Origin: Nitrospinae bacterium CG11_big_fil_rev_8_21_14_0_20_45_15
Lineage (GTDB): Bacteria; Nitrospinota; Nitrospinia; Nitrospinales; VA-1
NCBI GenBank assembly: GCA_002787235.1
Contig: PCWG01000023.1
Location: forward strand, 3,130-67,129
Direction of reading: 5' to 3'
DNA length: 64,000 nucleotides
In this document: piece after piece, positions 1 through 64,000 of the stretch
Layout of the letters: the number at the start of each line of letters is the position of its first letter
Position numbering within the stretch: the stretch's first letter is position 1
Position numbers and translations under genes: made by a program
The notes under the pieces: model-generated
What the model was told of the DNA's origin: nothing
Databases searched by the model: none
The model's input: only the letters and a program-made list of their open reading frames with translations

Positions 1-1226
1 TTGAAGATATTCAGTCCCTGACTCAAAGTGACGTTGACCTGATTGATACCGCGCATGGAATCTGCAAAATCGTAGCTCATCCCCAGATCAAGAACCCGCA
101 GGCGATCCACCGAGTTGGGAGATTTGAGAATGTCTGTTTGCGAATCTTTCCCTGTAAAACCGACAAAACCGGTCAGGTTTTCTGAACGCGATCTGAGAAA
201 GGGATGCGACACGCGAAAACCAATACTCGAACTGGTTCCATCGACTTCAAAAATTTTCAAGGTGTCTCCGGGCTTGGAAGAGCTCAAAGACCCGGAAACG
301 AGAAATCGAGTTCCCTCTTTAGAAACAGGAAGTTCGTAAAATCCGCTAAAATACTTTAATTCATCCGTTTGTGCGGTGACCACACCTTGTCCCCCAAGTC
401 GGCCATAAGCTTTGAGGGGGCTGTTCCATGTCGCATTTGCAGAGAACTGGTAGGGTCCGTTGAAAACGGTCCCGCGATTGTCGAAGCTTGCCGACGCATC
501 GTAATTTTTATTTTCCAGAATGATATCCAGTCGCGAGGCACCCATATTGGTAGCCGAAGGAGTCAATACAGATTTGACCGTCACGCCCGGTAGATCATCT
601 ATTAAGAGAAGATAACGTTCCAAATCCACGGCGCGCAAAGGACGCGAGGACAAAAGTTTTTCCCGGTACTCGTTCAGCAATACCTTGGGGCCACGCACGT
701 CGCCTTTGAAATTGACCTGATCGATATACCCTTCGATGATCTGGATACGAACCACCCCCTCGGCAATTTCCTGTGGCGGTATCACCGCCTTGGTCAGAAT
801 ATAACCATTGTTGCGATATCTGGCGGTGATGGCTGAAGCCATCCGGTAGACATGAGCGAGAGTAATAGTGCGATTGAGGTAGTTGCTATAAAGCTTTGTG
901 AAACGTTTTTTGTCGTAAATCGTAGAACCCGAAATGATGATATTTTTCAGGTAGAATTTGATTTTTTTCAACTCCGAAGGTTCCGAGGGTTTCAGAGTGT
1001 CCTGCTCGAGCGGGATGATGGTCGCCTTGGGTTGATTGGGCGCGCGAAATCGAAGATCGAAACGACCCGGTGCGGCTTGTTGCAGGGTTTGGTCCCGTCT
1101 TTCAGAGTTGATTTGGGCGTGAGCGGTCGAAGGGCGCAACAGGAATTCTCCTGATATAAAGACAGCACTTCCCAGCAGGAAGGCGATCCATATTGCAGTT
1201 AGTTTTTGCTCTAAGTTTCTAATCAC
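1..1226 (-). CDS. Two-partner-secretion outer-membrane transporter (TpsB; ShlB/FhaC/HecB family), N-terminal ~408 aa; the 3' end lies beyond the window start
   Basis: Absent from the ORF track because it is open at the window edge. Hand translation of the minus strand from GTG at 1226 gives an uninterrupted frame. It starts with a signal-like segment (VIRNLEQKLTAIWIAFLLGSAVFISG). A POTRA-like segment follows (IKFYLKNIIISGSTIYDKKRF...ARYRNNGYILTKAVIPPQEIAEGVVRIQIIEGYI). Then come LERYLLLIDDLPGV and barrel-like strands (SIGFRVSHPF, LGMSYDF). Confidence 0.65.
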   Translation of the reverse strand, partial: MIRNLEQKLTAIWIAFLLGSAVFISGEFLLRPSTAHAQINSERRDQTLQQAAPGRFDLRFRAPNQPKATIIPLEQDTLKPSEPSELKKIKFYLKNIIISGSTIYDKKRFTKLYSNYLNRTITLAHVYRMASAITARYRNNGYILTKAVIPPQEIAEGVVRIQIIEGYIDQVNFKGDVRGPKVLLNEYREKLLSSRPLRAVDLERYLLLIDDLPGVTVKSVLTPSATNMGASRLDIILENKNYDASASFDNRGTVFNGPYQFSANATWNSPLKAYGRLGGQGVVTAQTDELKYFSGFYELPVSKEGTRFLVSGSLSSSKPGDTLKIFEVDGTSSSIGFRVSHPFLRSRSENLTGFVGFTGKDSQTDILKSPNSVDRLRVLDLGMSYDFADSMRGINQVNVTLSQGLNIF

Positions 1227-1589
1227 TTCGGAATCGTTCTGTTCAAATATATTAACGGTTACTTTTATGCAGACACAAGTGCATAAAAGCTTTATTTTCC
1301 AAAGGCTTTGAAAACACGCCCTTTGCGTTCAAAGCGTGAAATACCGATTTTTAGGGCTCACCACTCAGGTACTTTTTGCTCTAAATTGTTGAAAATCAGC
1401 AGTAAACGCTATTACCCAACACCTGAAGAAGCAAGGCTTATGCCAAAAAAAGGCATGGGTTGGAGAGGACTTCCAATTCCTTGGAGGGGAAAGGGTCTTT
1501 CCGGAAAATTATTTTTTTTTATGAATGAAATTGAAGAGGAGAGGGGGAAAAGCTTGCCCTACGGTGTCAATTTTTTGCCGGGTCAACTT

Positions 1590-1859
1590 TCAGTGATGGA
1601 CGATGGATTCCCACAGACGATAAAAAACCGCTCCAACGGAAATGAGGATGATCCAAAAAATGATCGTTGGGTTGAAGGGAGGTGCGCCCGGGTCGTCGTC
1701 GAGTTTCGATTTAAAACGCACATTCAGGGCGTAAAGGACCGCACACGCGGGGATGATTATGTAACCTGATAACGAGAGCCATTCATTGGTCGTCATAGTG
1801 CTTTCCGTCAGAGAGTGAGAGTCACTGTTTGAGTCGGTAGTGGCAAAAAATCCTGACAT
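1590..1859 (-). CDS. Small hypothetical membrane protein (2 predicted TM segments)
   Basis: 89-aa ORF with two hydrophobic stretches (GYIIIPACAVLYALNV, IIFWIILISVGAVFYRLW). It competes with an overlapping plus-strand ORF at 1308-1769 that has no recognisable features. Confidence 0.35.
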   Translation of the reverse strand: MSGFFATTDSNSDSHSLTESTMTTNEWLSLSGYIIIPACAVLYALNVRFKSKLDDDPGAPPFNPTIIFWIILISVGAVFYRLWESIVHH

Positions 1860-2032
1860 CGCAAAAAAATTATTTTGGAAGTTTTTTTTGTTAATATAAT
1901 GAAGTCATGGCATGGTTTGTTTTGCGCAATCATTTTGTTGAGCTGTCAAAACCATTGACGGAATTTCAGGGTGGAGTAACATGGTAGGTTAGAGGTAGAG
2001 TTTTTTTCATTGATCAAACCAGAATTTTTCTT

Positions 2033-2725
2033 ATGTCAAAAGAAGATCCATCAACTCAAGTGGAGCTCGTCATTCCCCTTTTCCCCCTGCCGAATACGGT
2101 TTTCTATCCAGAGACCTTATTGCCCCTGCATATTTTCGAGCCGCGTTATCGAGAGATGACGCGCGATGCTTTGGACGGTGACGGAAAAATTGGAATGATC
2201 CTGCTCAAACCAGACTATGAATCAGAATATTTTGATCGACCGGGTATCCATAAAATCGGTTGCATGGGAAATATCGAAAAATACGTGCAATTGCCGGATG
2301 GTAAATTCAATTTCACTCTCAAGGGTATGAGTCGATTTGAAATCATCGAAGAAATAAAAGATAAGCCCTATCGTCGGGCGAGGGTTTTGATCTGGAAGGA
2401 TGTGAATGACAGAAATATTGAATTGGGATCTGACGATCTGGCAGAGGAATTGAAGAAAAAATTTACCAGTTATTGTGTCCGTCTTAAAGAACTGGGTGTG
2501 CCTGGAAAAAGTCATGATTTGCGGACTTGCAAAACTTTGGGAGGGCTGGTGGATATTCTGGCGATGGATCTCGATTTCCCCACAGAAAAAAAACAATATT
2601 TTCTTGAAGAGCGCGACGCTGGCAAACGCGCGCATCAACTGTTGAATGAGTTGAATTTAAAATACGATCTGATTTCGATTTCTTATGAGCGCAACAAGAC
2701 TCAAAGCGATCCAAATTGGAACTGA
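2033..2725 (+). CDS. LON N-terminal (substrate-binding, PUA-like) domain protein
   Basis: LFPLPNTVFYPETLLPLHIFEPRYREM is the hallmark N-terminus of stand-alone Lon N-domain proteins. 230 aa. Confidence 0.8.
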   Translation: MSKEDPSTQVELVIPLFPLPNTVFYPETLLPLHIFEPRYREMTRDALDGDGKIGMILLKPDYESEYFDRPGIHKIGCMGNIEKYVQLPDGKFNFTLKGMSRFEIIEEIKDKPYRRARVLIWKDVNDRNIELGSDDLAEELKKKFTSYCVRLKELGVPGKSHDLRTCKTLGGLVDILAMDLDFPTEKKQYFLEERDAGKRAHQLLNELNLKYDLISISYERNKTQSDPNWN

Positions 2726-2832
2726 GGTTTCTAAATTTCAGGAGCTTGATATGAAAAAAATACTACGCGGGAAATTTTTTGCCTGTGTATTTTGCGTTAT
2801 TTATTCTGCGGTCATGATGGGAGTCGCTCTTT

Positions 2833-3843
2833 TTGGTCACTAAAGTTTTAAAGCAGATTTTGAAGTATAAAAAGGCTCTGATTTATTTTTCCATTGCGGG
2901 TGGCTTTTCTGCAATCCTGATTTCCTATTATGTTTTGAATTATAATTATCATTGGATTCCTGCGCCGCTTGTTGAGTTGGCCCGAGAATCCGAATTGATA
3001 AAAACTCCGCCTGCAAAAACCTGCTCGGAATGTCATGCGAAAATTTTTGAATCGTGGCAGAAGAGTCGGCATTCCAAAGCCTGGGTCAGCGAGTTTTATG
3101 TCGAAGATTCTGAAAATCACTCGAAGGAAAAATGTTTGCCCTGTCACGTGCCGCAGACTGTGAATCCGGGAAAGAAGCCTGATCCCCGGTTGGACAACAG
3201 AGACGATGGCGTGTATTGCGTTTCCTGTCATTTAAAAGACGGTGCAATGAGAGGACCTTATGATCTGTTTTCCCCTTCGCATCCCACTCGGGAAGTAGGG
3301 GAGTTTAGAAAATCTGTTTTTTGTGGATCTTGCCACGAAAAAACCTATAAGGAATGGATGGAAACAGATCGTGAACGGTCCTGCCAGTCTTGTCACATGC
3401 CACGGGTTATGGGACGTTTGACGCAGAAATTTCCCCTCAGTTTATTGCATCGAAAACGTCAGGTTGCCGATCATTCTTTCCCACATGGCGAAATTGATCC
3501 GGACAATATTTTGCTGGAGCTTCAGTTCCAGAATGAAAAGGCGAGCTTATCTCTGACGAATTTAAAAATTCCTCATGCCTTCCCAACCGCAGACAATGGC
3601 GACCCGCGTTTGTATGTTTATATTTCTTTTCTTGATGCAACGGGAGAGGAAGTCACGAGTGAAAAAGAAATCATCGCTCCGCAAAAAGAGACCGCTTTGC
3701 CTTGGCAGAAAGCGATTGTTTATCCATACAGGGTAAATGCAAAAACCGAAAAGGCGCGTGTGAGTATTCAATACAAACCAGCATGGTCGAAAGAAAAAAA
3801 GGAAGTTCTGGTTCGTGAATTTCAGCGCGGTGATAACAGATAG
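2833..3843 (+). CDS. Membrane-anchored pentahaem c-type cytochrome
   Basis: Five CxxCH motifs (CSECH, CLPCH, CVSCH, CGSCH, CQSCH). N-terminal TM anchor ALIYFSIAGGFSAILISYYVL. TTG start preceded by GGGAG; the start is uncertain. Confidence 0.8.
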   Translation: MVTKVLKQILKYKKALIYFSIAGGFSAILISYYVLNYNYHWIPAPLVELARESELIKTPPAKTCSECHAKIFESWQKSRHSKAWVSEFYVEDSENHSKEKCLPCHVPQTVNPGKKPDPRLDNRDDGVYCVSCHLKDGAMRGPYDLFSPSHPTREVGEFRKSVFCGSCHEKTYKEWMETDRERSCQSCHMPRVMGRLTQKFPLSLLHRKRQVADHSFPHGEIDPDNILLELQFQNEKASLSLTNLKIPHAFPTADNGDPRLYVYISFLDATGEEVTSEKEIIAPQKETALPWQKAIVYPYRVNAKTEKARVSIQYKPAWSKEKKEVLVREFQRGDNR

Positions 3844-3976
3844 AGTGTATTGCCCGCGAATCTGGAACAGATGGGCTCCATATAAATAATACAGGAGTTG
3901 ATGCGTTGGCTTCTAATGGACTTTATAAGTGAATCGTAAAATTTTACTTGAGTTTGAATTGAAAGGAAAAGAATTT

Positions 3977-4846
3977 ATGGAAAATAAAACAGGCTTTCGA
4001 GTGTGCTGGATGTTGCTGGTCCTTGGAGCATGGTTTGTATCCCCGGCTCTGGCGAAGGATGTTGTTATCAAGGAGCCGCCTGCATCATTGAGCAAGCAGT
4101 ATCCGCCGGAATCAAAAGAATCCAAATGGCTTGATATCATGCATAAAATGAGCGGTCATTTTGGTGGCGTGTTTATCAACATGGGTCAGAAAGATTGGCC
4201 CAATGCTGAAAAACATGCACAGGGCCTGGCCGATGTTTATGAAGATGCTTCCAAATTGGTTCCTGAATGGAAGGATTATTTTGATGTGAAAGCGGCCAAA
4301 GATTTTGTGTCTGTTGTTAAAACACATGACCCTGCAGAAATCAGCAAGGCTTCAAAACTTGTGGGTAAGACTTGCGGCAAATGTCACGACGACAATCTCG
4401 TTGCGGTATGGACAAGATATCACTGGCCTTCGGTTGAGAATATCAAGCTGGAAGATCCTATAGATGAAAAGGAAGTGGAATATGGCAAGTACATGCATGT
4501 TCTGTCCAATGCATTCAAAGGAGTACGAGTCAATTTTGGTGATGGGAAAAATGATATCGCTTTGAAAGCGGCGAAGGATTTCAAGAAACGTTATATGGAA
4601 TTGAAATCGACTTGTTCCAAATGTCATACCCATCCCGGTGTCAAACAATTTTTTGTTGGCGAAGATGTGAGCAAAGCTTTGGACGCTATGGAAGCAGAGT
4701 TGGCAACAGACAAGCCCAACCCCGGAGTGATCTGGAAAAATGTCGGAATCGTTGGTCAAGAGGGATGTAAAAAATGTCACTTGACGCATCGATCCTATGT
4801 CATTTTTCGGGATGTCTGGGAAGAAGAGGCTGAAGCAAAAAAATAA
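3977..4846 (+). CDS. Secreted trihaem c-type cytochrome built from class-II (cytochrome c-prime/c556-like) modules
   Basis: Signal peptide MENKTGFRVCWMLLVLGAWFVSPALA from the internal ATG at 3977. Three CxxCH motifs (CGKCH, CSKCH, CKKCH), each at the C-terminal end of a helical segment. Repeated AAKDF...K(T/S)C(G/S)KCH pattern. Confidence 0.8.
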   Translation: MENKTGFRVCWMLLVLGAWFVSPALAKDVVIKEPPASLSKQYPPESKESKWLDIMHKMSGHFGGVFINMGQKDWPNAEKHAQGLADVYEDASKLVPEWKDYFDVKAAKDFVSVVKTHDPAEISKASKLVGKTCGKCHDDNLVAVWTRYHWPSVENIKLEDPIDEKEVEYGKYMHVLSNAFKGVRVNFGDGKNDIALKAAKDFKKRYMELKSTCSKCHTHPGVKQFFVGEDVSKALDAMEAELATDKPNPGVIWKNVGIVGQEGCKKCHLTHRSYVIFRDVWEEEAEAKK

Positions 4847-4878
4847 TCGCACTCAAAGTTTGAGCCTGGCACCATTGG

Positions 4879-7464
4879 TCAATGCCAATGGGCCTCGCTC
4901 AAGCTGATGGGGCGGTCACCGATTGTTTTAAGATTTTCCGCAACACTTTTCAACCCGCCCGCCAAGTCTCCCGAAGCAAATTCCGATTCTCCCGGTCCCT
5001 TGTACCTGCGCGCAAAAACGGACAGTCTCTGTGCCGTTCTCTGTTCAAATTGATGTTGCAGGAATGCGTCCAGTTGTGACGGAACATTTTGCATGGGTGC
5101 TGCCTGCCCGACCCGGCTTTTCAAAAGGTTGAGAAAACTCTGATCGGTTTGCCATTTCAGAGGCGGGACCAATGCGGTTGGCGAATGCTCAAGCAGGGAA
5201 TTGTCGTCGGTGATGGTGTTTGCCGACTTTAGAAATCCTTGCAGATACTTTCCGTCAGTCAGAAAAAAATCGGCAAAATCCAGATAGGATTGAATGCCTA
5301 TTTCCTGTGCCATTGATTTCACTTGTTGATTTTCCATGAGGGCTTCGAAGCGATTTTTGTCCAGTTGGATGGGTTGGTCCGATCCCGCCAGAAGAACGAT
5401 GCGCGTGAGGAAGCTGTTCCACACGGAGATATGCGGGAAGCTTTTCTGAAAAGTTTTGATGATCGCTCGTGCGTCTTCGGGACCTACCAAATGCAAGGGG
5501 AGCCATTGCAGGAAGATGCCGCCGGTGTTCATGCGTTGGTTCGCCAGTTCGTAAAATTCCTTTGAATAAAGATTGACCACTCCGGCCTGAACGGGGGACA
5601 TGGGTTCGAGAGTGATCACATCGTATCGTGTTGGTGTCCAGCGCAGGTAGGTGCGGCCGTCCTGGATGCTCAGGTTGATATTGGGTTTGCTCAGGACATC
5701 TTTGTTCCAGCGTGAAAACCAGTGCGCCATATCCAATACGTTGCGGTCAATTTCGACGGCGTCCACAGAGACGCCGGGGAAAAGGGAAACCGCTCCCAGT
5801 GTGGTTCCTGTGCCGAAGCAGATGACGAGTGCTTTTTTCGGGTCGGGATGCAGAGCCATTGGGACAAAGCCCATGGCCTGCATATAGGCACTGCCGCCTA
5901 CCGAGTCGGAGCTGGTTGCCGTGCTGAAGCCATTCATATAAATGGTGCGGGCTCCGTTGCGAGTGTCTTCAACAACTCCCAGGGTTGAAAAATCGCCCTC
6001 CTTGTAGTCCAGGAGTTTGATGGATTCTTTAGGCACATCAATTTCTATGCGGGCGAAATTTCCTTTTCCTGGCTCTTCCATTCCCGTTTGGGGCGCGACC
6101 GCGCCATAGCAGATCGATGCAGACAGGATCAGGACACCCAAGGAAACCATCTTTTTGATCGGGCTCCACTTCAGGTGCAGGGCCAGAGCGGCAAGGGAGA
6201 GTGCGATCATTCCGACAAACAGGACGAACAGGCTGAGGCGAATCCCGAACAAGGGAATAAAGAGAAACGGAGTGAGCAGGGTTCCCAGCACAGCACCCAG
6301 TGTGTTGGCGGAATAACTGCCACCCAGCGTCTTGCCAATGGAACCGAACAGGGAAAAATTGATTCGGTTGGCGATTGGGAAAATCAAACCGAATCCGAGA
6401 GTGGGGATGAACATCAGGCCAAACGCGAATGCCGAGCGTATCAACAGAGTGCGCCCGGCGGAACTGTCCAGTCCATAAAAAATTTGATCCGCCTGTCGGG
6501 TCCATTCCACCAGATGCTCGAAAAGTGGCATGATGGCAATGCAGGAGATGCCGATCAAAATTTCAACGAGCAGGAAGTACAAAATCCAATCGGAATTTTT
6601 GGGCAGGAAACTGGCGATCCAGCTACCCAAGGCAATGCCAAACAGGAAGCAGGCGAGGATGAGCGCGAAAGAAAATAGCGCACTCCCCAACGGAAAGACC
6701 AGAATGCGCGTCCACAGTATTTCACCCGAAAGTGCGGTCATCCCGGAATAAATAAACAACATTAACAAGAGCCATTGCAGGCGGCCCAGAGGCTCTTTAA
6801 ATTCAGCCGGCTTGGATTTTTTACGCAATGGCGGTTGGGCAACGATTGCGCCGGAGTTGATAATGCGTTGTCTCAACCATAGGATCAAAGCGAGGACGAG
6901 AAAATTCATGAGCGCGGCCGAGACGGTTGCGCCGCGAACGCCGAACCATTGCACAGCGATCGATTGTGCGTAGAGACAACCCAGAACCGCCCCGAAAGTA
7001 TTGAGCCCGTACAAGACTCCGACGTTTGAAACAATGGCGCGGGCCTCGTCCCTTATGAACCAGCGTCCAAGAATGGGAAGCGTAGCACCCATCAGGAAAG
7101 TGGCCGGGAGCATGAGCAGAGTGCCCAGACAAAATTCAAAGAAATGAAGCCAGAATCCGCCGCCACCGGTCAGGGCAAAAAAAGTGGGATAGGCCGATTC
7201 CAGAAGTTTCAGAATCCACGGGAAGGCGAGGCCGTACAGGCCGATCGCTCCTTCAAACAATCCGTACAATAAAAGAGGGAGGTCGGCATCGCGTTCTTTG
7301 GGAATGCGGTCCAGGTACTTGGAAACGATCCAGGCTCCGAGTCCCAGCCCTGTCATGAATGCGCAGAGGACGGCACTGATCGCGTACAAGGCACCGCCAA
7401 AAATCAACGCAAGTCGTTTGATCCAGATCAGCTCATAGACCAGACTGGCCGCTCCGGAAAACAA
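4879..7464 (-). CDS. Fused polytopic membrane domain / spermidine-synthase-like (SpeE-fold) methyltransferase-fold protein
   Basis: 861 aa. The N-terminal ~450 aa are highly hydrophobic with many TM segments. A SpeE-like core follows (ALVICFGTGTTLGAVS...VDAVEIDRNVLDMA...YDVITLEP). Confidence 0.8.
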   Translation of the reverse strand: MFSGAASLVYELIWIKRLALIFGGALYAISAVLCAFMTGLGLGAWIVSKYLDRIPKERDADLPLLLYGLFEGAIGLYGLAFPWILKLLESAYPTFFALTGGGGFWLHFFEFCLGTLLMLPATFLMGATLPILGRWFIRDEARAIVSNVGVLYGLNTFGAVLGCLYAQSIAVQWFGVRGATVSAALMNFLVLALILWLRQRIINSGAIVAQPPLRKKSKPAEFKEPLGRLQWLLLMLFIYSGMTALSGEILWTRILVFPLGSALFSFALILACFLFGIALGSWIASFLPKNSDWILYFLLVEILIGISCIAIMPLFEHLVEWTRQADQIFYGLDSSAGRTLLIRSAFAFGLMFIPTLGFGLIFPIANRINFSLFGSIGKTLGGSYSANTLGAVLGTLLTPFLFIPLFGIRLSLFVLFVGMIALSLAALALHLKWSPIKKMVSLGVLILSASICYGAVAPQTGMEEPGKGNFARIEIDVPKESIKLLDYKEGDFSTLGVVEDTRNGARTIYMNGFSTATSSDSVGGSAYMQAMGFVPMALHPDPKKALVICFGTGTTLGAVSLFPGVSVDAVEIDRNVLDMAHWFSRWNKDVLSKPNINLSIQDGRTYLRWTPTRYDVITLEPMSPVQAGVVNLYSKEFYELANQRMNTGGIFLQWLPLHLVGPEDARAIIKTFQKSFPHISVWNSFLTRIVLLAGSDQPIQLDKNRFEALMENQQVKSMAQEIGIQSYLDFADFFLTDGKYLQGFLKSANTITDDNSLLEHSPTALVPPLKWQTDQSFLNLLKSRVGQAAPMQNVPSQLDAFLQHQFEQRTAQRLSVFARRYKGPGESEFASGDLAGGLKSVAENLKTIGDRPISLSEAHWH

Positions 7465-7675
7465 CAGGCACAGATAGACGAGGTATCTGTCGAGAGCCGG
7501 ACTTCTTTCTTTGGAATCGTTTGAGATGAATCGTCTCCTTTAATGACTGATATACAGGGAGAGCTATCATATATTGAGGGAGCGGATCTTGCCAGCCAGA
7601 ATTTACGAGCCAAAGCTGTTGGAAAACGTTTTTTCATGAAGGTGTGATAAGAGAGCTTGCTAGATATATTATTTT

Positions 7676-9652
7676 TTAGTTTTTTGTTTTCTTGTAAATT
7701 CCCCATATTTGGCTTCCGCCGTCAATCAAGCACAGCCCACAAAAAAGTAGAAACAGAGGATACACGGGGGCTACGAATCGGGTCACCAATCCCGGAAACG
7801 ATGTGACCGTACAATAAGAAAGCAGTAACAATCGGCAGGAAATTGCTGTTAAAAGAATACAATTTATCATCAGCAATTCGTTGAAGGAACGAGTAGCCAC
7901 GGCACGTCCCAGGCATATAAAAAATAGCAAGAGGGCGGGCCAGGCCAGGAATGGAATCCCAATACGGTAAAGCTCTCCGATAGTTTTTAACATTTGGATG
8001 ATAAAGGGGGTCTTGTATTTTCCCGCAGAATTCAGATGCTCATTTTTGATAACATAATTGATTTCGATCTTTAGGCCATGCGATTCATAGCCTTTCATCA
8101 ATTCAGAAAATGGTATGCGCGCAATTTCCCCATTTTCTCCCAAAATAATCATCTGACATTTGTTAGTCACGCAGTTTGTTTGAAGGTCAAAGCGTATTTT
8201 GGATGCGGATGATTGCAGATTTTGAGCATCCGATCCTTTAATTTCTCGGGTTTCGATTGTGAATCTACCCTCGGGATTTGAGGGGTCTGCAATATAAACA
8301 GTTTTGATGGCTTGAACGTTGCTGATAATTTTGCCACGTATCAGCAACTGGCTTTGGTTTAGATAAATCTGAGAATGAATTATTTCCGCAAAAAACTCCG
8401 TCAATGCAAAGTTGCCTGTGCTTGATCCATAAGTGACGGAAATATCCTGCAGTGAAAATAAAAACTGGATGGCATCCCACATCTTATCAACCGTTTCTCC
8501 CACATATTTCCAGTGAAACACGGGTGCTAAAGTACTTCTGGGTGCATGGCACTCAAGCAATTTTTTGTCACAGGCTGTGTTGATCTCCTCAGCGAGGCGG
8601 GCGTAATATTTGCGTGCTTCCGGGGCAGAACGATAGTGACCTGCCAGAGACACCGCATTTCTCAAAGCAAATACAAAATGTGTCGAACGTATTTTCCCGT
8701 CACAGGGATTGATTTTGTTTGTTGTGCATCCCTCTCGAGCCCAACTCTGGCCTGAAAGACCTTCAAGGTAAGGTTCTAGTTCTCTGAATGCGGGGCTCAC
8801 TTCATATACTTTTTCCCGGGCTTCGCGGGGAATCCCTATGAAACGCTCTCCGCTATGTTTGACCCGGGAAAGTGCGCCGTATGCAGATTTAAATTCCAGT
8901 TGTTTCAATTCAACAACATCATAAACTCCGTATTTGAGATAATTGATTCCTGCAACCAAATGGAGTCCTGTATAAACAATAACGATGGGCAACAGGGCAA
9001 GCCCCGCTTCCCTCTTCAATAGAGTCCAGCTGAAACCTTTTTCCCGGCACTGGGTCCAGATCAAAACTATCAGGATGAACGGGAATATGGGTAAAATCCA
9101 AATCCCTTCCATGCGGGTGATCCAGAAGCACAATAAAACCAGACCCAAGCCAATCGCCAGGTAGATCCGGGCGGTCCATCGTTGGTTGCGACGGTTGAAC
9201 CAGATCAGGGTCATGGAAACGATGAGAACCGTCAGAGGAACGAAAAGCCCTTCACGAACCATGCGTGTTTGGTTCATGGTGTAAATCATCGGATTGAATA
9301 AATAGAAAATATAAAGAAACAGGCGGATTCCCTGTTGTCGAACATAGGGTGCAATGCTCTTGATAAACACAGCACCCGCCACCACATACAAGACCCCCTG
9401 CGCAAACAGGATTGGCGTGCCAAGCATGAAGTTAAAAGCAAGCCAAACCGAATAAAAAGGTTCTTTCAGTAAGGTCAGGTCAGAATAATCACCCAGCCAG
9501 TTTCCGCTCAGTATATTGACAGCCCCGATCAGGTACAATTGATCGTCATGAGCGGCGTGCGCCAATAATGGAACAGGCAAACCTGAAATCAGCCAAAGAT
9601 AAATGGCGGAAACCAGAAGAAAAAGAATAAAACAGGTTTTTGTGAAGGGCAT
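7676..9652 (-). CDS. Large polytopic membrane protein, possible GT-C-fold glycosyltransferase
   Basis: 658 aa, about 10 N-terminal TM segments with an acidic first-loop motif (HAAHDDQLY). A ~270-aa soluble domain is followed by C-terminal TM segments. Function is inferred only from this architecture. Confidence 0.55.
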   Translation of the reverse strand: MPFTKTCFILFLLVSAIYLWLISGLPVPLLAHAAHDDQLYLIGAVNILSGNWLGDYSDLTLLKEPFYSVWLAFNFMLGTPILFAQGVLYVVAGAVFIKSIAPYVRQQGIRLFLYIFYLFNPMIYTMNQTRMVREGLFVPLTVLIVSMTLIWFNRRNQRWTARIYLAIGLGLVLLCFWITRMEGIWILPIFPFILIVLIWTQCREKGFSWTLLKREAGLALLPIVIVYTGLHLVAGINYLKYGVYDVVELKQLEFKSAYGALSRVKHSGERFIGIPREAREKVYEVSPAFRELEPYLEGLSGQSWAREGCTTNKINPCDGKIRSTHFVFALRNAVSLAGHYRSAPEARKYYARLAEEINTACDKKLLECHAPRSTLAPVFHWKYVGETVDKMWDAIQFLFSLQDISVTYGSSTGNFALTEFFAEIIHSQIYLNQSQLLIRGKIISNVQAIKTVYIADPSNPEGRFTIETREIKGSDAQNLQSSASKIRFDLQTNCVTNKCQMIILGENGEIARIPFSELMKGYESHGLKIEINYVIKNEHLNSAGKYKTPFIIQMLKTIGELYRIGIPFLAWPALLLFFICLGRAVATRSFNELLMINCILLTAISCRLLLLSYCTVTSFPGLVTRFVAPVYPLFLLFCGLCLIDGGSQIWGIYKKTKN

Positions 9653-9995
9653 GGCAATCCGGCTGAGTTTCCCACAGGCGAAAAAGTTGACGCGGTCATT
9701 TTACAATGATATTTCAGCCCTCAGGGTTTTTTCAGCATTTCGTTAACAGTCGGGGAGACAGATTTCGTTTCCTATTTGGTAATGATAAGAAATCATTTTG
9801 AATTGTGGGAATTTTTTTCATAGCCTTGGTATCCTGTAATTTTTGATAGTTGCAGATCAAGGGGATGGGGATATAGAACATTTTCTTTGCGCTCAGAGAC
9901 CGATAAAAAGGAATTCATGAGCTGTTGGGGAAAGATTGAAACTTGCTTGAAGGAATGGTAATCTCTAAAGAAAACTTAAATCTGGAGGATGAATA

Positions 9996-11030
9996 GTGAA
10001 GTCTTTGCGTTATTTTTTGTTGTGTTTGTTGGTAGGGGCCGGGTTTTTGAGCCAGTCGCATTCAACGGCGTGGGGTGATCCCGGCGACGGTGTTTCGTAT
10101 GCGGTGGACATCCCCGATGTTGTTGCCAAGGTGAATGGCGTAGAGATAGATTCACGTTATGTCAAATTCCAGTTAGAACGTATCATCAAACTGAACAATC
10201 GACCCTTGACCGGCAATGAAAAGGCACGTTTGTTGAAGGATATTGTCGAAAAGGAAATCGTGCGAGAGTTGGTCTTGCAGGAAGGAAAATCGAAAAACAG
10301 AACCTTGCCTGCGGAAATTCTGGAAGAAGAATTTGGCAAGTTGAAGGCTTCCTATAAATCTGAAGAAGAATTCCAGAGTGCGCTGAAAGACCGAAATATT
10401 TCTGAAACAGATTTGCGCCGTTCGCTTGAGATAGATTCGCTGGCTCAGATGCTGATTGGGGAACAGATCAAGGGACGCATTGCAATTACGGATGAGGAGA
10501 CGCGCGCTTTTTACGATCAAAATAAAGAACGTTTTCACCGACCGGAATCGTACCACGCGCAGCACATTTTCATCGCTCCGTTTCCTCCAGGATTTCTTGA
10601 CAGTATTCCAGAAGGTCAGCGCGATGCTAAAAGATTGGAAATGGCGCGTAAGGCAGACAAACAATTGCGCGATATTCTGGAACAAATTCGCGGGGGTGGG
10701 GACTTCTCAACTTTAGCGAAACAGTATTCTCATGACAGGGCCAGTGCCGAAAACGGTGGCGATCTGGAAGTTGTTTATAAAGGAGTGCTCCCACCTGAGT
10801 TCGATGAGGAAATTGAAAAACTCAAGCCCGGTGAGATCAGTGAGCCTTTCACGACTTCCTACGGGCACCATATTGTGAAATTGATCGAAACGCGTCCTGC
10901 AGAGTATGCAGAGTTTGACGAAATGAAGGAATCCATCCAAAGGCATTTGTTTACAGAAAAAGCGCAGGTAGAAGTTCAAAAGTACATCGACGATCTGCGC
11001 TCAAAAGCCAAAGTCGAATTATTTATATAA
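9996..11030 (+). CDS. Periplasmic parvulin-type peptidyl-prolyl isomerase (SurA/PrsA-like)
   Basis: GTG start with GGAGG 11 nt upstream. Signal peptide present. PpiC/parvulin core (HAQHIFIA...SHDRASAENGGDLEVV...FTTSYGHHIVKLIE). Confidence 0.85.
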   Translation: MKSLRYFLLCLLVGAGFLSQSHSTAWGDPGDGVSYAVDIPDVVAKVNGVEIDSRYVKFQLERIIKLNNRPLTGNEKARLLKDIVEKEIVRELVLQEGKSKNRTLPAEILEEEFGKLKASYKSEEEFQSALKDRNISETDLRRSLEIDSLAQMLIGEQIKGRIAITDEETRAFYDQNKERFHRPESYHAQHIFIAPFPPGFLDSIPEGQRDAKRLEMARKADKQLRDILEQIRGGGDFSTLAKQYSHDRASAENGGDLEVVYKGVLPPEFDEEIEKLKPGEISEPFTTSYGHHIVKLIETRPAEYAEFDEMKESIQRHLFTEKAQVEVQKYIDDLRSKAKVELFI

Positions 11031-11170
11031 AGAGATTTAGAAACGAGAATCGATAGTGGAAGAAAACAGATCCTTTCAGGACGGGAACTTCTTCCCAGGT
11101 AAACCTGTTCCCGTTCCATATGACCTAACCCAACTCGGGTGTACTTTGTGCGCTCGAAGGAGATTTTTTA

Positions 11171-11848
11171 ATGGCAACCTATTCAAAAGAAGCAGATGTA
11201 GAAACAAAGGTAGAGGATGATTCCGAAGCGCGCGATGCCTTGCGCGAAGTTTTTGGAAACACAGCGCGATGGTCTGCCGATTTCAAAGGTTTCACCGCGA
11301 AGGCCGTCGTTAATATTGATGGCAAGGAAGTGGCTTGTACTGTAACGGTCAAAGGTCCCAAAGAAATTACAGTCGATTGCGCAGACGGTCCTGCAAAGGA
11401 ATTTTTGACAGAAAATCTGGCTTCGATCGCTATGCATCGAGGTCCACGTTCTTTTGAAGAATCTGACGGTAAATACAAACTCCAGTTCATGGACGACGGT
11501 TCGCATCCCCTGGGACGCGCGGTTTCCATGGGCGGCGATGGCATGAGTTCTTTTTATCGCATCAAAGAAGGACGCATTCATCAAATCAACCGCAAGACTC
11601 CGAGAATGTCCTTCACCATCAACGTTGAAGAAAGTGCTAAAAACGAGGATGGAAAATTTCTCACTCGACGTTACACGGTTTATTATTTCAATCCCGAAGG
11701 TGCGGCTTTGAAGGATGTGGAAAGTTATACCGATGAATACACTCGGGTGGGTGGATGTGATTTGCCTCGCTATCGCCGCGTTATCAATGGCGAAGGTGGC
11801 GCGATTCATGTCAATTCGATGACTCTTTGCGACCATAAATTGATTTAA
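11171..11848 (+). CDS. Conserved hypothetical protein (possibly DUF3386-like)
   Basis: 225-aa ORF with coding-like composition, followed directly by a strong terminator. The family assignment is from memory only. Confidence 0.55.
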   Translation: MATYSKEADVETKVEDDSEARDALREVFGNTARWSADFKGFTAKAVVNIDGKEVACTVTVKGPKEITVDCADGPAKEFLTENLASIAMHRGPRSFEESDGKYKLQFMDDGSHPLGRAVSMGGDGMSSFYRIKEGRIHQINRKTPRMSFTINVEESAKNEDGKFLTRRYTVYYFNPEGAALKDVESYTDEYTRVGGCDLPRYRRVINGEGGAIHVNSMTLCDHKLI

Positions 11849-11862
11849 TTGGTTTTAATTTT

Positions 11863-11900
11863 AACCCGCCCTGCGCTGAGGCGTTGGGGCGGGTTTTTTT
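11863..11900 (+). terminator. Rho-independent terminator
   Basis: AACCCGCCCT / GGGGCGGGTT stem (one G-U pair), 13-nt loop, then T7. Confidence 0.8.
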
Positions 11901-11921
11901 GTGAGGTCTTTTGCGTTTAAT

Positions 11922-12869
11922 ATGGAAAATGTTGTCACTGGTTATCTTTCAGCCGAAGGCCATGTCGATCGTCTGGTCTCCGAATTAAAAGGCGTGGTTG
12001 CTGTTCACGACCGTCTTGTATTCACGAGTTGTCCCATTCAGAAAGTATACTGGGCGCAAAATATCTGGCTGAATCCCGTTGTTCTCAACATTGCTTCCAT
12101 CACCGATGCGGCCCGGCAATTGAAAGCGATACAAGGAAGTTGGGCTCTGTTTCCCACAGGCCTGCATCGCAGGGCGTTACTCATAGCAGAAAAGTTACCG
12201 AGGGTTCCAGCTCCCGAGCTGGTATTTCCTGCCAGTCCACCGCGGTCTCCATTGGGTTCCTGGACTTTGCTGGACACAAACGTTTTGGTTGCGTCTTCGC
12301 AATGCACGAGTACCTTGCCAAATGGAGAGGTGCTTTTCAGAGAAGACAAGGTGGGGCCGCCGAGCCGGGCCTACCTCAAGCTATGGGAGGCCTGGACGGT
12401 GATGGGCGAACGTCCGCAAGCGGATGAGTTTTGCATTGATGCGGGTGGCAGTCCCGGTGGCTGGTGTTGGGCGATTCAAAAATTGGGAGCGCATGTTCTC
12501 AGTGTGGACCGATCGCCTCTCGACAAAAAAATAGCGTGTCTGCCGGGCGTCGAGTTTCAGAAAGGATCGGCTTTTTCTTTGCAACCGGAAGATTTTGATC
12601 AGGTCGATTGGTTGTTCTCTGATGTCATCTGCTATCCTGAAAAGTTATACGATTGGGCCAGACGCTGGGTCGATTCCGGTGTTTGCAGAAAGATGATATG
12701 CACGATAAAATTTCAGGGCGAATACGATTCTAAAATTGTCAAAAAGTTTGCGGGCATTCCCAACAGTCGCGTGGTGCATCTTTACAACAACAAGAATGAG
12801 TTGACCTGGATGTTTAAGACAGAGACCAGCGAGCCGCCAGAACAGTCGGATAGAGACACCGCTTTCTGA
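11922..12869 (+). CDS. RlmM/FtsJ-like SAM-dependent rRNA 2'-O-ribose methyltransferase
   Basis: PSRAYLKLWEAW...CIDAGGSPGGWCWAIQKLGAHVLSVDRSPL...LFSDVICYPEKLYDWARRW parallels E. coli RlmM (PSRSTLKLEEAF...DLGACPGGWTYQL...MVCDMVEKPAKV). Start taken at the ATG at 11922, because the GTG at 11901 abuts the terminator T-run. Confidence 0.7.
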   Translation: MENVVTGYLSAEGHVDRLVSELKGVVAVHDRLVFTSCPIQKVYWAQNIWLNPVVLNIASITDAARQLKAIQGSWALFPTGLHRRALLIAEKLPRVPAPELVFPASPPRSPLGSWTLLDTNVLVASSQCTSTLPNGEVLFREDKVGPPSRAYLKLWEAWTVMGERPQADEFCIDAGGSPGGWCWAIQKLGAHVLSVDRSPLDKKIACLPGVEFQKGSAFSLQPEDFDQVDWLFSDVICYPEKLYDWARRWVDSGVCRKMICTIKFQGEYDSKIVKKFAGIPNSRVVHLYNNKNELTWMFKTETSEPPEQSDRDTAF

Positions 12870-13020
12870 TATGGGAACTGCTCAAAATAGTTTTTTCGAT
12901 GGGGAAAAAATGCTATGGTTTCTCAGCGATCATCGCACGCTTATACAGAGAACGTGGATTCATCCCCATGACACCGTTTTGAGATGAGTCGTCATTTTAC
13001 GCAATTAATTTCGGAGAGTT

Positions 13021-13890
13021 ATGAATTTTCAAGACGTCATATTCAAGTTGGAACACTATTGGTCATCTCGGCAATGTGCCATCCATCAGCCTTACGATAT
13101 CGAAGTGGGAGCAGGTACCTTTAATCCCGCCACTTTTTTTCGCGTTCTGGGGCCAGAGCCCTACCGGGCCGCTTATGTTGAGCCCTCACGCCGACCGACC
13201 GACGGACGTTATGGAGAAAATCCGAATCGACTGCAACATTATTATCAGTATCAGGTGATCCTCAAACCTTCGCCAAAAGACGTGCAGGAACAGTATCTGG
13301 GCAGTCTCGTCGCATTGGGAATCGATCCCATGAAACACGATATTCGTTTTGTGGAAGACGATTGGGAGTCGCCCACGCTCGGAGCCTGGGGGCTGGGTTG
13401 GGAAGTGTGGCTGGACGGAATGGAGATCACCCAGTTCACTTATTTCCAGCAAGTCGGGAGCATTGAGCTGAACCCGGTGGCGGTAGAATTGACCTATGGT
13501 TTGGAGCGGATCACCATGTACCTGCAAAATGTGGACAACGTTTACGATTTGCAGTGGAACGATACCCTCAAGTATGGCGACGTGCATCTGGAAACGGAAA
13601 AACAATTTTCCGCCTTTAATTTTGAAGCGGCAGGAAAAGAAAGGTTGTTCCAATGGTTTGATATGTACGAAGCCGAGGCCAACGATCTGCTTGAAAAAGA
13701 CCTGGTGCTTCCCGCCTACGACTTCACCCTGAAATGCTCCCATGCCTTCAACCTGCTCGATGCCCGTGGTGCGATCAGCGTTACCGAACGCACCGGGTTC
13801 ATAGGAAGAGTACGCAAACTGGCCCGTGCCTGCGCCGAAGGCTATGTACGCCAGCGCGAAGAAATGGGCCATCCCCTGCTTAAAAAATAA
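13021..13890 (+). CDS. glyQ: Glycine--tRNA ligase alpha subunit
   Basis: [47 protein letters not shown]...[21 protein letters not shown] is near-identical to the canonical GlyQ pattern. Confidence 0.97.
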
Positions 13891-13903
13891 TCGACGTTCG
13901 TTT

Positions 13904-15523
13904 CTATTTTTGCGAACCGGCGGCAGGGGCTTGAATCCCGACCCGTTTTCTGGCACGCCATTCGTAGGCGAAGTAGAGATAGAACGGTGTGTATTCAAAG
14001 AGTGGAATCCATGCCGAGTATTGCCCGATGTCCTGATAGTCGAAATAAAAATCGAGATAGTACATCCCCATGAGTCCGGTCAGGAGCATCCACGATCTCC
14101 ACGGAAAGAAGCACAGAAAGGGCACGGTCCAGCAGAGGTACCAGGGGTTCTGCACGGGACTCAACAAAAAGACCAGCCCCATCATGATGAATAAATGCTT
14201 GACCCCTTCCTCACTTGTTTCTACACGTTTTTTAAAAAATAAATAACCGAGTACACCGAGTAATACCAAGGCCACGTTGGCTTTGGCGAAGAACTCTGGC
14301 AAAGGGTATTTGTTGAACAAAACGGTGTCTGTGCTCAGAGCGACCAGATCGCGCCAAAACCACAGGATCATCGCAAACAGGCTGTCATTGTTCTGCCAGG
14401 TGGCGGTGAAGGTGTTCAGTCCGGCAAAGGTCTTCCATCCAATATCGAGAAAGGGCAGGTAGCCGAGGATCGCCGTTGCCAGAAAGGCAATGGCTACGGC
14501 ACAGGCGCGTCCCCAGTGCGCGTATTCCCCTGTTTCCTGATCCACCAGAAAGCGTTTGAAGAAAATTGGTGCCAATATAATGGGATACAATTTTCCGAGG
14601 AAACTGAGGCCAAGAAAAACGCCACTCCAGAGGGCCTGTTTTTTAACAAAAAAATAAACGGCGGCGCACAAGAAGGCGATGCCGATGATGTCGAGATGTG
14701 TTGAGTTGAAAGTCTCTTTGATAACGAGCGGACAAAGAAAGTAAATCGCGCACAGGTTAGGATTTTTCCCCAGCGCACGCAAAGTTTTCACTATGAAGAA
14801 CAGGGCGAGCAGATCAAAGCCCAAGTAAGCCAGTCTCAGGGCGTAGATGTTGTCGGGGCGAAGATGGGCCACACTGCGAAATGTGAATTGCGCGAGCGGG
14901 GGGTAAATGGTCGGAACATCGGGATGGTTGATGCGATCAAAATAAAGTAGAGCCGTTTGGTTTTCCCAGCGCAACTTGTCTAGAAAATCCAGTTGCCCGC
15001 GACTTTCCTCATCGTATTCAGTGCGAAACCCGATGGGATGGCGAATGCGAAATTCAGTGGCATAGCTGATTTCAGAGGGTGCAAATTTGAAGGGGTTGAT
15101 TCCTTTGGAAAAAACCTTACCGTCCCAAAGGTAACGGTAGACATCGTCTTCCTGAATTTGTTGTGCCGGAAAAATGGCAGCACGAAAGAGCAAGCCTAAA
15201 ACCACGATCGTCCAGAACAGTTTGCGGTCAGTTCCCTTTTGCCGAATGCGATTGCAGAAAAAAGCGTACAGCGCAAACAGTAAAATATAGGCGGCAAGGT
15301 AGCTGAGAATGGGTCTGTCGGCGTAACCTTTCCCCCAATTGAATTGCAGAGAGAGTTGCCAGATACCCAAATAAAGAGCACTTGAAACCGAGCCAAAGAT
15401 CAAGACATAAGGGGGTATGATCTTCTGCAAGCCTCGCTCATTGACTATAGAGCTATTCAAGGGATCGGCAGGCAAGGCCTGCTGGAAATGGATTGACTCA
15501 CGATTGCGCCTGACCCGTTCCAC
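13904..15523 (-). CDS. Polytopic membrane protein, GT-C-like (DUF2029/GT87-like) glycosyltransferase candidate
   Basis: 539 aa with more than 10 TM segments. Acidic loop motif QEDDVYRYLWDG after TM2. Function inferred from architecture. Confidence 0.55.
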   Translation of the reverse strand: MERVRRNRESIHFQQALPADPLNSSIVNERGLQKIIPPYVLIFGSVSSALYLGIWQLSLQFNWGKGYADRPILSYLAAYILLFALYAFFCNRIRQKGTDRKLFWTIVVLGLLFRAAIFPAQQIQEDDVYRYLWDGKVFSKGINPFKFAPSEISYATEFRIRHPIGFRTEYDEESRGQLDFLDKLRWENQTALLYFDRINHPDVPTIYPPLAQFTFRSVAHLRPDNIYALRLAYLGFDLLALFFIVKTLRALGKNPNLCAIYFLCPLVIKETFNSTHLDIIGIAFLCAAVYFFVKKQALWSGVFLGLSFLGKLYPIILAPIFFKRFLVDQETGEYAHWGRACAVAIAFLATAILGYLPFLDIGWKTFAGLNTFTATWQNNDSLFAMILWFWRDLVALSTDTVLFNKYPLPEFFAKANVALVLLGVLGYLFFKKRVETSEEGVKHLFIMMGLVFLLSPVQNPWYLCWTVPFLCFFPWRSWMLLTGLMGMYYLDFYFDYQDIGQYSAWIPLFEYTPFYLYFAYEWRARKRVGIQAPAAGSQK

Positions 15524-15562
15524 TCATGAGGGCATAGCCCCTTGCCGACGGCGGCACACCGG

Positions 15563-15871
15563 TTAAATATGGGTGCGCACTTCCAGCCCGTCCATTTCAT
15601 CCGTTAAGGTGATTTGGCAGGCGAGCCGAACATTGGGATTGGATTTCAAGGATTTCGCCAGAGTTTTTTCTTCAATTTCATTGCGGGGGCCCACATTGCC
15701 TGCAACGATTTCTACTTTGCAGGAAGTACACAATCCACGCCCACGGCAATTCAGAATTTTCTTGATATGCGGGTAGATACTCAGCGTATTTTTGATTGCC
15801 GCAGAACGCAAAGTCTCACCGGGTTCGGCCTGAATGCTTCGATTTTGAGTTACAAATTTAATGTTTAACAT
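15563..15871 (-). CDS. 2Fe-2S ferredoxin
   Basis: Cys pattern C42-x5-C48-x2-C51...C85 (CRGRGLCTSC...RLACQ) in a 102-aa protein. Confidence 0.7.
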   Translation of the reverse strand: MLNIKFVTQNRSIQAEPGETLRSAAIKNTLSIYPHIKKILNCRGRGLCTSCKVEIVAGNVGPRNEIEEKTLAKSLKSNPNVRLACQITLTDEMDGLEVRTHI

Positions 15872-16191
15872 GCTTCAATTTGGATGAGATTTCTTAATTG
15901 GCCTTTTCCCCAATATCCGTGAAAAGCACTTCCCACGGTGGAGCAGGCATTGGTCATATGCACCAGTTGCATCTCGCCACCTCCAGCCTTTAAAGCACCT
16001 ACCTGGCTGTAGGGGGGGATGGTCCCACCGCAGTTGACGCAAACTGTCGAGTACTTTTCGCAAAGCTCCAACAGGCAAGGTTTGCAAACGACGGGGTCAA
16101 AGAGAAATATTTCCTGCTCGTCGTACTCGGCGTGAGTCGGAAGCGATTCTACAGCTTGACGACATTCCTGACAATGGAATTGTGTGCTCAT
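15865..16191 (-). CDS. Cys-rich zinc-ribbon-like hypothetical protein
   Basis: 108 aa with three CxxC pairs (CQEC, CKPC, CVNC) plus three further Cys. Its stop overlaps the ferredoxin start by 7 nt. Confidence 0.55.
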   Translation of the reverse strand: MSTQFHCQECRQAVESLPTHAEYDEQEIFLFDPVVCKPCLLELCEKYSTVCVNCGGTIPPYSQVGALKAGGGEMQLVHMTNACSTVGSAFHGYWGKGQLRNLIQIEAC

Positions 16192-16257
16192 TTTTTATTT
16201 GTCCGCATGAAGGTGAATTCTGTTCGATGAAACCGTTTAAATTATTTCAAAGAACGA

Positions 16258-17283
16258 TCAACTGACGCAAACTTTTTTCATATTCTCAAAATCGTCGAGG
16301 ATGGCACCGGCACCCTTTACAATACTGAGGAGAGGGTCTTCCGGTGTGTAAACTTTCAGAGTGGTTTTTTCTTCCAGCAGTTTGTCCAGACCTCGGATCA
16401 GTGCCCCTCCGCCTGTCAGGTAGATTCCGTTAGAGTGAATATCGGCAGAAAGTTCGGGAGGTGTTTTTTCCAGGGCACGCAGGACCGCACTGGTGATTGT
16501 TGCGAGAGACTCACTCATCGCTTCACGAATTTCGGTATCGCCAATGACGATGGATGTGGGAATACCCGTTTTGACGTTGAGTCCTTTTACCTCGGTGGTT
16601 ATTGGTTGATCCAGCTTGTAGGCACTGCCGATTGCGATTTTGACACGCTCAGCTTCAAAAATACCGATGTTGAGGTGGTGTTTCAAGCGCATGTGCCGAA
16701 CGATGGATTCGTCGATTTCATCCCCCGCGAGGCGAATGGATTCGCCGTATGCAATGGCAGAAAGTGAAATGACCGCAACATCCGAAGTGCCTCCTCCAAT
16801 ATCGATGACCATATTGCCCTCAGGCTTATGCACGGGGATACCCACGCCAATAGCCGCGGCCATAGGCTCCTCTACAAGATTCACCCGTTTGGCTCCAGCC
16901 ATGAGAGCCGCATCAATGACGGCCTTTTTTTCCACCTGAGTGATGCAGGTTGGAACGCCGATGACCATATGTGTGCTCACCAGAAACGTACGCGGCAAAG
17001 TCTTCTTGATGAAATACTGGATCATCTTGTTGGTGATGTCAAAGTCGGCGATGACACCATCCTTCATGGGGCGGATGGCCTCCAGTTTGGAATGAGTTCT
17101 GCCGTACATTTTCTTTGCTTCAAGCCCAACGGCCTCAACTTGTCCCTCTGAGTTGATAGCGACAACAGAAGGCTCGTCGAGAACAATGCCTTTATTGTGG
17201 ACGTAGACGAGGGTGTTTGCCGTACCCAGGTCCATGGCCAGATTTGCTGTGAACAAATTTGAAATAGCTTTGAATAGTCCCAT
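16258..17283 (-). CDS. mreB: Actin-like rod-shape protein MreB (non-canonical context)
   Basis: DLGTANTLVY, IRPMKDGVIADF, EEPMAAAIG, DIGGGTSDVAVISL and LTGGGALIRGLDKLL match MreB throughout. No mreC/mreD lie downstream. Confidence 0.92.
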   Translation of the reverse strand: MGLFKAISNLFTANLAMDLGTANTLVYVHNKGIVLDEPSVVAINSEGQVEAVGLEAKKMYGRTHSKLEAIRPMKDGVIADFDITNKMIQYFIKKTLPRTFLVSTHMVIGVPTCITQVEKKAVIDAALMAGAKRVNLVEEPMAAAIGVGIPVHKPEGNMVIDIGGGTSDVAVISLSAIAYGESIRLAGDEIDESIVRHMRLKHHLNIGIFEAERVKIAIGSAYKLDQPITTEVKGLNVKTGIPTSIVIGDTEIREAMSESLATITSAVLRALEKTPPELSADIHSNGIYLTGGGALIRGLDKLLEEKTTLKVYTPEDPLLSIVKGAGAILDDFENMKKVCVS

Positions 17284-18710
17284 CAGGTAGTTTCTGCAAG
17301 AGTTTTTGAGGCTCGTCCATAGGCGAGACCTGTTAGTTCCGTCAGGTTCTTTCCATCGGCAGGAAAGGCTGACAAGCCCATTTCGACTCTCAGATCAAGA
17401 GCGATGGACATTGAGTAAAATCGGTTGTTGTCGAAAACATGCCGGAGTCTTCCTTCTAAAGACAAGACTTCTTCCCGGGTTCTGTCCAACAAGACAAGCA
17501 AAAAAGCATTGTCTGAATATCTGAAAATGAATTTCGGTGAAGGTGCGGAGCGCGATAATAATGACATCAATTGACGAAGCAGTTGATCGGCGCAATCGGC
17601 ACCGTGGTTTTCATAAATGGAGGTCAGTTTGGGCAATCGCATTATTAAAAAGAAAACGGGTTTGTTGTCCAGGAAAAATTCACGCTGGACAGACTCCCGG
17701 TTTTCGACAAGAAACCGATAGTTGGGTGCGCCGGTAACGATATCCACACTGTTTTGGTATTGAGCTTTTTGTCGAGTTTCGGCGCAGTAGAGCGCAATCC
17801 CGGCAGAAGCCCCGATGATTCCCAGACGATCCACATCATCATGACCGATAGAGCGAGGCTCTCGATTCGCACAAAGCAGAACGCCACGCAGTTGTTCTTT
17901 TATCACCAGGGGAATAGCGGCATACGACATGAAGGGCTCATGATCTTCAATTTCGTTGAACAAAGCCAGTTTGCGTTGGGCGGCATTTTCAATGAGGACA
18001 GAAGTTTTGGTTTTGGCACAGGAACCGACGAGTCCTTTCCCCTCTTCGATAAAGAGTTCTCCCAAATCCTGAATGAAACCGCGGTGACCGCGAACCCTTC
18101 CTGGGAAACGACCTTCCTCAAATTCCACGACAGCGATTGCGTCGCATGTAAATATTTCAGCAGGGATTTGAAGCAGTCGTTGAGAAAGATCCTTGAATTG
18201 TGGTGATTCTGCAACGAAACGACTGTAAGTTCCTAGCTCGCGAAAGAAAGGCCAGACTTTTCCTCCACCCCGATTTTCCTCGTCTTCACGATGCATTTGC
18301 ACAGCAATTTGCTCTGTGAAGCCGGTGATGATTTTTAGTAATTTGGGAGAAAAATTATAACTCTGTTTGCTGTCCAACGATAAAACTCCCAGCACTTTGC
18401 CGTTTTCATCAATCACAGGCACCGCGATAAAACTTTTTAAATTTTCTTCAGATTTATAAATTTTTAATTTGGCGAAATCGTCTTTAAAATTTTCAATGAC
18501 AACAGCGTCCCCTGTCAAAGCCGCTTTGCCAATAGGGCTATGTCCCATTGGGATGCTCACGGCTTCATTAAACTTATGGCTCAAGGTCATAAATGTATGA
18601 GGAGTCAAAGCATTTGTTTTTGGATCCAAACGAAACAAGGCAGAGGTGTAGGCATCAGCTACATTGCCTGCAAGATGAACCAAATGGGTGATGATCTCGG
18701 GAGTTTTCAT
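17283..18710 (-). CDS. GAF-GAF signalling protein with a degenerate GGDEF domain
   Basis: Two GAF-like regions (~aa 15-140 and 165-310). C-terminal GGDEF fold (DIVTGAPNYRF...) with the signature replaced by RYSDNAF. The stop (TGA) shares its A with the mreB ATG (TGATG at 17281-17285). Confidence 0.8.
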   Translation of the reverse strand: MKTPEIITHLVHLAGNVADAYTSALFRLDPKTNALTPHTFMTLSHKFNEAVSIPMGHSPIGKAALTGDAVVIENFKDDFAKLKIYKSEENLKSFIAVPVIDENGKVLGVLSLDSKQSYNFSPKLLKIITGFTEQIAVQMHREDEENRGGGKVWPFFRELGTYSRFVAESPQFKDLSQRLLQIPAEIFTCDAIAVVEFEEGRFPGRVRGHRGFIQDLGELFIEEGKGLVGSCAKTKTSVLIENAAQRKLALFNEIEDHEPFMSYAAIPLVIKEQLRGVLLCANREPRSIGHDDVDRLGIIGASAGIALYCAETRQKAQYQNSVDIVTGAPNYRFLVENRESVQREFFLDNKPVFFLIMRLPKLTSIYENHGADCADQLLRQLMSLLSRSAPSPKFIFRYSDNAFLLVLLDRTREEVLSLEGRLRHVFDNNRFYSMSIALDLRVEMGLSAFPADGKNLTELTGLAYGRASKTLAETT

Positions 18711-18791
18711 TCAATCGGGGAATGATTGTTAGAAAGTGATTAACGAGTTCTGTGTAGAATTTTGATTAAATAATAAGATCATGCGAATGCG

Positions 18792-19250
18792 TTAAAGTTG
18801 CCCTCTTTTTTTTAACATTTCCCGGTATTTCTGAATCGCTTCTTTGCCGACAATTTTTGCTACCGTCTGGTAAACAATGGCTGATACCTCTCCAGATTCT
18901 TCAACTCTTACAGCCTGACAGTTGAGGACCTTGCGCTCACCGGTTGTAGGGTGCCGGAACAAAACCTGGAGCAGGTCGCCCTCAATGATCGTGACGTTGG
19001 AGGAAAGCACCAGACTGTTTATAGACATCTCTATGATATCGACTTTATGAGTTTGATCGTAAAATTCTTTTTCACGTTCAATTTCAAGCAAGCCGGAGAG
19101 ACGAGTTTTAGCCCGCTTGAATTTCCTTTTCCCAAGGGATTTTTGATCTTCCTTCGCGATCAGTTGATTGAGATGGTTTTTTATCCTTAGCAGGTCTTCC
19201 ATAGGCAAATTTTCTATGGAGGAAAGGATTTCTTGAAGCATGTGCGGCAA
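18792..19250 (-). CDS. PilZ-like domain protein (partly degenerate motifs)
   Basis: 152 aa. KRKFKR (RxxxR-type) at aa 41-46, and E-x-S-x-x-S (EMSINS) 28 residues later where PilZ has D/N-x-S-x-x-G. Confidence 0.5.
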   Translation of the reverse strand: MPHMLQEILSSIENLPMEDLLRIKNHLNQLIAKEDQKSLGKRKFKRAKTRLSGLLEIEREKEFYDQTHKVDIIEMSINSLVLSSNVTIIEGDLLQVLFRHPTTGERKVLNCQAVRVEESGEVSAIVYQTVAKIVGKEAIQKYREMLKKRGQL

Positions 19251-19562
19251 TCGAAAAAAGTTTCAAGATAACATTGACAGTTCGTAACCCGGCGAATATG
19301 CAGTAAGCATCGGGCAATCAGGAAAAAACCAGAACAAATCACTGAGGGTAAATCCAGTTTGACGGGATAGGAAATCCCTCAAGTCAAGCCCCTGTATACT
19401 AAATGGGGAGAATGGCACTGTCAATCTTAATAATGGATTGTTTTTTTAGATCATCCTCGCGTACTATTTAAAAACCGGTGGGCATTGTCAGGTTTGAAGA
19501 CTTTGTGAGAGAATTCATGGGAAGCCGTTTGAAAAATTAATTGAATTAACTGTTTTAATTTC

Positions 19563-19591
19563 TTGACAGGGAATTCAAGCGCCAATATACT
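19563..19591 (+). promoter_or_regulatory. Sigma-70-type promoter for the tRNA-Val/tRNA-Asp unit
   Basis: TTGACA (19563-19568), 17-nt spacer, TATACT (19586-19591), about 35 nt upstream of tRNA-Val. Confidence 0.6.
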
Positions 19592-19625
19592 CCCATTCCT
19601 CCAGACTTATTGCTGGAATTTTTTA

Positions 19626-19698
19626 GGGCGGATAGCTCAGCTGGAAGAGCACCGGCCTTACAAGCCGGGGGTCACAGGTTCGAGCCCTGTTCCGCCCA
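19626..19698 (+). tRNA. tRNA-Val (anticodon UAC)
   Basis: Cloverleaf read by eye: acceptor GGGCGGA/TCCGCCC, anticodon arm CCGGC-CTTACAA-GCCGG, T-loop GGTTCGAGCC. CCA is not encoded. Confidence 0.93.
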
Positions 19699-19827
19699 TT
19701 CAAGTTAGGAAGTGGCAGGGATAAGATTCGATTAGACTTCGGGACGTTTGTTTCCAAGCTAAAGAGCTCGTCCCGTTCGTATGAAGCCAGAGTATTGGTG
19801 AGGAACACTTTGAAAATTAAAAATTGC

Positions 19828-19904
19828 GGGGTCGTAGTTCAGTTGGTTAGAACGCTGGCCTGTCACGCCAGAGGTCGCGAGTTCGAGTCTCGTCGGCCCC
19901 GCCA
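19828..19904 (+). tRNA. tRNA-Asp (anticodon GUC)
   Basis: Acceptor GGGGTCG/CGGCCCC, anticodon arm CTGGC-CTGTCAC-GCCAG, T-loop TTCGAGT, encoded CCA. Confidence 0.93.
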
Positions 19905-19918
19905 TTTATTAAATTAAA

Positions 19919-19950
19919 GACTTGCAGTTATACTGCAGGTCTTTTTTTTT
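19919..19950 (+). terminator. Rho-independent terminator after tRNA-Asp
   Basis: GACTTGCAG / CTGCAGGTC stem, 5-nt loop, T9 run. Confidence 0.8.
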
Positions 19951-20083
19951 GCAAAAATTCCCAATGTCATCAGCGAGTTGGCGTGTTTGAAATAAGTGGT
20001 TTTATAAGCCTTTTTCTCAAAGGTGGCTGTCGTGTCAAAAACATGCGACTGTGTTTGATTTTTTTTTGTTTGAGCAATAGCAC

Positions 20084-20111
20084 TTGACCTCAGTTTGGTT
20101 TGCTGTAAAAT
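20084..20111 (+). promoter_or_regulatory. Candidate sigma-70 promoter of the cytochrome/porin operon
   Basis: TTGACC (20084-20089), 16-nt spacer, TAAAAT (20106-20111), about 100 nt upstream of the first cytochrome gene. Confidence 0.4.
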
Positions 20112-20212
20112 AACGTCATTTTTAACTATTAGTACAAGCTTTTGACGATGTTTTTGAAGTCCTTTAGGTCAAAAGTAAAACCGGTCATTAAGGATTGAAA
20201 CAGGATACAGAA

Positions 20213-22105
20213 ATGAATCGATGGCTTAACTTCTCCAGCTTCAGCGTCCCCTTTCGAAAATGTTTGTTTGCGGTGCCAATTGTAAGTCTGCTTATGGTCA
20301 CTTATTCCAGTCAATCGGTGAGTGCTATGGACGAAAAGCCTGCAGCGATGGCAAAAGAAGAATCTTCAGACGGGAAGATGATGTCTGAAGAGGAAGCGAA
20401 AGAAGGTGCTGATGCTGAAGGTGAAACAGATATTGCCTTGCAGGCGGCGGCAGAGCATGAGGCTTTGTTTGCTGAGAGTAGCTATCCTTCTGCGGCTACT
20501 TGTGGGACCTGTCATCCCAAGCACTATCAGGAGTGGGCGGTGTCTTCTCACTCGTACGCCCAATTGAGCCCTGTTTATTTGTCTCTCAGTAGTGAGATCA
20601 ATGAATTGAGCAGTGGCACGAACGGTGACTTTTGCTTGCGTTGTCACAGTCCTATCGGAGCTAATCTGGGTGAGTCTCCTTTCATGTCGAACCTGGATCG
20701 ACATCCTACCTCACGCGAAGGCATTACTTGTGTCGTGTGTCACCGGTTGAACAAAAATTACAATAAGCGAAGCGGTCGGCTTGCTTTGGTGAAGGGTGAT
20801 CTTCTTCAGCCTGTTTTTGGGCCCAAGGGTAATGAAGAGCTGGCGCGCGTGTTAAAGGATGATAAGTTTCGTGTTGTGACCGAGAAAGGGAAGCCTGGCA
20901 GAAAGATTCATACCGAAATTAAAAAATTCCCGTCCTTGTCAGACCCGATATTTTGTGCAACTTGTCACGACGTTACTTTGTTGAACGGGTTCCGTTTAGA
21001 GGAAGCTTTCAGTGAATATCGGCTTTCCCCGGCGGCAAAAAATGGAGTGTCCTGTCAAGACTGTCATATGGGTAAGGTTCAGGGGGTTGCTTCTGGCTAT
21101 GATGAGGGGCCTGGGGCAGTTGTTGGCGGCAGGGAGACCGCGGTAAGAAAAATTACCAGTCATTTTTTTGCAGGACCCGACTACTCTGTTATTCATCCCG
21201 GTATTTTCCCTCATAATGCAGAAGCGCAGGAAATGGCTACGATGAGAGAATGGCTCCAGTTTGATCATAAGGCGGGTTGGGGAACAGATGAGTTTGAGGA
21301 TAATGTTCCTGAGGGAACCAAGTTTCCTGAAAAATGGAATTCGATTGACGATAGATATGACGCCCGCGAAATTCTCAAGGTTCAGTTTGAGCGATTGGCT
21401 TATGCCCGAAAGATGCGTCTGGAAGTCTTGCGTAACGGTTACTCGCTTGACGAGGTGGTGGTCGAAGAGGTGGGGCAAGATGGTATAGAGTTTAAAGTCC
21501 GGGTTTCCAATAAGACGGATGGTCATAACGTGCCCACAGGGTTTACGGGTGAGCGTTTGGTCTGGTTGCATGTAACGGTTAGAGATGCCAAGGGTGAGCT
21601 TGTGTTTGAGTCGGGTGACCTTGATCCCAATGGCGACGTTCGAGATCATGAATCCTCTTATGTTCATACAGGTACCCTGCCGTTGGATGAGCAATTGTTT
21701 GATATCCGATCCCGGTTTTTAGTTCAAAACCTTCGTGGCGGCGAGAGGGAGAGAATTATTCCCATTCCCTACCCTGTTACAACCATTCCCTTTGTTCGCC
21801 CCTCAATTCAGTCTTTGATTTTGACAGGTGAGCCTGGGACGGAGCGAAACCATCGTAGGGGTATCGAGCCGTTGGGTCATCGTTGGGCGGAATATGAAGT
21901 CGAAGCAGAGGAGTTGGTGGGGCATGAAGGGCCTTATAAATTGCGCGTTGAGTTTAAGGCTTCCATGGCACCGGCTAACCTGGTTGGAGCGATCCAGAAG
22001 CGTGGATTTGATTATGCGATGAGTGCCCGCGAGGTGGTCGATGGCGTGGCTGCGGGGCATGAAGTTTTGTGGGAAAAAGAGCTCGAGCTTGGTAATTCAA
22101 AATAA
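20213..22105 (+). CDS. Secreted pentahaem c-type cytochrome with a large haem-free C-terminal domain
   Basis: Five CxxCH (CGTCH, CLRCH, CVVCH, CATCH, CQDCH) in the first ~300 aa. Signal peptide ...VSLLMVTYSSQSVSA. The C-terminal ~330 aa carry no haem motifs (contains DGHNVPTGFTGER). The start is ATG 20213 or 20195. Confidence 0.85.
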   Translation: MNRWLNFSSFSVPFRKCLFAVPIVSLLMVTYSSQSVSAMDEKPAAMAKEESSDGKMMSEEEAKEGADAEGETDIALQAAAEHEALFAESSYPSAATCGTCHPKHYQEWAVSSHSYAQLSPVYLSLSSEINELSSGTNGDFCLRCHSPIGANLGESPFMSNLDRHPTSREGITCVVCHRLNKNYNKRSGRLALVKGDLLQPVFGPKGNEELARVLKDDKFRVVTEKGKPGRKIHTEIKKFPSLSDPIFCATCHDVTLLNGFRLEEAFSEYRLSPAAKNGVSCQDCHMGKVQGVASGYDEGPGAVVGGRETAVRKITSHFFAGPDYSVIHPGIFPHNAEAQEMATMREWLQFDHKAGWGTDEFEDNVPEGTKFPEKWNSIDDRYDAREILKVQFERLAYARKMRLEVLRNGYSLDEVVVEEVGQDGIEFKVRVSNKTDGHNVPTGFTGERLVWLHVTVRDAKGELVFESGDLDPNGDVRDHESSYVHTGTLPLDEQLFDIRSRFLVQNLRGGERERIIPIPYPVTTIPFVRPSIQSLILTGEPGTERNHRRGIEPLGHRWAEYEVEAEELVGHEGPYKLRVEFKASMAPANLVGAIQKRGFDYAMSAREVVDGVAAGHEVLWEKELELGNSK

Positions 22106-22173
22106 TGCAGATAGGGTTGGCGTTACGTTGCCTCTGTGGAAGATTTTTTACTAATTGTCATTGGAGAAAGTGG

Positions 22174-23613
22174 ATGTCGGTAAGCAAACGTTTTGGAAAC
22201 CGATCTGGATCATTGGGTGGAATTTGTCAGCTGATTTTTGCAGGAATTTTCTTTTTCGCGACCGCTGTACCGGCATTTGCTGAAGGATTGTATCCTCTGG
22301 GTGATGTAGAGGGTATTCCCCGATTTTCCGATGAGCATATTCAGCTACGTCCTCCTTCTGACACGGGGACGCGCCCTCCTTTGATTGTGGAAAAGGGAGA
22401 TCTTTTTTTAGGTGTGGGCAATCTTGATGAAGGTTTCACCACTCCGTGGGGTGCTGTATGGCAACCTCAATTGTGGGTTTTTGGGACCATGCGAAGTTCT
22501 CTGCAAATGTTTGATAACGGTGTTGCGAGCACTGCTTCCGAATGGCGTAACCGGTTTGATCTGTATGCTAACCTGCAATTGACCGGTACTGAGAAAATTC
22601 TTATCGGTGTTCGGCCTCTTGATGTCAATCGACCGGATGGTTTTTCGGGTGTTTCACTCAACGACAGTCGGGATGGCGGAGGGACAGAAAACTTCAACAT
22701 GGCTATCCGAACCTTGTTTTTTGAGGGCGATTTTGGAAGTCTTTTCCCCGGGTTGGATTCGGGTGGATATAAGTGGACGGATTACGGATTTGCGGTGGGT
22801 CGCCAGTTGTTGCAATTCCAGGAAGGTATTTTGTTGAACGATGAGGTGGATGCCTTGGGTCTGGTGCGTAATAACATTCGATTGCCTGGGGTCTCAAACC
22901 TGCGAAGTTCTTTTGTCTGGGGCTGGAATGAGTTGGGCAGAAGTAATGCCCGGGTCAACGATGCGGCGCATATGTTTGGTTTTTTTAACTCAGCCGATTT
23001 GTATAAAAGTTCTGTGAATTTAGACTTGATTGTAGTTGCTGATAGCCAGAAGGATGGGGATGGTGTTTATGTGGGTGCTTCTACCATTCAACGTATTGGG
23101 CATTACAATACGACATTCCGTATCAACAGCTCGATTGCCGAGGGCAAGGATAACGCAAAGGTAGGCACTGGAGTGCTGTTGTCCTCAGAAGTTTCGTGGA
23201 CTCCGAAATCTTCAGATGATATTGTTTATATCAATACCTTTGTTGCTTCCGGGGATTTTACTCAGGCGGGCAGAGAGCCTGTCGTTGGCGGACCTCTCGG
23301 TGCATTGGGAATTATGTTTGCTTCTCCAAGTTTGGGTAATTTTGGATCAGAATTGAGCAGTGCTGCCAGTGATGTCGCGGGTTTCGCGGTTGGTTATGAA
23401 GCTTTCTGGATGAATCACAGAAGAAGTCTGACGATGGAAATTGCGGGACGTAAAGATACAGGTGGTGGCGGGTTTGATGACATGGCTGTCGGTTTTGAGT
23501 ATCGACATCGCTTGGCGCAGAGAATTCAGTGGCAGTTTGATGCTCACTATTCGTTGCAGGAGCGACGTACGGATGGCTTTGGTCTGAGATCTGAAATCGC
23601 ATACCAGTTTTAA
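22174..23613 (+). CDS. Outer-membrane beta-barrel (porin-like) protein
   Basis: Signal peptide MSVSKRFGNRSGSLGGICQLIFAGIFFFATAVPAFA from ATG 22174 (GGAG upstream). Alternating hydrophobic/polar strands, G/S/N-rich loops, and a C-terminal ...RSEIAYQF with terminal Phe typical of BAM substrates. Confidence 0.65.
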   Translation: MSVSKRFGNRSGSLGGICQLIFAGIFFFATAVPAFAEGLYPLGDVEGIPRFSDEHIQLRPPSDTGTRPPLIVEKGDLFLGVGNLDEGFTTPWGAVWQPQLWVFGTMRSSLQMFDNGVASTASEWRNRFDLYANLQLTGTEKILIGVRPLDVNRPDGFSGVSLNDSRDGGGTENFNMAIRTLFFEGDFGSLFPGLDSGGYKWTDYGFAVGRQLLQFQEGILLNDEVDALGLVRNNIRLPGVSNLRSSFVWGWNELGRSNARVNDAAHMFGFFNSADLYKSSVNLDLIVVADSQKDGDGVYVGASTIQRIGHYNTTFRINSSIAEGKDNAKVGTGVLLSSEVSWTPKSSDDIVYINTFVASGDFTQAGREPVVGGPLGALGIMFASPSLGNFGSELSSAASDVAGFAVGYEAFWMNHRRSLTMEIAGRKDTGGGGFDDMAVGFEYRHRLAQRIQWQFDAHYSLQERRTDGFGLRSEIAYQF

Positions 23614-23807
23614 TTTGGACGCATTGTTTTTCAGAATTTCTTGTTTGTCGGTTTGAGGTGTAAGTTTTCAAGAGCGGGAGACAGGCATTTGAAAATCCCT
23701 CTTCTTCTTACTAATAAAGAGAAGAGTGCGTTGTAGTAAAAGTCAAAGGCTCGACGGTGTCGTCGAACTTCATGCGAGGGCGATTTTTTTCATGTAGAGG
23801 GGATATT

Positions 23808-24779
23808 ATGAAACAGAGAAGTTTGTTTTTAAAATTGCTTTTCCTGAATTTTCTATTACTGGCTGGCATTATCGGCTTATCAGGTTGGGTTGCATCTGCC
23901 GATGCGAATCCATTTAACAAGGGAGCCAAGTTATGCGAAGAGTGTCACGAGGCTGAATTTAAAATTTGGAAAAATACCAAACATTTTGAATCTTTTCGAA
24001 CTGTCCATCGCGAGCCGAAGGATAAAAGCAAACCTTCACCCAAAAAGATTCTGGAAGCGGTGGAAGGTGAGAAAAGAATGAAGAGAAACAAAGCATGTTC
24101 TCTTTGTCATTATACCCTTGAGCAAAAAGACGCAGATGACAAGCCCGATGCGGGGTCAGGCACTTCCTGTGAAAGCTGTCATGGTCCATCCTCTGAATGG
24201 TTGGAAATTCACGATAATTACGGTGGAAAAGATGTGAAGCGAGATCAGGAGTCTGCGGATCATAAGGTTAAGAGAATTGCTGACTCCAAGGCAAAGGGGT
24301 TGATCTGGCCTTCCATGAAGTACGAAGTGGCTGAAAATTGCATGGTTTGTCATGGTTTGGCGCATCCTGAATTGACTGCGGATGAGTTGGCCAAGATGTT
24401 GGGTGCTGGTCATCCGATCAATCCAGACTTTGAATTGGTCAAGTATTCTCAAGGTTCCGTGCGGCATCGATACTATCCACCTAACATTAAAGAAAATGCG
24501 GAAATGACTCCAGCAGAGTTGTCGCGCGAGTACGTTGTTGGTCAGGCCGCAGCTTTGGTTTCTGCAACAAATGCCATGTCTAAGTCAGAAGATCCGAAAT
24601 ACAAGGCGGCCCAGGAACAACGAGTCGCTAACGCAAAGGCAGGATTGAGTGGTGTGCCGGAGGCAGCAGGTCTGCTGGCGGCACCAACTCGTGAAAATGC
24701 ACTCAAGTTTGCGGCTGATATCGCGGGTAAGGATCTTTCGGGTGTTGTTAAGTTGCCTGCAAAATCTGATTACAAGTAA
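23808..24779 (+). CDS. Secreted tetrahaem c-type cytochrome
   Basis: Signal peptide MKQRSLFLKLLFLNFLLLAGIIGLSGWVASADA. Four CxxCH (CEECH, CSLCH, CESCH, CMVCH). GAGG lies 8 nt upstream of ATG 23808. Confidence 0.85.
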   Translation: MKQRSLFLKLLFLNFLLLAGIIGLSGWVASADANPFNKGAKLCEECHEAEFKIWKNTKHFESFRTVHREPKDKSKPSPKKILEAVEGEKRMKRNKACSLCHYTLEQKDADDKPDAGSGTSCESCHGPSSEWLEIHDNYGGKDVKRDQESADHKVKRIADSKAKGLIWPSMKYEVAENCMVCHGLAHPELTADELAKMLGAGHPINPDFELVKYSQGSVRHRYYPPNIKENAEMTPAELSREYVVGQAAALVSATNAMSKSEDPKYKAAQEQRVANAKAGLSGVPEAAGLLAAPTRENALKFAADIAGKDLSGVVKLPAKSDYK

Positions 24780-24923
24780 GTCGAATGTTAGCGTGGAAAA
24801 CTTTTTTATGTGCTGCTAAAGGCGAGTGCATTTAAAGGCAATAATGAATTTCTGAAATGCTCGCGTTTGAACTTGTGAATATATATTTACGTTGATATAG
24901 CGTTATTTAATGTATGATTTAAA

Positions 24924-24965
24924 AGAAAGCCCTCCTGATAAGGAGGGCTTTCTTCCTCTTTTTTG
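24924..24965 (+). terminator. Rho-independent terminator
   Basis: Perfect 13-bp stem AGAAAGCCCTCCT / AGGAGGGCTTTCT, GATA loop, T-rich tail. Confidence 0.85.
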
Positions 24966-25103
24966 AAAAGATGTGCGTGCTTCTTGATTTGCGATAAGTG
25001 AGCCCGGATATGAGATTGCATGGAGGAGAAGTTCCGAATCATTTGCAGGATGTCTTTGTTCTTGATGAACTTGGATATACTTTAAGAAAGGCTTGATGTA
25101 AAA

Positions 25104-26786
25104 ATGGCCACACTTTCCCGCCTAAAACGTTGGGATACTCCCTTCAGCCCGGATATGACAGATGAGGAGGTTCAACGTCTTCTCGAAGTTAAAGAAATAG
25201 CCGAAATAGACCGCGATAAATTCCCCGTCAGTACCCCCCTTGAAGGAATTCTTAAAAACGATGCTCGCACGGTGCGTTATGAAGCGGGTGATATTGTTAT
25301 ACGTGAAGGGGACTATGGTAATTCTGCATTTTTAATTCTGAGCGGAGATTTGCGTGTGGTTCTTTCCCCGGGTCTGCCTGATGAGATGCTGGGACGTAAA
25401 AAAATTCGCAAGAAAAGCTTTTTTGAAGCACTGTCTCAGCTCTGGAAAAAAAGTATTATTCCTGAAGTCCGTGATACGGAGCGCTACAAGGATCGTTCTT
25501 TACGAAAAACGAGCGATTCTGGAGTGGCTCAAGTGTTTCTGCAGGATGTTCCCGCCGTGCTGGATTCGAATAAAACGGCAGTTCTGCATCCCGGTGCATT
25601 GTTTGGGGAGCTTGCGGCATTGGGCAGATTGCCTCGAACTTCATCGGTATTTGCTGAAACTGCGGCGACGGTTTTGGAGATTCGTTGGCAGGGATTGCGG
25701 GAGTTGAGGAAATTTGATGAAGGCTGGCGGAGTGCAATTGATAAACGCTACAGAGAAAATGCGTTGAATGCCTATTTGAGTGCCACTGAGCTTTTTTCTC
25801 ATCTGGACGATACTAAGTTGCAAGCCGTGGCCGATAGTGCCCTGTTTGAGACTCATGGAAAGTTTGACTGGCATGTGACCTACAATCAAATGAAGGATAT
25901 GGACAACGCCAGCGTCATTAAGGAAGAACCCGTGATTGCTCGCGAAGGTGACTACCCGGATGGGTTGTTGATGATCCGCGCTGGCTTCGCCCGTGTCTCC
26001 GTGCAAAAGGGGAACGGACGTCAAACTTTGACGTATTTAAAAGCCGGGGATTATTACGGTGACGATGAACTTTACAGAGCCTGGAAGGGTGAAAATAATG
26101 TCACGCTCAAGGTGACTATCACCGCCCTGGGTTACGTGGACGTGTTGCGTGTTCCGTCATTTTCTATAGAAGAACACTTATTTGCTCATTGGGAAGATAA
26201 AAACAAAACCGATTTCGAGCCATCGAAAGCGAATCTTTTTGATCAGACTCTTGCCGATGGTGCTTTGCGCGAGTGGGCGGTTCAGGAGCGATTTATCAAC
26301 GGAACCCAAACGATGATGATCGATTTGGATCGTTGTGTTCGCTGTGATGATTGTGTTCGTGCCTGCTCCGACACGCATCAGGGGAATCCCCGTTTCATTC
26401 GTCATGGAAAAACATTCGATCACTGGATGGTTGCCAACGCATGTATGCATTGTGCCGATCCTGTATGTATGATCGGTTGTCCTACGGGTGCGATCCATCG
26501 CGATTTGTCGGGTGGAATGGTTATCATCAACGACGACACATGCATTGGTTGCGAAACCTGCGCCAACTCTTGTCCCTATTCGAACATCAGGATGGCTGAA
26601 ATCCGGGATGTTGATGGCCGCCCTGTTGTGGACCCGGAAAATCAGAAACCCATTATTAAAGCGACGAAATGTGATTTGTGTGCAGGGCAGAGAACCGGAC
26701 CTGCCTGTGTGTTTGCCTGCCCGCAAGCGGCTGTTAAGCGCGTGGATTTTCGAGAGGCATTTTCAGGTGCCTTTGAGGAGAGTTAA
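25104..26786 (+). CDS. Cytoplasmic cyclic-nucleotide-binding (2 domains) / 4x[4Fe-4S] ferredoxin (DmsB/NrfC/HybA-like) fusion protein
   Basis: cNMP phosphate-binding cassette FGELAALGRLPRTSSVFA at aa 167-184. The second CAP-like domain lacks the cassette. Four cluster motifs: CVRCDDCVRAC, CMHCADPVCMIGCP, CIGCETCANSCP and CDLCAGQRTGPACVFACP. No signal or Tat peptide. Confidence 0.85.
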   Translation: MATLSRLKRWDTPFSPDMTDEEVQRLLEVKEIAEIDRDKFPVSTPLEGILKNDARTVRYEAGDIVIREGDYGNSAFLILSGDLRVVLSPGLPDEMLGRKKIRKKSFFEALSQLWKKSIIPEVRDTERYKDRSLRKTSDSGVAQVFLQDVPAVLDSNKTAVLHPGALFGELAALGRLPRTSSVFAETAATVLEIRWQGLRELRKFDEGWRSAIDKRYRENALNAYLSATELFSHLDDTKLQAVADSALFETHGKFDWHVTYNQMKDMDNASVIKEEPVIAREGDYPDGLLMIRAGFARVSVQKGNGRQTLTYLKAGDYYGDDELYRAWKGENNVTLKVTITALGYVDVLRVPSFSIEEHLFAHWEDKNKTDFEPSKANLFDQTLADGALREWAVQERFINGTQTMMIDLDRCVRCDDCVRACSDTHQGNPRFIRHGKTFDHWMVANACMHCADPVCMIGCPTGAIHRDLSGGMVIINDDTCIGCETCANSCPYSNIRMAEIRDVDGRPVVDPENQKPIIKATKCDLCAGQRTGPACVFACPQAAVKRVDFREAFSGAFEES

Positions 26787-26792
26787 CAGGCT

Positions 26793-27596
26793 ATGATTCG
26801 ACTTTGGATATATATCCTGCTGGCGGTTCTGTTTTTTGTGTTTATTGGATTCTGGACGAGGCAGGCCGAAAAGTTCCTTGCCGAACCAATCCTGATATCA
26901 GGTTGGGCTTTGTTTGCTTCTGTCGCATTTCTTGCGTTGTTTTCCGTACGCAAACGCTTACCCTTTTTATCGTTGGCACCTGCTTCGCGCTGGTTTATGT
27001 TGCACACAATTGGGGGATTTTTAGCATTATCCTTATTTTGGCTTCACATGGGATCATTGTGGCCCAAGGGTTTGGGTGACGAAATCATGGCCGGATTATT
27101 TTATGGAGTCACAGTTTCGGGGATCATCGGTCTGTTTCTTGAAAAGTTGTACCCGCATTATTTGACCCGCAGTGGAGTCGAGTGTATTTACGAACGCATT
27201 CCCAATGAAATTGCAGAGATCCGGAGTATGGCGGAGGATGTCGTGCTGGAATGTGCGCGTGAAACCGGGAGCGATACTTTAGGACAACATTATCTGGAAA
27301 CGTTGCATTGGTTTTTCCAAAGGCCGCGTTTTTTTGTAAATCATGCGTTTATTGGTCAAAGTGCCCAACATTGGGTGCGTCATCAATGCCAGATTCTTGA
27401 ACGCTATCTGGATGAGAAAGAACGCGGGTACCTGAAACAAATTTTTGCTTTGGCGGATTATAAACGAAAAGTCGATTTTCATTATACCGCGCAAAGTATT
27501 TTGAAAGGCTGGCTCCTTATTCATTTGCCTATTTCTATTGGAGTGGTGGCGTTGACATTCTGGCATATTGTCATCGTTCACGTTTATTACATATAA
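26793..27596 (+). CDS. 5-TM membrane protein, candidate di-haem b-type cytochrome
   Basis: 267 aa with five hydrophobic helices. H71/H85 in TM3 and H244/H258 in TM5 are each 14 residues apart. A ~115-aa basic loop lies between TM4 and TM5. The stop overlaps the next ATG. Confidence 0.6.
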   Translation: MIRLWIYILLAVLFFVFIGFWTRQAEKFLAEPILISGWALFASVAFLALFSVRKRLPFLSLAPASRWFMLHTIGGFLALSLFWLHMGSLWPKGLGDEIMAGLFYGVTVSGIIGLFLEKLYPHYLTRSGVECIYERIPNEIAEIRSMAEDVVLECARETGSDTLGQHYLETLHWFFQRPRFFVNHAFIGQSAQHWVRHQCQILERYLDEKERGYLKQIFALADYKRKVDFHYTAQSILKGWLLIHLPISIGVVALTFWHIVIVHVYYI

Positions 27597-29521
27597 TGGC
27601 CACTAATAACCCATTTTCACACGATCAAAGCCGTTACGAGCGACCCAACTTTCCTTATCGTTGTGGTCGTTCGGTATTATGGCAAAAGCCTTGCCATGAT
27701 GGCCCGGAGTTCGATGGTTCTTGTGGGGGTGTTACCGAATGTTCGCCTGCAAAAAAAGGCGATCGTTGGGAATGCCGCCGGACCAAGATGGCAGGGGGGC
27801 CCTGTGAAGACGGTCCCGATTCTTCAGGGAAATGTTCCCGGACGCAACCGCCTTGTTCACCACGTTCCACGCTCAGGGTGATTCGAGGACGTCTTGCTAT
27901 GTTGGCGTTGGGGATCATTATAGCTTTGATTGGAGGATCGCAGGGTGTGGGCCCGAATGAAGTTGCTTTTCTTGATATTTCCGACCCCGGTCCTATTTCA
28001 AAACCGCATTCCAAGTTCACTGAGAATAAAGGTTGTCAAGCATGCCACGCGAATCATGGAAAAGGGGTTGTTGCATGGACTCAAGCTGTATTTTCTGAAA
28101 ATGACATATCAGCTCAATGTGTCGACTGCCACACTTTCGGCGGGCCAAGTTTTGTAGCGCATAATCGAACAGAGAGCAAGGATAAGAGTTTTGACAGTGT
28201 CAAAACGAAATGCACGATGTGTCACCGTGAGCATACGGGCAATGAGATCACTCGAAAGCTGACCAGCGAACAATGCAATAGTTGTCATAAAACACAATTT
28301 GAAAGCTTTGCCCGTGGTCACCCGAAATTTTCTGAGAAATACCCTTATGAGAGTAGAACCTCTATTTTCTTCGATCACGTGTCACATTTGGGCAAGCATT
28401 TTAAAAATTTAAAACATGCCGATAAGGCACCAAAATTGTGCACGGGATGCCATATCGCAACGTTTGCAAAACAAGAAGTGAAGCCCGCAGGCTTTGAAAC
28501 TTGTGAGAAATGTCATGGCAATCAAATCGGTAAAAAAGAGCTGGTTCTCTTGAGGCTTCCCGAATTCACACAAAATCTTATGGACCCGGAATTGGTTCGT
28601 GATGTTTGTGGTGGAAGCGATTCTGCCGAATCCGACGATGATTTCATGAGTGTTTCCACCGATAAGGCCTCGTTGGTTAGTGCTTACCTGTTGAACATAC
28701 CAACGGATGACCCTGAAGTTTACAATCAACCTTTGCAAAAATTTCTGGAAGGCCTTGTTGAAGAATCTTCCGGTCCTCTGGTTGAATTGATTAAGGAAAA
28801 GACAGGTCAAAAATCAATGACGGAGAAAATGCTGTTTGGTTTGAATCCTGAAGCACTCAAGCGTGCTGTTTGCGCCTGGGGGGCCAATCGAGAGTACGAT
28901 CCTCCGGCGGAGGCAATGGGTGGCTGGTATGCAGATTTGCTGGAATTGCGTTACCGACCTTCGGAACATGGCGATGCGGTTGCTAAAAGCTGGATAGAGT
29001 TTGCTATTTCGGCAGTTGAAAATACGCAAGATGAAGAAGAGATGAATCGTGCGTTGGAACTGCGCGAGCAAATCCTGTCGCCGAAAGAAGGTGTGGGCGG
29101 TTGTATCAAATGTCACAGTATTTCCAATGTGTCTATGCCAGGACAAAATCCAAAGCTGGAGGTTGCCTGGAAGTACAAGGATTCTGTGGAAAAACCGCAT
29201 ATGCGTTTTATTCATGACAGTCATATCGAAATGCTGGGGCTTGGCAGTTCCTGCTCCAATTGCCATCACCTTGACAATGAAGCCGATTATGCATCCAGCT
29301 TTAAAACCTTTGATGCCACTCGTTTCGTTGCCAACTTCAAACCGATAGAAAAGGCAAAATGCGTGAATTGCCACAATGAAGGCAAAATCAAGCAGGATTG
29401 CCAAGTCTGCCACAAGTACCACTTTAAGACGGGTTTCAAACAGTCTATGTTGGCACTCAATGAGAAAAATGAGGCTACTTTTAAAGAACGGGAGCCCGTT
29501 ATAGGGGTAAAGGAGGAATAG
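27596..29521 (+). CDS. Membrane-anchored decahaem c-type cytochrome with a cytoplasmic Cys-rich N-terminal module
   Basis: Ten CxxCH (CQACH, CVDCH, CTMCH, CNSCH, CTGCH, CEKCH, then CIKCH, CSNCH, CVNCH, CQVCH). TM helix LAMLALGIIIALIGG is preceded by RVIRGR. Eight Cys lie in aa 23-87. Confidence 0.85.
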   Translation: MATNNPFSHDQSRYERPNFPYRCGRSVLWQKPCHDGPEFDGSCGGVTECSPAKKGDRWECRRTKMAGGPCEDGPDSSGKCSRTQPPCSPRSTLRVIRGRLAMLALGIIIALIGGSQGVGPNEVAFLDISDPGPISKPHSKFTENKGCQACHANHGKGVVAWTQAVFSENDISAQCVDCHTFGGPSFVAHNRTESKDKSFDSVKTKCTMCHREHTGNEITRKLTSEQCNSCHKTQFESFARGHPKFSEKYPYESRTSIFFDHVSHLGKHFKNLKHADKAPKLCTGCHIATFAKQEVKPAGFETCEKCHGNQIGKKELVLLRLPEFTQNLMDPELVRDVCGGSDSAESDDDFMSVSTDKASLVSAYLLNIPTDDPEVYNQPLQKFLEGLVEESSGPLVELIKEKTGQKSMTEKMLFGLNPEALKRAVCAWGANREYDPPAEAMGGWYADLLELRYRPSEHGDAVAKSWIEFAISAVENTQDEEEMNRALELREQILSPKEGVGGCIKCHSISNVSMPGQNPKLEVAWKYKDSVEKPHMRFIHDSHIEMLGLGSSCSNCHHLDNEADYASSFKTFDATRFVANFKPIEKAKCVNCHNEGKIKQDCQVCHKYHFKTGFKQSMLALNEKNEATFKEREPVIGVKEE

Positions 29522-30792
29522 TGCTTAATTTTATTATCAGTCTTATCCCGCTGACTTTTCTGTTGGGGATGATCGCTTACGTATTGACTTTATTGGCCAA
29601 TAATTCACGTTTGATGGCCATAACGCAAGCTACGGTCGATCTGGAAGCGAAATTGTTAAAGGCCAAAATAGATCAGGTGGTCAATCAACAGCGTCTGGAA
29701 AATGAAAAGAAGACTTCACACTGGAGCGGATTCCGTAAATTTCAAGTCATTGACAGGGTAATGGAGACCGATGATATCTGTTCTTTTTACCTGGCTCCCC
29801 ATGACGGCAAGCGGCTTCCACCTTTCGAGCCGGGACAGTACTTGACCTTTCAGGTGCATCCAGAGGGACAGCCAAAACCTGTTACCCGTTGTTATTCTTT
29901 GTCAGACAGCCCCAATCATCCGGATAGATACCGTGTCTCTATTAAAAAAGTACCCCCGCCACCCAATGAACCTATGGTACCCCCGGGTCTGGTTTCGAAC
30001 TATTTTCACAACTCCCTCAAAGTTGACGACATCATTGATGTGAAGGCTCCGAGTGGTCATTTTCATATTGACCAGACCAAGCAAACGCCGGTTGTTTTAT
30101 TAGGAAGCGGGGTTGGCATCACGCCGGTACTGAGTATTTTGAACAGCATTGCTGAAAGTGACTCGAAACGTGAGACCTGGTTTTTTCTCGGCGTCAAAAA
30201 TCGCAGTGAACATATGATGAAGGAGCATTTGGAGGCTGTTGCCAAACAACACGAAAATATTGAGGTTAAAATATGTTACAGCCGACCCGAAGCGAGCGAT
30301 GTGGAGGGGCAGGATTATCATTATGGAGAACGCGTCTCTGTTGATTTGTTGAAACGTGTTCTTCCCTCCAATAATTATGATTATTATCTTTGCGGTCCGC
30401 CGCCCATGATCAAGTCTTTGCGAACCGATCTGGAGGCGTGGGGTGTTCCAAAAGCTAAAGTGCATTTTGAAGCTTTTGGACCAGCGACTGTCAAAAAAAA
30501 TACGGACGAAAAGCCAGCCACTACAGAGAAAACAAGTACGATCCAAGTGACTTTTGCACGAACTTCAAAGACGATGACCTGGAATTCAGCGGTCAGCTCA
30601 ATCCTGGATTTTGCCGAAGCCAATGGCATCCCCATGGAGTCAGGCTGTAGAGCCGGAAATTGCGGGACTTGTCTGGTGGCTATCAAATCGGGTGAAATTT
30701 CCTATGTGGGTGAGCCCGGTTCTACTCCAGAAGCGGGTTCCTGTCTCGCATGTATCTCAGTTCCAAAGAGTGATTTGATCGTTGATGCTTAA
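29521..30792 (+). CDS. Membrane-anchored ferredoxin-NAD(P)H reductase-family flavoprotein with a C-terminal plant-type 2Fe-2S domain
   Basis: GTG start overlapping the preceding TAG, with AAGGAGG upstream. N-terminal TM (IISLIPLTFLLGMIAYVLTLL). FAD motif RCYSLS. NAD(P) motif LLGSGVGITP. C-terminal CRAGNCGTC...CLAC. Confidence 0.85.
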   Translation: MLNFIISLIPLTFLLGMIAYVLTLLANNSRLMAITQATVDLEAKLLKAKIDQVVNQQRLENEKKTSHWSGFRKFQVIDRVMETDDICSFYLAPHDGKRLPPFEPGQYLTFQVHPEGQPKPVTRCYSLSDSPNHPDRYRVSIKKVPPPPNEPMVPPGLVSNYFHNSLKVDDIIDVKAPSGHFHIDQTKQTPVVLLGSGVGITPVLSILNSIAESDSKRETWFFLGVKNRSEHMMKEHLEAVAKQHENIEVKICYSRPEASDVEGQDYHYGERVSVDLLKRVLPSNNYDYYLCGPPPMIKSLRTDLEAWGVPKAKVHFEAFGPATVKKNTDEKPATTEKTSTIQVTFARTSKTMTWNSAVSSILDFAEANGIPMESGCRAGNCGTCLVAIKSGEISYVGEPGSTPEAGSCLACISVPKSDLIVDA

Positions 30793-30971
30793 GAAACACG
30801 GAATTCCGCTGGAGGTTTGATTCCTTTCTCCTGAATGTAGAAGACTGGGAGTATCTTTCCCTTTTGATTCACAATCGCTACTTTTTTTTTGAGAAATTCA
30901 GAGCCGGTGGAATCGGGATTCGGCATGTTTGCATCTAAGTCCATATAACATCCATTTGAAATATAAAAATA

Positions 30972-31784
30972 ATGAATTTGAATTTTACCAAAATGAGTGG
31001 CAGTGGTAACGATTTTGTGATCATTGATAATCGCAAGCCGGTTGTTCCTGCAAATGAGAAAAGAGAATTTGTTCGTAAGATTTGCGCCCGGAGAACTTCT
31101 GTCGGGGCAGATGGTTTTATTTTCATTGAAAATTCTGACACGGCTGATTTTAAGTGGGATTTTTACAACGAGGATGGTTCTTCAGCCGAGATGTGTGGCA
31201 ATGGTGGACGATGTGTGGCCCGCTATGCTGTTGAAAATGGTATTGCCAGCAATGTTTTATCGTTTGAGACAACAGCCGGTCTGATAAGCGCAGAAGTCAA
31301 AGGTGCTACAGTGAAAATCAAACTCACTTCGCCGGTTGATTTACGCGCGGGAGTGGTGCTGGAGCTGGATGGCGAAACGTTTACAGTTGATAGTTTGAAT
31401 ACGGGAGTTCCACATGCCATTGTTTATACGGATTGTATTGAGGATATAGACCTTCCTCGTATAGGTCGGGGTATTCGCTATCATGAAGCCTTTGCACCGG
31501 CAGGGACCAACGTTTGTTTTGTTCAGGTAAATTCTGACGGCTCACTGGTTGTTAGAACGTATGAGCGTGGGGTCGAGGGCGAAACGCTAGCATGCGGAAC
31601 GGGAGTGGTTGCCTCATCCCTGTTGGCTTCACGTCGGAACGAATTGAAGTCACCGATTTCTGCGTTAACGCGTGGGGGAGAGGTGCTGAAAGTATATTTT
31701 GATGCAGGTCAGGAAAATTTTGGAGATGTGTATTTAGAAGGTTTGACGAAAATTTCTTTTACTGGCGTATTGGGCGAACTGTGA
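30972..31784 (+). CDS. dapF: Diaminopimelate epimerase
   Basis: FTKMSGSGNDFVIIDNR, with catalytic Cys motifs EMCGNGGRC and LACGTG. Confidence 0.95.
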   Translation: MNLNFTKMSGSGNDFVIIDNRKPVVPANEKREFVRKICARRTSVGADGFIFIENSDTADFKWDFYNEDGSSAEMCGNGGRCVARYAVENGIASNVLSFETTAGLISAEVKGATVKIKLTSPVDLRAGVVLELDGETFTVDSLNTGVPHAIVYTDCIEDIDLPRIGRGIRYHEAFAPAGTNVCFVQVNSDGSLVVRTYERGVEGETLACGTGVVASSLLASRRNELKSPISALTRGGEVLKVYFDAGQENFGDVYLEGLTKISFTGVLGEL

Positions 31785-31847
31785 TGGGTTTTTTGTCTGT
31801 GACAGATTCATATAGGAAATGCCCGACGTTTTACTACGGAATTTATT

Positions 31848-32717
31848 ATGTTTGAAGGATCGTTTGTAGCACTTGTTACGCCATTCAAAAACGGTAGGGT
31901 GGATGAACCTGCCTTGCGCGCTTTGGTAGATTTTCAGATTGCCAACGGGACTCAGGGAATTGTCCCGTGTGGTACGACGGGAGAATCGGCCACCTTGAGT
32001 CACGCGGAGCATGATGAGGTGATTCGCATTGTCGTGGATGCCTGCAAAGGGAAGATACCTGTATTAGCAGGCACAGGTTCCAACTCAACCGATGAAGCCA
32101 TCACCCTGACTCAGCACGCACAAGCAGCGGGAGCCAGTGGTTCTCTTTTGATCACACCGTATTACAACAAGCCGAGTCAGGAAGGTTTGTATCGACATTT
32201 TAAAACCGTTGCGGCTGAGACCGATCTGCCCGTCATCCTTTACAACGTTCCGGGGCGAACCTCTGTCAATATGCTTCCCAACACGGTGAAACGACTTTCC
32301 GAAATAAAAAATATCGTAGGCGTGAAAGAAGCCTCGGGTTCCTTATCGCAAATCACCGAGATCATTGCTCTTTGTGGAGATGATTTCACAGTATTGTCTG
32401 GTGATGATGGCTTGTTGTGGCCGATACTCTGCGTGGGCGGGAAGGGGGTCATCTCTGTTACCTCCAACATTTTGCCGTCCCGGGTTGCCGCATTGTGTCA
32501 GGCCGCGAGGGATGGAGAGATGGAAAAAGCGAGAAAAATTCATCACGAATTGTTCCGGATAAACGAAATCCTTTTTATTGAAACCAATCCCGTTCCAGTC
32601 AAAGCGGCGTTGCATTTGATGGGGAAAATTGATGATGAAGTGCGCTCCCCGCTTGCGCCTTTGATGCGTGAAAGTTTTGAAAAATTAAAATCTGTTCTCA
32701 GTGATTATTCGCTTTGA
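31848..32717 (+). CDS. dapA: 4-hydroxy-tetrahydrodipicolinate synthase
   Basis: GSFVALVTPF...GIVPCGTTGESATLS...GTGSNST...YYNKPSQEGLY...GVKEASG. Confidence 0.95.
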   Translation: MFEGSFVALVTPFKNGRVDEPALRALVDFQIANGTQGIVPCGTTGESATLSHAEHDEVIRIVVDACKGKIPVLAGTGSNSTDEAITLTQHAQAAGASGSLLITPYYNKPSQEGLYRHFKTVAAETDLPVILYNVPGRTSVNMLPNTVKRLSEIKNIVGVKEASGSLSQITEIIALCGDDFTVLSGDDGLLWPILCVGGKGVISVTSNILPSRVAALCQAARDGEMEKARKIHHELFRINEILFIETNPVPVKAALHLMGKIDDEVRSPLAPLMRESFEKLKSVLSDYSL

Positions 32718-32797
32718 TCATTGGGCCCCGCGTTAATCTTTAAAAACTTTCCAGAATTTTAAACTTGTTTGCAGTGAGAAACCTTTTTTAAAGAATC

Positions 32798-33604
32798 ATG
32801 AATAAAACAACGAAAATTGCTGTCGTAGGCGTTGCTGGAAGAATGGGGAAAACCATTCTGACTTGTATTGAAGAAGAGCCTGAAGCCTCTATTCACGGAG
32901 GCACGGAAGTTTCTGGAAGCCCCAATATTGGTAAGGATCTTGGCGAGCAGGCAGGTTTGGCGCGTAATAACATTGCCGTGACGGACAGTTTGGAAAAAGC
33001 TTTGCAAGGTGCGGATGCGGTCATTGATTTCAGTTCGCCAGAATCCAGCATGGAAACTTTAAAAATGGCAGAAAAATTAGGTGTCGCCGCCGTTATCGGT
33101 ACCACCGGATTCAATGCCGAGCAGAAGAAAGAGATCGCAAAGCGAGCGGAGACGATTGCCTGTGTCCTGGCCCCCAATATGAGCATTGGTGTCAATGTCC
33201 TGTTTAAAATGGCAGGCTTGATCGCCAAGACCCTGGGAGATGCCTACGATGTAGAGATTGTTGAAGCCCATCACAAATTCAAAAAGGATGCTCCCAGTGG
33301 TACCGCAGTACGCCTGTCAGAAATTCTGGCGGAAGCGTTGGAACGCGATCTGGAAGAAGTCGGGGTTTACGGACGCAAGGGATTTGCTGTTCGCGGACCC
33401 AAAGAAATTGGTATCCATACTGTAAGAGCGGGCGATATTGTGGGTGAACATCGAGTCATGTTTGGTGGTATGGGTGAAACTCTGGAGATTTCCCATCGCG
33501 CTCAGAGCCGTGATACTTTTGCACGTGGATCGGTAAGAGCCGCGCTTTGGACCGTGGGCAGGGCTCCGGGTTTATACGATATGCAGGATGTTCTCGGCCT
33601 GTAG
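32798..33604 (+). CDS. dapB: 4-hydroxy-tetrahydrodipicolinate reductase
   Basis: KIAVVGVAGRMGK...DFSSPE...APNMSIGVN...EAHHKFKKDAPSGTA. Confidence 0.95.
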   Translation: MNKTTKIAVVGVAGRMGKTILTCIEEEPEASIHGGTEVSGSPNIGKDLGEQAGLARNNIAVTDSLEKALQGADAVIDFSSPESSMETLKMAEKLGVAAVIGTTGFNAEQKKEIAKRAETIACVLAPNMSIGVNVLFKMAGLIAKTLGDAYDVEIVEAHHKFKKDAPSGTAVRLSEILAEALERDLEEVGVYGRKGFAVRGPKEIGIHTVRAGDIVGEHRVMFGGMGETLEISHRAQSRDTFARGSVRAALWTVGRAPGLYDMQDVLGL

Positions 33605-33735
33605 CCAGTGGCTTTAGGCTGAAAGCTTACGAGTATTTTTGCCAACGGTCTGCAATCGAAAATCAGCACAAATGCTTGCCTGAATGTTCATTGCGGGCTT
33701 GGCCCGCCCGGCGAAACGCCGGATGGAGGTATCCC

Positions 33736-34473
33736 GTGAAATTCAATCGCCGAAATTTTCTGAAAGCATTCTCCGCACTGGGGCTGGCTTTGCTTCCTGG
33801 CAATGGTTACGCCGTCCCCGATTATCGAAACGATAAAAATTTCCCCAAAGAATACGTTCAAAACAGAGATATCCCCGAATTCCACATTCGCAGTGCCAAT
33901 CCTTTCCTGGGTGTCGATATTGACAATTGGGGTTTGGTGGTTGGTGGAAAAGTCAAAAATAAGCTGGCTTTGGGATATGAAGATTTGTTTGGATTTAAAA
34001 CCCATTCCCAGATCTCGCGCTTGAAATGTGTCGAATGCTGGTCTGCAAAAGCAAAATGGGGAGGATTTCGTTTTGAAGAGTTGGTGGAAAGGGCCGAACC
34101 CCATCCCTCGGCAAAATACGTTCATTTGAAATCAGCCGATTCCTATTACGAAAGTTATCTGCTGGAAGAATTGCTCCGACCGCGGGTCCTGCTGGTTTTG
34201 AGTATGAATGGCGCGCCGCTTTCAAAAGATCACGGTTATCCCCTGCGTTTGATCGCTCCTTTCAAGTACGGTTACAAAAATATCAAGTACATCACGCAGA
34301 TTGATTTTGCCGACTCCCAAGGTAGGAATTACTGGTCCAATCATGGCCCCTATTCGGTGGATGGAACCATTCAACCGGGGATAGACCATCCTTTGGATTA
34401 CCATAAAAAACCGTTGCCTATCAACGGGGGAGAAGTTTTCCATCCTTTCGACAAACGCCCTGATCAGGGATGA
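33736..34473 (+). CDS. Tat-exported molybdopterin oxidoreductase, sulfite-oxidase fold (MsrP/YedY-like)
   Basis: GTG at 33736 with GGAGG 5 nt upstream. Twin-arginine signal VKFNRRNFLKAFSALGLALL. Moco-Cys region SRLKCVECWS. MNGAPLSKDHGYPLRLIAPFKYGYKNIKYI. Confidence 0.8.
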   Translation: MKFNRRNFLKAFSALGLALLPGNGYAVPDYRNDKNFPKEYVQNRDIPEFHIRSANPFLGVDIDNWGLVVGGKVKNKLALGYEDLFGFKTHSQISRLKCVECWSAKAKWGGFRFEELVERAEPHPSAKYVHLKSADSYYESYLLEELLRPRVLLVLSMNGAPLSKDHGYPLRLIAPFKYGYKNIKYITQIDFADSQGRNYWSNHGPYSVDGTIQPGIDHPLDYHKKPLPINGGEVFHPFDKRPDQG

Positions 34474-35207
34474 GACTTTTCCTGTTTGCGGCGATTGTCA
34501 TCCTTTGTTGCATTACCCTTGCTTGTGACAGCAAGGAAGAAGTGGAGCAACTCAAGGTTGTTGTTCCGTCCGGGGTGGCTGTGCCTGAAGATATGGTTTA
34601 TATCCCTGCGGGTGACTTTATAATGGGCGATCCTTCAGATCCTAAGACCCTTCAGGGCAAGACCATCCACACAGAAGCTTTTTTGATCGACCGTTACGAG
34701 ACCCGTCGAGGAAAATACGCATCCTTCAAAAGCGATTACAGCTTCGACCCTTCCAAGAAAAATTTTCCCGTCGCCAATATAGATTACGCTTCAGCTGAGG
34801 CGTATTGCCGATTCAAAGGAGGGCGACTCCCGACAGAAGCGGAGTGGGAAAAATCGGCACGCGGCATTGACGATCGTAAATGGCCCTGGCGTAATTTTTA
34901 TCAACATCCCAACAATGGATTTTCAGGATTTTTACCAGAGCCTGTAGACAAGAGGCCGGAATGGATCAGCCCTTACGGGATTTATGGCATGGGGCACAAT
35001 GTCTGGGAATGGACCTCCGACGATTACAGCTATCCCGGACAAGCCCCTGCCGAACTGGGAAAGTTTAAAGTGATACGAGGTGGTTTGACGCAGACGCATA
35101 CGACGATAAAATTCACACCGGTGTTTTTTCGTAACTGGATGGAGCCCACAGCGTCCTATCCGTTCCTGGGGTTTCGCTGTGCCCGCTCAATCAAGTCGGT
35201 CGATTAG
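34470..35207 (+). CDS. FGE-fold (SUMF1/PvdO-type) lipoprotein lacking the FGE catalytic Cys pair
   Basis: Lipobox CCITLAC. MVYIPAGDFIMG, RLPTEAEWEKSARG, GHNVWEWTSD, IRGG, LGFRCARS. ATGA overlap with the upstream gene. Confidence 0.8.
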   Translation: MRLFLFAAIVILCCITLACDSKEEVEQLKVVVPSGVAVPEDMVYIPAGDFIMGDPSDPKTLQGKTIHTEAFLIDRYETRRGKYASFKSDYSFDPSKKNFPVANIDYASAEAYCRFKGGRLPTEAEWEKSARGIDDRKWPWRNFYQHPNNGFSGFLPEPVDKRPEWISPYGIYGMGHNVWEWTSDDYSYPGQAPAELGKFKVIRGGLTQTHTTIKFTPVFFRNWMEPTASYPFLGFRCARSIKSVD

Positions 35208-35232
35208 AAAATTTATCGTTCCACTTGCCTCT

Positions 35233-36006
35233 TCATGCAGGAATCTCACCCCATGTGATGTCATTGTCATTGCAGATCGTCTGGAATTGCGGCTTCTTAA
35301 AATAGAAGCCCTGAAACAGTCGAATCCCTATTTTGTACAGCGTTGAAAATTCGTCATAAGTTTCAACGCCCTCAGCAATGACATCAATGTCCAGTTTACG
35401 GCATACGTAGTGAATACCCTCTACAATTGCCTGGCGTTTGGCATCCTGGTGAACGTTGCGAATGAGAGCCATGTCCAGCTTGATAAGGTCGGGTTGAAAA
35501 TCAGCCAACAGATTCAAGCCAGCGTAGCCCGCGCCAAAATCGTCGATGGCTGTTTTAAAACCAATGTCTTTATAGCAGGTGAAAATATTTTCCAGATGTT
35601 TGTGATCCCTGAAAGGTTCACCTTCGGTCATTTCAAAAATTATGTTTGTGTACGGAAAGTTGAAGCGATCCGCCGCATTGAGAGTGCTTTCGATGCAATG
35701 TCTGGGCTCATAAATGGCATTTGGCATAAAATTTATATTCAAAAATCTATCCAGGTTTTGTTCCGCCGCAAGGGAAATTGCTTTGGTTCTGCATAGCTGA
35801 TCGAAAGCAAACCTGTTTTGAGGATTGACCTGAGACAAAATATCACCTGCAGATTCTTCGTGAACGCCTCTAACCAAAGCCTCAAAAGAAAAAATTTTCT
35901 TTTTGCCCACATCGACGATCGGTTGATAGGCCATGCTGATGTCGAAACCCAACTGTGAATTTGATTGGCATTTCGAGCAGTGAATGTCCTGTTCTGGGTG
36001 GGTCAT
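35233..36006 (-). CDS. Stand-alone EAL-domain c-di-GMP phosphodiesterase
   Basis: FEALVRG, NFMPNA, EMTEGE, DDFGAGYAGLNLL, LIKLD, AEGVET and QGFYF are all present, covering the catalytic residues. Confidence 0.85.
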   Translation of the reverse strand: MTHPEQDIHCSKCQSNSQLGFDISMAYQPIVDVGKKKIFSFEALVRGVHEESAGDILSQVNPQNRFAFDQLCRTKAISLAAEQNLDRFLNINFMPNAIYEPRHCIESTLNAADRFNFPYTNIIFEMTEGEPFRDHKHLENIFTCYKDIGFKTAIDDFGAGYAGLNLLADFQPDLIKLDMALIRNVHQDAKRQAIVEGIHYVCRKLDIDVIAEGVETYDEFSTLYKIGIRLFQGFYFKKPQFQTICNDNDITWGEIPA

Positions 36007-36315
36007 CGTTGGCGTTCCCTTTGAGTTTAAACGAGTTCTTCATTCAATTCATAGTCGCCATTAAATTTTAACCGATCTCATTGTCAGAAGCTGAAATAAT
36101 ATTGCGAAAATATTTCAAGGCACTTTTCGGGCAAGGAAGAAAATGCTTTAATTTGAGAGTCAAGATAGCTAGAATGAATTAAAGAAGCTACCGAGTGTCT
36201 CTAAAAGTTTATTAAGCCGCGAGCAACTTCTCAAGTAGCAAGAGACAGTTGGCTCGGCTGTAACACATTAACCGGTTTAGAGAGAACGGCGCAATGGCTC
36301 TGGAAGTATCAAATA

Positions 36316-36642
36316 ATGACCGAAAGTAGGAGTGGCAAGTCGGGGTGGAATTCTATCGGGGATATTTTTTCCTCGTCGTTAAAGCTCTCCAATTTTAAAA
36401 AGGCCGATCCAGAAGACTGGATTCATTTCCATTGGCCTTTAGTCGTTGGAAAAGAAATCGCTTCAATTTCTCAAGTAGAAGAGATTAAAAGAAAAGTCTT
36501 GCACGTTCGAGTGTCTACTAGAGAATGGTTGCCAGCCCTTGAACCCCTTAAAAATAAATTTACCCAAGAAATTAACCAGCGCGCAGGAATGACATTACTT
36601 ACAAGTATTAAGTTTAAGATAGAGTCCAATTCCCCCTCTTGA
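36316..36642 (+). CDS. DUF721/DciA-like small protein
   Basis: 108 aa with WPLVVGKEIASIS...VLHVRVSTREWLPAL, a pattern typical of DUF721. Assigned from memory. Confidence 0.5.
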   Translation: MTESRSGKSGWNSIGDIFSSSLKLSNFKKADPEDWIHFHWPLVVGKEIASISQVEEIKRKVLHVRVSTREWLPALEPLKNKFTQEINQRAGMTLLTSIKFKIESNSPS

Positions 36643-36688
36643 GAAGTGCCTGACAGCGTTTTTTTGATCAATCAAACCAAAACTACCG

Positions 36689-38530
36689 ATGAAAACCAAG
36701 CGATTGCAAGCCGATGTAAGAATGGGTGTTATTTTAGGACTGGCACTGTTTTTTTTGAGTGCCTGCGAAACGATTTCGATGAAAACACCTGCGGAGCTTG
36801 ACTCCCAGGGGGCGGTAGACTTGTCCGACTCTTACGCTGTTCAGGAAGTGGAAAAGTTGCAAAATTCCTGGGGTGGGACGAAGGCCGGAGATCCCCGATC
36901 TTATTACCATTATATGATGGCTTTGAAATCGGATGAACGTCATCAGTTCGAAGAATCGACCGAACATTATGCAGAAGCGGCTAAGTATGATCCTAGAAAC
37001 CTGTTCTTTCACGAACAATTAGTCCGTCAGGCTTTACGGGCAGGGAAGTTTGATATTTTAGCGAAAGCCGTGGAGGCTGGGCTGAAAAATTTCCCGCAAA
37101 ATGCAGAACTCAATATGCGTCAGGCGGATGTTTACCGAGCGCAAGGTAAACCAAGTCTGGCGATGGAATTTTACGAAAAAGCTTATGATCTTGATCCCCG
37201 TTTGAGCCGTGCGTACATACTGCGCGGATCGTTGCTTGAAGATGAGAAGCGTTTCGACAAAGCGCAGGAAATGTATCAAAGGGCCACTTTAGCCTCTCCA
37301 TTTGATCCACTGAGTTCCTATTATCTGGGCAGAGTTGAAATCAAGAATGGCGAATATGAAGAAGCGGTGAAGAATCTTGAGAAGTCTGTCACTTTGCGCC
37401 CCAATTTTATACAGGCGCGGGATTATCTGGCGTGGACTCTTGAAAAGCTGGGTCGGTTACAGGAAGCACTCGACGAGTATAAATTAATTTTGAAACTGGA
37501 TCCGGGTAACGAAAGAATTCTTGAGCGCGTGACAAAAATGCATGACAGAGCCTCAATGTTCAAACGTTATAATCCGGAAATAGATTTCCCCGTGAGTAAA
37601 CTGCTTGAGCCCTTGTATCCCAATATTAAGATGGGCGTCGTTTTTTATGATCGAGGCGATTATTTGCGCGCGTTGGAAGAATTTCAATGGGCGCATCATC
37701 AGGAAGAGAGTAAAGAAGTACTCATAATTCTATCCAAAATTTTTGAAACATTGGATCGCGTCGATTTGGCAATTCAAACTTTCGAAATACTGCGCGTTCA
37801 AACAGAGCCCACTGTAAGAACCCTTTTGTATCTTGCGCGTCTGTATAATATGAACCAGCAGGATGAAAAGGCAACCGAGTTGCTCGAAGCTGCTGTTCGC
37901 ATGGAGCCTGATAACGATTCCTTGTATCATTCGCTTGCTTTGGCGTATCGGGCGATGAAAAATTACGACCGTGCGATAGCCAATATGCAGGAAGCCATCC
38001 GTTTGAATGCTAACAATGATTCCTATTATTTTGAATTTGGAGCGATTCTGGAACGTGCGGGCAAGTTTGACGATGCTTTGGCCAGCATGAAGCGAGCCAT
38101 CGAATTGAATCCGATGCACTCCAATGCGCATAATTTCCTGGGGTATATGTATGCGACTAAAGGAGAGTATCTGGATAAGGCATTGGAGCATCTTGAAAAA
38201 GCTCTGGCGATTCAGCCCCGCAATGGTTACTTTCTCGACAGCATAGGTTGGATATATTATAAAAAAGGAGATTATTCCCGAGCTCTGTCAGAGATCAAAA
38301 AAGCAATGATTTACACTCAGCCCGATCCGGTACTTTACAGCCATTTGGGCGATATCTATTATTCCCTGAAAGACTATGCTCAAGCTCAAAAAGCATGGAA
38401 AACCAGCCTTTCCCTGACAATGGCTCAAGGTGAAGGTGTAACAAGTGACGAAGATGGCGAGTCTCCAGACCCCCGGGAATTGAGTGAAAAAATTGAAAAA
38501 GTAAGCCAACTGCTTGATAAAAGCTTATAA
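36689..38530 (+). CDS. TPR-repeat lipoprotein
   Basis: Lipobox FFLSAC. Repeated 34-aa TPR-like units along 613 aa (A..Y.KA...DP.. pattern). Confidence 0.8.
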   Translation: MKTKRLQADVRMGVILGLALFFLSACETISMKTPAELDSQGAVDLSDSYAVQEVEKLQNSWGGTKAGDPRSYYHYMMALKSDERHQFEESTEHYAEAAKYDPRNLFFHEQLVRQALRAGKFDILAKAVEAGLKNFPQNAELNMRQADVYRAQGKPSLAMEFYEKAYDLDPRLSRAYILRGSLLEDEKRFDKAQEMYQRATLASPFDPLSSYYLGRVEIKNGEYEEAVKNLEKSVTLRPNFIQARDYLAWTLEKLGRLQEALDEYKLILKLDPGNERILERVTKMHDRASMFKRYNPEIDFPVSKLLEPLYPNIKMGVVFYDRGDYLRALEEFQWAHHQEESKEVLIILSKIFETLDRVDLAIQTFEILRVQTEPTVRTLLYLARLYNMNQQDEKATELLEAAVRMEPDNDSLYHSLALAYRAMKNYDRAIANMQEAIRLNANNDSYYFEFGAILERAGKFDDALASMKRAIELNPMHSNAHNFLGYMYATKGEYLDKALEHLEKALAIQPRNGYFLDSIGWIYYKKGDYSRALSEIKKAMIYTQPDPVLYSHLGDIYYSLKDYAQAQKAWKTSLSLTMAQGEGVTSDEDGESPDPRELSEKIEKVSQLLDKSL

Positions 38531-38616
38531 TCAGATTCTTCGCAATTGAGCTATGATCTCTAAAAAGGGGCAGTGCTTTAAGATATGAACAACGATTTCC
38601 TTCGTAGGAATTTTTG

Positions 38617-39417
38617 ATGCGAAATCCAACCTTCCTGGGAGTGTGTGTCTGGGTACTTGTTACTACAGGACTCCTGTCCTGTCAAAGCCTGGGGACTGAT
38701 CTTTCTGGTGTTCGAGAAAATCTTCAGCCGCAATATTTATTGAGTCATCTCATAAATCGTCAATCGGGGATTCATTCCGTAAAATCTTTTCTCAAAGCTT
38801 CAATCAGCAGAGTCGGGGAAAACAAGACTCTGAAACAGGCATTGATTGTAGATGAGAAACAGTCCGTTCGCCTGGATATCCTGGGATTGTTTGGGAATAC
38901 TCTGGGAGTTTTGATTCATAAGAATAATGAAACTTCAATTTATGATTTGAAAAACAGTCGCGTTTTTTCAGGTGCCGAAGCTCAAGATGTGATGAAAGAA
39001 ATCATTGGTTCGCGTTTTGAAATACAAGAACTGATCCTGATTTTGTTGGGAAGGGCTCCCGGTCTTGAGACAATGACTGCCGAGGAAACGTATCTTAGCG
39101 AAGACAAAACACATTATTTTTTGTCGACGCTGGATCAAAAAAGCGGAGAAATAGCAGAAATAGAAATCGACTCATCTACGCTGTTGCCCCGTCATCTATT
39201 GCGTAAAAAAGGGAAAGCCGTTCTTTATGAGCTGAGCTGGCAGGAATATGAGAAGAGAAGTGGACAGTATTTCCCATTGAATATCACCTTGAATCGACCT
39301 CTTCAAAAAGAAGAAGTCAGTCTTAGATTTGACGATCCTCTGTTGAATGAAGAATTAGCACTTGGAGTTTTTGACATGTTTGTAGTACCGTCATCAGAAA
39401 GCAAGCAAGATTCATGA
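38617..39417 (+). CDS. Outer-membrane lipoprotein, LolB/DUF4292-like
   Basis: Lipobox GLLSCQS. It sits directly upstream of and overlaps ispE, as lolB does in proteobacteria. Sequence-level assignment is weak. Confidence 0.5.
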   Translation: MRNPTFLGVCVWVLVTTGLLSCQSLGTDLSGVRENLQPQYLLSHLINRQSGIHSVKSFLKASISRVGENKTLKQALIVDEKQSVRLDILGLFGNTLGVLIHKNNETSIYDLKNSRVFSGAEAQDVMKEIIGSRFEIQELILILLGRAPGLETMTAEETYLSEDKTHYFLSTLDQKSGEIAEIEIDSSTLLPRHLLRKKGKAVLYELSWQEYEKRSGQYFPLNITLNRPLQKEEVSLRFDDPLLNEELALGVFDMFVVPSSESKQDS

Positions 39418-40322
39418 AGTTGGAAATCCGAACGCCGGCGAAAATCAATCTTGGGCTGAAAATTCTGGGCAAACGAGATGACGGTTATCACGAGTTGGAA
39501 ACTCTCTTTCAGATGGTGGATTTCTATGACCATCTCGAATTTGAAAGCATTCCTGCTGGCATACAATTAGAATGTGACACACCCGGGATCCCTGTTGACA
39601 GTAGCAACTTAGTGTGGCGAGCGGCAGAAGTGCTCAAGGAAGGCCAAAAAGAAGTTCCCGGGGTTTCGATACGCCTGACAAAGAAGATACCCTCAGGAGC
39701 AGGTCTGGGAGGCGGTAGCGGAAATGCGGCCGGAACCTTGCTGGCCTTGAATAAACTTTGGGATTTGAAGCTAACCCGCCCGCAATTGCAAAAAATTGCC
39801 GCAACACTGGGGTCAGATATCCCCTTTTTTCTGGAATCTCCCTGTGCCTTGGGACAAGGCCGAGGAGAACGCCTGACCGCATTGCAAGGTGCTGAGAAAT
39901 TTGACGTCCTGTTAGTCTCCCCACATTTCCCCATTTCTACGGCGGAAGTATATGGACGATTAAAATGGGGGTTGACAAACAGCGGAAATGATATTAGCAT
40001 TCTGCGAAAATTTTTGTCTAAATCTGACGTTCAGGGGCTTGCTGGTTGCCTGTTCAACGACTTGGAACCTGGGGTGCTAGAGAAGCACTCTCAAATCCAG
40101 GAAATTAAGGATATGTTGACCGGCTTGGGTGCGAGTGGGGCCTTGCTTTCGGGAAGTGGTTCCACTGTTTTTGGTGTTTTCAGCGATTCGGAAAAAGCTG
40201 AAAAGGCTTTGATGAATTTTCCCAAAGGTGATTGGGATCTCAAGCATTGTAAAACCTTGAACAGCTTTGCAGATTTTTTGCCTGATGAAATTTTGAGCTA
40301 TACGGACTCAATTTTGTTATAA
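39414..40322 (+). CDS. ispE: 4-diphosphocytidyl-2-C-methyl-D-erythritol kinase
   Basis: PAKINLGLKILGKRDDGYHELETLFQ...KKIPSGAGLGGGSGNAA (GHMP kinase motif). Confidence 0.92.
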   Translation: MKLEIRTPAKINLGLKILGKRDDGYHELETLFQMVDFYDHLEFESIPAGIQLECDTPGIPVDSSNLVWRAAEVLKEGQKEVPGVSIRLTKKIPSGAGLGGGSGNAAGTLLALNKLWDLKLTRPQLQKIAATLGSDIPFFLESPCALGQGRGERLTALQGAEKFDVLLVSPHFPISTAEVYGRLKWGLTNSGNDISILRKFLSKSDVQGLAGCLFNDLEPGVLEKHSQIQEIKDMLTGLGASGALLSGSGSTVFGVFSDSEKAEKALMNFPKGDWDLKHCKTLNSFADFLPDEILSYTDSILL

Positions 40323-40649
40323 GTAAGAGCGGCGCATCAAAAATGCACATGATATGCAGATCATGGTTGACTCTGCTGGAGTTAGGCCGTTAAATAAATT
40401 ATCTAATCGTTTAGAAAAGCTTTTCGGCTTGCAAACTGCGTTTTCTGGGTTCCTGCGGTAGTTCCTCAAGATCCAAAAAGAAGAGGCGTGGACGTTTAAA
40501 GATTTCTGGTGTTGTTAAAACATCAGGGCCTGTCTTGTGTGGAGTTTCCTGTTGAGGTGGGGCAGGGCTTTTGCGTGGTCGTGATAGCTGATAGCTTTTG
40601 CAAATTAACCTTGAATCCCTCTTGAGGGTATTTGAGGGGAAGGTATTTT

Positions 40650-40725
40650 TGGGGCGTCGTCAAGTGGCTAAGACACAGGATTTTGATTCCTGCATTCGGA
40701 GGTTCGAGTCCTCCCGCCCCAGCCA
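40650..40725 (+). tRNA. tRNA-Gln (anticodon UUG)
   Basis: Collinear with E. coli tRNA-Gln: TGGGGCG...GGATTTTGATTCC...GGTTCGAGTCCTCC CGCCCCA G CCA. Confidence 0.9.
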
Positions 40726-40753
40726 ATTATTCTGAAAGCGGTAAAAATAAATA

Positions 40754-41707
40754 ATGGATAACAACAACGGTAGACCCCTTGTGTTTTCTGGCAGAGCCAA
40801 TCTTGAATTGGCGAAGGATATCTGTAAGTATCTGGATATTTCTTTGGGTCAGATAGACATCAAGAATTTCTCCGATCAGGAAATTTTTGTCCGAATCGAA
40901 GAAAACGTACGTGGTGGCGACGTTTTCATCATTCAGCCAACCTGTTATCCCGGCAACGAACATTTGATGGAACTGCTCATCATGATGGACGCTTTCCGCC
41001 GATCCTCCGCAAAACGTATTACCGCCGTATTGCCCTATTACGGGTATGCTCGGCAAGATCGAAAAACCGAACCCCGAGTGCCTATCACATCCAAGCTGGT
41101 GGCCGATTTGTTGCAAGTCTCTGGTGCGAACCGGATTTTGACTGTGGATCTGCATGCCGGGCAAATTCAGGGCTTTTTTAACATTCCGGTTGATCATCTT
41201 TACGCCATGAATGTGTTGATAGATTATGTCAAAGAGCAACAGTTTGAAGATTTAGTAGTCATATCCCCCGATGCGGGTGGGGTGGAAAGAGCGCGTGCCT
41301 TTGCAAAACGACTTGGTGAAGTCTCTCTGGCCATCATTGATAAACGGAGAGAAGCCGCAAATATTGCAAGAGCGATGAATATCATCGGTGACGTTGAGGG
41401 AAAGAGATGCCTCATCGTTGATGATATGATTGATACTGCTGGAACATTGATGGAGGCAACCGATGCATTGCTTGGGGCTGGGGCTCTTGAGGTCCATGCC
41501 TGTTGTACCCATCCGGTGCTTTCGGGGCCGGCAAGGGAAAGAATCGTCCAGTCGCCTCTAAAATCCATGATTGCTACAAATACAATTCCCTTGAATGAGG
41601 AATTGAAGAAAATAGGAAAGATTAAAATTCTGTCCGTAGCACCCCTTCTGGGTGAAGCTATTAGCAGGATTCACCAGGAAACATCGGTGAGTTCCCTTTT
41701 TGACTGA
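40754..41707 (+). CDS. prs: Ribose-phosphate pyrophosphokinase
   Basis: [13 protein letters not shown]...[23 protein letters not shown]...[10 protein letters not shown]...[11 protein letters not shown]...DDMIDTAGT. Confidence 0.95.
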
Positions 41708-41771
41708 TCCATTGAAGAAAAACACAGAATTTAAAATAAATACACCCAGATAAAACAGGAGAAAAGAAAGC

Positions 41772-42404
41772 ATGTCCGCTACATTGACAGGAAAAATTAG
41801 AGAAGGAAGAGGGAAGTCCTCGGCTCGGGCCGCGCGCAGGGAAGAATTGCTTCCAGGGGTCCTTTATGGAATGCAGGATAATGTTTCCTTCACAATTATC
41901 GAGAAAGAACTGAAAAAAATTCTGCATGCAGAAGGGAAAAACGTTCTTATCGATTTGAAAATTGAAGGAGATGCCAAGAGCAGAAAAGTTGTGCTCAAGG
42001 ATTATCAGACGCATCCTTTAAAAGCCAGTTGGAGGCATGTTGACTTTCTCGAAGTGGATGAGAACAAGAAAATTCATGTTCAAGTTCCTTTTATTTTCAA
42101 AGGAAAATCACCGGGTGAAAAACAAGGCGGCATAGTCAATCATCTTATAGACGAAATTGAAGTAGAGTGTCTGCCAAGCAACATTCTCTCCTCAATTGAG
42201 ATCGACATGACTGCGATCGGATTGGGAGATGTGCTCCATGTATCGGATTTGAAATTGCCGGCAACTGTAAATATTCTGACCCCTTTGACGACAGCGATCG
42301 TTGGTGTTATGGAAGAGAAAGCCGAAGTTGAAAAAGTCGAAGCTGAAGAGACCGAAGACGCAAAACCTGCGGAGAAGAGTGCCGGCGGGGAAGCAAAGAA
42401 GTAG
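41772..42404 (+). CDS. rplY: 50S ribosomal protein L25 / general stress protein Ctc
   Basis: RREELLPGVLYG...VLKDYQTHPLK..WRHVDFLEV, an acidic/Lys-rich tail, and position between prs and pth. Confidence 0.9.
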   Translation: MSATLTGKIREGRGKSSARAARREELLPGVLYGMQDNVSFTIIEKELKKILHAEGKNVLIDLKIEGDAKSRKVVLKDYQTHPLKASWRHVDFLEVDENKKIHVQVPFIFKGKSPGEKQGGIVNHLIDEIEVECLPSNILSSIEIDMTAIGLGDVLHVSDLKLPATVNILTPLTTAIVGVMEEKAEVEKVEAEETEDAKPAEKSAGGEAKK

Positions 42405-42422
42405 CAAGGGCTCGATAATCCC

Positions 42423-42956
42423 GTGTTTCTTATATTGGGACTTGGGAATCCCGGTCCCAAATATCAGTTTACCCGTCATAATGTAGGTTTTATGGCTTTG
42501 GATACCTTGGCCGATGCGCACGGAATTCGCTTGTCAAAGCATGATCAGAGCTCTCTTTTTGGTCAGGGAAAAATAGGCGACGAAACAGTCATCCTCGCCA
42601 AGCCGATGACCTACATGAATGAAAGCGGTCTGGCGGCAATCGCACTGCTAAGGAAATATCATTTGCAGGTGGACAGAATGATTGTCCTTCATGACGAGAT
42701 TGATCTCCCGCTAGGTACGGTAAAGCTCAAGCGAAAAGGTGGAGATGCAGGGCAGAAGGGTGTTCGCTCAATAATTCAACGCACGGGTGAAGACGAGTTT
42801 GCAAGAATTCGGATAGGCATTGGACGCCCTCTTGACAAACAAGACATAGCCGATTACGTTTTATCCTCTTTTGAAATAGATGAAAGAGGTGCTCTCGGAG
42901 AAATTCTGGAGCTAGCCTCAGAAAAAGTGAAAGAGATTTTAAATGAGGCTCACTGA
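42423..42956 (+). CDS. pth: Peptidyl-tRNA hydrolase
   Basis: LILGLGNPGPKYQFTRHNVGFMALD...PMTYMNESG...HDEIDLPLG...GHNGVRS-like QKGVRSI. Confidence 0.93.
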   Translation: MFLILGLGNPGPKYQFTRHNVGFMALDTLADAHGIRLSKHDQSSLFGQGKIGDETVILAKPMTYMNESGLAAIALLRKYHLQVDRMIVLHDEIDLPLGTVKLKRKGGDAGQKGVRSIIQRTGEDEFARIRIGIGRPLDKQDIADYVLSSFEIDERGALGEILELASEKVKEILNEAH

Positions 42957-43086
42957 GTTCTATGACATCCTGTAAAATTTTTATGTTAGGAACTCACCAT
43001 CAAATATCAGCCTGGTGAATGGCCAAATCAAATAAATTTTAAGTTCTAAAAAGTCACCATCAATTTAAACTGAGGAGTCAATAGAG

Positions 43087-45162
43087 ATGTTAAAGGAATG
43101 CCAGGGAGAGCTGACGTTCGTCGGTCTATCTGTTTTAGTCTATGCTGTTATGGCGATGTTCGGCGTGTCCGGAAACTTCGCTTACGTGGCATGGATTTTT
43201 GGTTTTTTTGGGTTGGTTGTAGCGTGGAAAGTTTTTGAGTACGTAGACGACCAACCTGAAGGCAATGAGAAGATGAGAGAAATTGCCGATATGATCCACG
43301 AAGGTGCCATGGTCTTCCTTTCTCGTGAATACCGTATTCTGGCTTACTTTGTCGGCGGGGTTTTCTTTATCCTCGTTGCAATCATATCGTCTCAAACGAC
43401 CCTTTGGATTGGTTTTTGGACAGGTATTGCCTATATCCTTGGAGCGGCATGCTCCATGGCGGCAGGTTTTTTTGGCATGAATGCCGCTACCACGGCAAAT
43501 GTGCGTACCGCACAAGCCGCGACGGATGGCGGACAAGCTAAGGCTTTGAATGTCGCTTTCAACGGCGGCGCGGTTATGGGACTTTGTGTTGCGAGTCTCG
43601 GTCTCGTTGGCGTTGGTGGTCTTTTTCTGTTGTTTGCTCGCGGGGATTCGATCAGTGTCATCAGTGGTTTTGCAATGGGTGCCAGTTCCATCGCCCTGTT
43701 TGCCCGTGTTGGTGGCGGTATCTACACCAAGACGGCAGATGTTGGTTCCGACCTCGTTGGTAAAGTGGAAGCAGGGATTCCAGAAGACGATCCACGAAAT
43801 CCCGGCGTAATCGCAGACAATGTCGGCGACTGTGTCGGTGACACGGCAGGACTGGGTGCTGATATTTTTGAATCCTATGTCGGTTCCATGATCGCAACCA
43901 TTGCGATTGGTGCGGGTATGGCCGCCATGAGATTTGAGTACATGGCACTTCCTGTCATCATTGCAATGGTCGGTTTGATCGCATCCATCGTTGGTATTCG
44001 AGCGATGGCCTCTCTGGCGGAGCAGGATCCCGCATCCGCATTGCGTAACTGTACCTTTGTCAGCGCAGGTTCGATGTTGTTTGTGGCGTTCATCATTATC
44101 AAGGTAATGGGCTTGCCAACAGGTGTATTCTGGGCATTGACATTTGGTTGTATCGCTGGAATCGCGATTGGTTTGATCACTGAATATTACACCGCAGGGT
44201 CTCCTGTGGTTCGCATTGCAGAGTCCAGCAAAACAGGTGTTGCGACGGTCATGATCACGGGTCTTGCTGTTGCTATGGAAAGTTGTGTGCTTCCGGTTCT
44301 CGTCATCGCCTTGGCTATTTTTATGGGCGCGCATTTTGCGGGTCTTTATGGAGTTGCCTTGTCGGCTGTTGGAATGTTAGCGACCGTTGGTATCACTATG
44401 TCGGTCGATGCCTACGGCCCGATCGCAGACAATGCAGGTGGTATTTCTGAAATGGCAGGTCTTGGCGAAGAAACCCGAAAGATCACCGACGGACTGGATC
44501 AAGTGGGCAACACCACTGCCGCAATCGGTAAAGGTTTTGCCATCGGTTCCGCCGCACTGACTGCTCTGGCTCTTTTTGCCGCATTCACTCAAGCCGCGCA
44601 CATCGATTCTATTGATATCACACGCACCCATGTTGTTATCGGTATGTTCATTGGCGGCACCATTCCATTTTATGTTGCGGCTTTGACCATGACATCGGTT
44701 GGGAATGCGGCCATGACGATGGTGGAAGAAATTCGTCGCCAATTTCGGGAAATTCCCGGTCTGATGGAAGGCACGGGCAAACCTGACAGCGCACGATGCA
44801 TTGATATCAGCACCAAGGCGGCATTGAAAGAAATGGTTTTGCCGGGTGCTGTAGCTGTTGTCATGCCCATTTTGATTGGTTTTACCATGGGAGCAGAAGC
44901 TCTCGGTGGTATGCTAATGGGCGCAACACTGTCCGGCGTTCTTCTTGCTCTGCTGATGTCCAATGGCGGTGGTGCATGGGACAATGCTAAAAAGTATGTT
45001 GAAGCAGGCAATCTTGGCGGCAAAGGGTCCGAAGCGCATCATGCCACTGTAGTGGGTGATACTGTGGGCGATCCTCTTAAAGACACATCGGGTCCGGCAA
45101 TGAACATTCTCATCAAGTTGATGTCCATTGTATCCCTCGTGTTGGCCCCCTTGTTTCTGTGA
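43087..45162 (+). CDS. hppA: Membrane-integral pyrophosphatase (K+-dependent-type signature)
   Basis: [18 protein letters not shown] and [13 protein letters not shown] motifs. [10 protein letters not shown] carries Ala, not Lys, at the position that separates K+-dependent from K+-independent enzymes. Confidence 0.95.
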
Positions 45163-45202
45163 CCTGTTGTAAAATGAATGGAGCTTTATTAGAAGTTCCC
45201 GG

Positions 45203-45236
45203 AAAAGGGATGAGGAAATTTCCTCATCCCTTTTTT
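45203..45236 (+). terminator. Rho-independent terminator after hppA
   Basis: AAAAGGGATGAGGA / TCCTCATCCCTTTT stem, AATT loop, T-run. Confidence 0.85.
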
Positions 45237-45250
45237 AATGGGTTTTGATC

Positions 45251-46063
45251 ATGTCCCCCCTGCGATTTGGTTGTCACGATTTTTTAAACGCTCAACCCCT
45301 GCTCAAAAATCTTAAAAAGAGTACGTCTGCTTTGAATCTTGTCATTCAAACAGGCACACCGGGAGAGCTTGCCGACCGATTGCGGGCAGGTGAACTCGAC
45401 CTGGCAATGATCCCTTCCTACGAATATTTAAAAAATGTACGGACCTATCGACTTCTGCCCGGAGTGTGTATCGCCTCGAGAGGAGAGGTGGAGAGTGTGT
45501 TTCTAGTCACCCAAAATAAAGATTTCAAACAAATCAAGACGGTTGCCGTAGATTGCCGATCACGTACTTCCGTTGCGGTTCTTAACATTCTCTTTGGAGA
45601 TCGTTTTGACAGCGATTGGAGTCTTCGCCCCGCCGAACCCGATCTGGAAGTGATGCTGAGCGAAAGCTCAGCGGCCCTCATCATAGGCGACCCCGCATTG
45701 GAACTGGATCGTTCCAGCCCGTACTTCCGATACGATTTGAGTCAGGAATGGTTCCACCGGACAGGAAAATCTTTTGTTCATGCGGTTGTCGCTATTCGCG
45801 AAGGGGTTCTCGTCCCAAAGGAAATATCAAATTCGATTCAAAATGCGACGCAAAAAGATGCAGATTTGCTTGAAGTTATTTGCAGAAAATATGCAGAGCA
45901 GGATGAAACAAAATTCGTTCAATGCCAAAATTATCTGACTCATAAAATCAGTTACCATCTGGGTTCTGAAGAAATTGAAGGTTTGACCCAGTTCCAGAAG
46001 ATGTGTGAGAATATTGACGAGGGGATAATCCAGCAAGATTTTATCTGGGAGAATGTGGAATGA
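45251..46063 (+). CDS. mqnA: Chorismate dehydratase MqnA (futalosine menaquinone pathway)
   Basis: LRFGCHDFLNAQPLL... N-terminus and periplasmic-binding-protein-like fold pattern typical of MqnA. The start is ATG 45251 or TTG 45245. Confidence 0.75.
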   Translation: MSPLRFGCHDFLNAQPLLKNLKKSTSALNLVIQTGTPGELADRLRAGELDLAMIPSYEYLKNVRTYRLLPGVCIASRGEVESVFLVTQNKDFKQIKTVAVDCRSRTSVAVLNILFGDRFDSDWSLRPAEPDLEVMLSESSAALIIGDPALELDRSSPYFRYDLSQEWFHRTGKSFVHAVVAIREGVLVPKEISNSIQNATQKDADLLEVICRKYAEQDETKFVQCQNYLTHKISYHLGSEEIEGLTQFQKMCENIDEGIIQQDFIWENVE

Positions 46064-46746
46064 CAGAGACGACAATACTTGTGGTTGAAGACGAAGAAGA
46101 TATTCAGGAGTTGATCGTATTCAACATGAAAAAAGAAGGTTACAAGGTAGAGCGTGCCGATTCCGGGAGTGATGCCATTCGTATGGCACGTGAAATTCAT
46201 CCGGATCTGATGATACTGGATTTGATGCTACCCGGTTTGAGCGGTCTGGAAGTCTGCCAGCAAATTCGTGATAACAAAGAAATGGCCGACATGCCCATCA
46301 TTATGGTGACCGCAAAAGGAGAAGAATCCGACATTGTCGCGGGTCTTGAAATGGGTGCCGATGATTATGTGACCAAGCCCTTCAGCGTAAAAATATTATT
46401 GACTCGCGTTAAAGCCCTGTTGAGAAGAAAAAATGGAGGATCGTTGGAAGAAGAGGGGATTTTGCGGTTTCCTGATCTGGAAATCAATGTTGGCAAACAC
46501 GAAACACTGGTTTGTGGGCAACAAATCAAACTGACCCATTCAGAATTTGCTATTCTCCACGCTCTCGCTCTTCGACCCGGCTGGGTCTTTACCCGCACCC
46601 AAATCGTCAACGCTATTCGTGGAGACGATTATGCCGTCACCGATCGATCGATTGATTTTCAAATTGTCGGCTTGAGAAAAAAACTGGATACGGTTTCACA
46701 TTATATTGAGACGGTCCGCGGGGTGGGGTATCGCTTTTATGAATGA
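46060..46746 (+). CDS. OmpR/PhoB-family response regulator (no cognate kinase in the window)
   Basis: Receiver domain (VVEDEEDI, DLMILDLMLPG, VTAKG, VTKPF) plus winged helix (LTHSEFAIL...TVRGVGYRF). ATGA overlap with mqnA. Confidence 0.9.
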   Translation: MTETTILVVEDEEDIQELIVFNMKKEGYKVERADSGSDAIRMAREIHPDLMILDLMLPGLSGLEVCQQIRDNKEMADMPIIMVTAKGEESDIVAGLEMGADDYVTKPFSVKILLTRVKALLRRKNGGSLEEEGILRFPDLEINVGKHETLVCGQQIKLTHSEFAILHALALRPGWVFTRTQIVNAIRGDDYAVTDRSIDFQIVGLRKKLDTVSHYIETVRGVGYRFYE

Positions 46747-46774
46747 TTTCGCGGGTTCAAAAAGGGCATCGTTC

Positions 46775-47467
46775 CTATTCAGGTGATGTGTTGTTTTTTA
46801 GCCACGCAAAAGAATAATGGATCCAGAGCAGGAGAGTGGCTCCCAGCAGTTCGGCCATTTCTTCGAGGGTGGAAAATATTTTGAACTGGCTCCAGGACGA
46901 AGCGTCGAGATAGTTTTCGGCTCCGAGGATTTTGGCTTGCATGGTTTCCAGACCGGCGGCCAGGGCAAAAAGGCCGACAAGCACCAGACCGGCAACGAAC
47001 AGGTGAGGGTGGGCGCGGAATTGCAGGTAATAAAAAACACTGAGAGCACCTCCCACGAGTAGGATGATGGGTGAGAAGATCAGCGTCCAGAGCAAGGCCC
47101 CACCTTCTTTGGAAACCAGAAAATAGTCGCGCAAGTTATTTCCTCCCGAGCTTTCCATGAGCCAGCGCGTCGCGGTTTCGTGGAACTGTCCCGTTTCATC
47201 GATCGACATCAATAGCATGAGTCCCGTGACCAGTAACCACCCGCGATTATAAGGCGTCTGCTTGCCTTGAAAATAGCAGTGCAGTGCCGCTATCGCCGCA
47301 AGGGTGAATTTGAAGCTGGAATACCAGGTAGGCAGATTGCCTTCCTGACCGAGGTCCACTCTTTCGCCCAATAGAGGATGGTTTGCAAACAGCAGGTATA
47401 GGGCGAGGATGAAAAAGTCGGCGCAGATGAACCCGATCAATATTTTTTTAGGCTCTATGGGGAACAT
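46775..47467 (-). CDS. Hypothetical polytopic membrane protein
   Basis: 230 aa with ~6 TM segments. Its start shares 1 nt with the stop of the upstream sulfatase-fold gene. Confidence 0.55.
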   Translation of the reverse strand: MFPIEPKKILIGFICADFFILALYLLFANHPLLGERVDLGQEGNLPTWYSSFKFTLAAIAALHCYFQGKQTPYNRGWLLVTGLMLLMSIDETGQFHETATRWLMESSGGNNLRDYFLVSKEGGALLWTLIFSPIILLVGGALSVFYYLQFRAHPHLFVAGLVLVGLFALAAGLETMQAKILGAENYLDASSWSQFKIFSTLEEMAELLGATLLLWIHYSFAWLKNNTSPE

Positions 47468-49011
47468 TATTTTTTTTCGGAGGGGGAGCGCAAATAACCT
47501 CCGGCGATCAATTCTTTGCGCATTTCCTCACTGATACCTTTTTTGTGCGATGTCCATTTCAATTTTTGCCGATCGCCCCATTCTTTGAGTATGGCTTCCA
47601 TTTTAATCACCTTCTCGGGTTGCTCTGCAAGTAAATTCCGATTTTCTTTGGGATCATTTTCGAGATCAAGCAGAAGGGCAGAGGTTTTGCCCTGCTCGTC
47701 GACTTGTTTGATGTATTTCCAACGTCTGTCCCGGACAACACGGTATTCTTCTTCGTAAGGTGTTTCTTGCAGGAAAACCATTTCGTCTCCAGCGGATCTT
47801 TTATCCTGTGCTTGTAGCAGGGATTTCCCTGGCAACCAGGGCAGAGCCGGGAATCTCAAGGCTTCCATGACAGTGGGCACCAGATCAATGGTGGAAACCA
47901 TTGCCTGAGAGCGAGCGGGAGTTTTAACAGCCGCTGATTTTGGAGGTTTGATGAGCAGTGGAATTCTTATGACGGGCTCGTAATAACGCCCGGTGTGGCC
48001 GGGGCCGGGTTTGGCAAACTGATGAGCGTAGGTTTCAAAATGCAGTTCGCCATGATCGGCCAAAAGCACGATCATGGTTTCGTCGTAAAGCCCTTTGGTT
48101 TTGAGGGATGCAAAAATTTTTCCCAGATAATCGTCTACCAATCGAATTTCACCGTCGTACAGGGCGACTGCCGGTTCCTTGAAGGATTCAGGTAACAGTC
48201 CATTGCGCCAGGCTTTTGCCAGATCGTTGGCGCAACGCAAATTGAAATCCTCATCAAAACCCTTTAATTTTTGTGGCGGCGGAATGGGCATGAACAGCGT
48301 ATCGTAGGGCGGCGGGGGATCGTAGCTTTCATGAATGTTCTGAACGTGGAGCCATACGAAAAAATTTCCCGGTTTCGATGATTCGCCCTTCTTGTTTTCA
48401 GCGGGATGTTTTTGCGACCAGGTATCGAGCCAGTCGAGAAAGGCGGTGAAACCTGCGGTATCCTCTTCCAGGTCTTTGTCTTCGTGTTCGTGACTGGCGA
48501 TCGGGATGTACTCGAAATTGGCGAATCCGCGATTCAAACCCGACTCTTCGCTCATAGCGTGGTAACCGATGAAAGCGGATGTATCGTAGTTTTTTCTGGA
48601 AAGATATTCGGTTAGAATGGGACTTTGTGGAGAGATCTCCATTCCATTATCGACAAGGCCATGTTGCAAAGGGTAAAGTCCGGTGAGCATGGAAGCATGC
48701 GAAGGTGCTGAGTTTGTCGCCACAGTGAAGGCGTTTTCAAATACCAGACTGTCTTCGGCCAGTTGGCTTATGTTGGGACTGGTTTCACGCGAGTAGCCGT
48801 AGACATTCAGGTGATCGTAGCGCAAAGTGTCGAGGGTGATGTAAATGAGATTGGGGCGAGTTTTAGACAGTGTGTCGCCGGACATGATGTTGAGGATGTA
48901 ACGGGCTTGCAGGAAAACAAAAACGGTGCCAGCCAGGACGATCAGTCCCAGAAGCCATTTTTTTTCAAGAAAGAGGTTAAAAAATTTACGCAACATGTAT
49001 TCTCTAGCCAT
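47467..49011 (-). CDS. Membrane-anchored sulfatase-fold (alkaline-phosphatase superfamily) enzyme
   Basis: N-terminal TM (WLLGLIVLAGTVFVFL). LIYITLDTLRYDHL metal site. Signature region TNSAPSHASMLTGLYP. LLADHGE. The start is 49011 or 48996. Confidence 0.85.
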   Translation of the reverse strand: MAREYMLRKFFNLFLEKKWLLGLIVLAGTVFVFLQARYILNIMSGDTLSKTRPNLIYITLDTLRYDHLNVYGYSRETSPNISQLAEDSLVFENAFTVATNSAPSHASMLTGLYPLQHGLVDNGMEISPQSPILTEYLSRKNYDTSAFIGYHAMSEESGLNRGFANFEYIPIASHEHEDKDLEEDTAGFTAFLDWLDTWSQKHPAENKKGESSKPGNFFVWLHVQNIHESYDPPPPYDTLFMPIPPPQKLKGFDEDFNLRCANDLAKAWRNGLLPESFKEPAVALYDGEIRLVDDYLGKIFASLKTKGLYDETMIVLLADHGELHFETYAHQFAKPGPGHTGRYYEPVIRIPLLIKPPKSAAVKTPARSQAMVSTIDLVPTVMEALRFPALPWLPGKSLLQAQDKRSAGDEMVFLQETPYEEEYRVVRDRRWKYIKQVDEQGKTSALLLDLENDPKENRNLLAEQPEKVIKMEAILKEWGDRQKLKWTSHKKGISEEMRKELIAGGYLRSPSEKK

Positions 49012-50524
49012 TCATTATTTGCAAGAAACTCAGCAAGAGTTTTTTGATAAAACAGCCATTCAGGATGGTTGTGACCGTATTTCCTTCGGGCAATTGTGGC
49101 GGCAGGCAATGCGGATGGCGCATTGGCTTCAGTCGCAACACCCAGTTTGGAACAAGCCGTTTGTTGTGGATATGCCCAAATCGATTGATGCCATTATAAC
49201 CCTTTTGGCGGTGCAGTTGACGGGCAATATCTATGTCCCTGTCGATCCTGAAAGCCCCCCAAAAAGGAAACTGGCAATCTATAAAACACTGGGGCCCTGC
49301 GTGACGGTGCAACGCGATTCGGGAGAAATAATATTCGACGGCGAAGTTTACAAGGTTCCTGAAGAAATTTCAGAAGAAGATTTTATTTCTATTGAATTGT
49401 CTATTCTGAAAAGTCTTGGCAAAAGAGGAACACAGGACCCACTGTATATTATCTTCACCTCTGGAACGACCGGTCAGCCCAAGGGTGTGACCATTTCCAA
49501 CGCCAATGTGGTCGATTATATCGAATGGGCGGTTACAACTTATGCGATCACAGAGCGAGAGGTGATTGGAAATCAGGCCCCTCTATTTTTTGATAACTCG
49601 ACTCTCGATTTGTATTTGATGCTCAAAACCGGAGCGACCTTGAGTTTGATTCCCAGAGAAACTTTGAGTTTCCCAAGTTTATTGGGAGAATATCTCGAAA
49701 ATGAAAAAATATCATTTCTCTTTTGGGTTCCTTCTCTGCTTGCGAATCTGGTCAAATTTGATACCTTCTCCGGGCATCATTTAGGCGCACTTGAAAAAAT
49801 TCTATTTGCTGGCGAGGCCATGCCGCTCGGTGTTTTAAAATCATTGCGGAGCTCGTTTCCCAATGCTTTGCTCTCCAATTTGTATGGCCCCACTGAGATC
49901 ACAGTGGATGCCATTTACTGGATTTTTGGTGACGAGTTGGCGACCTTGAAGGCAACTCCTCTGGGCGTTCCCTGCACCAACCATCGTATTCTTTTTTTGG
50001 ATGAGGAAGGTCAGCCCATCCGTCAATTCGATACCATTGGTGAGATATGTGTCGCGGGTGCTGGAGTGGGCCTGGGCTACTGGAATGATGCGGAACGAAG
50101 CGACCGGGTCTTTATTCAGAATCCAGAGCACCATTTGTACAACGAAAGGGTTTATAAAACGGGTGATCTGGGTTACCTTTCGGAAGCAGATGGTCTCATC
50201 TATATGGTCGGGAGAAATGATGATCAGTTCAAACATTTGGGCTATCGTATCGAATCGGGAGAAATTGAAACGGCTCTGGAGCAAATGCCCGGCATTGCGC
50301 AATCTTGTGTGATTTACGATAAAGACAAAAATGAAATTCTGGCATTCTATACCGCAGACAGCAATAGCGCAGGGCCTCCGAATCGTAAAGCGATGGCAGA
50401 GTTATTGCCGCCCTATATGTTTCCGAGACGTTTCATCTTACTGGAAAAATTTCCAACCACTGCAAACGGGAAGAAAGATCGTAGCCTTGTGTGGAACCAA
50501 TACAAGAACCAGGATCAACGGTAA
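48995..50524 (+). CDS. DltA-like adenylation enzyme (carrier-protein ligase)
   Basis: IIFTSGTTGQPKGV, GEICVAGAGVGLGYWN, YKTGDLG, GRNDDQFKHLGYRIESGEIE, NGKKDR. Start chosen at MYSLAIHYLQ by collinearity with DltA; the longest ORF begins at 48926. Confidence 0.85.
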   Translation: MYSLAIHYLQETQQEFFDKTAIQDGCDRISFGQLWRQAMRMAHWLQSQHPVWNKPFVVDMPKSIDAIITLLAVQLTGNIYVPVDPESPPKRKLAIYKTLGPCVTVQRDSGEIIFDGEVYKVPEEISEEDFISIELSILKSLGKRGTQDPLYIIFTSGTTGQPKGVTISNANVVDYIEWAVTTYAITEREVIGNQAPLFFDNSTLDLYLMLKTGATLSLIPRETLSFPSLLGEYLENEKISFLFWVPSLLANLVKFDTFSGHHLGALEKILFAGEAMPLGVLKSLRSSFPNALLSNLYGPTEITVDAIYWIFGDELATLKATPLGVPCTNHRILFLDEEGQPIRQFDTIGEICVAGAGVGLGYWNDAERSDRVFIQNPEHHLYNERVYKTGDLGYLSEADGLIYMVGRNDDQFKHLGYRIESGEIETALEQMPGIAQSCVIYDKDKNEILAFYTADSNSAGPPNRKAMAELLPPYMFPRRFILLEKFPTTANGKKDRSLVWNQYKNQDQR

Positions 50525-50539
50525 ATCGAATCAATCATC

Positions 50540-50797
50540 ATGGAATTAGATCAAATTGAGGAAAAAATCAGAGGGTTTATTGAGAGCGAATTCCCCAATT
50601 CCGGTGAAGAACTTGAAAATACAACGAATTTGCTGGAAGATTGGTTCGTCGATTCCTTTGGGATCATTAACACGCTGATGTTTTTGGAAAACGAGTTTGG
50701 GGTCAACGTGGATCGCGCCGATATCACACCGGGAAATTTCAAAAGCGTTCATACTCTTTCCCTGCTGGTACAAGGAAGGCTGTCAAACGTTAAGTAA
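50540..50797 (+). CDS. DltC-like acyl/aminoacyl carrier protein
   Basis: 85 aa. LLEDWFVDSFGIINTLMFLENEFGV, with the phosphopantetheine Ser in a DSFG context. Confidence 0.75.
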   Translation: MELDQIEEKIRGFIESEFPNSGEELENTTNLLEDWFVDSFGIINTLMFLENEFGVNVDRADITPGNFKSVHTLSLLVQGRLSNVK

Positions 50798-52512
50798 TGG
50801 CAGGATTGTTGGGCACCGGCCCAGTCACTCCGGAAGAGCAATTAAAAAATGACCGACATCACTGGGCTCCGGTCACAGCCGTCCTTCTTTTTCTAGCCGT
50901 TTTTATCTACCTGTTCACTTACGCTTCGGAAGAGCTGGATCTGCCGATGCCACAGTCTCTGGCCGAAACCTTGGGCTGGGAGCCAGTGAAAGTTTTTGAC
51001 GATGACGGCAACGTCGATAGCAGTTTGTATGTCCCTCTAACGTTTATTTACGACAATGACGACGAACGTTTCATCTTGTTTGTTGGTATTGCCGTAGCAT
51101 TTTTGCTGGTTTATTTTCTTCCCTTAAAATACAAGCGCGAATCCTTATTTGTTTCCTTTTGCGTCATCATGGGGATTCTTTATGGCACGCGTGGTCTTGC
51201 CGGGCTTGCGATGGGACACGCACTTGTCTACCTCTTCCTGCATCCCGTTTCGCGTTACCGCCTTGCCATTGCAGGATTGCCGGGATTTCTCGGAGTCATC
51301 GCCTTTGCTGAATATTCGATCCCCAATGCGAAATTATTGTTGCAGGCTCTGCTGACAGGCTTGGCAGGAGCCGTTGTCTATGTGAGTGTGGTGCGCCCCT
51401 TTTTGAACAAAGGGAAAATGGCGACTTTGTTGCAGACCCTTATTGTCCATTCGGCATTGTTCGTCACTCTGGGCGGTGCGCTGTACGAGAGGGAGACCGG
51501 CGACACTTTTGAAATTGCCCTGGGTGTCCTCTTGTTTTTATGGCATTGGGAGCGGTTGATTCTTTATCACATCGACTATAAAGATGGCAGGGTTCCAGAG
51601 GACATTTCTTTGGTGCGTTATCTGTCCATTTTCATGACGCCTGCACAGTTGGCTCATTGGACCAATGGCGTTTCCATAGCGCAGGGTTATTCATACTGCG
51701 AAGACCATTTCCTTTGCGAAGATAAAAATAAACTGGTTTTCGATGGCCTCAAATTGTGGACAGTTGCCTTGATCTATCTGGTTTTCGGGAACTGGTTGTT
51801 GCATCATTTTCTGAATTCTGTCAGTCGTTGGGGTGGCGTGGAATTTTTCTTGCGGAACCGATTGCTGGCCTGTCATTTTGTGGAAGGCGGCGCGGTTTCA
51901 ACTTCAACGGTTTTGCTCACCACCTTGGCCGACCTCTTGAGATGGACCACACTATGGGGCGGTGTGGTGCACTTCAAGGTAGGATTGTGGCGGATTTGTG
52001 GGTATCGTGTCGATCCGTATTTTAACTATCCCTGGATATCGACCAATCTGGTTGTGTTGTGGTCGCGCCTGACCTTCCATTACCGCGAATTTTTAGTTCG
52101 CGCTTTTTATTATCCCGTGTTCTTCAAATGTTTCAAAAAGAGCCCGCATCTACGAATTTTATGCGCCACGCTTTCTGCCGCGACCGTGGGGAACCTGGTT
52201 TGGGGCCACATGACCGAGGGTGTTTTTTATAATGGAGTCGCATGGGAAAATATAGTTTTTGAATTTAAAAGATGGCCCTATTTTTTGCTGTTGGGTCTGG
52301 GCATCACCGTCAGTCAGTTCTGGCTCATGCACAAAAAAAAGAGTGCTCGCAAGCCCTGGACTTTTGATCGCAGGATAGGACTGGACATACTTGCCACCTA
52401 TATCACCCTCCAGTTTTACGCATTGATCCACGTTTTCATGCATCCCTGTGCAGAAGGTTCCCTGTGGGACCATTTCCGGCTGTTTTTGATAGGGCTGGGT
52501 GGCTCGGCCTGA
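50797..52512 (+). CDS. MBOAT-like membrane-bound O-acyltransferase (DltB/AlgI-like)
   Basis: 571 aa, polytopic. FNYPWISTNLVVLWSRLTFHYREFLVRAFYYPVFF resembles the AlgI/DltB region around the invariant His (FN.P....S...FW.RWH.SL..W.RDY.Y.P). The start overlaps the carrier-protein stop. Confidence 0.6.
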   Translation: MAGLLGTGPVTPEEQLKNDRHHWAPVTAVLLFLAVFIYLFTYASEELDLPMPQSLAETLGWEPVKVFDDDGNVDSSLYVPLTFIYDNDDERFILFVGIAVAFLLVYFLPLKYKRESLFVSFCVIMGILYGTRGLAGLAMGHALVYLFLHPVSRYRLAIAGLPGFLGVIAFAEYSIPNAKLLLQALLTGLAGAVVYVSVVRPFLNKGKMATLLQTLIVHSALFVTLGGALYERETGDTFEIALGVLLFLWHWERLILYHIDYKDGRVPEDISLVRYLSIFMTPAQLAHWTNGVSIAQGYSYCEDHFLCEDKNKLVFDGLKLWTVALIYLVFGNWLLHHFLNSVSRWGGVEFFLRNRLLACHFVEGGAVSTSTVLLTTLADLLRWTTLWGGVVHFKVGLWRICGYRVDPYFNYPWISTNLVVLWSRLTFHYREFLVRAFYYPVFFKCFKKSPHLRILCATLSAATVGNLVWGHMTEGVFYNGVAWENIVFEFKRWPYFLLLGLGITVSQFWLMHKKKSARKPWTFDRRIGLDILATYITLQFYALIHVFMHPCAEGSLWDHFRLFLIGLGGSA

Positions 52513-52782
52513 TTCTGGAAATCTGTTCAGAGTACCAGAATGATCCGTTTGTGAAAGTATCTGAACGTTCCTAAAAAATTCCATCTCTCTTTGTCCGCAA
52601 AACCAACTTCACGTTGCACGGCATTTCTCTTAAAAATCACTTTAAAACTTCGTAGATTGATCAAGGCAAATATTGCACTTTTTTAACATATTACCCATTA
52701 TTTGATAAATTATGCAATCGGATGGATTTAGCATAAAATAATAATCCACTGAAAACATTAGGTTTTAAAGTTTTATCCGGTT

Positions 52783-52798
52783 TGGCAAGGTATTTGCT
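52783..52798 (+). promoter_or_regulatory. Sigma-54 (-24/-12) promoter candidate
   Basis: TGGCAAGGTATTTGCT against consensus TGGCACG-N4-TTGCW. GG and GC are correctly spaced with one mismatch. It lies 128 nt upstream of the IHF/HU-like gene. Confidence 0.5.
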
Positions 52799-52925
52799 TA
52801 CTGTAAAGCAGAGTTTGAAATTCAGTGATTGCCTTCCAAGAGATTTGAAATGCTTGAAGTGGCATGATTGATGATTTTAATGAGCAATTATTTGGTAACA
52901 ATTGAATGATAAGGAGAGGTGAAAT

Positions 52926-53285
52926 ATGACCCGAGCGGAATTGGTTACAAAGATTTCTATGCGAATGGATGTAAGTAAAAAGGAGGCAGAGTTGTATCTC
53001 AGTAGTTTTTTAGAGTCTATCGTTAGCAGTTTGCACCGTGGTGAACGAGTTGTTATTCAAGGATTTGGCTCATTTTCCATGAGAACCTATTCTGCAAGAG
53101 AGGCTAAGAAACCGTTGACAGGCGAAATCATGTTGCTTCCAGAACGGTCAAAACCTGTTTTTCAGCCGGGGAGAGAATTGCGTGAGAGGGTCAATCAAGA
53201 GATCTGTGATAACAAGAAATCGGCTCTGCCGCGACGGCGTTTGAGGATTTCTGTTCAAAATATATTGGAAACCGCTTCGATTTGA
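52926..53285 (+). CDS. IHF/HU-family DNA-binding protein with a basic C-terminal extension
   Basis: MTRAELVTKIS...SKKEAELYLSSFLESIVSSL..GERVVIQGFGSFSMR...REAKKPLTGE...KPVFQPGRELRERVN. GGAGAGG RBS. Confidence 0.85.
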   Translation: MTRAELVTKISMRMDVSKKEAELYLSSFLESIVSSLHRGERVVIQGFGSFSMRTYSAREAKKPLTGEIMLLPERSKPVFQPGRELRERVNQEICDNKKSALPRRRLRISVQNILETASI

Positions 53286-53451
53286 TAGGCAAGTCAGGCG
53301 GAACAAAATTCTTTTGTGTTGAGCCTCTCCGTGATAGACTTCGGTTTGTTGTTACTTGTATTTGATAGAATCAAAACGATTCTAAAAAACAGCGAACGCA
53401 TTCTCCGATGCGGGTATCTGAGCGGAGAATCCAAAATGCTCCGGGGTATCA

Positions 53452-53724
53452 ATGAACGCTCCACTGGTTTGCGTGAAGTGCGGGAAGTCAGATATCATTT
53501 CTGGTGACATAGGCTTGCGGACCAACCGTGATAAGGAGCTTATTATGGTCGTGCGCAAATATCACGGAGTTGAAAAAAAGTCACCTCTCGTGCCACTGGT
53601 TTGTAGCTCTTGCGGTCATGTTGAATTCACAGTGGAAGATGTTGCGAGTTTGGAGGTGAGCCCTGAAGACAAGCCTATCAATAGAGAATTCCGTCCCCCG
53701 CCTTTGCAGGAATACGATTTTTAA
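53452..53724 (+). CDS. Hypothetical zinc-ribbon protein
   Basis: 90 aa with CVKCG...CSSCG. Weak RBS, and it overlaps the alternative ORF at 53316-53507. Confidence 0.35.
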   Translation: MNAPLVCVKCGKSDIISGDIGLRTNRDKELIMVVRKYHGVEKKSPLVPLVCSSCGHVEFTVEDVASLEVSPEDKPINREFRPPPLQEYDF

Positions 53725-53904
53725 TCAGGAAGCCTGACTCGCCTTGCTGGCTCATGAAAGGCTGTCTTTATTAAACGATTGTTGTTTCTCCAGCTTGATG
53801 GGGGCCGTCCGCAGTATCCAAAATTTTTGTTAAAATTTTCCCCGCCTGATTGCGTTGTCTCTGCACTCTGTTTTTGTCTGCAAAGTCAGTCGCCACGACC
53901 CGTG

Positions 53905-56900
53905 TCAGCTGTAGCTGGCATCGGGATGGAAACAAATGACAGCGGCGGTTGCACTGGGAGGGTCGAATTCCCCTGAGTCTGTCAGCGTCACGCCAATGTC
54001 CTGTGCCTTCAGAATATCCCAGATCGTTTTGTTGTTCTTCAAATCAGTCAATGCCGCGTAGCCAGGACTATAGCGTTGGCCTTGCCGGTCCCTTTTTAAG
54101 CCTGCCCGTGTTCGTATCAGAGTGTGGATATATTCCGCGAGGTCTTCCGTGATGCGGTCTCCGAGACCTTGCAGGTAGAGCGACGATTCCGAGTCATGTT
54201 CGTTTTTGAATTTCGCGACCGCATCTACCAATTGCGGTCCTGCGGTGGTTATTTGCAAACCGAGCGCATCCATCTGCCCCGAACTTTTTGGGAAAACATA
54301 TTGGGCGACGGAAAATTTGTCTTTCTGTCCCTTGCCAATGCAGAGCGAAAATTTGATTCGCCCGAGTTCGATCTGATGGTTTTCCGGATCGTAGAGAATG
54401 ACATCGTCGCCATCGGATTGTGCGGGTAGCAACGCGAATCGCGAGCGTGGGGAGATCCATCCTTCGCTTTCAGATTTGCTCATCCACTCTTCGCGCAATT
54501 TCTCAAGCTCGCTTTCCTTGACACCTTTTTGTTCCCAGCTGGATTGTTTCCCAAATTTCCAGTTCAAAGAGTACAAGCTTTTGGTATCCAGATTGGGGGC
54601 CATTTTGTTGAGTTTCAGCTCCAGCCGATGAATGCCATAACCTTCGCGTGGGGGCTCGTGTTTTTTAAAGCTGACTTTTCTGCGTGGCAATTCTTCCAGC
54701 AGTTTATCGCGAGTTTCCTGCATCCCTTTCGCACGCTGATATTCTGTCGTCAAACGCTCCTTGTTCTTTTTTAAGAACGCGGGAAGTGTTTTCTTGCTGA
54801 TGAGTTGGCCCATTGTGTTGACGCCATCCATGCCGTTTTCACAATAGAAAACATCACCAAGGATATTCTCGATTTCACTTTGGCCGTGCATGGCGACGTA
54901 GCCTGCGTGTCTGTGATTGACGGGTGCGCCACCGATGAGAAGAGGAATTTTGAACTTCATTTCGTTCAGCATGCGTGCGACAGATATCATGTGATTCGAG
55001 GTTTGCACCAGCAGGGCACTCATGCCAATGGCATCGGCTTTTTCCTTTTTCGCGGTTTCGATGAAATTTTCCAACGGAACCTGAACCCCGAGATCAATGA
55101 CGCGATAGCCATAATTTTCAAGCAGAGTTTTGGCAAGATCTTTGCCGATACTGTGAACATCCTGATAGACGGTGCCGAGAACGATGACTCCTTTGTACTG
55201 AATTTCATCGGTCATATTGGCTCCGCTTTTGTGGCGCATCCAGGATTCGAGAAAGGTCATGACATGGCGCATGACATCAGCACTTTTCAATAAATGCGGC
55301 AAGCTGACTTCGCCTCTGCCAAAACCATCTCCCAGCTCTTTCATGGTTTTCATCAAAAAATCGTTGATGAATTCGAGTGGATCGTGTTTGTCTACTGCCT
55401 GCGCGACCTGCAAAACAATGGAATCTGAAAAATTAAAGACGCCACCGGCTTTTTCAAAGGAACCTATTCTTTTCTCTTTGCGACCGTCTCGTATTTTAAG
55501 ACAGATACTTTCTTCCAGAGGAAGATGGTCGTAGTCGATTTTTGCTACGACGGTTCCCGTTTCCTTGGTCAGAGCGATTTCTTCGAGTCGCTCAAACGCC
55601 GCCATGTTCCGGTCGAGAATCACCTGCCGGGCCAACTCCACATCGTCTTTCGGCAAGCTTTCCAGCGGCACGTAATGATGGGGATTGAGGATGGCGCAAT
55701 CGAGTCCTTTTTCCCGTGCCAGTTCGAGAAAAACACTGGTCAGGACTTTACGCATGTACGGTTTTTTGGCGAGACCATTGGTCAGGTTGCCGACACCGAT
55801 GGAAGTTTTCAGATCGGGATGAATGGCTTTGATTCTAGGCAGGGCTGAAAGAGTCTCCGCACAAAAATTAAGTCCTTCGACCGATTCACTGCCAATCGGA
55901 TAGGCGTTGACATCGATGAGCAATTGCGAGGGTTGGACGCCGTATTTATCGCGGCATTGACGCACAATTTCATCAGCGAGGTCGAATTTTTCCTGCTCCG
56001 TTTGTCCCGGCCCTTTTTCGCCGTTGACCAACGCAATGTATATGGGGCCATGAGCTGAAGTCGTTGACAAAACCGCGTCGAGTTTTGAAACTCCGTCCTT
56101 GTACTCTTCGAGGCTGATAGAGTTGATGATGGGTCGACCGGGATATTGTTCTATCGCAACCTGCAAGGCTTCGACGGAAAAAGAGTCGATACAGAACACG
56201 CCTTTAAAATCGCTGGTCATCCCGTGAATGATTTCGGGCAGGACTCGTTCGGTTTCAACAATGTTGCTATCCATGCAAATGTCTATGATTTCGATGCCGA
56301 GGTCGCGGACCTGTTCCTGCGCCACTTCGTCCAAAGCCTGAAAATCTATTTCATCGTCTTGCTCGACAGCGTCACGGACCTTTTTACTTCCTCGCACATT
56401 AAGTCGCTCGCCAATGCGGATCAGATTTTCTGAACTGTCGAGAGCCGCAACTTCCTGCGGACCGGAAACGTAAACGCGAGAATCGGAAGTGCGCTTGAGG
56501 GGAACAACACCTTTAAAACGTTCGCTCAATGCCTTAATGTGTGCGGGTGAGGTGCCGCAGCAGCCCCCGACGATATTGACGCCCCATTCGTGGACAAAGG
56601 GTTCCATCGCATCGGCCATATCTTGTGGCGATAATTTATAACAAGTCTTGCCTTCTTCAGAAATGGGCTGGCCGGCATTGGGCACGACAGAAATTGGACC
56701 TTTACAGATGCGGCTCATTTTCTTCACCGTATCCACCATGAGTTCTGGACCGACGTTGCAATTGACACCGAATACGTCGATATTCATTCCAGAGACGGCC
56801 GTATAAGCGGCGTGAATGTCGGTGTTGAATATCTGCATTTTTGAAAATTGATCGACCGTGACCTGAACCATGACAGGTAGCAAATGCTGTGCTGTGGCCA

Positions 56901-57522
56901 TCGCATTTTGCGCACCAATCAGAGCGGCTTTGGTTTCCAGAATGTCTTGCTGGGTTTCAAACAATAGAATGTCTGCGCCGCCTTCGATGAGACCGGCAAC
57001 CTGTTTTTGAAAGTTATCGACGATCTGCGCGAATGTGGCTTTTTTCAGATCTGCATCCGTGCTTGATAAAACGTAATTCGAGGGGCCGATAGAACCCGCG
57101 ACAAACAAGGGCCGACCATCGTATTCCGGCAGAGCTTTATAATCTTCAATCGCCTGTTTGGCAATGCGGGCTCCATGAATGTTCAGATAGCGGGTGATTT
57201 CCGTAAGATCATTTTTTTTGAGATCGAGTTCAGCCGGGATCGCAGAAAGAGACGAAACGTCAATTTTGGAAAAATCAAATTCCCCCAGTCTTAAAGGAGT
57301 GGCACCAAAAGTGTTGGTTTCAATGATATTGGCTCCCGCCTTAAGATAAGCCAGATGAATTCCTTTGAGATCGTCGGGACGAGAGAAAATCAATAAATCG
57401 GTCAGCATTTTGAATTCGGCACCGCCAAAATCGGCGTCTTCCAATTCGAGTGCCTGCACCATGGTTCCCATGGCTCCGTCCAAAACTAAAACATGCTTAG
57501 AAAGTATTTCCTGAAAGGTCAT
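53905..57522 (-). CDS. metH: Cobalamin-dependent methionine synthase
   Basis: 1205 aa with four modules: Hcy-binding (LVLDGAMGT...GGCCGT), pterin-binding, B12-binding (DVHSIGKD = DxHxxG) and a C-terminal AdoMet reactivation domain. Confidence 0.96.
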   Translation of the reverse strand: MTFQEILSKHVLVLDGAMGTMVQALELEDADFGGAEFKMLTDLLIFSRPDDLKGIHLAYLKAGANIIETNTFGATPLRLGEFDFSKIDVSSLSAIPAELDLKKNDLTEITRYLNIHGARIAKQAIEDYKALPEYDGRPLFVAGSIGPSNYVLSSTDADLKKATFAQIVDNFQKQVAGLIEGGADILLFETQQDILETKAALIGAQNAMATAQHLLPVMVQVTVDQFSKMQIFNTDIHAAYTAVSGMNIDVFGVNCNVGPELMVDTVKKMSRICKGPISVVPNAGQPISEEGKTCYKLSPQDMADAMEPFVHEWGVNIVGGCCGTSPAHIKALSERFKGVVPLKRTSDSRVYVSGPQEVAALDSSENLIRIGERLNVRGSKKVRDAVEQDDEIDFQALDEVAQEQVRDLGIEIIDICMDSNIVETERVLPEIIHGMTSDFKGVFCIDSFSVEALQVAIEQYPGRPIINSISLEEYKDGVSKLDAVLSTTSAHGPIYIALVNGEKGPGQTEQEKFDLADEIVRQCRDKYGVQPSQLLIDVNAYPIGSESVEGLNFCAETLSALPRIKAIHPDLKTSIGVGNLTNGLAKKPYMRKVLTSVFLELAREKGLDCAILNPHHYVPLESLPKDDVELARQVILDRNMAAFERLEEIALTKETGTVVAKIDYDHLPLEESICLKIRDGRKEKRIGSFEKAGGVFNFSDSIVLQVAQAVDKHDPLEFINDFLMKTMKELGDGFGRGEVSLPHLLKSADVMRHVMTFLESWMRHKSGANMTDEIQYKGVIVLGTVYQDVHSIGKDLAKTLLENYGYRVIDLGVQVPLENFIETAKKEKADAIGMSALLVQTSNHMISVARMLNEMKFKIPLLIGGAPVNHRHAGYVAMHGQSEIENILGDVFYCENGMDGVNTMGQLISKKTLPAFLKKNKERLTTEYQRAKGMQETRDKLLEELPRRKVSFKKHEPPREGYGIHRLELKLNKMAPNLDTKSLYSLNWKFGKQSSWEQKGVKESELEKLREEWMSKSESEGWISPRSRFALLPAQSDGDDVILYDPENHQIELGRIKFSLCIGKGQKDKFSVAQYVFPKSSGQMDALGLQITTAGPQLVDAVAKFKNEHDSESSLYLQGLGDRITEDLAEYIHTLIRTRAGLKRDRQGQRYSPGYAALTDLKNNKTIWDILKAQDIGVTLTDSGEFDPPSATAAVICFHPDASYS

Positions 57523-57678
57523 GAAGTATTCTTAATAGGGAAAAGTTGAAATTAACACTCAATGGCACAAATACCGGAATTGAGTTGTAATAGTTATTGA
57601 GTCCAAATCGGAAGAATGTTCTTCGTGGATTTTGAAACTAGAAAATGCAACGCACTGAGCCCTGAATTTATTTTTCTG

Positions 57679-57707
57679 ATTATAGCGTAACTGAAGCAAA
57701 GTCCCAA
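57679..57707 (-). promoter_or_regulatory. Candidate sigma-70 promoter of metH
   Basis: On the minus strand: TTGGGA (57707-57702), 17-nt spacer, TATAAT (57684-57679). This predicts a ~150-nt leader. Confidence 0.5.
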
Positions 57708-57737
57708 GCCAGTTTCCAGTTGGCAAAGCAAGTTGCA

Positions 57738-58673
57738 TTATAATTCTTTTCCAGAAGAAGGTGTGGATTCTTTCCCGAATATACTTTCAAAAAGTGTGAG
57801 CTTGTCCTTGGCGCATCGGAAACCGACATCCATTTTTTTAGAGAGCGGGTTCATTTTTTCGCGGTAGGAAGCGCGTGCTTTTTTAGCGACGACATCTGCG
57901 TACACGCTGCCATTGAAATGACCCACACCCATAAAGGACAATCCTCTGAGCACGACATACTTTTTACCATAGTCCTTGCTCTCATACTGGTTGTGGGGAT
58001 AGGGTAGATAATAATCCCAGACCCATTCCCAGACGTTCCCAACCATATCTTCAGTGCCAAACGGACTGGAGCTTGCCGGATAACTGCCAACCGGCTTGAG
58101 TCCTTTTCCGGTTTTTAATTTTACAGATCGGCTGAGATTGGCGGCATCAAAAGAGAACTCGTTGCCCCAGGGATAGATCCAACCGTCATAACCTCTGGCC
58201 GCCTTTTCCCATTCCGCTTCTCTTGGCAATCGCTTTCCAGCCCATTCGGCATAAGCCGTCGCATCGAAGAAACTGACATGGGTGACGGGTAAGTTTCCTG
58301 CGCCGTCTGGGTACTTTTGATAAGGTTTCCAGTGAGGTGGAGGGTGCCGGCCTGTGGCTTGACAGAAAATATAATATTGCTGATTTGTGACTTCGTACTT
58401 GTCTATATAAAAGGCTTTAAGGTATATCTTATGTTGTGGTGACTCATCAGCAAACCAGGGTTTTTGCAATCCCAGACCTAAAGCTTGATTTTCAGTGTCG
58501 GTTTCGTCGGTTCCCATAATGAATTTTCCAGCGGGTACCAATACCATTCCCGGCGGAGGAGGCTCAAGCATACAAGCAGATTGGCTTGTCAGCATCAATG
58601 TTAACAAGAATATTTTAAATTTCCAGGACATCGCCCGTTTCATGAATTTTTCTCCCCAAGAATTTCTGCTCAT
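57738..58673 (-). CDS. FGE-fold (SUMF1-type) lipoprotein lacking the FGE catalytic Cys pair
   Basis: Lipoprotein signal ...FLLTLMLTSQSAC. MVLVPAGKFIMG, RLPREAEWEKAARG, GNVWEWVWD, VGFRCAKD. The true start is probably an internal Met (58643 or 58631). Confidence 0.8.
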   Translation of the reverse strand: MSRNSWGEKFMKRAMSWKFKIFLLTLMLTSQSACMLEPPPPGMVLVPAGKFIMGTDETDTENQALGLGLQKPWFADESPQHKIYLKAFYIDKYEVTNQQYYIFCQATGRHPPPHWKPYQKYPDGAGNLPVTHVSFFDATAYAEWAGKRLPREAEWEKAARGYDGWIYPWGNEFSFDAANLSRSVKLKTGKGLKPVGSYPASSSPFGTEDMVGNVWEWVWDYYLPYPHNQYESKDYGKKYVVLRGLSFMGVGHFNGSVYADVVAKKARASYREKMNPLSKKMDVGFRCAKDKLTLFESIFGKESTPSSGKEL

Positions 58674-59625
58674 CGAATTAGATCAAATTGATTTTGAAGA
58701 TCACCTCACCAATTTTTCGCTCAGCCAGGCACCTGAAGAATTGGAAGAATCTATCCGAACGGTGGGGATCATCCACCCTGTGGGTCTTGTCCGTAAATCT
58801 GAAGGGTATCGTATTGTTTGTGGACACAGGCGTTTGAGTATTGCCAGAAAATTAAAATTCTCTTCGGTTTCGGCATTTATCATAAATACAAATCTGGCTG
58901 ATGAAGAGTTGATTTCATTTAATTTGCAAGAAAACCGTTCGCATCGTCAATATGGCGATATAGAAAAAGGTGGGATTCTTACGATTTTAAAAAAATCAGG
59001 GGTTGAAGATGACCGGCTTGTGCAAGAGTATATGCCCCTTGTAGGCTTGGAGAAAAGTAAAAAATTGCTGAATGATTTTCTGCAAACTTCCCGATTGAGT
59101 CATGGTTTTCAAAAACTATTGCACGATCTGAATGTTTCTCTGCGAATAGCCAACGTCATTTGCGGTTGGAGCAAAGAAAGTCGTGATTCTGCCGAGATTT
59201 TATTTTCCATACTTCGACCTGGTGTCAACAAGTGGCGAGATTTGCTTGAGTTGCTTGACGAGACCGCACTGCGCGAAAAATTGGAACCCTGTGAAATCAT
59301 TCAATGGACACCACTACAAGCCATACTTGAACAAACTCATCTGAGTCCCGGCCAGAAATACGACAGCATTGTTCAATCCCTTCATCCCCGACGCTACCCC
59401 CTGTTGTCGGATCTCAACAAGAAAATCGCAGGTGCTTTGGACCGCCTGGACCTTCACCCGGACACTCTGGTGAAAACGCATAAAAATTTTGAGAACGACG
59501 AAGTGCGTATCGAAATGAAATTTCGTAACATCAGCGAGTTGAAAGGGCAACTGCTTCGTCTGACACCAGCGGTCGACTCTCCTGCAATGCAGGAATTGGT
59601 CGATACACTGAGAAATCTTGATTGA
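58642..59625 (+). CDS. ParB/Srx-fold N-terminal domain protein (orphan, no ParA)
   Basis: IELDQIDF...SIRTVGIIHPVGLVRKSEGYRIVCGHRRLSIARKL matches the ParB N-domain, including the GxRR box. The C-terminal ~230 aa are unassigned. The longest ORF (58495) overlaps the divergent gene. Confidence 0.7.
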   Translation: MNFSPQEFLLIELDQIDFEDHLTNFSLSQAPEELEESIRTVGIIHPVGLVRKSEGYRIVCGHRRLSIARKLKFSSVSAFIINTNLADEELISFNLQENRSHRQYGDIEKGGILTILKKSGVEDDRLVQEYMPLVGLEKSKKLLNDFLQTSRLSHGFQKLLHDLNVSLRIANVICGWSKESRDSAEILFSILRPGVNKWRDLLELLDETALREKLEPCEIIQWTPLQAILEQTHLSPGQKYDSIVQSLHPRRYPLLSDLNKKIAGALDRLDLHPDTLVKTHKNFENDEVRIEMKFRNISELKGQLLRLTPAVDSPAMQELVDTLRNLD

Positions 59626-59667
59626 AGCAGTAACAGGCTTTCTTTGAGGTATTTGCGACGTAGCGTA

Positions 59668-60228
59668 TTATTCCGACTCTTGATGTCTTTTCTTCACGTT
59701 CGGTACTTTGAGCCCAAAGAAGGGAACCTTTTCGTCCTGTATGGTCAAGCTTTTGTACAATGCGTGAAACTCTTCGTCGTTCAAGTCCGGATTTAACAAC
59801 TGGCTGACCTGCTCGGGTGTTACGGTTTGTTGCGACAATTCGTCAAACATCGTGGCCCCGACTCCCACCCAGTGTGCAGGGATGAACTCTTGCACGACCA
59901 GACTTTCGATTCCGCTGGTGTATTTTTGAGACACTTGAAGAATATGGCGCGCAATGTAAGCTGGCACACAACGACCGATCGCAAAATTTTTGGAAGTATC
60001 ACCTAAAGGATAAGGACGCAAGGCAGTACGAACATTGCCAATGGTCTTATACTCGGCCTTTATTTTTTTTTCGTCCTTGCGGAATTTTTGAGAGAAATAG
60101 CCTTCAACTTTAATCTTTTTCGTCCCTTCGGGAGCACATTCTTCTGCGGCCCAGACAGCTTGAGGGATTGTTCCCCAAATGCCTATTGAAAAGGTGAGCA
60201 ATAGAATTGCGGTAAAATTCACTTTCAT
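59668..60228 (-). CDS. Hypothetical secreted protein
   Basis: 186 aa with signal peptide MKVNFTAILLLTFSIGIWGTIPQAVWA. No recognised motifs. Confidence 0.55.
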   Translation of the reverse strand: MKVNFTAILLLTFSIGIWGTIPQAVWAAEECAPEGTKKIKVEGYFSQKFRKDEKKIKAEYKTIGNVRTALRPYPLGDTSKNFAIGRCVPAYIARHILQVSQKYTSGIESLVVQEFIPAHWVGVGATMFDELSQQTVTPEQVSQLLNPDLNDEEFHALYKSLTIQDEKVPFFGLKVPNVKKRHQESE

Positions 60229-60348
60229 AATATTTTGTCTCCGAGGGTTATCTGAATATAAGAAAAGGGTATTGTGAAGGATTGTGCAAGCTGTTTCAAT
60301 TTTAAAAAAGAATGGTGTTATAATACCGGAACCGAATGTAAGGTATTT

Positions 60349-60555
60349 TTAGCTATTGGTTGAACAGGCGGGACTGCAAAAATATTGTGTTTTGCCTTGC
60401 ACGGTTTTAGGCAATGCCTCCTCGCGAGGTACAAAGGCACCGCATTTCGCGCAGGGAGTCATTTCTGTGGGTGCAGGACTTCTTCCCGACTTGACAAAAG
60501 ACCAGAGTAGAGGAAGCGCAGCCAATAATATCCCAAAAATTATAAATCTTATCAT
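60349..60555 (-). CDS. Small membrane-anchored zinc-ribbon protein (PP0621-like)
   Basis: 68 aa. N-terminal TM, then CAKCGAFVP...YFCSPAC. Confidence 0.5.
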   Translation of the reverse strand: MIRFIIFGILLAALPLLWSFVKSGRSPAPTEMTPCAKCGAFVPREEALPKTVQGKTQYFCSPACSTNS

Positions 60556-60632
60556 GGCTTTATTCTAATATTGGCAACGTGTTGTTGGCAATTTTTTAAT
60601 TTTATATACCCGGTTACCCTAGCTTAATATTT

Positions 60633-61688
60633 ATGTCAGAAACAGATCCCGAAATAGATCCCGAAATCGAACTTGAATCAGAGGATGAAATAGAGGTCGA
60701 GCCTGAATCGGATGATTTCCTAAATGAGGACCTCACCGATGCGATTGATATAACTTCTGAAATCGATCTGGAAAAGGATGTCCCACCCGTAGACTCCATC
60801 AGTCAAGCCTTGATTCCTGTAGGCGAAAAAAATAAGTCTCTCGTCCCGCTTGACCCGTTGACCGCCTACCTTCAGGAAATTCGTCTGCATGAAGTGCTTT
60901 CCGAAGAGGAAGAATATCGCCTGGCAGTTCGCTTCAAAGAAACGGGTGATGTCAAGGCGGCTTATCGTCTGATCACCTCCAATCTGGTGTTGGTCGTGAA
61001 GATTGCGATGACCTTCCGGCGCGAATGGCAAAATATGATGGATTTGATTCAAGAGGGGAATGTGGGGCTCATGAAAGCCGTAAAGAATTTTGATCCTCTT
61101 CGCGGCGTACGTCTTCCAGCTTATGCAGGCTGGTGGATTCGTTCCTATATCTTAAAATACCTTTTGGACAATTGGCGTCTGGTCAAAGTAGGAACCACGA
61201 ATACCCGCCGCAAATTGTTGTATAATCTCAAAAAAGAGAAGGAAAAACTGGAGAGTGAAGGACATATCGCTACCACCAAACTTTTGGCGGAACGTTTTGG
61301 CGTCGATGAAAAGGAAGTGGTCGATGTTTCCATAGGCCTCGGTGCGTCGGATATCTCGGTGGACTCACCCATGAAGGCTGGCGGAACCCTGACGCCATTG
61401 GATATTTTGAGTGCTGGAGGCTCATTTGAAAATGAGTATGAAGAAGAAGATTTGTTTTCGGCCTTCCGAGCTCTCATTGAAGAACTGAAAGACTCGCTCA
61501 AACCGATAGAATGTCAAATCATTGAACAGCGTCTGCTGACCAACGAACCACGTTCGCTTCGAGAAATTGGGGAAGAGCATGGCGTGACGCGCGAGGCCAT
61601 TCGTCAGACGGAGCAGAGGTTGAAGGCTAAAATAAAAACCATCGTGAGTGAACGCCTGCCTGAAGCGGCCGATCATTTTACCGATTGA
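60633..61688 (+). CDS. rpoH: RNA polymerase sigma-32-like factor with an acidic N-terminal extension
   Basis: DLIQEGNVGLMKAVKNFDP..GVRLPAYAGWWIRSYI, plus the RpoH box WRLVKVGTTNTRRKLLYNLKK (E. coli: [21 protein letters not shown]). Region 4 reads LREIGEEHGVTREAIRQTEQRL. Confidence 0.85.
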   Translation: MSETDPEIDPEIELESEDEIEVEPESDDFLNEDLTDAIDITSEIDLEKDVPPVDSISQALIPVGEKNKSLVPLDPLTAYLQEIRLHEVLSEEEEYRLAVRFKETGDVKAAYRLITSNLVLVVKIAMTFRREWQNMMDLIQEGNVGLMKAVKNFDPLRGVRLPAYAGWWIRSYILKYLLDNWRLVKVGTTNTRRKLLYNLKKEKEKLESEGHIATTKLLAERFGVDEKEVVDVSIGLGASDISVDSPMKAGGTLTPLDILSAGGSFENEYEEEDLFSAFRALIEELKDSLKPIECQIIEQRLLTNEPRSLREIGEEHGVTREAIRQTEQRLKAKIKTIVSERLPEAADHFTD

Positions 61689-61733
61689 TCAAAATCAACT
61701 AAAATTAGAACCCTCTTTTTTGGAGAAAAAAAT

Positions 61734-63122
61734 ATGGATTACCGGATCGAATCTGACAGCATGGGCGAGATAAAAGTTCCCGCCGATCGTTATTATGGCG
61801 CGCAAACAGCCCGTTCTCTCATCCACTTCGATATTGGTATTGAAACCATGCCGCGCGAGATCATCAAGGCCATGGGACAATTGAAAAAAGCCTCTGCCTC
61901 CGTCAATACCGCATTGGGACTGCTCCCCAAAGAGGTCAATGATTTGATCGCTAAGGCCGCCGACGAAGTCATTGAAGGCAAACTCGACGATCATTTCCCT
62001 CTGCGAATCTGGCAAACGGGAAGCGGTACGCAATCGAATATGAACAGCAACGAAGTGATCGCCAATCGCGGCATCGAAATCAGCGGTGGCAAAATGGGTT
62101 CCAAAACCCCCATTCACCCCAACGACCATGTGAACAAAGGCCAATCCTCGAACGATACCTTTCCGACCGCCATGCATCTTGCCGCAGTGGCCCAGATCAA
62201 CGAACGATTATTGCCAGCAGTGAAGAAACTACGCGATACCTTGAAGAATAAATCGGAGGAGTTTGCTGACATCATCAAAATCGGACGCACGCACCTGATG
62301 GACGCAACCCCTCTGACGCTGGGACAGGAGTTCAGCGGTTACACCATGCAAATGAACAACGCTGTGAGACGCATCGAGTCCTGCTTGCCCGCCCTGTGCG
62401 AAATCGCACTGGGTGGAACCGCCGTTGGAACGGGTCTCAACTCGCATCGCGACTTCCCGCAAAAAGTGGCAGAAGAATTGGCGAAGATCACCGGACATCC
62501 CATCGTCACCGCACCCAATAAATTTGAAGCACTGGGCGCACACGACGCTGTGGTGGAAGCCAGTGGCGTTTTAAAAACAGTTGCCTGCTCTCTGATGAAG
62601 ATTGCCAACGATGTGCGCTGGCTCGGTTCCGGACCTCGATGCGGCATCGGCGAATTGATTCTGCCCGCCAACGAACCGGGAAGCTCCATCATGCCGGGCA
62701 AAGTGAACCCGACCCAGAGCGAAGCCATGACAATGGTCGCCGCGCAAGTCATCGGCAACGACACCACCATCGCCGTCGGTGGATCGTCCGGCAATTTTGA
62801 ACTCAACGTATTCAAACCCGTGATGATCTACAACCTCCTGCAATCCATTCGACTGCTGGCCGATGCTTGCCGATCTTTTGAAGAACATTGCGCCGTGGGG
62901 ATCGAACCCAACCGCACGCAGATCGACGCGCACCTGAGAAATTCACTCATGCTCGTGACCGCCCTGAATCCCCATATCGGTTACGACAATGCCGCGAAAG
63001 TGGCGAAGAAAGCCTATGAAGAAAATTCGACCTTGAAGGAAGCCGCCGTCGCATTGGGCCTGCTCACAGCAGAGGAGTTTGACAAAAATGTGCGTCCCGA
63101 AAACATGACAGGACCCGCATGA
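61734..63122 (+). CDS. fumC: Class II fumarate hydratase
   Basis: [28 protein letters not shown]...[16 protein letters not shown] signature. Confidence 0.96.
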
Positions 63123-63230
63123 AATCAGTGACAGGATAAAGGTCTAGATAGAGTCGCAAACAAATTTTGATGGATTTTGAGAGTTTCAATCCCGCTTGCC
63201 TGTCATCTTTGCGTTGTGAGATAATGACCT

Positions 63231-63584
63231 ATGTTGAAACGTTTGTTTGATATTGCCAACGCCAATTGGAACCATTGGCGCGCAGAGAAGAAGGCGGAAC
63301 CCGAATTTGAGTTTCGCCCTGAAGAGGAGTTTCATGACTTTTCAGAACAGGAGTCTGCACCGCCGTCTCATCCATTGGCGCAATATTACGCCAATCTGGA
63401 ATTGAAACCCGGTGCCAGTCGTGAGGAACTCAAAAATTCCTGGCGACGTTTGATGAAAAAATATCACCCCGATCTGCATTCGAAGGATGAAGAAAAAAAA
63501 CGCATTGCCGACGAATTGACCCGCAGGTTGAACGAGGCGTATCATATTTTGGATAAGGATCTGGCCAAACACGAGAAAGGATAG
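63231..63584 (+). CDS. J-domain (DnaJ-like) protein
   Basis: C-terminal J-domain YYANLELKPGASREELKNSWRRLMKKYHPDLH, with the HPD tripeptide. Confidence 0.75.
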   Translation: MLKRLFDIANANWNHWRAEKKAEPEFEFRPEEEFHDFSEQESAPPSHPLAQYYANLELKPGASREELKNSWRRLMKKYHPDLHSKDEEKKRIADELTRRLNEAYHILDKDLAKHEKG

Positions 63585-63596
63585 AGGTATTTTTTA

Positions 63597-63992
63597 ATGG
63601 GACATTTTGAAAAAGTAAAAAATTACTTGCTGGAAATGGGGTTCTCCATAGACTCCGAGGATCTTGCCGAAGAGCTATGCGTTGTGAGCGACGAGGACCG
63701 GGGCATCAACAATCTGGTTTTGGATTGTGAAGACCCGATACTAATTCTCGAACAATTGATCATGCCGATCAAGGGAGGCTCTGCCGATAGCTTCAAACGC
63801 CTCCTGCAACTCAACCGCTCACTGGTCCATGGGGCCTTCGCTCTGGATGAGGACGGCACCACGCTTTTGTTCCGCGACACCTTGCAACTGGAAAATCTGG
63901 ACCTCAACGAATTGGAAGGTAGCATCGACGCGCTCAGTCTCGCCATGGCGGAACACGGCGAGGAACTTCTGGAAATCGCGAAGTCGGCTTAG
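63597..63992 (+). CDS. YbjN/type-III-chaperone-like small acidic protein
   Basis: 131 aa, acidic. The pattern (NYLLEMGF...E....LV..D...GI.NL.L...D..L.....I) resembles the YbjN family. Assigned from memory. Confidence 0.45.
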   Translation: MGHFEKVKNYLLEMGFSIDSEDLAEELCVVSDEDRGINNLVLDCEDPILILEQLIMPIKGGSADSFKRLLQLNRSLVHGAFALDEDGTTLLFRDTLQLENLDLNELEGSIDALSLAMAEHGEELLEIAKSA

Positions 63993-64000
63993 AGTTTACG

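Follow-up and report, generated by a model that had tools for sequence, protein, structure and literature searches.

A tandem-GAF protein gene paired with a divergent mreB paralogue in Nitrospinota and other bacterial lineages

Specialised paralogues of MreB are known, i.e., Mbl and MreBH of Bacillus subtilis, MreB1 and MreB2 of Bdellovibrio, and MreB1 to MreB5 of Spiroplasma; to our knowledge, a dedicated tandem-GAF partner has not been described for any of them. In Pseudomonas aeruginosa, PelD is a membrane-anchored c-di-GMP receptor with a GAF and a degenerate GGDEF domain; its RxxD I-site is retained and binds c-di-GMP, and its partner is a polysaccharide synthase. In the FimX-PilZ-PilB system of Xanthomonas, a motor ATPase is under the control of a degenerate GGDEF-EAL protein (FimX) and a PilZ protein; FimX senses c-di-GMP by its EAL domain, and the PilZ protein does not bind c-di-GMP. 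CsrD of Escherichia coli, known for sRNA turnover and devoid of a GAF domain, is encoded by a degenerate GGDEF(-EAL) gene.

The window, i.e., the whole 64-kb stretch of DNA that was analysed, comes from a member of the Nitrospinaceae and carries a string of five genes followed by a membrane protein gene (Table 1). Gene order, gaps and overlaps are all present as originally predicted: the coordinates leave 81 nt between the PilZ and GAF genes, 66 nt between the MreB and Cys-rich genes and 39 nt between the ferredoxin and GT87 genes, the Cys-rich and ferredoxin genes overlap by 7 nt, and the stop codon of the GAF/GGDEF gene and the start codon of mreB share one base, as read directly in the sequence (TGATG). 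The absence of mreC and mreD was borne out within the window, where neither these genes nor pbp2 were found by Pfam scans of the open reading frames or by tblastn with the MreC, MreD and PBP2 of Nitrospinaceae. Promoter-like sites are no more numerous in this region than in shuffled sequence, such that the site listed is a candidate only. The GT87 gene (Pfam GT87, 38 bits; the precomputed annotation adds MptA_B_family, a GT-C membrane glycosyltransferase) was seen at this place in the contigs of the window itself and in the closest relative (L010), all other loci being without it; it appears to be a lineage-specific neighbour, and that it belongs to the system is doubtful.

Table 1. Positions of the predicted features within the window.
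Feature	Position	Strand	Length	Remark
PilZ-like ORF	18792-19250	-	152 aa	first in string
GAF-GAF-GGDEF protein gene	17283-18710	-	475 aa	
MreB (MreB2) gene	16258-17283	-	341 aa	
Cys-rich protein gene	15865-16191	-	108 aa	
Fer2 ([2Fe-2S] ferredoxin) gene	15563-15871	-	102 aa	
GT87 membrane protein gene	13904-15523	-	539 aa	
Candidate sigma-70-type promoter	19396-19424	-		upstream of PilZ gene; TTGACA-17-TAGTAT, 10/12 matches; weak call

The MreB of the string scores above the curated threshold (MreB_Mbl 422.8 bits; TIGR00904 423 bits, cut-off 366), aligns over its full length with the structures of T. maritima and C. crescentus MreB (327 bits to MreB crystal structures), has its phosphate-1, phosphate-2 and adenosine motifs intact in the sequence alignment, and possesses an amphipathic N-terminus (hydrophobic moment 0.65-0.87 vs. 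0.58 for E. coli). Its identity is 49.6% to E. coli MreB and 55.6% to the canonical MreB of Nitrospinales, these two canonical proteins sharing 60%. Equally, E. coli MreB shares 59% with the canonical Nitrospinota MreBs, whereas its identity to all GAF-linked groups is 48-52%, and the two MreBs within one Nitrospinales genome are around 52% identical. In neighbour-joining trees of around 330 columns and few canonical sequences from outside Nitrospinota, the canonical MreBs form a clade to which none of the GAF-linked MreBs belongs, with bootstrap values of 192/200 and 281/300; monophyly of the GAF-linked MreBs is root-dependent, because T. maritima is unplaced in the tree.

A second mreB accompanied by mreC and mreD, for which the original prediction had proposed to search, exists in relatives, the demonstration applying to these and not to the window's own genome. 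A Nitrospinales contig of 3,250,952 bp contains both the five-gene string and, 0.79 Mb apart, a canonical mreB-mreC-mreD-pbp2 cluster beside a ppiD-like (SurA_N/rotamase) gene. In L085 both systems are situated on one 20-kb stretch (mreBCD-pdxJ-GAF/GGDEF-mreB2), another Nitrospinaceae MAG has the canonical mreB-mreC-mreD-pbp2 cluster too, and in a relative with a canonical mreBCD cluster the GAF protein is 37% and the MreB of the string 75% identical to those of the window. Judged from sequence, the MreB of the string is a paralogue outside the canonical clade (hereafter MreB2) and not the housekeeping MreB. The original prediction had taken it for the cytoskeletal protein of a missing mreBCD and proposed control of cell-wall patterning; since canonical mreBCD is intact elsewhere in relatives and MreB2 is diverged from the canonical copy, direct control of this kind is not the default reading. 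As a case against the link it had named relatives that lack the adjacency and have mreBCD elsewhere; relatives have mreBCD elsewhere and keep the adjacency. Like the known MreB paralogues, MreB2 is an extra full-length copy beside the housekeeping one with intact ATPase motifs; however, it is far more diverged (around 50%) and falls outside the clade in which the canonical MreBs of proteobacteria and Nitrospinota are united, and its subfamily spans several phyla and has a dedicated tandem-GAF partner gene.

Concerning this partner, Pfam recognises two GAF domains and a GGDEF domain (50.5 bits). The AF2 model (pLDDT 85.9) consists of GAF-A, a long helix, GAF-B, a second long helix and the output domain; Foldseek matches it to tandem-GAF proteins (best 5llw, 1ykd, 3lfv and 3ibj) and its GGDEF fold to TM1788 (TM-score 0.78). 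SDNAF stands in place of the GGDEF motif, PSPK in place of the RxxD I-site and Arg in place of the first metal-binding Asp. The GGDEF-like domain is degenerate, without A-site or I-site, in every lineage that has it, and it is wholly absent from the Thermodesulfobacteriota version of the protein; it is predicted to be enzymatically dead. GAF-A comprises nearly all residues conserved across five lineages (motif NV[AT]DAxTxAL) and appears to be the family-defining element. Neither Pfam nor Foldseek revealed a DNA-binding, enzymatic-output or other output domain.

Despite the general similarity to PelD, in which an enzymatically dead GGDEF domain likewise comes after a GAF domain as a non-catalytic module, there are clear differences: the I-site is PSPK or another non-RxxD sequence in every lineage, the protein begins directly with GAF-A, and its partner is MreB2. 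The layout of the model (GAF-A, helix, GAF-B, helix, output) is also that of the tandem-GAF proteins CyaB2, PDE2/5/6 and the phytochrome-linked diguanylate cyclase PadC, from which the GAF protein differs in its catalytically dead output domain and in that no cyclic-nucleotide NKFDE-type motif was seen on reading its sequence.

Scanning genomes with the alignment of the GAF protein yielded 79 loci in 79 species genomes; these represent at least five deep lineages, which belong to Nitrospinota, Thermodesulfobacteriota and unnamed phyla. An MreB gene lies directly downstream of the GAF gene in every locus with downstream room (45/45 in Nitrospinia, 27/27 elsewhere), and in the distant lineages the neighbours of the pair are unrelated (inositol monophosphatase, PCMT, radical SAM, EamA, MscS, CdaA). 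The five-gene string of PilZ, GAF-GAF-dead-GGDEF, MreB, 9-Cys protein and ferredoxin recurs with differing flanks across the class Nitrospinia, also in Candidatus Nitrohelix vancouverensis (closed genome, CP048620.1), and the pair occurs without the Cys-rich protein or the ferredoxin in four other lineages. The conserved core is the two-gene GAF-MreB2 unit, and the adjacency is far beyond chance. In 39 of the 45 Nitrospinia loci the GAF gene and the MreB gene share bases of their stop and start codons, and the two are translationally coupled. The coupling of a dead-GGDEF sensor to mreB noticed in the window is thus real, and the junction is kept more widely than had been guessed. In a reciprocal test, metagenome MreBs of at most 55% identity had no GAF gene next to them, save one Thermodesulfobacteriota-type pair. 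As had been supposed, no published account of a GAF-MreB pairing was found in the literature searched. The closest likeness in gene order is csrD-mreBCD of E. coli, where a degenerate GGDEF(-EAL) gene also immediately precedes mreB in the same orientation; csrD, however, is separated from the canonical mreBCD operon downstream by a gap of around 300 nt, nothing in it points to homology with the GAF-A family, and the resemblance is probably a coincidence.

With about even confidence, we regard the locus as a conserved module built on MreB2, with the GAF protein and MreB2 as its core and the former gating or tethering filaments of the latter. It looks like an undescribed, signal-controlled actin-like system with a dedicated sensor, whose mechanism we infer from gene linkage as follows. 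The GAF protein would be cytoplasmic and, as is the case for other tandem-GAF sensors, most likely dimeric, its long linkers forming coiled coils; it would sense a small ligand via the highly conserved GAF-A and contact MreB2 directly, such that membrane-bound MreB2 filaments are gated, nucleated or tethered. It is predicted neither to make nor to bind c-di-GMP, the GGDEF-like domain presumably being retained solely for a role as protein scaffold or output surface. Since the canonical mreBCD-pbp2 genes are encoded separately in relatives, the process run by MreB2 is most likely a separate one that depends on conditions (such as shape change, envelope remodelling or positioning) and not basal rod elongation.

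Alternatively, MreB2 might be an auxiliary isoform in the Rod complex together with canonical MreB, the GAF signal modulating elongation and patterning indirectly. Mbl and MreBH of B. subtilis, which are partly redundant MreB isoforms co-polymerising or co-localising in the Rod complex, provide a precedent for such an arrangement, and MreB2 still has the fold for polymer formation, the nucleotide motifs and an amphipathic N-terminus. The cell shape of Nitrospinae, which varies with growth stage and environment (PMC8026999), would fit as well. However, at around 50% identity the separation of MreB2 predates the split between Proteobacteria and Nitrospinota and is far deeper than that of the Bacillus isoforms; moreover, the module has its own private partners and, save for the proximity in L085, never lies beside mreCD, pbp2 or rodA. 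We consider this unlikely, although it is the strongest of the alternatives.

Less likely still, the genes might be co-transcribed without interaction of their products, the GAF/GGDEF-like protein being an independent sensor or regulator. Consistent with this, 6 of 34 metagenome MreB2 loci have no GAF gene, from which it follows that MreB2 can work without the GAF protein, and a gap of 130-330 nt separates the two genes in the Thermodesulfobacteriota loci. Against it stand the retention of the pair in all 72 loci with room, among unrelated neighbours in at least five deep lineages, the codon overlap in most Nitrospinia and the lack of a DNA-binding, enzymatic-output or other output domain in the GAF protein. 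Furthermore, position 176 of MreB, which is Gly in all canonical proteins, is Ala in 94% of Nitrospinia and in 29 of 30 other GAF-linked MreBs. In one sub-lineage of Nitrospinia the GAF and PilZ genes are lost, whereas MreB2, the Cys-rich protein and the ferredoxin are kept, and there this signature residue has reverted to Gly, which represents a single evolutionary event.

Within Nitrospinia, the tightest partner of MreB2 is the Cys-rich protein, whose gene adjoins that of MreB2 in 43/43 genome loci and 44/46 metagenome loci. It belongs to no Pfam or NCBIfam family, only 37 representatives match it among 1.84 billion proteins, and its AF2 model has a pLDDT of 40. Nine cysteines (C7, C10, C36, C39, C44, C51, C54, C83, C108) and H78 are invariant. 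For the original designation as a Zn-ribbon protein, the only family matches are sub-threshold ones to 'double zinc ribbon' in 11 of 17 orthologues (best E-value 2.3e-4, under the cut-off). The ferredoxin (Pfam Fer2, 37 bits, cut-off 21) keeps its Cx5Cx2C...C cysteines in 25 aligned orthologues; 34 of 36 Nitrospinia loci contain its gene, so that both partners proposed for the window are conserved within the class, and among the 38 loci having both, the Cys-rich and ferredoxin genes overlap or abut each other in 23. In most Nitrospinaceae the next genes encode Prok-JAB, a 4Fe-4S ferredoxin, NifU, Redoxin and FGE-sulfatase/DsbD_TM.

In the module proposed here, the 9-Cys putative metal-binding protein (always present in Nitrospinia) and the ferredoxin (usually present) would probably give MreB2 a redox input or a metal-dependent adaptor. 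Conversely, MreB2, the Cys-rich protein and the ferredoxin of Nitrospinia might themselves form a system for redox or metal handling, connected with the JAB, Fer4, NifU, peroxiredoxin and DsbD-type genes that lie downstream, in which the actin-fold ATPase acts as chaperone or activase and not as a cytoskeletal filament. The near-invariable linkage of the Cys-rich gene, the frequent translational coupling of the ferredoxin gene to it and the downstream block in most Nitrospinaceae speak for such a system, whereas MreB2 is a full-length MreB without cysteines for cluster binding such as activases have, the pair does without both proteins in the four other lineages, and the JAB-to-DsbD block is missing from the window's lineage, which leaves this possibility only a slim chance. 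That MreB2 is the cell's main MreB, cell-wall patterning being put under c-di-GMP or redox control by its coupling to the dead GGDEF, PilZ and redox proteins, is highly improbable: the protein passes the curated thresholds with all ATPase motifs kept, the window has no mreC or mreD and a second mreB is demonstrated in relatives' genomes only, but relatives with the same string have mreB-mreC-mreD-pbp2 elsewhere, MreB2 is only around 52% identical to that canonical copy and outside its clade, and the GGDEF-like domain has neither A-site nor I-site.

Returning to the module around GAF protein and MreB2, the PilZ protein is an accessory member of the string, its gene being present in 35 of the 47 Nitrospinia loci with upstream room. 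Met4 is invariant among the orthologues, and the true start of the gene is most likely the ATG at 19241. In the protein a PilZ barrel comes after an N-terminal helix. Pfam does not recognise the window protein itself, and its identification as PilZ-like is upheld by the orthologues, of which 15 of 17 match PF07238 (best E-value 1.2e-9). Invariant residues are the RxxxR arginines (R42, R46) and S76 of [D/N/E]xSxxG; Gly79, found in at least 90% of orthologues, is replaced by Ser in the window protein. Because the orthologues keep these c-di-GMP-binding motifs, the added PilZ protein probably supplies a c-di-GMP input in most Nitrospinia lineages. The string resembles FimX-PilZ-PilB in that a PilZ protein occurs together with a degenerate protein of the c-di-GMP family and an ATP-driven assembly machine as the target; yet the module has no EAL domain, its PilZ orthologues keep RxxxR and [D/N/E]xSxxG, the target would be an actin-like filament, and PilZ is absent from about one quarter of Nitrospinia loci. 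The description of the string as c-di-GMP-style is weak, given the degenerate or absent GGDEF-like domain and the accessory status of PilZ, and a link to c-di-GMP is supported only by the PilZ protein. The stand-alone EAL protein noted at 35233-36006 is real (160.6 bits; EAL, DDFGAGY, EGVE and QG motifs intact; 270 bits to PDB 6ifq); its gene lies 16 kb from the string and shows no synteny with it in other genomes.

The six minus-strand ORFs of the gene string were recovered just as originally described (positions in the table), and so were the gaps of 81, 66 and 39 nt between its genes, the 7-nt overlap of the genes for the 108-aa and 102-aa proteins, and the junction of the 475-aa gene with mreB (ACC TGATG GGA), at which one base is common to the stop and start codons. 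Concerning the PilZ-like gene, an ATG at 19241 is the probable start. In the string region, Rfam returned tRNAs only, with no riboswitch or other RNA, the promoter and terminator scans gave results no better than those for shuffled sequence, and PADLOC found no defence-model match among the six module proteins. The GT87 gene was rejected as a core member, as tblastn of the loci showed it to be linked to the string in the window's own lineage only.

Positions of the gene string and of further features in the window (bit scores with the curated cut-off where available)
Feature	Position	Strand	Remarks
PilZ-like ORF, 152 aa	18792-19250	-	no Pfam/NCBIfam match for the window protein
GAF-GAF-GGDEF* protein, 475 aa	17283-18710	-	Pfam GAF, GAF, GGDEF (PF00990, 50.5 bits, cut-off 23.8)
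MreB2, 341 aa	16258-17283	-	MreB_Mbl (PF06723) 422.8 bits, cut-off 27; TIGR00904 423.2 bits, cut-off 365.75; NF010539 442.9 bits, cut-off 293
Cys-rich protein, 108 aa	15865-16191	-	no Pfam/NCBIfam match
Ferredoxin, 102 aa	15563-15871	-	Pfam Fer2 (PF00111, 37.1 bits, cut-off 21)
GT87 protein, 539 aa	13904-15523	-	Pfam GT87 (PF09594, 38 bits, cut-off 25)
Multihaem c554-type cytochrome cluster	20195-30792	+	cytochromes of 636, 340 and 641 aa
Stand-alone EAL protein	35233-36006	-	
ORF without Pfam match, 658 aa	7676-9652	-	
ORF without Pfam match, 230 aa	46775-47467	-	
ORF without Pfam match, 186 aa	59668-60228	-	
ORF without Pfam match, 502 aa	22105-23613	+	
ORF without Pfam match, 571 aa	50797-52512	+	

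The MreB of the string, termed MreB2 here, lies above the curated thresholds of its families over its full length and, aligned with the structures of MreB from T. maritima and C. crescentus, contains all of the nucleotide-binding motifs DLGTANT, EEPMAAAIG, DIGGGT and GGGA/S, which are likewise kept in the consensus of every GAF-linked MreB group. Its N-terminal segment is amphipathic, at least as strongly as that of E. coli MreB; with these intact motifs and this N-terminus, MreB2 would be expected to be a membrane-bound, polymerising ATPase.

A second, canonical MreB is found in relatives. In a Nitrospinota MAG (locus L085), a single stretch carries mreB, mreC, mreD, pdxJ, the GAF-GAF-GGDEF* gene and a second mreB, and the canonical clusters of other Nitrospinota MAGs comprise a ppiD-like (SurA_N/rotamase) gene and mreB-mreC-mreD-pbp2(-rodA). 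A contig of 3,250,952 bp that bears the module at 2.01-2.03 Mb (loci L007 and L038) also encodes a 340-aa canonical MreB (P0276), detected with a profile of canonical MreBs and situated at 2.80 Mb in a neighbourhood of glmU, glmS, a ppiD-like gene and mreB-mreC-mreD-pbp2; the same canonical mreB-mreC-mreD-pbp2 cluster occurs in a further Nitrospinaceae MAG. A search with the L085 MreC showed MreC to be present in Nitrospinota MAGs, with none of the best 120 matches on large Nitrospinales contigs, where the later search with the canonical-MreB profile found the cluster. The canonical clusters of matches P0124 and P0116 are situated in MAGs other than the module-bearing ones, and match P0139, whose contig has mreCD and no mreB, was dropped, as it is 77% identical to the SAR324-named P0154 and probably derives from that group.

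The two MreBs within one genome share 52% identity. Among canonical Nitrospinota MreBs, identity is 68-82%; to E. coli MreB, they show 59% identity and the GAF-linked MreBs of all five groups 48-52%. A neighbour-joining tree separates canonical from GAF-linked MreBs in 192 of 200 bootstraps; when C. crescentus and T. maritima are included, the E. coli, Caulobacter and canonical Nitrospinota sequences form a clade free of any GAF-linked MreB (281/300) and T. maritima MreB remains unplaced, these being simple distance trees in which canonical MreBs from outside Nitrospinota are thinly sampled. Strict monophyly of the GAF-linked MreBs depends on where such a tree is rooted. The deep split and the low identities argue that the GAF-linked MreBs are no recent duplicates, and MreB2 is a paralogue of the housekeeping MreB. 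The original reading of the string's MreB as the housekeeping copy is improbable, since its gene has no mreC, mreD or pbp2 within the 64 kb (Pfam scans of the other ORFs, and tblastn searches using the MreC, MreD and PBP2 of Nitrospinaceae; the lack of mreC and mreD had already been noted), the protein falls outside the canonical clade, and relatives hold a separate mreB-mreC-mreD-pbp2 cluster. An early list of MreB2 signature positions was biased by the Nitrospinota canonical sequences; its candidate R34N was rejected, as Asn is also found in T. maritima and Caulobacter MreB and presumably in that of E. coli.

The 475-aa partner protein is composed, in its AF2 model (pLDDT 85.9), of a first GAF domain (GAF-A), a long helix, a second GAF domain (GAF-B), another long helix and a GGDEF-like domain (GGDEF*). 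The best structural matches of the model are tandem-GAF sensors (CyaB2, PDE2/5/6), the phytochrome-linked cyclase PadC and the GGDEF domain of TM1788, to which the GGDEF-like domain corresponds with a TM-score of 0.78-0.80 and an rmsd of 2.4-2.5 Å (Foldseek). That this domain is dead, as originally predicted, is borne out: RYGGDEF of the active cyclase TM1788 is changed to RYSDNAF, and the first metal-binding Asp (the 'vDl' site) to Arg. The active-site position reads [RK][YL]S[DE]xxF in all 17 aligned GAF-protein orthologues, and the motif is degenerate in every lineage, with variants including SDNAF, SETCF, YGDRF, LGHRF and GSGTW. The RxxD inhibitory site, five residues before the GGDEF motif, is absent; most Nitrospinia sequences, the window protein included, have PSPK there, the 17 orthologues all share P392 and K393, and other non-RxxD residues are found elsewhere. 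Judged by these motifs, the domain counts neither as a cyclase nor as a classical c-di-GMP receptor.

The GAF proteins of Thermodesulfobacteriota have only about 290-340 aa, and the copy scanned against Pfam (L068, 307 aa) consists of GAF-GAF only. Residues common to all five lineages are nearly all situated within GAF-A, from N16, V17, D19, A20, T22, A24 and L25 through D113, K115, Y118 and F120. This concentration marks GAF-A as the family-defining and probably the working part of the protein. An assignment of GAF-B to the nitrate sensor NreA was rejected, as its score of 31.5 bits against a cut-off of 175 reflects generic GAF similarity.

Identical copies of the 475-aa protein occur on 16 metagenome contigs with unchanged gene order, and 38 full-length homologues show 35-95% identity, those with a named source being from Nitrospinae or Nitrospina. 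The string is kept in relatives; the closed genome of Candidatus Nitrohelix vancouverensis, the source of one of these homologues, contains it entirely (CP048620.1, 321525-334952). The window is accordingly assigned to a member of the Nitrospinaceae. Loci of three divergent homologues (37-41% identity) share the order PilZ, GAF-GAF-GGDEF*, MreB and a protein of about 110 aa, followed in two of the three by Fer2, and differ in their outer flanks.

An alignment scan for the GAF protein, with one genome per species, yielded 79 loci, in which neighbours were then counted by tblastn with the six window proteins. Among the Nitrospinia loci (n = 50), MreB directly follows the GAF gene wherever there is room (45/45), the Cys-rich gene follows MreB in 43 of 43, and the ferredoxin and PilZ genes are found in 34 of 36 and 35 of 47, respectively. 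The two genes of the GGDEF*-mreB junction overlap in 39 of 45 Nitrospinia loci (by ATGA, TGATG or 8 nt). The other 31 loci carry the names Thermodesulfobacteriota, Desulfarculales, Desulfomonilaceae, 'Nitrospirae' and deep Nitrospinota, or just 'bacterium'; their GAF proteins either show 25-30% identity over the full length or match in the GAF region alone, and MreB again directly follows in all 27 with room. Spacing between the two genes in lineages other than Nitrospinia is 3-31 nt, and reaches about 330 nt in Thermodesulfobacteriota. Since the further neighbours of the distant loci are mutually unrelated (inositol monophosphatase, DUF167 and DivIVA, PCMT, radical SAM, EamA, MscS, UvrC, a MoxR/VWA/PMT block, CdaA), the conserved unit is the GAF-MreB pair.

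In the reciprocal scan of metagenome contigs with MreB2 as query, followed by a check of the neighbours, the GAF gene lies upstream in 28 of 34 loci of the Nitrospinia-type MreB2 and the Cys-rich gene downstream in 44 of 46, and MreBs of at most 55% identity lack the GAF gene, save for one Thermodesulfobacteriota-type pair. Six marine contigs (L118, L120, L123, L124, L126 and L130) have lost the PilZ and GAF genes and kept MreB2, the Cys-rich protein and the ferredoxin; in L130, the roughly 890 nt upstream of mreB2 (3095-3988) hold no ORF of at least 80 aa. MreB2 of these contigs departs from the conserved Nitrospinia consensus at five positions only, among them Ala176 of the window protein, a residue found in 94% of Nitrospinia and in 29 of 30 other GAF-linked MreBs. 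All canonical MreBs have Gly at this position, to which the GAF-less lineage has returned in what is a single evolutionary event; the strand after the phosphate-2 loop may thus be relevant to the GAF-MreB2 partnership, as a lead only. A Nitrospinales chromosome (OZ242182.1; L061, 9409-10720) has a split PilZ gene and only about 150-210 aa left of the GAF-GGDEF* protein, with mreB2 and the Cys-rich gene intact; this reflects either decay of the sensor genes or indel errors of long reads.

Concerning the accessory proteins of Nitrospinia, the window PilZ-like protein shows no match to PF07238 even at E = 1, and 15 of 17 orthologues do match (best E-value 1.2e-9). R42 and R46 of the RxxxR motif do not vary, nor does S76 of the second motif, (D/N)xSxxG. 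The latter begins with E, D or N, and at least 90% of the orthologues end it with Gly, where the window protein and locus L010 have Ser. In the quarter of the loci without a PilZ gene, tRNA genes are situated directly upstream of the GAF gene. The Cys-rich protein possesses nine invariant cysteines, including three invariant CxxC pairs, and one invariant histidine. It resembles the double zinc ribbon (DZR, PF12773) only below threshold, with hits for 11 of 17 orthologues (best E-value 2.3e-4) and 11.7 bits for the window protein (cut-off 27.3), and its single-sequence AF2 model reaches a pLDDT of only 39.8. Relatives number only 37 among 1.84 billion representative proteins, and a search of all loci with distant relatives found none near GAF-MreB pairs outside Nitrospinia. 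The ferredoxin shares its four cluster-binding cysteines C42, C48, C51 and C85 (pattern Cx5Cx2C...C) with the 25 orthologues aligned. After the ferredoxin, most Nitrospinaceae (including L007, L008 and L164) carry genes for Prok-JAB, a 4Fe-4S ferredoxin, a NifU-like protein, peroxiredoxin/Redoxin, an FGE-sulfatase fused to DsbD_TM, and DUF4410; GT87 takes the place of this block in the window lineage.

The component families, i.e., MreB, GAF, the GGDEF fold, PilZ and Fer2, are all known, and the closest systems are specialised MreB paralogues, PelD, FimX-PilZ-PilB and tandem-GAF sensors. PelD combines a GAF with a dead GGDEF domain like the window protein, but possesses an I-site. In E. coli K-12 (L095; NC_000913.3, 3397500-3402500), the degenerate GGDEF-EAL gene csrD immediately precedes mreB-mreC-mreD in the same orientation; unlike the window protein, CsrD has no GAF domain, and this adjacency is therefore probably an unrelated coincidence. 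The available portions of the literature searched, including Nitrospinota genome papers, contain nothing on a GAF/GGDEF-MreB pairing or on MreB in Nitrospinota. What emerges is an MreB subfamily that has a sensor partner of its own, and the gene association itself is solid. Neither the GAF-A family nor the Cys-rich protein has a curated model in Pfam or NCBIfam, and three families without such a model are defined: the MreB-associated GAF-A protein, the MreB2 clade and the rare 9-cysteine protein. In source annotations, the GAF protein goes by no other names than 'GAF domain-containing' and 'diguanylate cyclase-like', and the labels 'rod shape-determining protein MreB' and 'diguanylate cyclase' are misleading for these genes.

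MreB has the central part in organising the rod shape of bacteria, and Nitrospinota are the main nitrite oxidisers in the ocean; to our knowledge, little has been learned of how signals reach MreB, and its described direct regulators are few. The gene content comprises a dedicated MreB paralogue with an obligate, mostly translationally coupled tandem-GAF partner devoid of enzymatic output, joined in one class by private Cys-rich, ferredoxin and PilZ partners, with separate canonical Rod genes in relatives. In the favoured reading, the GAF protein would bind a ligand in GAF-A and control, by direct contact, the assembly or placement of MreB2 filaments; in Nitrospinia, the Cys-rich protein and the ferredoxin would add a redox-sensitive input or adaptor and PilZ a c-di-GMP input, and the MreB2 process would be separate from basal elongation. 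A more far-reaching reading, which we hold to be possible rather than probable, is that of a ligand-gated bacterial actin: an unrecognised, widespread MreB subfamily whose polymerisation or membrane placement would be switched directly by a bound tandem-GAF sensor, apart from peptidoglycan elongation, and which in Nitrospinia would also integrate redox state, through the ferredoxin and a putative new 9-Cys metalloprotein, and c-di-GMP, through PilZ. As an alternative, MreB2 may modulate the ordinary Rod system, like the Bacillus isoforms. The GAF and mreB2 genes might also be co-transcribed and their products not interact, or the Nitrospinia unit, with its cysteine-rich and Fer2 members, might be a non-cytoskeletal redox system. 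The cellular process itself may be looked for in cell shape, which in Nitrospinae varies with growth stage and environment according to PMC8026999; condition-dependent shape change is therefore a reasonable candidate for the MreB2 process, and the module a concrete candidate for this plasticity. If the ligand-gated reading is true, MreB2 could underlie environment-dependent shape changes of nitrite-oxidising Nitrospinia. A distinct MreB subfamily that brings its own sensor in several phyla also constitutes a natural system for direct tests of signal-controlled actin-like filaments.

Elsewhere in the window, the stand-alone EAL protein is intact with all catalytic motifs, as had been stated, and is a close match (270 bits) to PDB 6ifq ('cyclic di nucleotide phosphodiesterase'). 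Its gene was rejected as a module member, as it is not beside the string in L007, L008 and Ca. Nitrohelix; it adjoins a block of dapF-dapA-dapB, molybdopterin oxidoreductase and FGE-sulfatase genes, which is rearranged relative to other Nitrospinia. The cytochrome cluster, situated between tRNA genes and the dapF-dapA-dapB block, further encodes a cNMP-binding/4Fe-4S protein (560 aa), an FNR-like FAD/NAD/2Fe-2S reductase (423 aa) and two proteins of 502 and 267 aa that have no Pfam match. No such cluster turned up in the 10 kb around the module in L007 or L008, in which the dap block adjoins the module region.

The neighbourhoods of the pair in other lineages are varied. In Desulfomonilaceae (L088, 8496-11383), a gene for a CdaA-YbbR fusion (CdaA being a c-di-AMP synthase with a DAC domain) shares 4 nt with the beginning of the GAF gene, and a different cyclic-dinucleotide enzyme is thus placed beside the pair in that lineage. 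In deep-branching Nitrospinota (L071, L080 and L081; e.g., L081 12483-13838), the genes after the pair encode a protein-isoaspartate methyltransferase and a putative Zn/Fe-binding protein of the CxxCxxCC type (PF03692); the latter is cysteine-rich too, but sequence-unrelated to the Nitrospinia 9-Cys protein. In L073 (12991-14217) and related, closely similar Thermodesulfobacteriota loci, a conserved group of divIVA, yggU (DUF167) and a small unscanned ORF is convergent to GAF-mreB2-inositol monophosphatase. Membrane glycosyltransferases of the GT-C fold are found beside the pair in two unrelated lineages, namely as GT87 after the ferredoxin gene of the window and of L010, and as a PMT-type gene that immediately precedes the GAF gene of L066 (8360-9862), with an unscanned ORF of equal size upstream in L074; these neighbours may be a hint of envelope glycosylation, or may be due to chance.

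Follow-up and report, generated by a model that had tools for sequence, protein, structure and literature searches.

A conserved, internally duplicated eight-cysteine module at the predicted cytoplasmic end of the decahaem cytochrome PtdG

The ptd gene cluster in the window

The sequence analysed here (the window) is a stretch of 64,000 nucleotides of contig PCWG01000023.1 from Nitrospinae bacterium CG11_big_fil_rev_8_21_14_0_20_45_15 (GCA_002787235.1). Seven genes on its + strand, all within 20195-30792 and in the order A-B-D-E-F-G-C (Table 1), were matched gene by gene through published descriptions and on that basis are assigned to the ptdABCDEFG operon, which was named in a 2024 preprint whose authors call its function "completely unknown" (bioRxiv 10.1101/2023.11.21.568154). 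According to the same preprint, PtdA is pentahaem, PtdB a porin, PtdD tetrahaem and PtdG decahaem, PtdE is a cNMP/4Fe-4S protein, PtdF is 'ferric reductase-like' and PtdC is an FAD/NAD(P) oxidoreductase; the cluster is often found among marine nitrite oxidisers and Alphaproteobacteria, and its genes are transcribed in an oxygen-deficient zone. The window resembles the preprint operon in that the decahaem protein stands beside PtdE, PtdF, PtdC, PtdA, PtdB and PtdD, and differs from it in gene order. Moreover, PtdG is described there as simply periplasmic, its N-terminal TM anchor and cytoplasmic Cys-rich domain are unmentioned, and the word 'cysteine' is absent from the text.

The E-F-G-C core is conserved among Nitrospinaceae-like, Alphaproteobacteria-like, Bradyrhizobium and Nisaea loci, and in some loci it is also found without ptdA and ptdB. 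The canonical A-G order, with the N-terminal module on PtdG, is present in Bradyrhizobium diazoefficiens and Nisaea denitrificans, and the Alphaproteobacteria homologues of PtdG share the same gene context. In every locus examined ptdF adjoins the cytochrome gene, and in the window the start of ptdC overlaps the stop of ptdG. PtdC is similar to the reductase portion of NO-inducible flavohaemoprotein (NF009805, E 7.7e-79). Besides the Nitrospinaceae locus L001, the only genome-contig locus was L002 (Anaerolineales), which was rejected as an unrelated NrfH-plus-multihaem pair.

Table 1. Genes of the ptd cluster and features of PtdG, with positions in the window
Feature	Positions	Strand	Description	Basis or remark
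ptdA-like	20195..22105	+	secreted pentahaem cytochrome	
ptdB-like	22105..23613	+	putative outer-membrane beta-barrel	signal peptide, C-terminus ...EIAYQF
ptdD-like	23757..24779	+	tetrahaem cytochrome	
ptdE-like	25104..26786	+	cytoplasmic; cNMP-binding-like domains, 16 Cys in four ferredoxin-type motifs	
ptdF-like	26793..27596	+	267 aa, five-helix membrane protein; putative di-haem b	invariant H71/H85, H244/H258
ptdG-like	27596..29521	+	641 aa: N-terminal 8-Cys module, one TM helix, decahaem c-type cytochrome	ORF list
Module (predicted cytoplasmic), Tyr14 to Pro89	27635..27862	+		conserved in homologue alignments
Repeat unit 1, Cys23 to Pro51	27662..27748	+	C-x9-C-x9-C-x5-C-x-P	
Repeat unit 2, Cys60 to Pro89	27773..27862	+	C-x9-C-x9-C-x6-C-x-P	
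Basic linker R90-R99 (RSTLRVIRGR)	27863..27892	+	cytoplasmic flank of TM helix	read directly, with family charge statistics
Single TM helix (signal anchor), aa 100-118	27893..27949	+		AlphaFold2 and hydropathy
Periplasmic haem block 1, aa 147-307	28034..28516	+	six CxxCH	weak NrfH/Paired_CXXCH similarity
Haem-free insert, aa 308-502 (195 aa)	28517..29101	+		length varies among relatives
Periplasmic haem block 2, aa 503-606	29102..29413	+	four CxxCH	cytochrome c7 / MtrC domain II-IV-like matches
ptdC-like	29521..30792	+	N-terminal TM helix, FAD/NAD(P)H reductase domain, C-terminal plant-type [2Fe-2S] motif	

An eight-cysteine module precedes the membrane anchor of PtdG

Ten CxxCH motifs were counted in PtdG (aa 147, 175, 206, 227, 282 and 303, then 503, 553, 589 and 602), as the first-pass annotation had proposed with its 6 + 4 arrangement; the haem-free insert between the two blocks, which was put there at ~170 aa, spans 195 aa. 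Multihaem Pfam matches begin at aa 138 and none occurs earlier. The first haem lies ~27 residues beyond the anchor helix, which AlphaFold2 models as a helix at 93-117 (pLDDT 85-97) and which is the hydropathy maximum in 219 members of the family, and the helix is itself preceded by a 95-aa extension. The interval 27662-27856, singled out in the first-pass annotation as a duplicated 4-Cys module, has the codons of Cys23 and Cys87 as its exact ends. The eight cysteines stand at 23, 33, 43, 49, 60, 70, 80 and 87 with the reported spacing (9-9-5, then 10, then 9-9-6), and the half motifs PCHDGPEFDGSC and PCEDGPDSSGKC are both found in the N-terminus.

A total of 261 homologues of the PtdG-like protein were found. 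Among the 120 best homologues, whose identity goes down to 41%, 118 keep the eight cysteines at the same spacing, and the count rises to 120 after correction of two miscalled starts. P0073 and P0081 seemingly lack the module, and in both a full module is encoded in frame upstream, which marks them as gene-calling errors; likewise, P0283 and P0350, in which the module seems internal, have miscalled starts. Gene callers thus sometimes clip the PtdG module, with consequences for annotation. More distant representatives keep the eight cysteines and their spacing with at most small changes in loop length. The family consensus of the module is YERP..pY.CGR...W..PC..GP..dG.CGG...C.P......rW.CrR....GG.C..GP.p.G.C....pPC.P; invariant in the alignments are Y14, R16, C23, G24, R25, W29, C33, G36, P37, G41, C43, G44, G45 and C49 in the first half, and C60, G67, G68, C70, G73, P74, G78, C80, C87 and P89 in the second. 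A profile of the module alone matched 586 representatives (protein clusters) at E<=1e-3 among 1.84 billion proteins. In the best 150 of these 586 matches the module always stands at the N-terminus, a TM helix comes next (about aa 95-125), the full-length proteins mostly carry ten CxxCH after that helix, and no other architecture with the full module occurs. Taken with the alignments, this distribution points to the eight cysteines as the invariant core of a new N-terminal, predicted cytoplasmic domain of ~75 residues that defines the PtdG family.

The two halves reduce to a common unit, C-x-R-x6-P-C-x2-GP-x3-G-x-C-x5/6-C-x-P. A six-frame translation of the whole window contains this pattern in only two places, both of them in the module; because it is confined to this place and is conserved in homologues, it is not due to chance. 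Alignment of the two half-profiles with hhalign gave a probability of 95.9% (E 6e-9), in agreement with the internal duplication suggested earlier: the two halves are homologous, and the module arose through tandem duplication of the 4-Cys unit.

Searches for known families and folds

The module, which the first-pass annotation did not recognise, is without a match to any Pfam, NCBIfam or PDB entry. Searches of Pfam and NCBIfam with the whole of PtdG and with aa 1-99 at E<=10 returned nothing credible for it, the sole match of aa 1-99 being DHODB_Fe-S_bind (E 0.85, over 11 residues). When PDB sequences were searched with profiles, neither the whole module nor the half unit rose above noise (Leu3 Zn2Cys6, E 0.42; SRCR, E 0.45; a phage lipoprotein, E 0.2). 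AlphaFold2, run on aa 1-138 with a 34-sequence alignment, yielded no confident fold for the module (pLDDT 41-57), and a Foldseek comparison of this model with the PDB gave 0 matches; low confidence in an apo model is expected if the fold depends on a cofactor or partner.

The spacing 9-9-5 is that of no canonical Fe-S motif, and three familiar Cys-rich types were rejected because their motifs do not fit. For a ferredoxin-type [4Fe-4S] domain (Fer4 clan), CxxCxxCxxxC(P) is absent and no Fer4 match was obtained in aa 1-95 at E<=10. A zinc ribbon, zinc finger or rubredoxin-like domain would have paired CxxC (or CxxH) knuckles, whereas no invariant CxxC occurs here, the cysteines being spaced by 9, 9, 5/6 and 10. 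Twin Cx9C (CHCH) proteins share the Cx9C spacings, yet the loops here are Gly/Pro-rich, AlphaFold2 places no helices in aa 1-92, and the module is predicted to be cytoplasmic and not in an oxidising compartment.

Membrane topology and translation of the module

Haem c is attached in the periplasm (Ccm/Sec pathway), so the C-terminal part of PtdG is outside and the N-tail inside. The charges agree with the cytoplasmic location that had been claimed for the module: the basic RVIRGR (aa 94-99) is present before the single hydrophobic helix (aa 100-118), and across 219 family members the flanks of this signal anchor obey the positive-inside rule, with 4.5 K/R and 0.1 D/E on the N flank, 0.84 K/R and 1.56 D/E on the C flank, and a mean net charge of the N-tail of +6.9. 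By the charge rule the module is predicted to lie in the cytoplasm, and because it is ~12 residues from the core of the TM helix, it would sit on the cytoplasmic face of the membrane. As to the reading frame, the start was found upstream of the module. The ATG of ptdG overlaps the stop codon of ptdF (TAATG), the same arrangement is found in the 84%-identical Nitrospinaceae locus L001, and the ptdG start abuts or overlaps the ptdF stop in every locus examined; the TAATG overlap indicates translational coupling of ptdF and ptdG. Between the window and L001 there are 6 synonymous and 0 non-synonymous differences in codons 1-12, and 34 synonymous and 10 non-synonymous differences in codons 13-92. 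These codon differences mark the module as translated and subject to purifying selection.

Two readings would deprive the module of a cytoplasmic role. That it is an annotation artefact, with the true start downstream (Met65 or Met102) and the Cys-rich stretch untranslated, has practically no chance of being right: although no obvious Shine-Dalgarno sequence precedes the ptdG ATG and two database homologues were called without the module, both short calls carry the full module in frame upstream, the ptdG start lies at the ptdF stop in every locus examined, the amino-acid pattern is kept down to about 41% overall identity, and the ratios 34:10 and 6:0 are those of coding sequence under constraint. 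An untranslated leader is ruled out by this codon-level conservation, which effectively refutes the artefact reading as a whole. It is also very improbable that the module is an extracytoplasmic, disulfide-rich mini-domain, or a long leader removed after export as in the decahaem PioA, whose long N-terminal extension is reportedly cleaved. An even number of cysteines, fixed spacing and Gly/Pro-rich loops do typify disulfide-rich extracellular modules too, and the weak, non-significant matches of the half-unit profile are SRCR domains. However, an N-terminal signal peptide is absent, the first 95 residues are hydrophilic and hold 17 K/R, the positive charge is on the N flank of the sole hydrophobic helix, and the haem domain must be periplasmic, which leaves the N-tail in the cytoplasm. 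Moreover, a discarded leader would not retain 24 invariant residues over hundreds of clusters, and if the chain were cut beyond the helix, the module would still be anchored in the membrane on the cytoplasmic side.

PtdF as a candidate membrane wire

The first-pass annotation saw in PtdG a potential single-chain transmembrane redox link. The duplicated module does stand N-terminal to the single anchor helix, but this helix has no conserved cofactor ligand, and hence the chain alone cannot move electrons across the bilayer. The neighbouring PtdF is the likelier wire, judging from its histidines: four are invariant in 107 sequences and form H-x13-H twice (H71/H85 and H244/H258), in helices 3 and 5 (64-86 and 208-266). 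These two pairs suggest two b haems that would carry electrons across the membrane, an assignment made from the His spacing only. PtdF has weak DUF4405, Ferric_reduct and PepSY_TM matches. PF01794 matched 2 of the 62 family members searched (E>=1.6), and DUF4405 matched 23 of the 62 below threshold (best E 0.025); a PDB profile search with PtdF gave no significant support for membership of the ferric-reductase domain, and Foldseek of PtdF against the PDB gave nothing significant (best E 0.2; STEAP1 at E 3.2, TM 0.19). PtdF was thus rejected as a bona fide ferric-reductase-domain protein, Pfam, PDB profile and Foldseek being unsupportive, and the His pattern and the sub-threshold DUF4405 matches remain.

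Comparison with known redox systems

The two H-x13-H pairs of PtdF have the spacing by which two stacked b haems are bound in the NOX/STEAP/MsrQ/YedZ and DUF4405 superfamily, and, since an NAD(P)H/FAD reductase is encoded beside PtdF, the arrangement is reminiscent of a NOX whose parts are separate subunits; PtdF differs in having five predicted TM helices and a cytoplasmic helical domain of ~110 aa. For PtdG, a resemblance is found to NapC/NirT/NrfH/CymA, in which an N-terminal signal-anchor helix is also followed by closely spaced CxxCH, and the first PtdG haems weakly match TIGR03153 NrfH (E 1.4e-8, aa 140-242), although at 34.9 bits this is far under the cutoff of 134.2, and PF03264 gives no match to PtdG. 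Proteins of the NapC/NirT/NrfH/CymA group are not known to have more than a few residues ahead of the helix, or any domain in the cytoplasm. They carry four or five haems in contrast to the ten of PtdG, and PtdG is partnered by a flavoprotein and a membrane protein rich in His instead of a reductase in the periplasm.

NosR unites in one polypeptide a flavin cofactor domain in the periplasm, TM helices and, C-terminally, a cytoplasmic domain that carries two [4Fe-4S] motifs. Within the NosR/NirI (and NapH) group it is the best precedent for one chain with redox sites on both sides of the membrane, but its motifs are ferredoxin-type CxxCxxCxxxCP whereas those of PtdG are non-canonical, and it combines FMN outside with several TM helices where PtdG has covalent haem c and one TM helix; sequence similarity of PtdG to NosR/NirI/NapH was not detected in the Pfam and NCBIfam searches. 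Hmc, Tmc and DsrMKJOP of sulfate reducers likewise form a conduit of periplasmic multihaem c, membrane haem b and cytoplasmic Fe-S, and weak HmcA and DsrO matches occur in PtdG and PtdE. In contrast to these complexes, ptd has neither an HdrD/CCG protein nor an NrfD-type subunit and has an NAD(P)H flavoprotein, and the cytoplasmic Cys domain of those complexes is not fused to the cytochrome. RnfB/RseC, finally, place a small cytoplasmic Cys cluster on an N-terminal membrane tether at the membrane surface of an electron-transfer complex, but the Cys spacing is another one (the RseC motif is CX5CX2CX5C; PMC11729352), the motif is unduplicated, there is no periplasmic cytochrome domain, and no homology to PtdG is detectable.

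A possible role of the module

The module contains 10 Gly, 8 Pro, 8 Cys and just 7 large hydrophobic residues in 67. With Gly, Pro and Cys making up 39% of it and a hydrophobic core almost absent, it most likely folds around a metal, which it probably binds. We tentatively favour a relay at the membrane surface, made of Fe-S or Fe(Cys)4 centres, that connects PtdC/PtdE with PtdF, a role that is quite possible if still short of probable; here we infer from sequence the binding of metal, its identity, redox activity, how the subunits meet and which way the electrons flow. The module would bind a pair of Fe-S clusters, or of Fe(Cys)4 centres, and would pass electrons between the inner b haem of PtdF and the redox subunits in the cytoplasm, namely PtdC with NAD(P)H, FAD and [2Fe-2S], PtdE with its four [4Fe-4S]-type motifs, or both. 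The membrane would be crossed via the two bis-His b haems of PtdF and not along the PtdG helix. In the periplasm the ten c haems of PtdG would take the electrons up again, and in loci that have ptdD, ptdA and ptdB they would pass on to the tetrahaem protein and the pentahaem/porin pair.

In the main rival reading the module is redox-inactive: two Zn(Cys)4 sites would give it a purely structural function, as a rigid platform in the cytoplasm that recruits PtdE and/or PtdC to the PtdF-PtdG membrane core, positions them there, or aids assembly of the complex. Such sites could explain the Cys conservation equally well: the eight invariant cysteines fall into two equivalent sets of four, which fits a pair of tetrahedral sites, and the invariant surface-type residues Y14, R16, R25, W29 and R62 together with the GP/GG turns fit a protein-protein interface. 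PtdC and PtdE, moreover, already supply a complete cytoplasmic cluster chain, and direct docking of the PtdC [2Fe-2S] or the PtdE clusters on PtdF could make a further relay unnecessary. The sole PDB match of the whole module, far from significant, is the Zn2Cys6 domain of Leu3, but this match is noise, and the invariant cysteines form no CxxC or CxC knuckle, one or other of which is contained, to our knowledge, in nearly all structural Zn(Cys)4 sites. We regard the zinc reading as somewhat unlikely. A sensory or regulatory site that gates electron flow or assembly and does not itself carry the main current, in the form of an Fe-S cluster labile to O2, NO or redox change or of a thiol switch, is improbable. 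The cNMP-binding (CRP/FNR-type effector) domains of PtdE and the flavohaemoprotein likeness of PtdC hint at a regulated complex or at a link with NO/O2 chemistry, and transcription of ptd genes in an oxygen-deficient zone would suit such a site (bioRxiv 10.1101/2023.11.21.568154), but the rigid, invariant membrane tether and the presence of the module in every member are better suited to a fixed structural or electron-transfer part.

If the Fe-S/Fe(Cys)4 relay is taken as the working reading, PtdG with two cytoplasmic centres and ten periplasmic c haems might form, together with a di-haem b PtdF and the NAD(P)H flavoprotein PtdC, an unrecognised NOX-like, multi-subunit transmembrane electron exporter that is widespread in aerobic and microaerobic bacteria of sea and soil (Nitrospinaceae, marine Alphaproteobacteria, Bradyrhizobium, Nisaea); this wider proposal is conceivable but doubtful. 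An Fe-S-binding module would represent a new cluster-binding fold and make PtdG a rare single chain with cofactors on both sides of the membrane. PtdG would in any case be not merely a periplasmic cytochrome but an inner-membrane-anchored protein with an invariant domain of metal-binding type that faces the cytoplasm, next to a putative two-haem membrane protein and an NAD(P)H flavoprotein, and the ptd cluster becomes a concrete, testable candidate for an inside-to-outside or outside-to-inside electron conduit. Because the module is present in the cultured Bradyrhizobium diazoefficiens and Nisaea denitrificans, experiments are feasible.

The cysteine module of PtdG

The decahaem protein PtdG carries eight cysteines ahead of its single transmembrane helix, at positions 23, 33, 43, 49, 60, 70, 80 and 87, and the interval picked out by the first-pass annotation runs exactly from the Cys23 codon through the Cys87 codon of the 641-aa ORF. 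The spacing is as described there, 9-9-5, then 10, then 9-9-6; both half motifs were found (PCHDGPEFDGSC and PCEDGPDSSGKC), and the basic stretch RVIRGR occupies aa 94–99, ahead of a hydrophobic helix at aa 100–118. The ten haem motifs fall into groups of six and four (CxxCH at aa 147, 175, 206, 227, 282, 303 and 503, 553, 589, 602), but the haem-free gap, put at ~170 aa, measured 195 residues (aa 308–502, between haems 6 and 7). Across all six reading frames of the window, the 4-Cys unit pattern has two sites only, both in this module, and the eight-cysteine observation is confirmed, far beyond chance. Relatives of PtdG reach 770–1100 aa with the haem number still ten, and longer ones (the homologues P0089 and P0091 and that of locus L008) have precomputed Pfam matches to DUF4384 and TPR. 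Sequence comparison points to a variable non-haem periplasmic domain, for which the haem-free insert is the candidate.

The ptdG ATG shares bases with the stop codon of the gene before it (TAATG), and its own stop overlaps the GTG start of the next gene downstream. In each other locus examined, ptdG begins next to the stop codon of the membrane-protein gene upstream or overlaps it. It had been asked whether the true start lies downstream of the module. Compared with its counterpart in Nitrospinaceae bacterium OFTM96 (L001), which is 84% identical, codons 1–12 hold 6 synonymous and 0 non-synonymous differences and codons 13–92 hold 34 and 10, a clear sign of purifying selection on the module protein sequence. 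This codon evidence refutes a miscalled start, so that an untranslated module has practically no chance of being correct; judged from its codons, the module is translated. Automated annotation of this N-terminus is unreliable across the family. The homologues P0073 and P0081 are gene-calling errors, since in-frame DNA 5′ of the called starts encodes the full module, from the upstream gene's stop; at L006 2728–3000 and L007 about 2700–3000 the public calls are ~95 codons late and lose all eight cysteines. P0283 and P0350 were called too early, from GC-rich junk, and their apparently internal modules are upstream-extended miscalls.

Conservation, duplication and family comparison

A whole-protein search gave 261 homologues, 120 of them listed, down to 41% identity. 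Cysteine conservation was borne out in 118 of the 120, which keep all eight with the same spacing, the other two being the miscalled P0073 and P0081. Also invariant are Y14, R16, G24, R25, W29, G36, P37, G41, G44, G45, G67, G68, G73, P74, G78 and P89. A module-only profile (81 columns) searched against 1.84 billion representative proteins matched 586 at E ≤ 1e-3 and 415 at E ≤ 1e-10. Among the best 150 of the 586, the module is at the extreme N-terminus in all, followed by a hydrophobic helix at ~aa 95–125 and, in most full-length proteins, by ten CxxCH; no other domain architecture was seen among these 150. Distant members vary only in some loop lengths (first loop 8 or 9 residues, inter-half linker 10 to 24) and often have a ninth cysteine beside Cys7. 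In many lineages it stands directly after Cys7 (Cys80) or two residues on (CC or CxC), and could be an alternative ligand.

The proposed internal duplication holds: the half profiles align in register over 27 columns (hhalign probability 95.9%, E 6e-9), with the joint consensus aromatic-x-C-(G/R)-R-x6-P-C-x2-G-P-x3-G-x-C-x5/6-C-x-P. As the first-pass annotation had found, the module is hard to recognise. Pfam and NCBIfam gave no match to aa 1–137; with aa 1–99 alone at E ≤ 10, NCBIfam again gave none and Pfam only DHODB_Fe-S_bind (11 residues, E 0.85). Profile searches of all PDB sequences with the module returned noise only, and Foldseek of its low-confidence model found no match. Ferredoxin, zinc-knuckle and helical twin-Cx9C identities were considered, and the cysteine spacing fits none of them. 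Within the libraries searched, the module is therefore a domain family with no earlier description.

Topology and fold

PtdG has no N-terminal signal peptide. Across 219 family members, the 15 residues on the N-side of the helix average 4.5 K/R and 0.1 D/E, those on the C-side 0.84 K/R and 1.56 D/E, and the net charge of the N-tail averages +6.9. Covalent haem attachment at CxxCH happens in the periplasm, and thus the C-terminal part lies outside and the module is cytoplasmic, as had been claimed. Disulfides are unstable in the cytoplasm. Of 67 module residues, 10 are Gly, 8 Pro and 8 Cys, and large hydrophobic ones number only 7, so that a hydrophobic core is missing; AlphaFold2 pLDDT is 41–57 here and 85–97 in the adjoining helix. 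Together, topology, composition and pLDDT indicate a small domain whose folding probably depends on metal or on a partner.

The ptd gene cluster

The ptdG gene sits in a same-strand cluster (20195–30792, +), which is the ptdABCDEFG operon of a preprint (bioRxiv 10.1101/2023.11.21.568154), with the same seven products; PtdA, PtdB and PtdD correspond to its porin-cytochrome part.

Features of the ptd region and its surroundings (window positions)
Feature	Position	Strand
mreB	16258–17283	-
GAF-GAF-GGDEF diguanylate cyclase gene	17283–18710	-
PtdA, secreted pentahaem cytochrome	20195–22105	+
PtdB, 502 aa, signal peptide, outer-membrane-barrel-type C-terminus ...EIAYQF, no Pfam match	22105–23613	+
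PtdD, tetrahaem cytochrome	23757–24779	+
PtdE, presumably cytoplasmic, cNMP-binding-like domains, 16 Cys in four ferredoxin motifs	25104–26786	+
PtdF, 267-aa membrane protein	26793–27596	+
PtdG, decahaem	27596–29521	+
PtdG Cys23–Cys87	27662–27856	+
Ninth-Cys position near Cys80	about 27836–27841	
PtdG haem-free insert	28517–29101	+
PtdC, TM-anchored FAD/NAD(P)H reductase, C-terminal plant-type [2Fe-2S] motif	29521–30792	+

That preprint names the products, places decahaem PtdG in the periplasm and says of the function that it "remains completely unknown"; the word "cysteine" is absent from it, and in the literature searched the name ptd occurs only there. The operon name is already published, but the preprint describes neither the eight-cysteine domain nor an anchored PtdG with parts on both sides of the membrane. 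Multihaem gene clusters of unclear role have been noted in Nitrospinaceae MAGs, OFTM96 included (PMC11995701). Upstream of the cluster, the opposite strand carries mreB and the diguanylate cyclase gene.

Gene order is A-B-D-E-F-G-C in the window, D-E-F-G-A-B-C in L003, D-E-F-G-C in L004 and E-F-G-C only in L005, while cultured Bradyrhizobium diazoefficiens (L008) and Nisaea denitrificans (L009) have the canonical A-B-C-D-E-F-G with the module on PtdG. Thus E-F-G-C, present in all loci examined, is the invariant core, A, B and D vary, and the porin-cytochrome pair is optional. The ferredoxin-type motifs of PtdE (aa 411–421, 447–459, 480–490, 523–539) suggest up to four [4Fe-4S] clusters of DmsB/NrfC type, against two stated in the preprint. 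PtdE lacks a signal or Tat motif and is presumably cytoplasmic.

PtdF as candidate for the membrane step

No cofactor ligand is conserved in PtdG's one helix. By itself, therefore, the protein cannot carry electrons across the bilayer, and the "single-chain transmembrane redox link" is not borne out as stated. A better candidate is the upstream, translationally coupled PtdF, which has four invariant histidines in 107 aligned homologues, H71/H85 and H244/H258, each pair H-x13-H. Its AlphaFold2 model (pLDDT 92.4) has five TM helices, with a ~110-aa helical domain between helices 4 and 5, and places the pairs in helix 3 (64–86) and the membrane part of the long last helix (208–266). Applied to the invariant R53 and K54, the positive-inside rule would make the ~110-aa domain and H71/H244 cytoplasmic and H85/H258 periplasmic, an arrangement that two stacked b haems would have. 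PtdF is thus likely to bind two b haems, in a protein of unusual architecture. Membership of the ferric-reductase-domain superfamily is not established, although the preprint's term "ferric reductase-like" points the same way. PtdF itself has no Pfam or NCBIfam match, its homologues have sub-threshold Pfam matches only (DUF4405 in 23 of 62, best E 0.025; Ferric_reduct in 2 of 62), and Foldseek gave no significant match in the PDB.

A proposed relay and its alternatives

The redox-link reading is partly supported: a cytoplasmic, duplicated, invariant module that the libraries do not recognise has stood, and the single-chain link should give way to a multi-subunit conduit with PtdF as the candidate for the membrane step. 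The module would be a predicted cofactor site, and belong with the Cys-cluster domains that respiratory complexes tether to the cytoplasmic side of the membrane. The main rival, in which two Zn(Cys)4 sites are purely structural and dock the cytoplasmic subunits, is somewhat less likely than the relay proposed below; that the module has no CxxC knuckle counts slightly against this rival. It is improbable that the module is a sensory cluster or thiol switch, and an extracytoplasmic module or cleaved leader, contradicted by the flank charge statistics and by the strong conservation, is more improbable still.

We tentatively propose an electron relay, to which as a whole we give somewhat less than an even chance. 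The eight-cysteine domain lies ~12 residues from the helix core on a tether of nearly constant length, and would lie against the cytoplasmic face of the membrane, next to PtdF, binding two centres of Fe-S or Fe(Cys)4 type. Through these centres, electrons would be exchanged between the inner b haem on one side and, on the other, PtdC (NAD(P)H, FAD, [2Fe-2S]), PtdE (four [4Fe-4S]-type motifs) or both. PtdF would take them over the bilayer, and they would return to PtdG at its c haems, with PtdD and PtdA/B, where present, as the next acceptors.

Follow-up and report, generated by a model that had tools for sequence, protein, structure and literature searches.

Related systems

In the DltABCD/DltX system for D-alanylation in Firmicutes, a stand-alone adenylase loads a small dedicated carrier, and the MBOAT-fold protein DltB, encoded beside the carrier, takes the cargo. 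To our knowledge, DltB is the only MBOAT that depends on a carrier protein. In a diderm, Vibrio cholerae, the AlmEFG system adds glycine to lipid A with an adenylase like DltA and a carrier like DltC. However, AlmG is a cytoplasmic-face LpxL-type acyltransferase rather than an MBOAT, and the system has no phosphatase-superfamily partner. The MBOAT fold recurs in the pairs PatA/PatB, AlgI/AlgJ-X and WssH/WssI, which are presumed to bring acyl groups through the inner membrane to an acceptor in the periplasm, and which use acetyl-CoA without any carrier protein or adenylase. In these MBOAT-SGNH O-acetylation systems, a C-terminal FxYxxF shuttle is carried on two extra helices and the SGNH partner is always present (PMC12148441).

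The locus examined here spans positions 46775-52512 of the window, the 64,000-nucleotide stretch of contig PCWG01000023.1 that was analysed, from Nitrospinae bacterium CG11_big_fil_rev_8_21_14_0_20_45_15. It is a genuine Dlt-type pathway variant, so far uncharacterised, and we know of no experimental study of anything like its five-gene module, which consists of the following genes.

46775..47467, minus strand: TM230, a polytopic membrane protein of 230 aa (ORF list, alignment and AF2 model)
47467..48996, minus strand, probable start: sulfatase-fold enzyme (PF00884; ORF as first called 47467-49011, 514 aa)
48995..50524, plus strand: amino-acid adenylation enzyme of 509 aa (TIGR01733; ORF open from 48926)
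50540..50797, plus strand: carrier protein of 85 aa (weak PP-binding match, DSFG Ser39)
50797..52512, plus strand: predicted MBOAT-fold, DltB-like membrane protein of 571 aa (AF2 model and profile-profile comparison)

The module shares with Dlt the stand-alone adenylase for a small dedicated carrier and the MBOAT-fold protein encoded beside that carrier, for which DltB is the best structural match. It differs from Dlt in its gene order (A-C-B), in its specificity code, which lacks a Cys, and in having an enzyme of the alkaline phosphatase (AP) superfamily and a polytopic membrane protein as extracytoplasmic partners in place of DltD, DltX and the FxYxxF shuttle motif. The host also differs, being a diderm without teichoic acids; its phylum, Nitrospinota, agrees with the diderm envelope proposed when the DNA was first read. 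We lean towards viewing the whole as a self-contained five-gene module that is Dlt-like in its working yet is not a Dlt operon.

Arrangement of the locus

All five ORFs and their junctions are present as called in the sequence-only reading, so that 15 nt separate the adenylase and carrier genes, the carrier gene overlaps the 571-aa gene by 1 nt, and the leftward genes overlap each other by 1 nt. Two of the start sites need correction. The adenylase starts at ATG 48995 and not at GTG 48926, because that Met is where the alignment with orthologues begins and because the recorded product has 509 aa. For the sulfatase-like gene the second Met, at 48996, is the probable start, in which case the divergent start codons of this gene and of the adenylase share one CATG and there is zero intergenic DNA between them. 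The ORF of the sulfatase-like gene could reach further, to an ATG at 49011.

The five-gene set is far beyond chance, since full-length homologues are numerous for every ORF and the genes stay linked across phyla. The flanking genes are unrelated housekeeping genes that differ from genome to genome, which indicates that the module is a unit. No genes for acceptor or polymer synthesis were found beside it.

The adenylase and its carrier

The adenylase matches the amino-acid adenylation model TIGR01733 at 1e-89 (NCBIfam), and its PDB relatives include LgrA (6e-107) and DltA (3e7w, 8.6e-61). These matches agree with the DltA-like adenylating enzyme proposed earlier, in the sense of a stand-alone NRPS/DltA-type protein. 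DltA models rank among its best NCBIfam matches, but the scores fall under the cut-offs (292 bits against 476 for the subfamily model, 275 against 560 for the equivalog), and the protein is only 27-29% identical to two real DltA proteins. Its automated JGI/UniProt name is 'D-alanine--poly(phosphoribitol) ligase subunit 1'.

Equivalents of the alpha-amino-binding Asp235 and the catalytic Lys517 are kept, as is the LFxGE and STPS/VPS pocket framework of DltA. All 18 orthologues compared, which are 47-76% identical, carry the same 10-residue specificity code, DNLSLALVDK, and it is found in Methylomagnum ishizawai too. Comparison of the pocket with DltA, a check put forward earlier, shows a different code: the same alignment gives DLMSLCTVAK for DltA, which is identical at 5 of 10 positions and includes the hallmark Cys that the adenylase lacks. 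The amino acid cannot be read off the code, and the earlier caution that the substrate is not predictable stands.

There is a V-D-S-F-G motif in the carrier, in which Ser39 is the phosphopantetheine attachment site. The match to PP-binding is weak (0.0034, below GA; Pfam), hits to several ACP models range from 1e-5 to 1e-9, and the protein is named acyl carrier protein by NCBI; the DltC model gives 16.9 bits against a cut-off of 52 (NCBIfam). The Ser is kept in all 32 homologues, drawn from carriers that neighbour the 571-aa family, so the modifiable DSFG Ser proposed at first sight is borne out.

A divergent MBOAT-fold protein

The 571-aa protein has no matches in Pfam or NCBIfam, PF03062 included, even at E=10, and no match was found for its sequence profile in the PDB. 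However, its AlphaFold (AF2) model (pLDDT 87.8, pTM 0.87) retrieves only MBOATs from the PDB with Foldseek, the best being DltB at 1.9e-6, followed by HHAT, LPCAT3, DGAT1 and MBOAT7. Alignment of the family with DltB/AlgI by hhalign gives a probability of 97.6% and an E value of 3e-12 over 276 columns. As judged from these profiles and the model, the protein is a very divergent, DltB-like homologue within the MBOAT superfamily. The MBOAT assignment made in the sequence-only reading thus survives through structural and profile-profile evidence, which alone carry it, whereas the PF03062 search named there as its check finds nothing and the catalytic His column is not conserved. One homologue has been automatically named 'DltB, MBOAT superfamily'.

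Residues H392, W422, R424, H428, P440 and N466 are invariant in the family and H471 is nearly so, and the motifs NFNxP, FWxR, YxP and GxxWH are shared with the MBOATs of the MBOAT-SGNH pairs. The second conserved polar residue of MBOATs corresponds to His392, and the His of GLWHG to His471. The canonical catalytic His column aligns to Thr426; Thr stands there in this family, and Tyr or Phe in relatives. Two residues past that column sits His428, which is Tyr in most distant relatives and is unconserved across the wider superfamily. Because the catalytic column is not conserved, catalysis by this protein may differ or be absent. Compared with DltB, it is about 150 aa longer, with some 120 extra residues at the N terminus, is invisible to PF03062, and has its catalytic His shifted by two residues.

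No C-terminal FxYxxF acyl-shuttle motif was found in the 571-aa protein, and neither DltD, another SGNH partner nor a DltX-like ORF was found at the locus or in the compared neighbourhoods. The earlier remark that DltD is missing is therefore correct, and extends to a DltX equivalent. Without these shuttle helices and partners, the known relay mechanism cannot operate here as described.

The leftward gene pair

The sulfatase-like protein matches PF00884 at 1.4e-42, PF01663 (N-terminal) at 9.4e-18, and SGSH_C (Pfam). A single N-terminal TM helix, oriented N-in, follows four K/R residues, and the catalytic domain is therefore predicted to be periplasmic; the TM-anchored sulfatase fold noted earlier is thus upheld. 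Like LtaS, EptA/MCR, OpgB, BcsG and NPP/PafA, this is a membrane-tethered periplasmic protein of the sulfatase/AP fold with a Ser/Thr-type nucleophile instead of formylglycine. However, LtaS and EptA have a fused domain of five helices where this protein has the single helix, and the NCBIfam matches to LtaS and EptA models are weak and partial. Arylsulfatase and phosphonate-monoester-hydrolase (PMH) types are closer, the nearest sequence relatives in the PDB being 4upi and 4upl of the sulfatase/PMH family.

All 17 neighbours compared keep the nucleophile motif, T-V-A-T-N-S101-x-P-S-H, without change, and SxPxH is found in 50 of 54 orthologue clusters. D61 and D319-H320 are invariant metal ligands. 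Sulfatases have C/S-x-P-x-R where this enzyme carries S-x-P-S-H, and in our reading of the 4upi alignment there is no Lys at the sulfate-binding Lys positions. Judged by its motif, the protein is probably not a sulfatase but an enzyme of phosphoryl transfer. The extended motif, T-N-S-x-P-S-H-x-S-x-L-T-G-L-Y-P-x-x-H-G, resembles what we take to be the NPP motif, T-K-T-F-P-N-H-Y-S-x-V-T-G-L-Y-P-E-S-H-G, and the PF01663 match is a further likeness to the NPP/AP group. A specific likeness to LtaS, EptA and OpgB, as proposed, is not supported, since the nearest relatives are hydrolases of the types named above and the motif resembles that of NPP/PafA phosphodiesterases, which makes the label 'transferase' a guess. 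We know of no characterised member of the S/T-x-P-S-H clade.

TM230 has about six TM helices, in agreement with the 6-TM protein described earlier, and has no match in Pfam or NCBIfam searches. Among 22 homologues, the polar residues E42, N44-P-T-W-Y-S-S51, D90-E91-x4-H96-E97, E174 and E202-E203-x2-E206 are invariant and would face the periplasm by the positive-inside rule. The AF2 model (pLDDT 83.6) matches no PDB fold (best E 0.46).

Gene associations

There are 45 loci encoding the 571-aa family, and a carrier gene is adjacent in 40 of them, as is an adenylase gene in 40. Of 17 other loci with this type of adenylase, 16 also carry the sulfatase-like gene and TM230, and the sequence of the remaining one is cut 357 nt upstream of the adenylase. 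All five genes are linked in five arrangements across Nitrospinota, Gammaproteobacteria, Magnetococcales and Opitutales, and reverse look-ups from the sulfatase-like protein retrieve the same module. This conservation across phyla, a check suggested by the sequence-only reading, ties the leftward pair functionally to the triad. However, Methylomagnum ishizawai has the triad with neither leftward gene adjoining, and TM230-like ORFs occur in 23 of the 45 loci, some without the sulfatase-like gene, suggesting that the periplasmic pair may be accessory.

The core of adenylase, carrier and MBOAT-like protein is found with other partners too. Carrier-protein-linked MBOAT-like proteins make up a large family that Pfam does not detect and that the sequence-only reading did not notice; this locus represents one of its branches. 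Distant relatives of about 480 aa form a large family in soil metagenomes. The genes run adenylase, MBOAT-like, carrier at 37 of 45 metagenome loci, and methyltransferases occur in the cassettes of this family. In sister or paralogous cassettes, a C-A didomain adenylase, radical SAM, Cys/Met-type PLP and TauD-family dioxygenase enzymes occur with the MBOAT-like and carrier genes. The radical SAM, PLP and TauD-type enzymes hint at small-molecule or lipid products. Some of these cassettes have adenylases that lack the alpha-amino-binding Asp, and thus the cargo there is not always an amino acid.

Possible functions

The rightward genes are supported as a Dlt-like triad of amino-acid adenylase, Ser carrier and DltB-like MBOAT-fold protein, and its cytoplasmic half, in which the adenylase loads the carrier, is well supported. 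The adenylase would activate one particular alpha-amino acid, selected by its pocket code, and thioesterify it onto the phosphopantetheine arm at Ser39. Fold, homology and obligate gene linkage suggest that the 571-aa protein may dock the loaded carrier and move the aminoacyl group via a membrane tunnel to a periplasmic hydroxyl acceptor. Perhaps the AP-superfamily enzyme, with its Ser nucleophile, and TM230, with its acidic pocket, act on the same envelope molecule, as linkage and topology suggest. Most likely they would make or remodel a phosphoester-linked acceptor group, and would take the place that DltD, an SGNH protein, and DltX, a microprotein, have in Firmicutes. Candidates for the acceptor, which is not encoded nearby, are LPS, a periplasmic glucan, some other glycan and the head group of a lipid.

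It is highly improbable that the two gene groups are unrelated neighbours, with a plain sulfatase on the left that depends on an FGE-like protein for its maturation. Pfam does place the enzyme in the Sulfatase family, and there are two FGE-sulfatase-domain ORFs in the window (34470-35207 and 57738-58673), but FGE acts on Cys, the motif and the missing Lys residues are not those of a sulfatase, and the triad linkage is kept through five arrangements, four lineages and both reverse look-ups. Also very unlikely is an ordinary dlt operon serving the D-alanylation of a polymer like teichoic acid. The automated names, the rank of the DltA models and the half-matching code speak for it, but they are opposed by the shortfalls against the DltA equivalog and DltC cut-offs, the low DltA identity, the missing Cys, the failure to find DltD, DltX or a PF03062 match, and the diderm host phylum.

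A more serious alternative to our Dlt-like module, though still an unlikely one, is that the module makes a small molecule or a lipid instead of decorating an envelope polymer. An aminoacyl head group, a lipo-amino-acid head group and a natural product that is secreted or bound to the membrane would be examples. The MBOAT-like protein would then off-load a carrier-bound intermediate by esterifying it, and the phosphatase-like enzyme would tailor or release the product. The earlier proposal that an envelope polymer (LPS, glucan or EPS) is decorated is not directly supported. No polymer-synthesis genes were found flanking the module, and the natural-product-style enzymes and Asp-less adenylases of sister cassettes keep a lipid or small molecule in play, as do the eukaryotic matches LPCAT3, DGAT1 and MBOAT7, which acylate lipids. 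However, the top structural match, DltB, serves a polymer, such tailoring enzymes are absent from the window's own cassette, and the accessory enzyme is periplasmic and membrane-anchored like those that modify envelopes. We give rather little weight to another possibility, that the 571-aa protein has an MBOAT fold but is a scaffold, channel or transporter, with the chemistry carried out by TM230 or the phosphatase-like enzyme. The substituted catalytic column and the lack of conservation of His428 superfamily-wide fit this idea, and the invariant carboxylates and His of TM230 look like a catalytic or metal site. Against it, the clade keeps His392, His428 and Asn466 without exception and His471 almost without exception, two of these align with conserved MBOAT positions, and the strict carrier adjacency, with its 1-nt overlap, points to direct use of the thioester.

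Gene organisation and conservation

ORF calls on the window sequence reproduce the five genes and the junctions of the Dlt-like locus proposed in the sequence-only reading, in which an adenylase, a carrier protein and an MBOAT face a leftward sulfatase-fold transferase and membrane protein. Only two of the gene starts had to be corrected, those of the adenylase and sulfatase-like genes. The corrected gene list is as follows.

46775-47467 (-): TM230, a polytopic membrane protein of 230 amino acids
47467-48996 (-): sulfatase-like protein, from a 514-amino acid ORF
48995-50524 (+): adenylase, 509 amino acids
50540-50797 (+): carrier protein, 85 amino acids
50797-52512 (+): MBOAT-like protein, 571 amino acids

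For the products of 230, 514 and 85 amino acids, Nitrospinae bacterium CG11_big_fil_rev_8_21_14_0_20_45_15 has proteins of 100% identity. The adenylase starts at ATG 48995, the Met at which the alignment of its orthologues begins, and the product on record has 509 amino acids. The sulfatase-like gene most likely starts at its second Met (48996), which coincides with the N-terminus of the closest orthologue. With these starts, the divergent start codons would therefore share a single CATG (48994-48997) and no intergenic DNA would separate the two genes. The same is true of the closest related locus (L001), whereas the spacer in other orthologous loci is 70-180 nt long. Thus, both promoters would have to sit within the opposing gene. 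There are sigma-70-like matches at 48650-48679 (+) and 49477-49448 (-) that are not above chance, and scanning the locus for promoters and terminators gave nothing exceeding shuffled expectation.

One genome per species was scanned for the family of the 571-amino acid protein. There are 45 loci, found in Nitrospinota, Gammaproteobacteria (including Methylococcales), Zetaproteobacteria, Magnetococcales, Opitutales, Pirellulaceae, Myxococcota, Elusimicrobiota and Acidobacteriota. The carrier gene adjoins the family gene in 40 of the 45 loci, as does the adenylase gene (40/45), and the others are either cut short or very distant. The cassettes fall into the following types.

Cassette types carrying the MBOAT-like family
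Type A (the window's): adenylase code DNLSLALVDK; sulfatase-like gene and TM230
Type B: C-A didomain adenylase, code DVWSIVGTVK; radical SAM enzyme and Cys/Met-type PLP enzyme
Type C: adenylase without the alpha-amino Asp; TauD-family dioxygenase; loci L017, L018, L025, L026, L028 and L041

The neighbourhood check proposed in the sequence-only reading favours a genuine association. The leftward pair accompanies the triad in 16 of the 17 other type A loci, and the exception ends 357 nt upstream of the adenylase gene. The five genes occur in five arrangements.

Arrangements of the five genes (A, adenylase; C, carrier; B, MBOAT-like; Sulf, sulfatase-like; TM, TM230)
1: divergent, as in the window
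2: A-C-B, then Sulf-TM
3: C-B, reversed A, Sulf-TM
4: A-Sulf-TM, then C-B
5: convergent

Reverse look-ups from two sulfatase-like orthologues returned the same module both times. The window's flanks are housekeeping genes (MqnA-like, a response regulator, HU and MetH), and flanks vary among genomes. Because linkage is kept through these rearrangements, look-ups and differing flanks, the five genes probably constitute one functional unit. The cultured methanotroph Methylomagnum ishizawai, whose genome is complete, carries the triad alone at that site, without the leftward pair.

In Nitrospina genomes, type B often directly adjoins type A. Paralogous type B cassettes lie beside the first cassette at L002 (9747-15974) and L005 (9753-15978), and also at L009, L027, L029 and L039; they encode a 572-amino acid MBOAT-like protein, a carrier, a Cys/Met-type PLP enzyme, a radical SAM enzyme and a C-A didomain adenylase. 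This content suggests that the type B cargo is a modified amino acid. The type C loci also encode a very large secreted repeat protein, and some type C cassettes hold TM230-like proteins (sometimes in tandem) and membrane spermidine-synthase-like proteins.

An OmpR-type response regulator gene (46060-46746 (+)) shares 4 nt with the MqnA-like menaquinone gene and converges on TM230, with 28 nt between its end and the TM230 stop codon; it has no adjacent histidine kinase. It is shared only with L001 and hence is not counted as a module member.

The MBOAT-like protein

The 571-amino acid protein had been assigned to the MBOATs, with PF03062 named as the model that should recognise it. No Pfam or NCBIfam model matches the protein, even at E=10, and a Pfam scan of ten distant relatives revealed no bridge to PF03062. 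A search with the family profile against all PDB chain sequences likewise gave no match at E<=10. The assignment nevertheless stands on fold and on profile-profile homology. An AlphaFold (AF2) model built from 28 homologues (pLDDT 87.8, pTM 0.87) was compared with the PDB by Foldseek, and the top 12 matches are all MBOATs, with non-MBOATs appearing from E 0.26. The best match is DltB (E 1.9e-6, target-normalised TM 0.63), followed by HHAT, LPCAT3, DGAT1, MBOAT7 and ACAT1.

Profiles were compared by hhalign with seven annotated DltB/AlgI-like MBOAT proteins taken from annotated plasmid records. A narrow alignment of the family gives a probability of 33% (E 4.6e-4). When the alignment is widened with distant relatives from an exhaustive HMMER search, which yielded 860 matching representatives at 50% identity, the probability is 97.6% (E 3e-12, 276 columns). 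Motifs that align with canonical MBOATs are G-x-x-[DH]-x-x-x-G...G-[FY], [NY]-F-N-x-P, F/L-W-x-R, Y-x-P and G-x-x-W-H. On the strength of the model's structure match, the profile homology and these motifs, we assign the protein to the MBOAT superfamily, with DltB as its closest predicted relative.

The column of the canonical catalytic His (W-H motif) aligns to Thr426. Two residues further on, His428 is invariant in the 571-amino acid clade and is replaced by Tyr in 30 of 44 wider-family members ('FWNRYYYYFKELL'). In canonical MBOATs another polar position (Asn, Asp or His) is conserved some 35-47 residues upstream of the His. His392, present in 39 of 44 sequences and aligned to the residue after G-Y-S of 'GYSD', lies 36 residues upstream of His428 and so falls in this range. 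The canonical MBOAT positions aligned to His392 and His471 are a conserved polar residue and a conserved His, respectively.

A C-terminal acyl-shuttle motif, FxYxxF, is carried by DltX, and PatA/AlgI-type MBOATs have it as a fused part (PMC12148441). The C-terminus of the 571-amino acid protein (...HFRLFLIGLGGSA) lacks it, and there is no small DltX-like ORF with FxYxxF 3' of its gene. The segment F437-x-Y439-x-x-F442 was considered for this role and rejected, as it corresponds to the canonical core 'YLYIPL' segment and is not C-terminal.

The MBOAT-like gene is split into at least two ORFs at L032 (8001-10220), L038 (8001-9730) and L045 (1446-4464), in long-read MAGs of Opitutales and Moanabacter. 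These splits may reflect frameshift errors, or the genes may be pseudogenes.

Soil and peat metagenome contigs (L054-L133) hold a large family of ~480-amino acid MBOAT-like proteins with no Pfam match. Their motif FWNRYYYYFKELL places a Tyr where MBOATs carry the catalytic His region. The gene order adenylase, MBOAT-like, 85-amino acid carrier is found in 37 of 45 loci of this family, often with methyltransferase-like genes nearby, and it therefore ties a whole Pfam-invisible superfamily to carrier proteins.

The adenylase and the carrier protein

Judged by its sequence, the 509-amino acid protein is a stand-alone NRPS/DltA-type adenylation enzyme. It matches TIGR01733 with E 1e-89, and its 301 bits are slightly below the NCBIfam cut-off of 317. 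The scores are far lower than required for the DltA equivalog TIGR01734 (275 bits, cut-off 560) and the DltA subfamily PRK04813 (292 bits, cut-off 476). In a PDB sequence search the closest solved relatives are LgrA modules (6e-107) and DltA 3e7w (8.6e-61). Alignment with LgrA and DltA indicates that the alpha-amino-binding Asp of FDxS (A4; here FFDNS) and the A10 catalytic Lys (NGKKDR) are retained.

Ten specificity-pocket positions, read off conserved motifs, form the code DNLSLALVDK. This code is the same in 18 of 18 orthologues despite overall identities of only 47-76%, and it is likewise identical in Methylomagnum ishizawai. Two annotated DltA proteins, to which the adenylase is 27-29% identical, have the code DLMSLCTVAK in the same alignment. 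This comparison, which the sequence-only reading had suggested, finds five of the ten positions equal, with Ala where DltA has the Cys tied to D-Ala selectivity. The earlier view that the substrate is not predictable holds insofar as the code yields no amino acid name: the Ser and Gly codes also have about five of ten positions in common with it, and assignment by code is not decisive. Because the Asp and Lys are retained and the code is invariant in orthologues, the substrate would be one specific alpha-amino acid, which is probably small or polar.

The 85-amino acid protein has the sequence features of a carrier protein. Its predicted phosphopantetheine site, Ser39 (VDSFG), which the sequence-only reading had made a test of the assignment, is kept in all 32 homologues. 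The protein matches generic ACP models, scores under GA for Pfam PP-binding and reaches 16.9 bits with the DltC equivalog, whose cut-off is 52.35. A weak NCBIfam match to 'ACP for OlsHI' would lead to an ornithine-lipid pathway, which is unrelated and uses a GH3-like enzyme.

The sulfatase-like enzyme and TM230

The 514-amino acid protein has a sulfatase fold, matching PF00884 at 1.4e-42 across 299 of 301 positions, and its N-terminus matches PF01663 (NPP/phosphodiesterase family). Its nearest solved relatives are of the arylsulfatase and phosphonate-monoester-hydrolase types. The metal ligands D61 and D319-H320 are invariant. The protein thus has the fold and metal ligands of type I sulfatases, but not their C/S-x-P-x-R motif. 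In its place is a nucleophile motif, T-V-A-T-N-S-x-P-S-H (S-A-P-S-H in the window protein), that all 17 neighbours share unchanged; of 54 orthologue clusters, 50 have SxPxH. The sulfatase-defining motif is therefore lacking. A Ser or Thr combined with a His in this arrangement is typical of NPP/PafA-type phosphoryl-transfer enzymes. We infer that the protein is not a sulfatase but a hydrolase or transferase of the alkaline-phosphatase superfamily with a phosphoester substrate.

Because a single N-terminal TM helix follows four basic residues, the catalytic domain should be periplasmic. The protein is not specifically like LtaS, EptA or OpgB, whose fold the sequence-only reading had named: these enzymes have a fused N-terminal five-helix membrane domain instead of a single helix, and the LtaS and EptA models match only fragments of the protein (24-34 bits versus cut-offs of 500-970).

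Among its relatives (P0332-P0397) are hundreds of metagenomic 'arylsulfatase A-like' proteins with W-T-L-P-S-H, in which the nucleophile is Thr and His replaces Arg. These appear to be an uncharacterised non-sulfatase clade within Pfam Sulfatase. There are also two ORFs with an FGE-sulfatase domain (PF03781) in the window, at 34470-35207 (+) and 57738-58673 (-). Since the target of FGE is the Cys of CxPxR, a link between these ORFs and the S-x-P-S-H enzyme is improbable.

TM230 matches nothing in Pfam or NCBIfam, even at E=10, and its model, with about six TM helices, has no match among PDB folds. Its invariant residues are E42, NPTWYSS, DE-x4-HE, E174 and EE-x2-E. By the positive-inside rule they would face the periplasmic side, and they resemble a pocket for binding a cation or metal. 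A C-terminal H-Y-x-Y was considered as a DltX-like Tyr shuttle and rejected; the same rule puts the C-terminus in the cytoplasm, and the residues are missing in TM230-like proteins of other cassettes.

Possible function of the module

Sequence and homology establish an obligate linkage of three genes, which encode an amino-acid adenylase, a carrier protein whose Ser is conserved, and a protein of the MBOAT fold with DltB as its nearest match. Dlt-type aminoacylation is the textbook Gram-positive route for tuning surface charge and resisting cationic peptides, and its mechanism (MBOAT to Tyr shuttle to SGNH enzyme) has been solved recently. By analogy, the amino acid would be loaded onto the carrier and the MBOAT-like protein would move it across the inner membrane. 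More speculatively, the same target may be acted on in the periplasm by the phosphatase-like enzyme together with TM230, either to produce or alter an acceptor linked through a phosphoester or to take the place of DltD and DltX as an extracytoplasmic relay. The most specific version is a novel diderm envelope-modification pathway in which a carrier-fed MBOAT-like protein with a displaced His/Tyr site passes an amino acid on to a periplasmic Ser AP-superfamily enzyme and a new acidic-pocket TM protein, which replace SGNH and DltX. We consider this full scheme rather unlikely to be correct in its entirety.

The main competing explanation is that the product is a lipid or small molecule, which is suggested by the tailoring enzymes in the sister cassettes. 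A canonical dlt operon is less likely. The module resembles the Dlt pathway in combining an adenylase, a carrier and a DltB-like fold, but its adenylase falls short of the DltA equivalog and it lacks the C-terminal FxYxxF shuttle and SGNH partner that characterise the PatA-PatB and DltB-DltX-DltD relays. No SGNH partner (DltD, PatB or AlgJ) is present among the recurrent neighbour clusters of the 45 loci or the annotated window genes, in agreement with the initial remark that DltD is absent. It is also less likely that the MBOAT-like protein is non-catalytic, as the Thr in the canonical His column might imply. Chance adjacency, for which the varied arrangements leave little room, is less likely as well.

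Automated names such as 'MBOAT family protein', 'DltB, MBOAT superfamily' and 'D-alanine--poly(phosphoribitol) ligase' are attached to some members, and therefore the Dlt/MBOAT resemblance itself is not new. Literature searches on MBOATs with carrier or adenylation proteins in Gram-negatives, DltB homologues, Nitrospina, and DltA with sulfatase found no description of the module, the 571-amino acid family or its partners. The module keeps the cytoplasmic logic of Dlt, while all its extracytoplasmic parts are different and the catalytic residue of the MBOAT appears displaced, and it would reveal another way of delivering an activated acyl group outside the cell. If the full scheme above is true, teichoic-acid-like chemistry (aminoacylated phospho-alcohol decoration) would exist in a Gram-negative envelope, or an alkaline-phosphatase-fold enzyme would have an acyl-relay role. 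The large MBOAT-like family exposed here, whose members were tied to an adenylase and a carrier in the loci examined, is missed by present domain libraries, and under that scheme it would point to numerous acylation systems still to be discovered in Nitrospinota, Acidobacteriota-rich soils, methanotrophs and Verrucomicrobiota. Among marine nitrite oxidisers the Nitrospinota are the main group, and a novel envelope or lipid modification in them, in methanotrophs and in Verrucomicrobiota bears on surface chemistry and lipid biomarkers. The question is testable, since the cultured Methylomagnum ishizawai has the core triad and the same code.

Another cluster in the window

A multihaem cytochrome cluster at 20195-30792 (+) encodes c554-like, doubled-CXXCH and MtrC/MtrF-like proteins, together with a cNMP-binding 4Fe-4S protein and an FAD/NAD/2Fe-2S reductase. 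This cluster may be an extracytoplasmic electron-transfer module.
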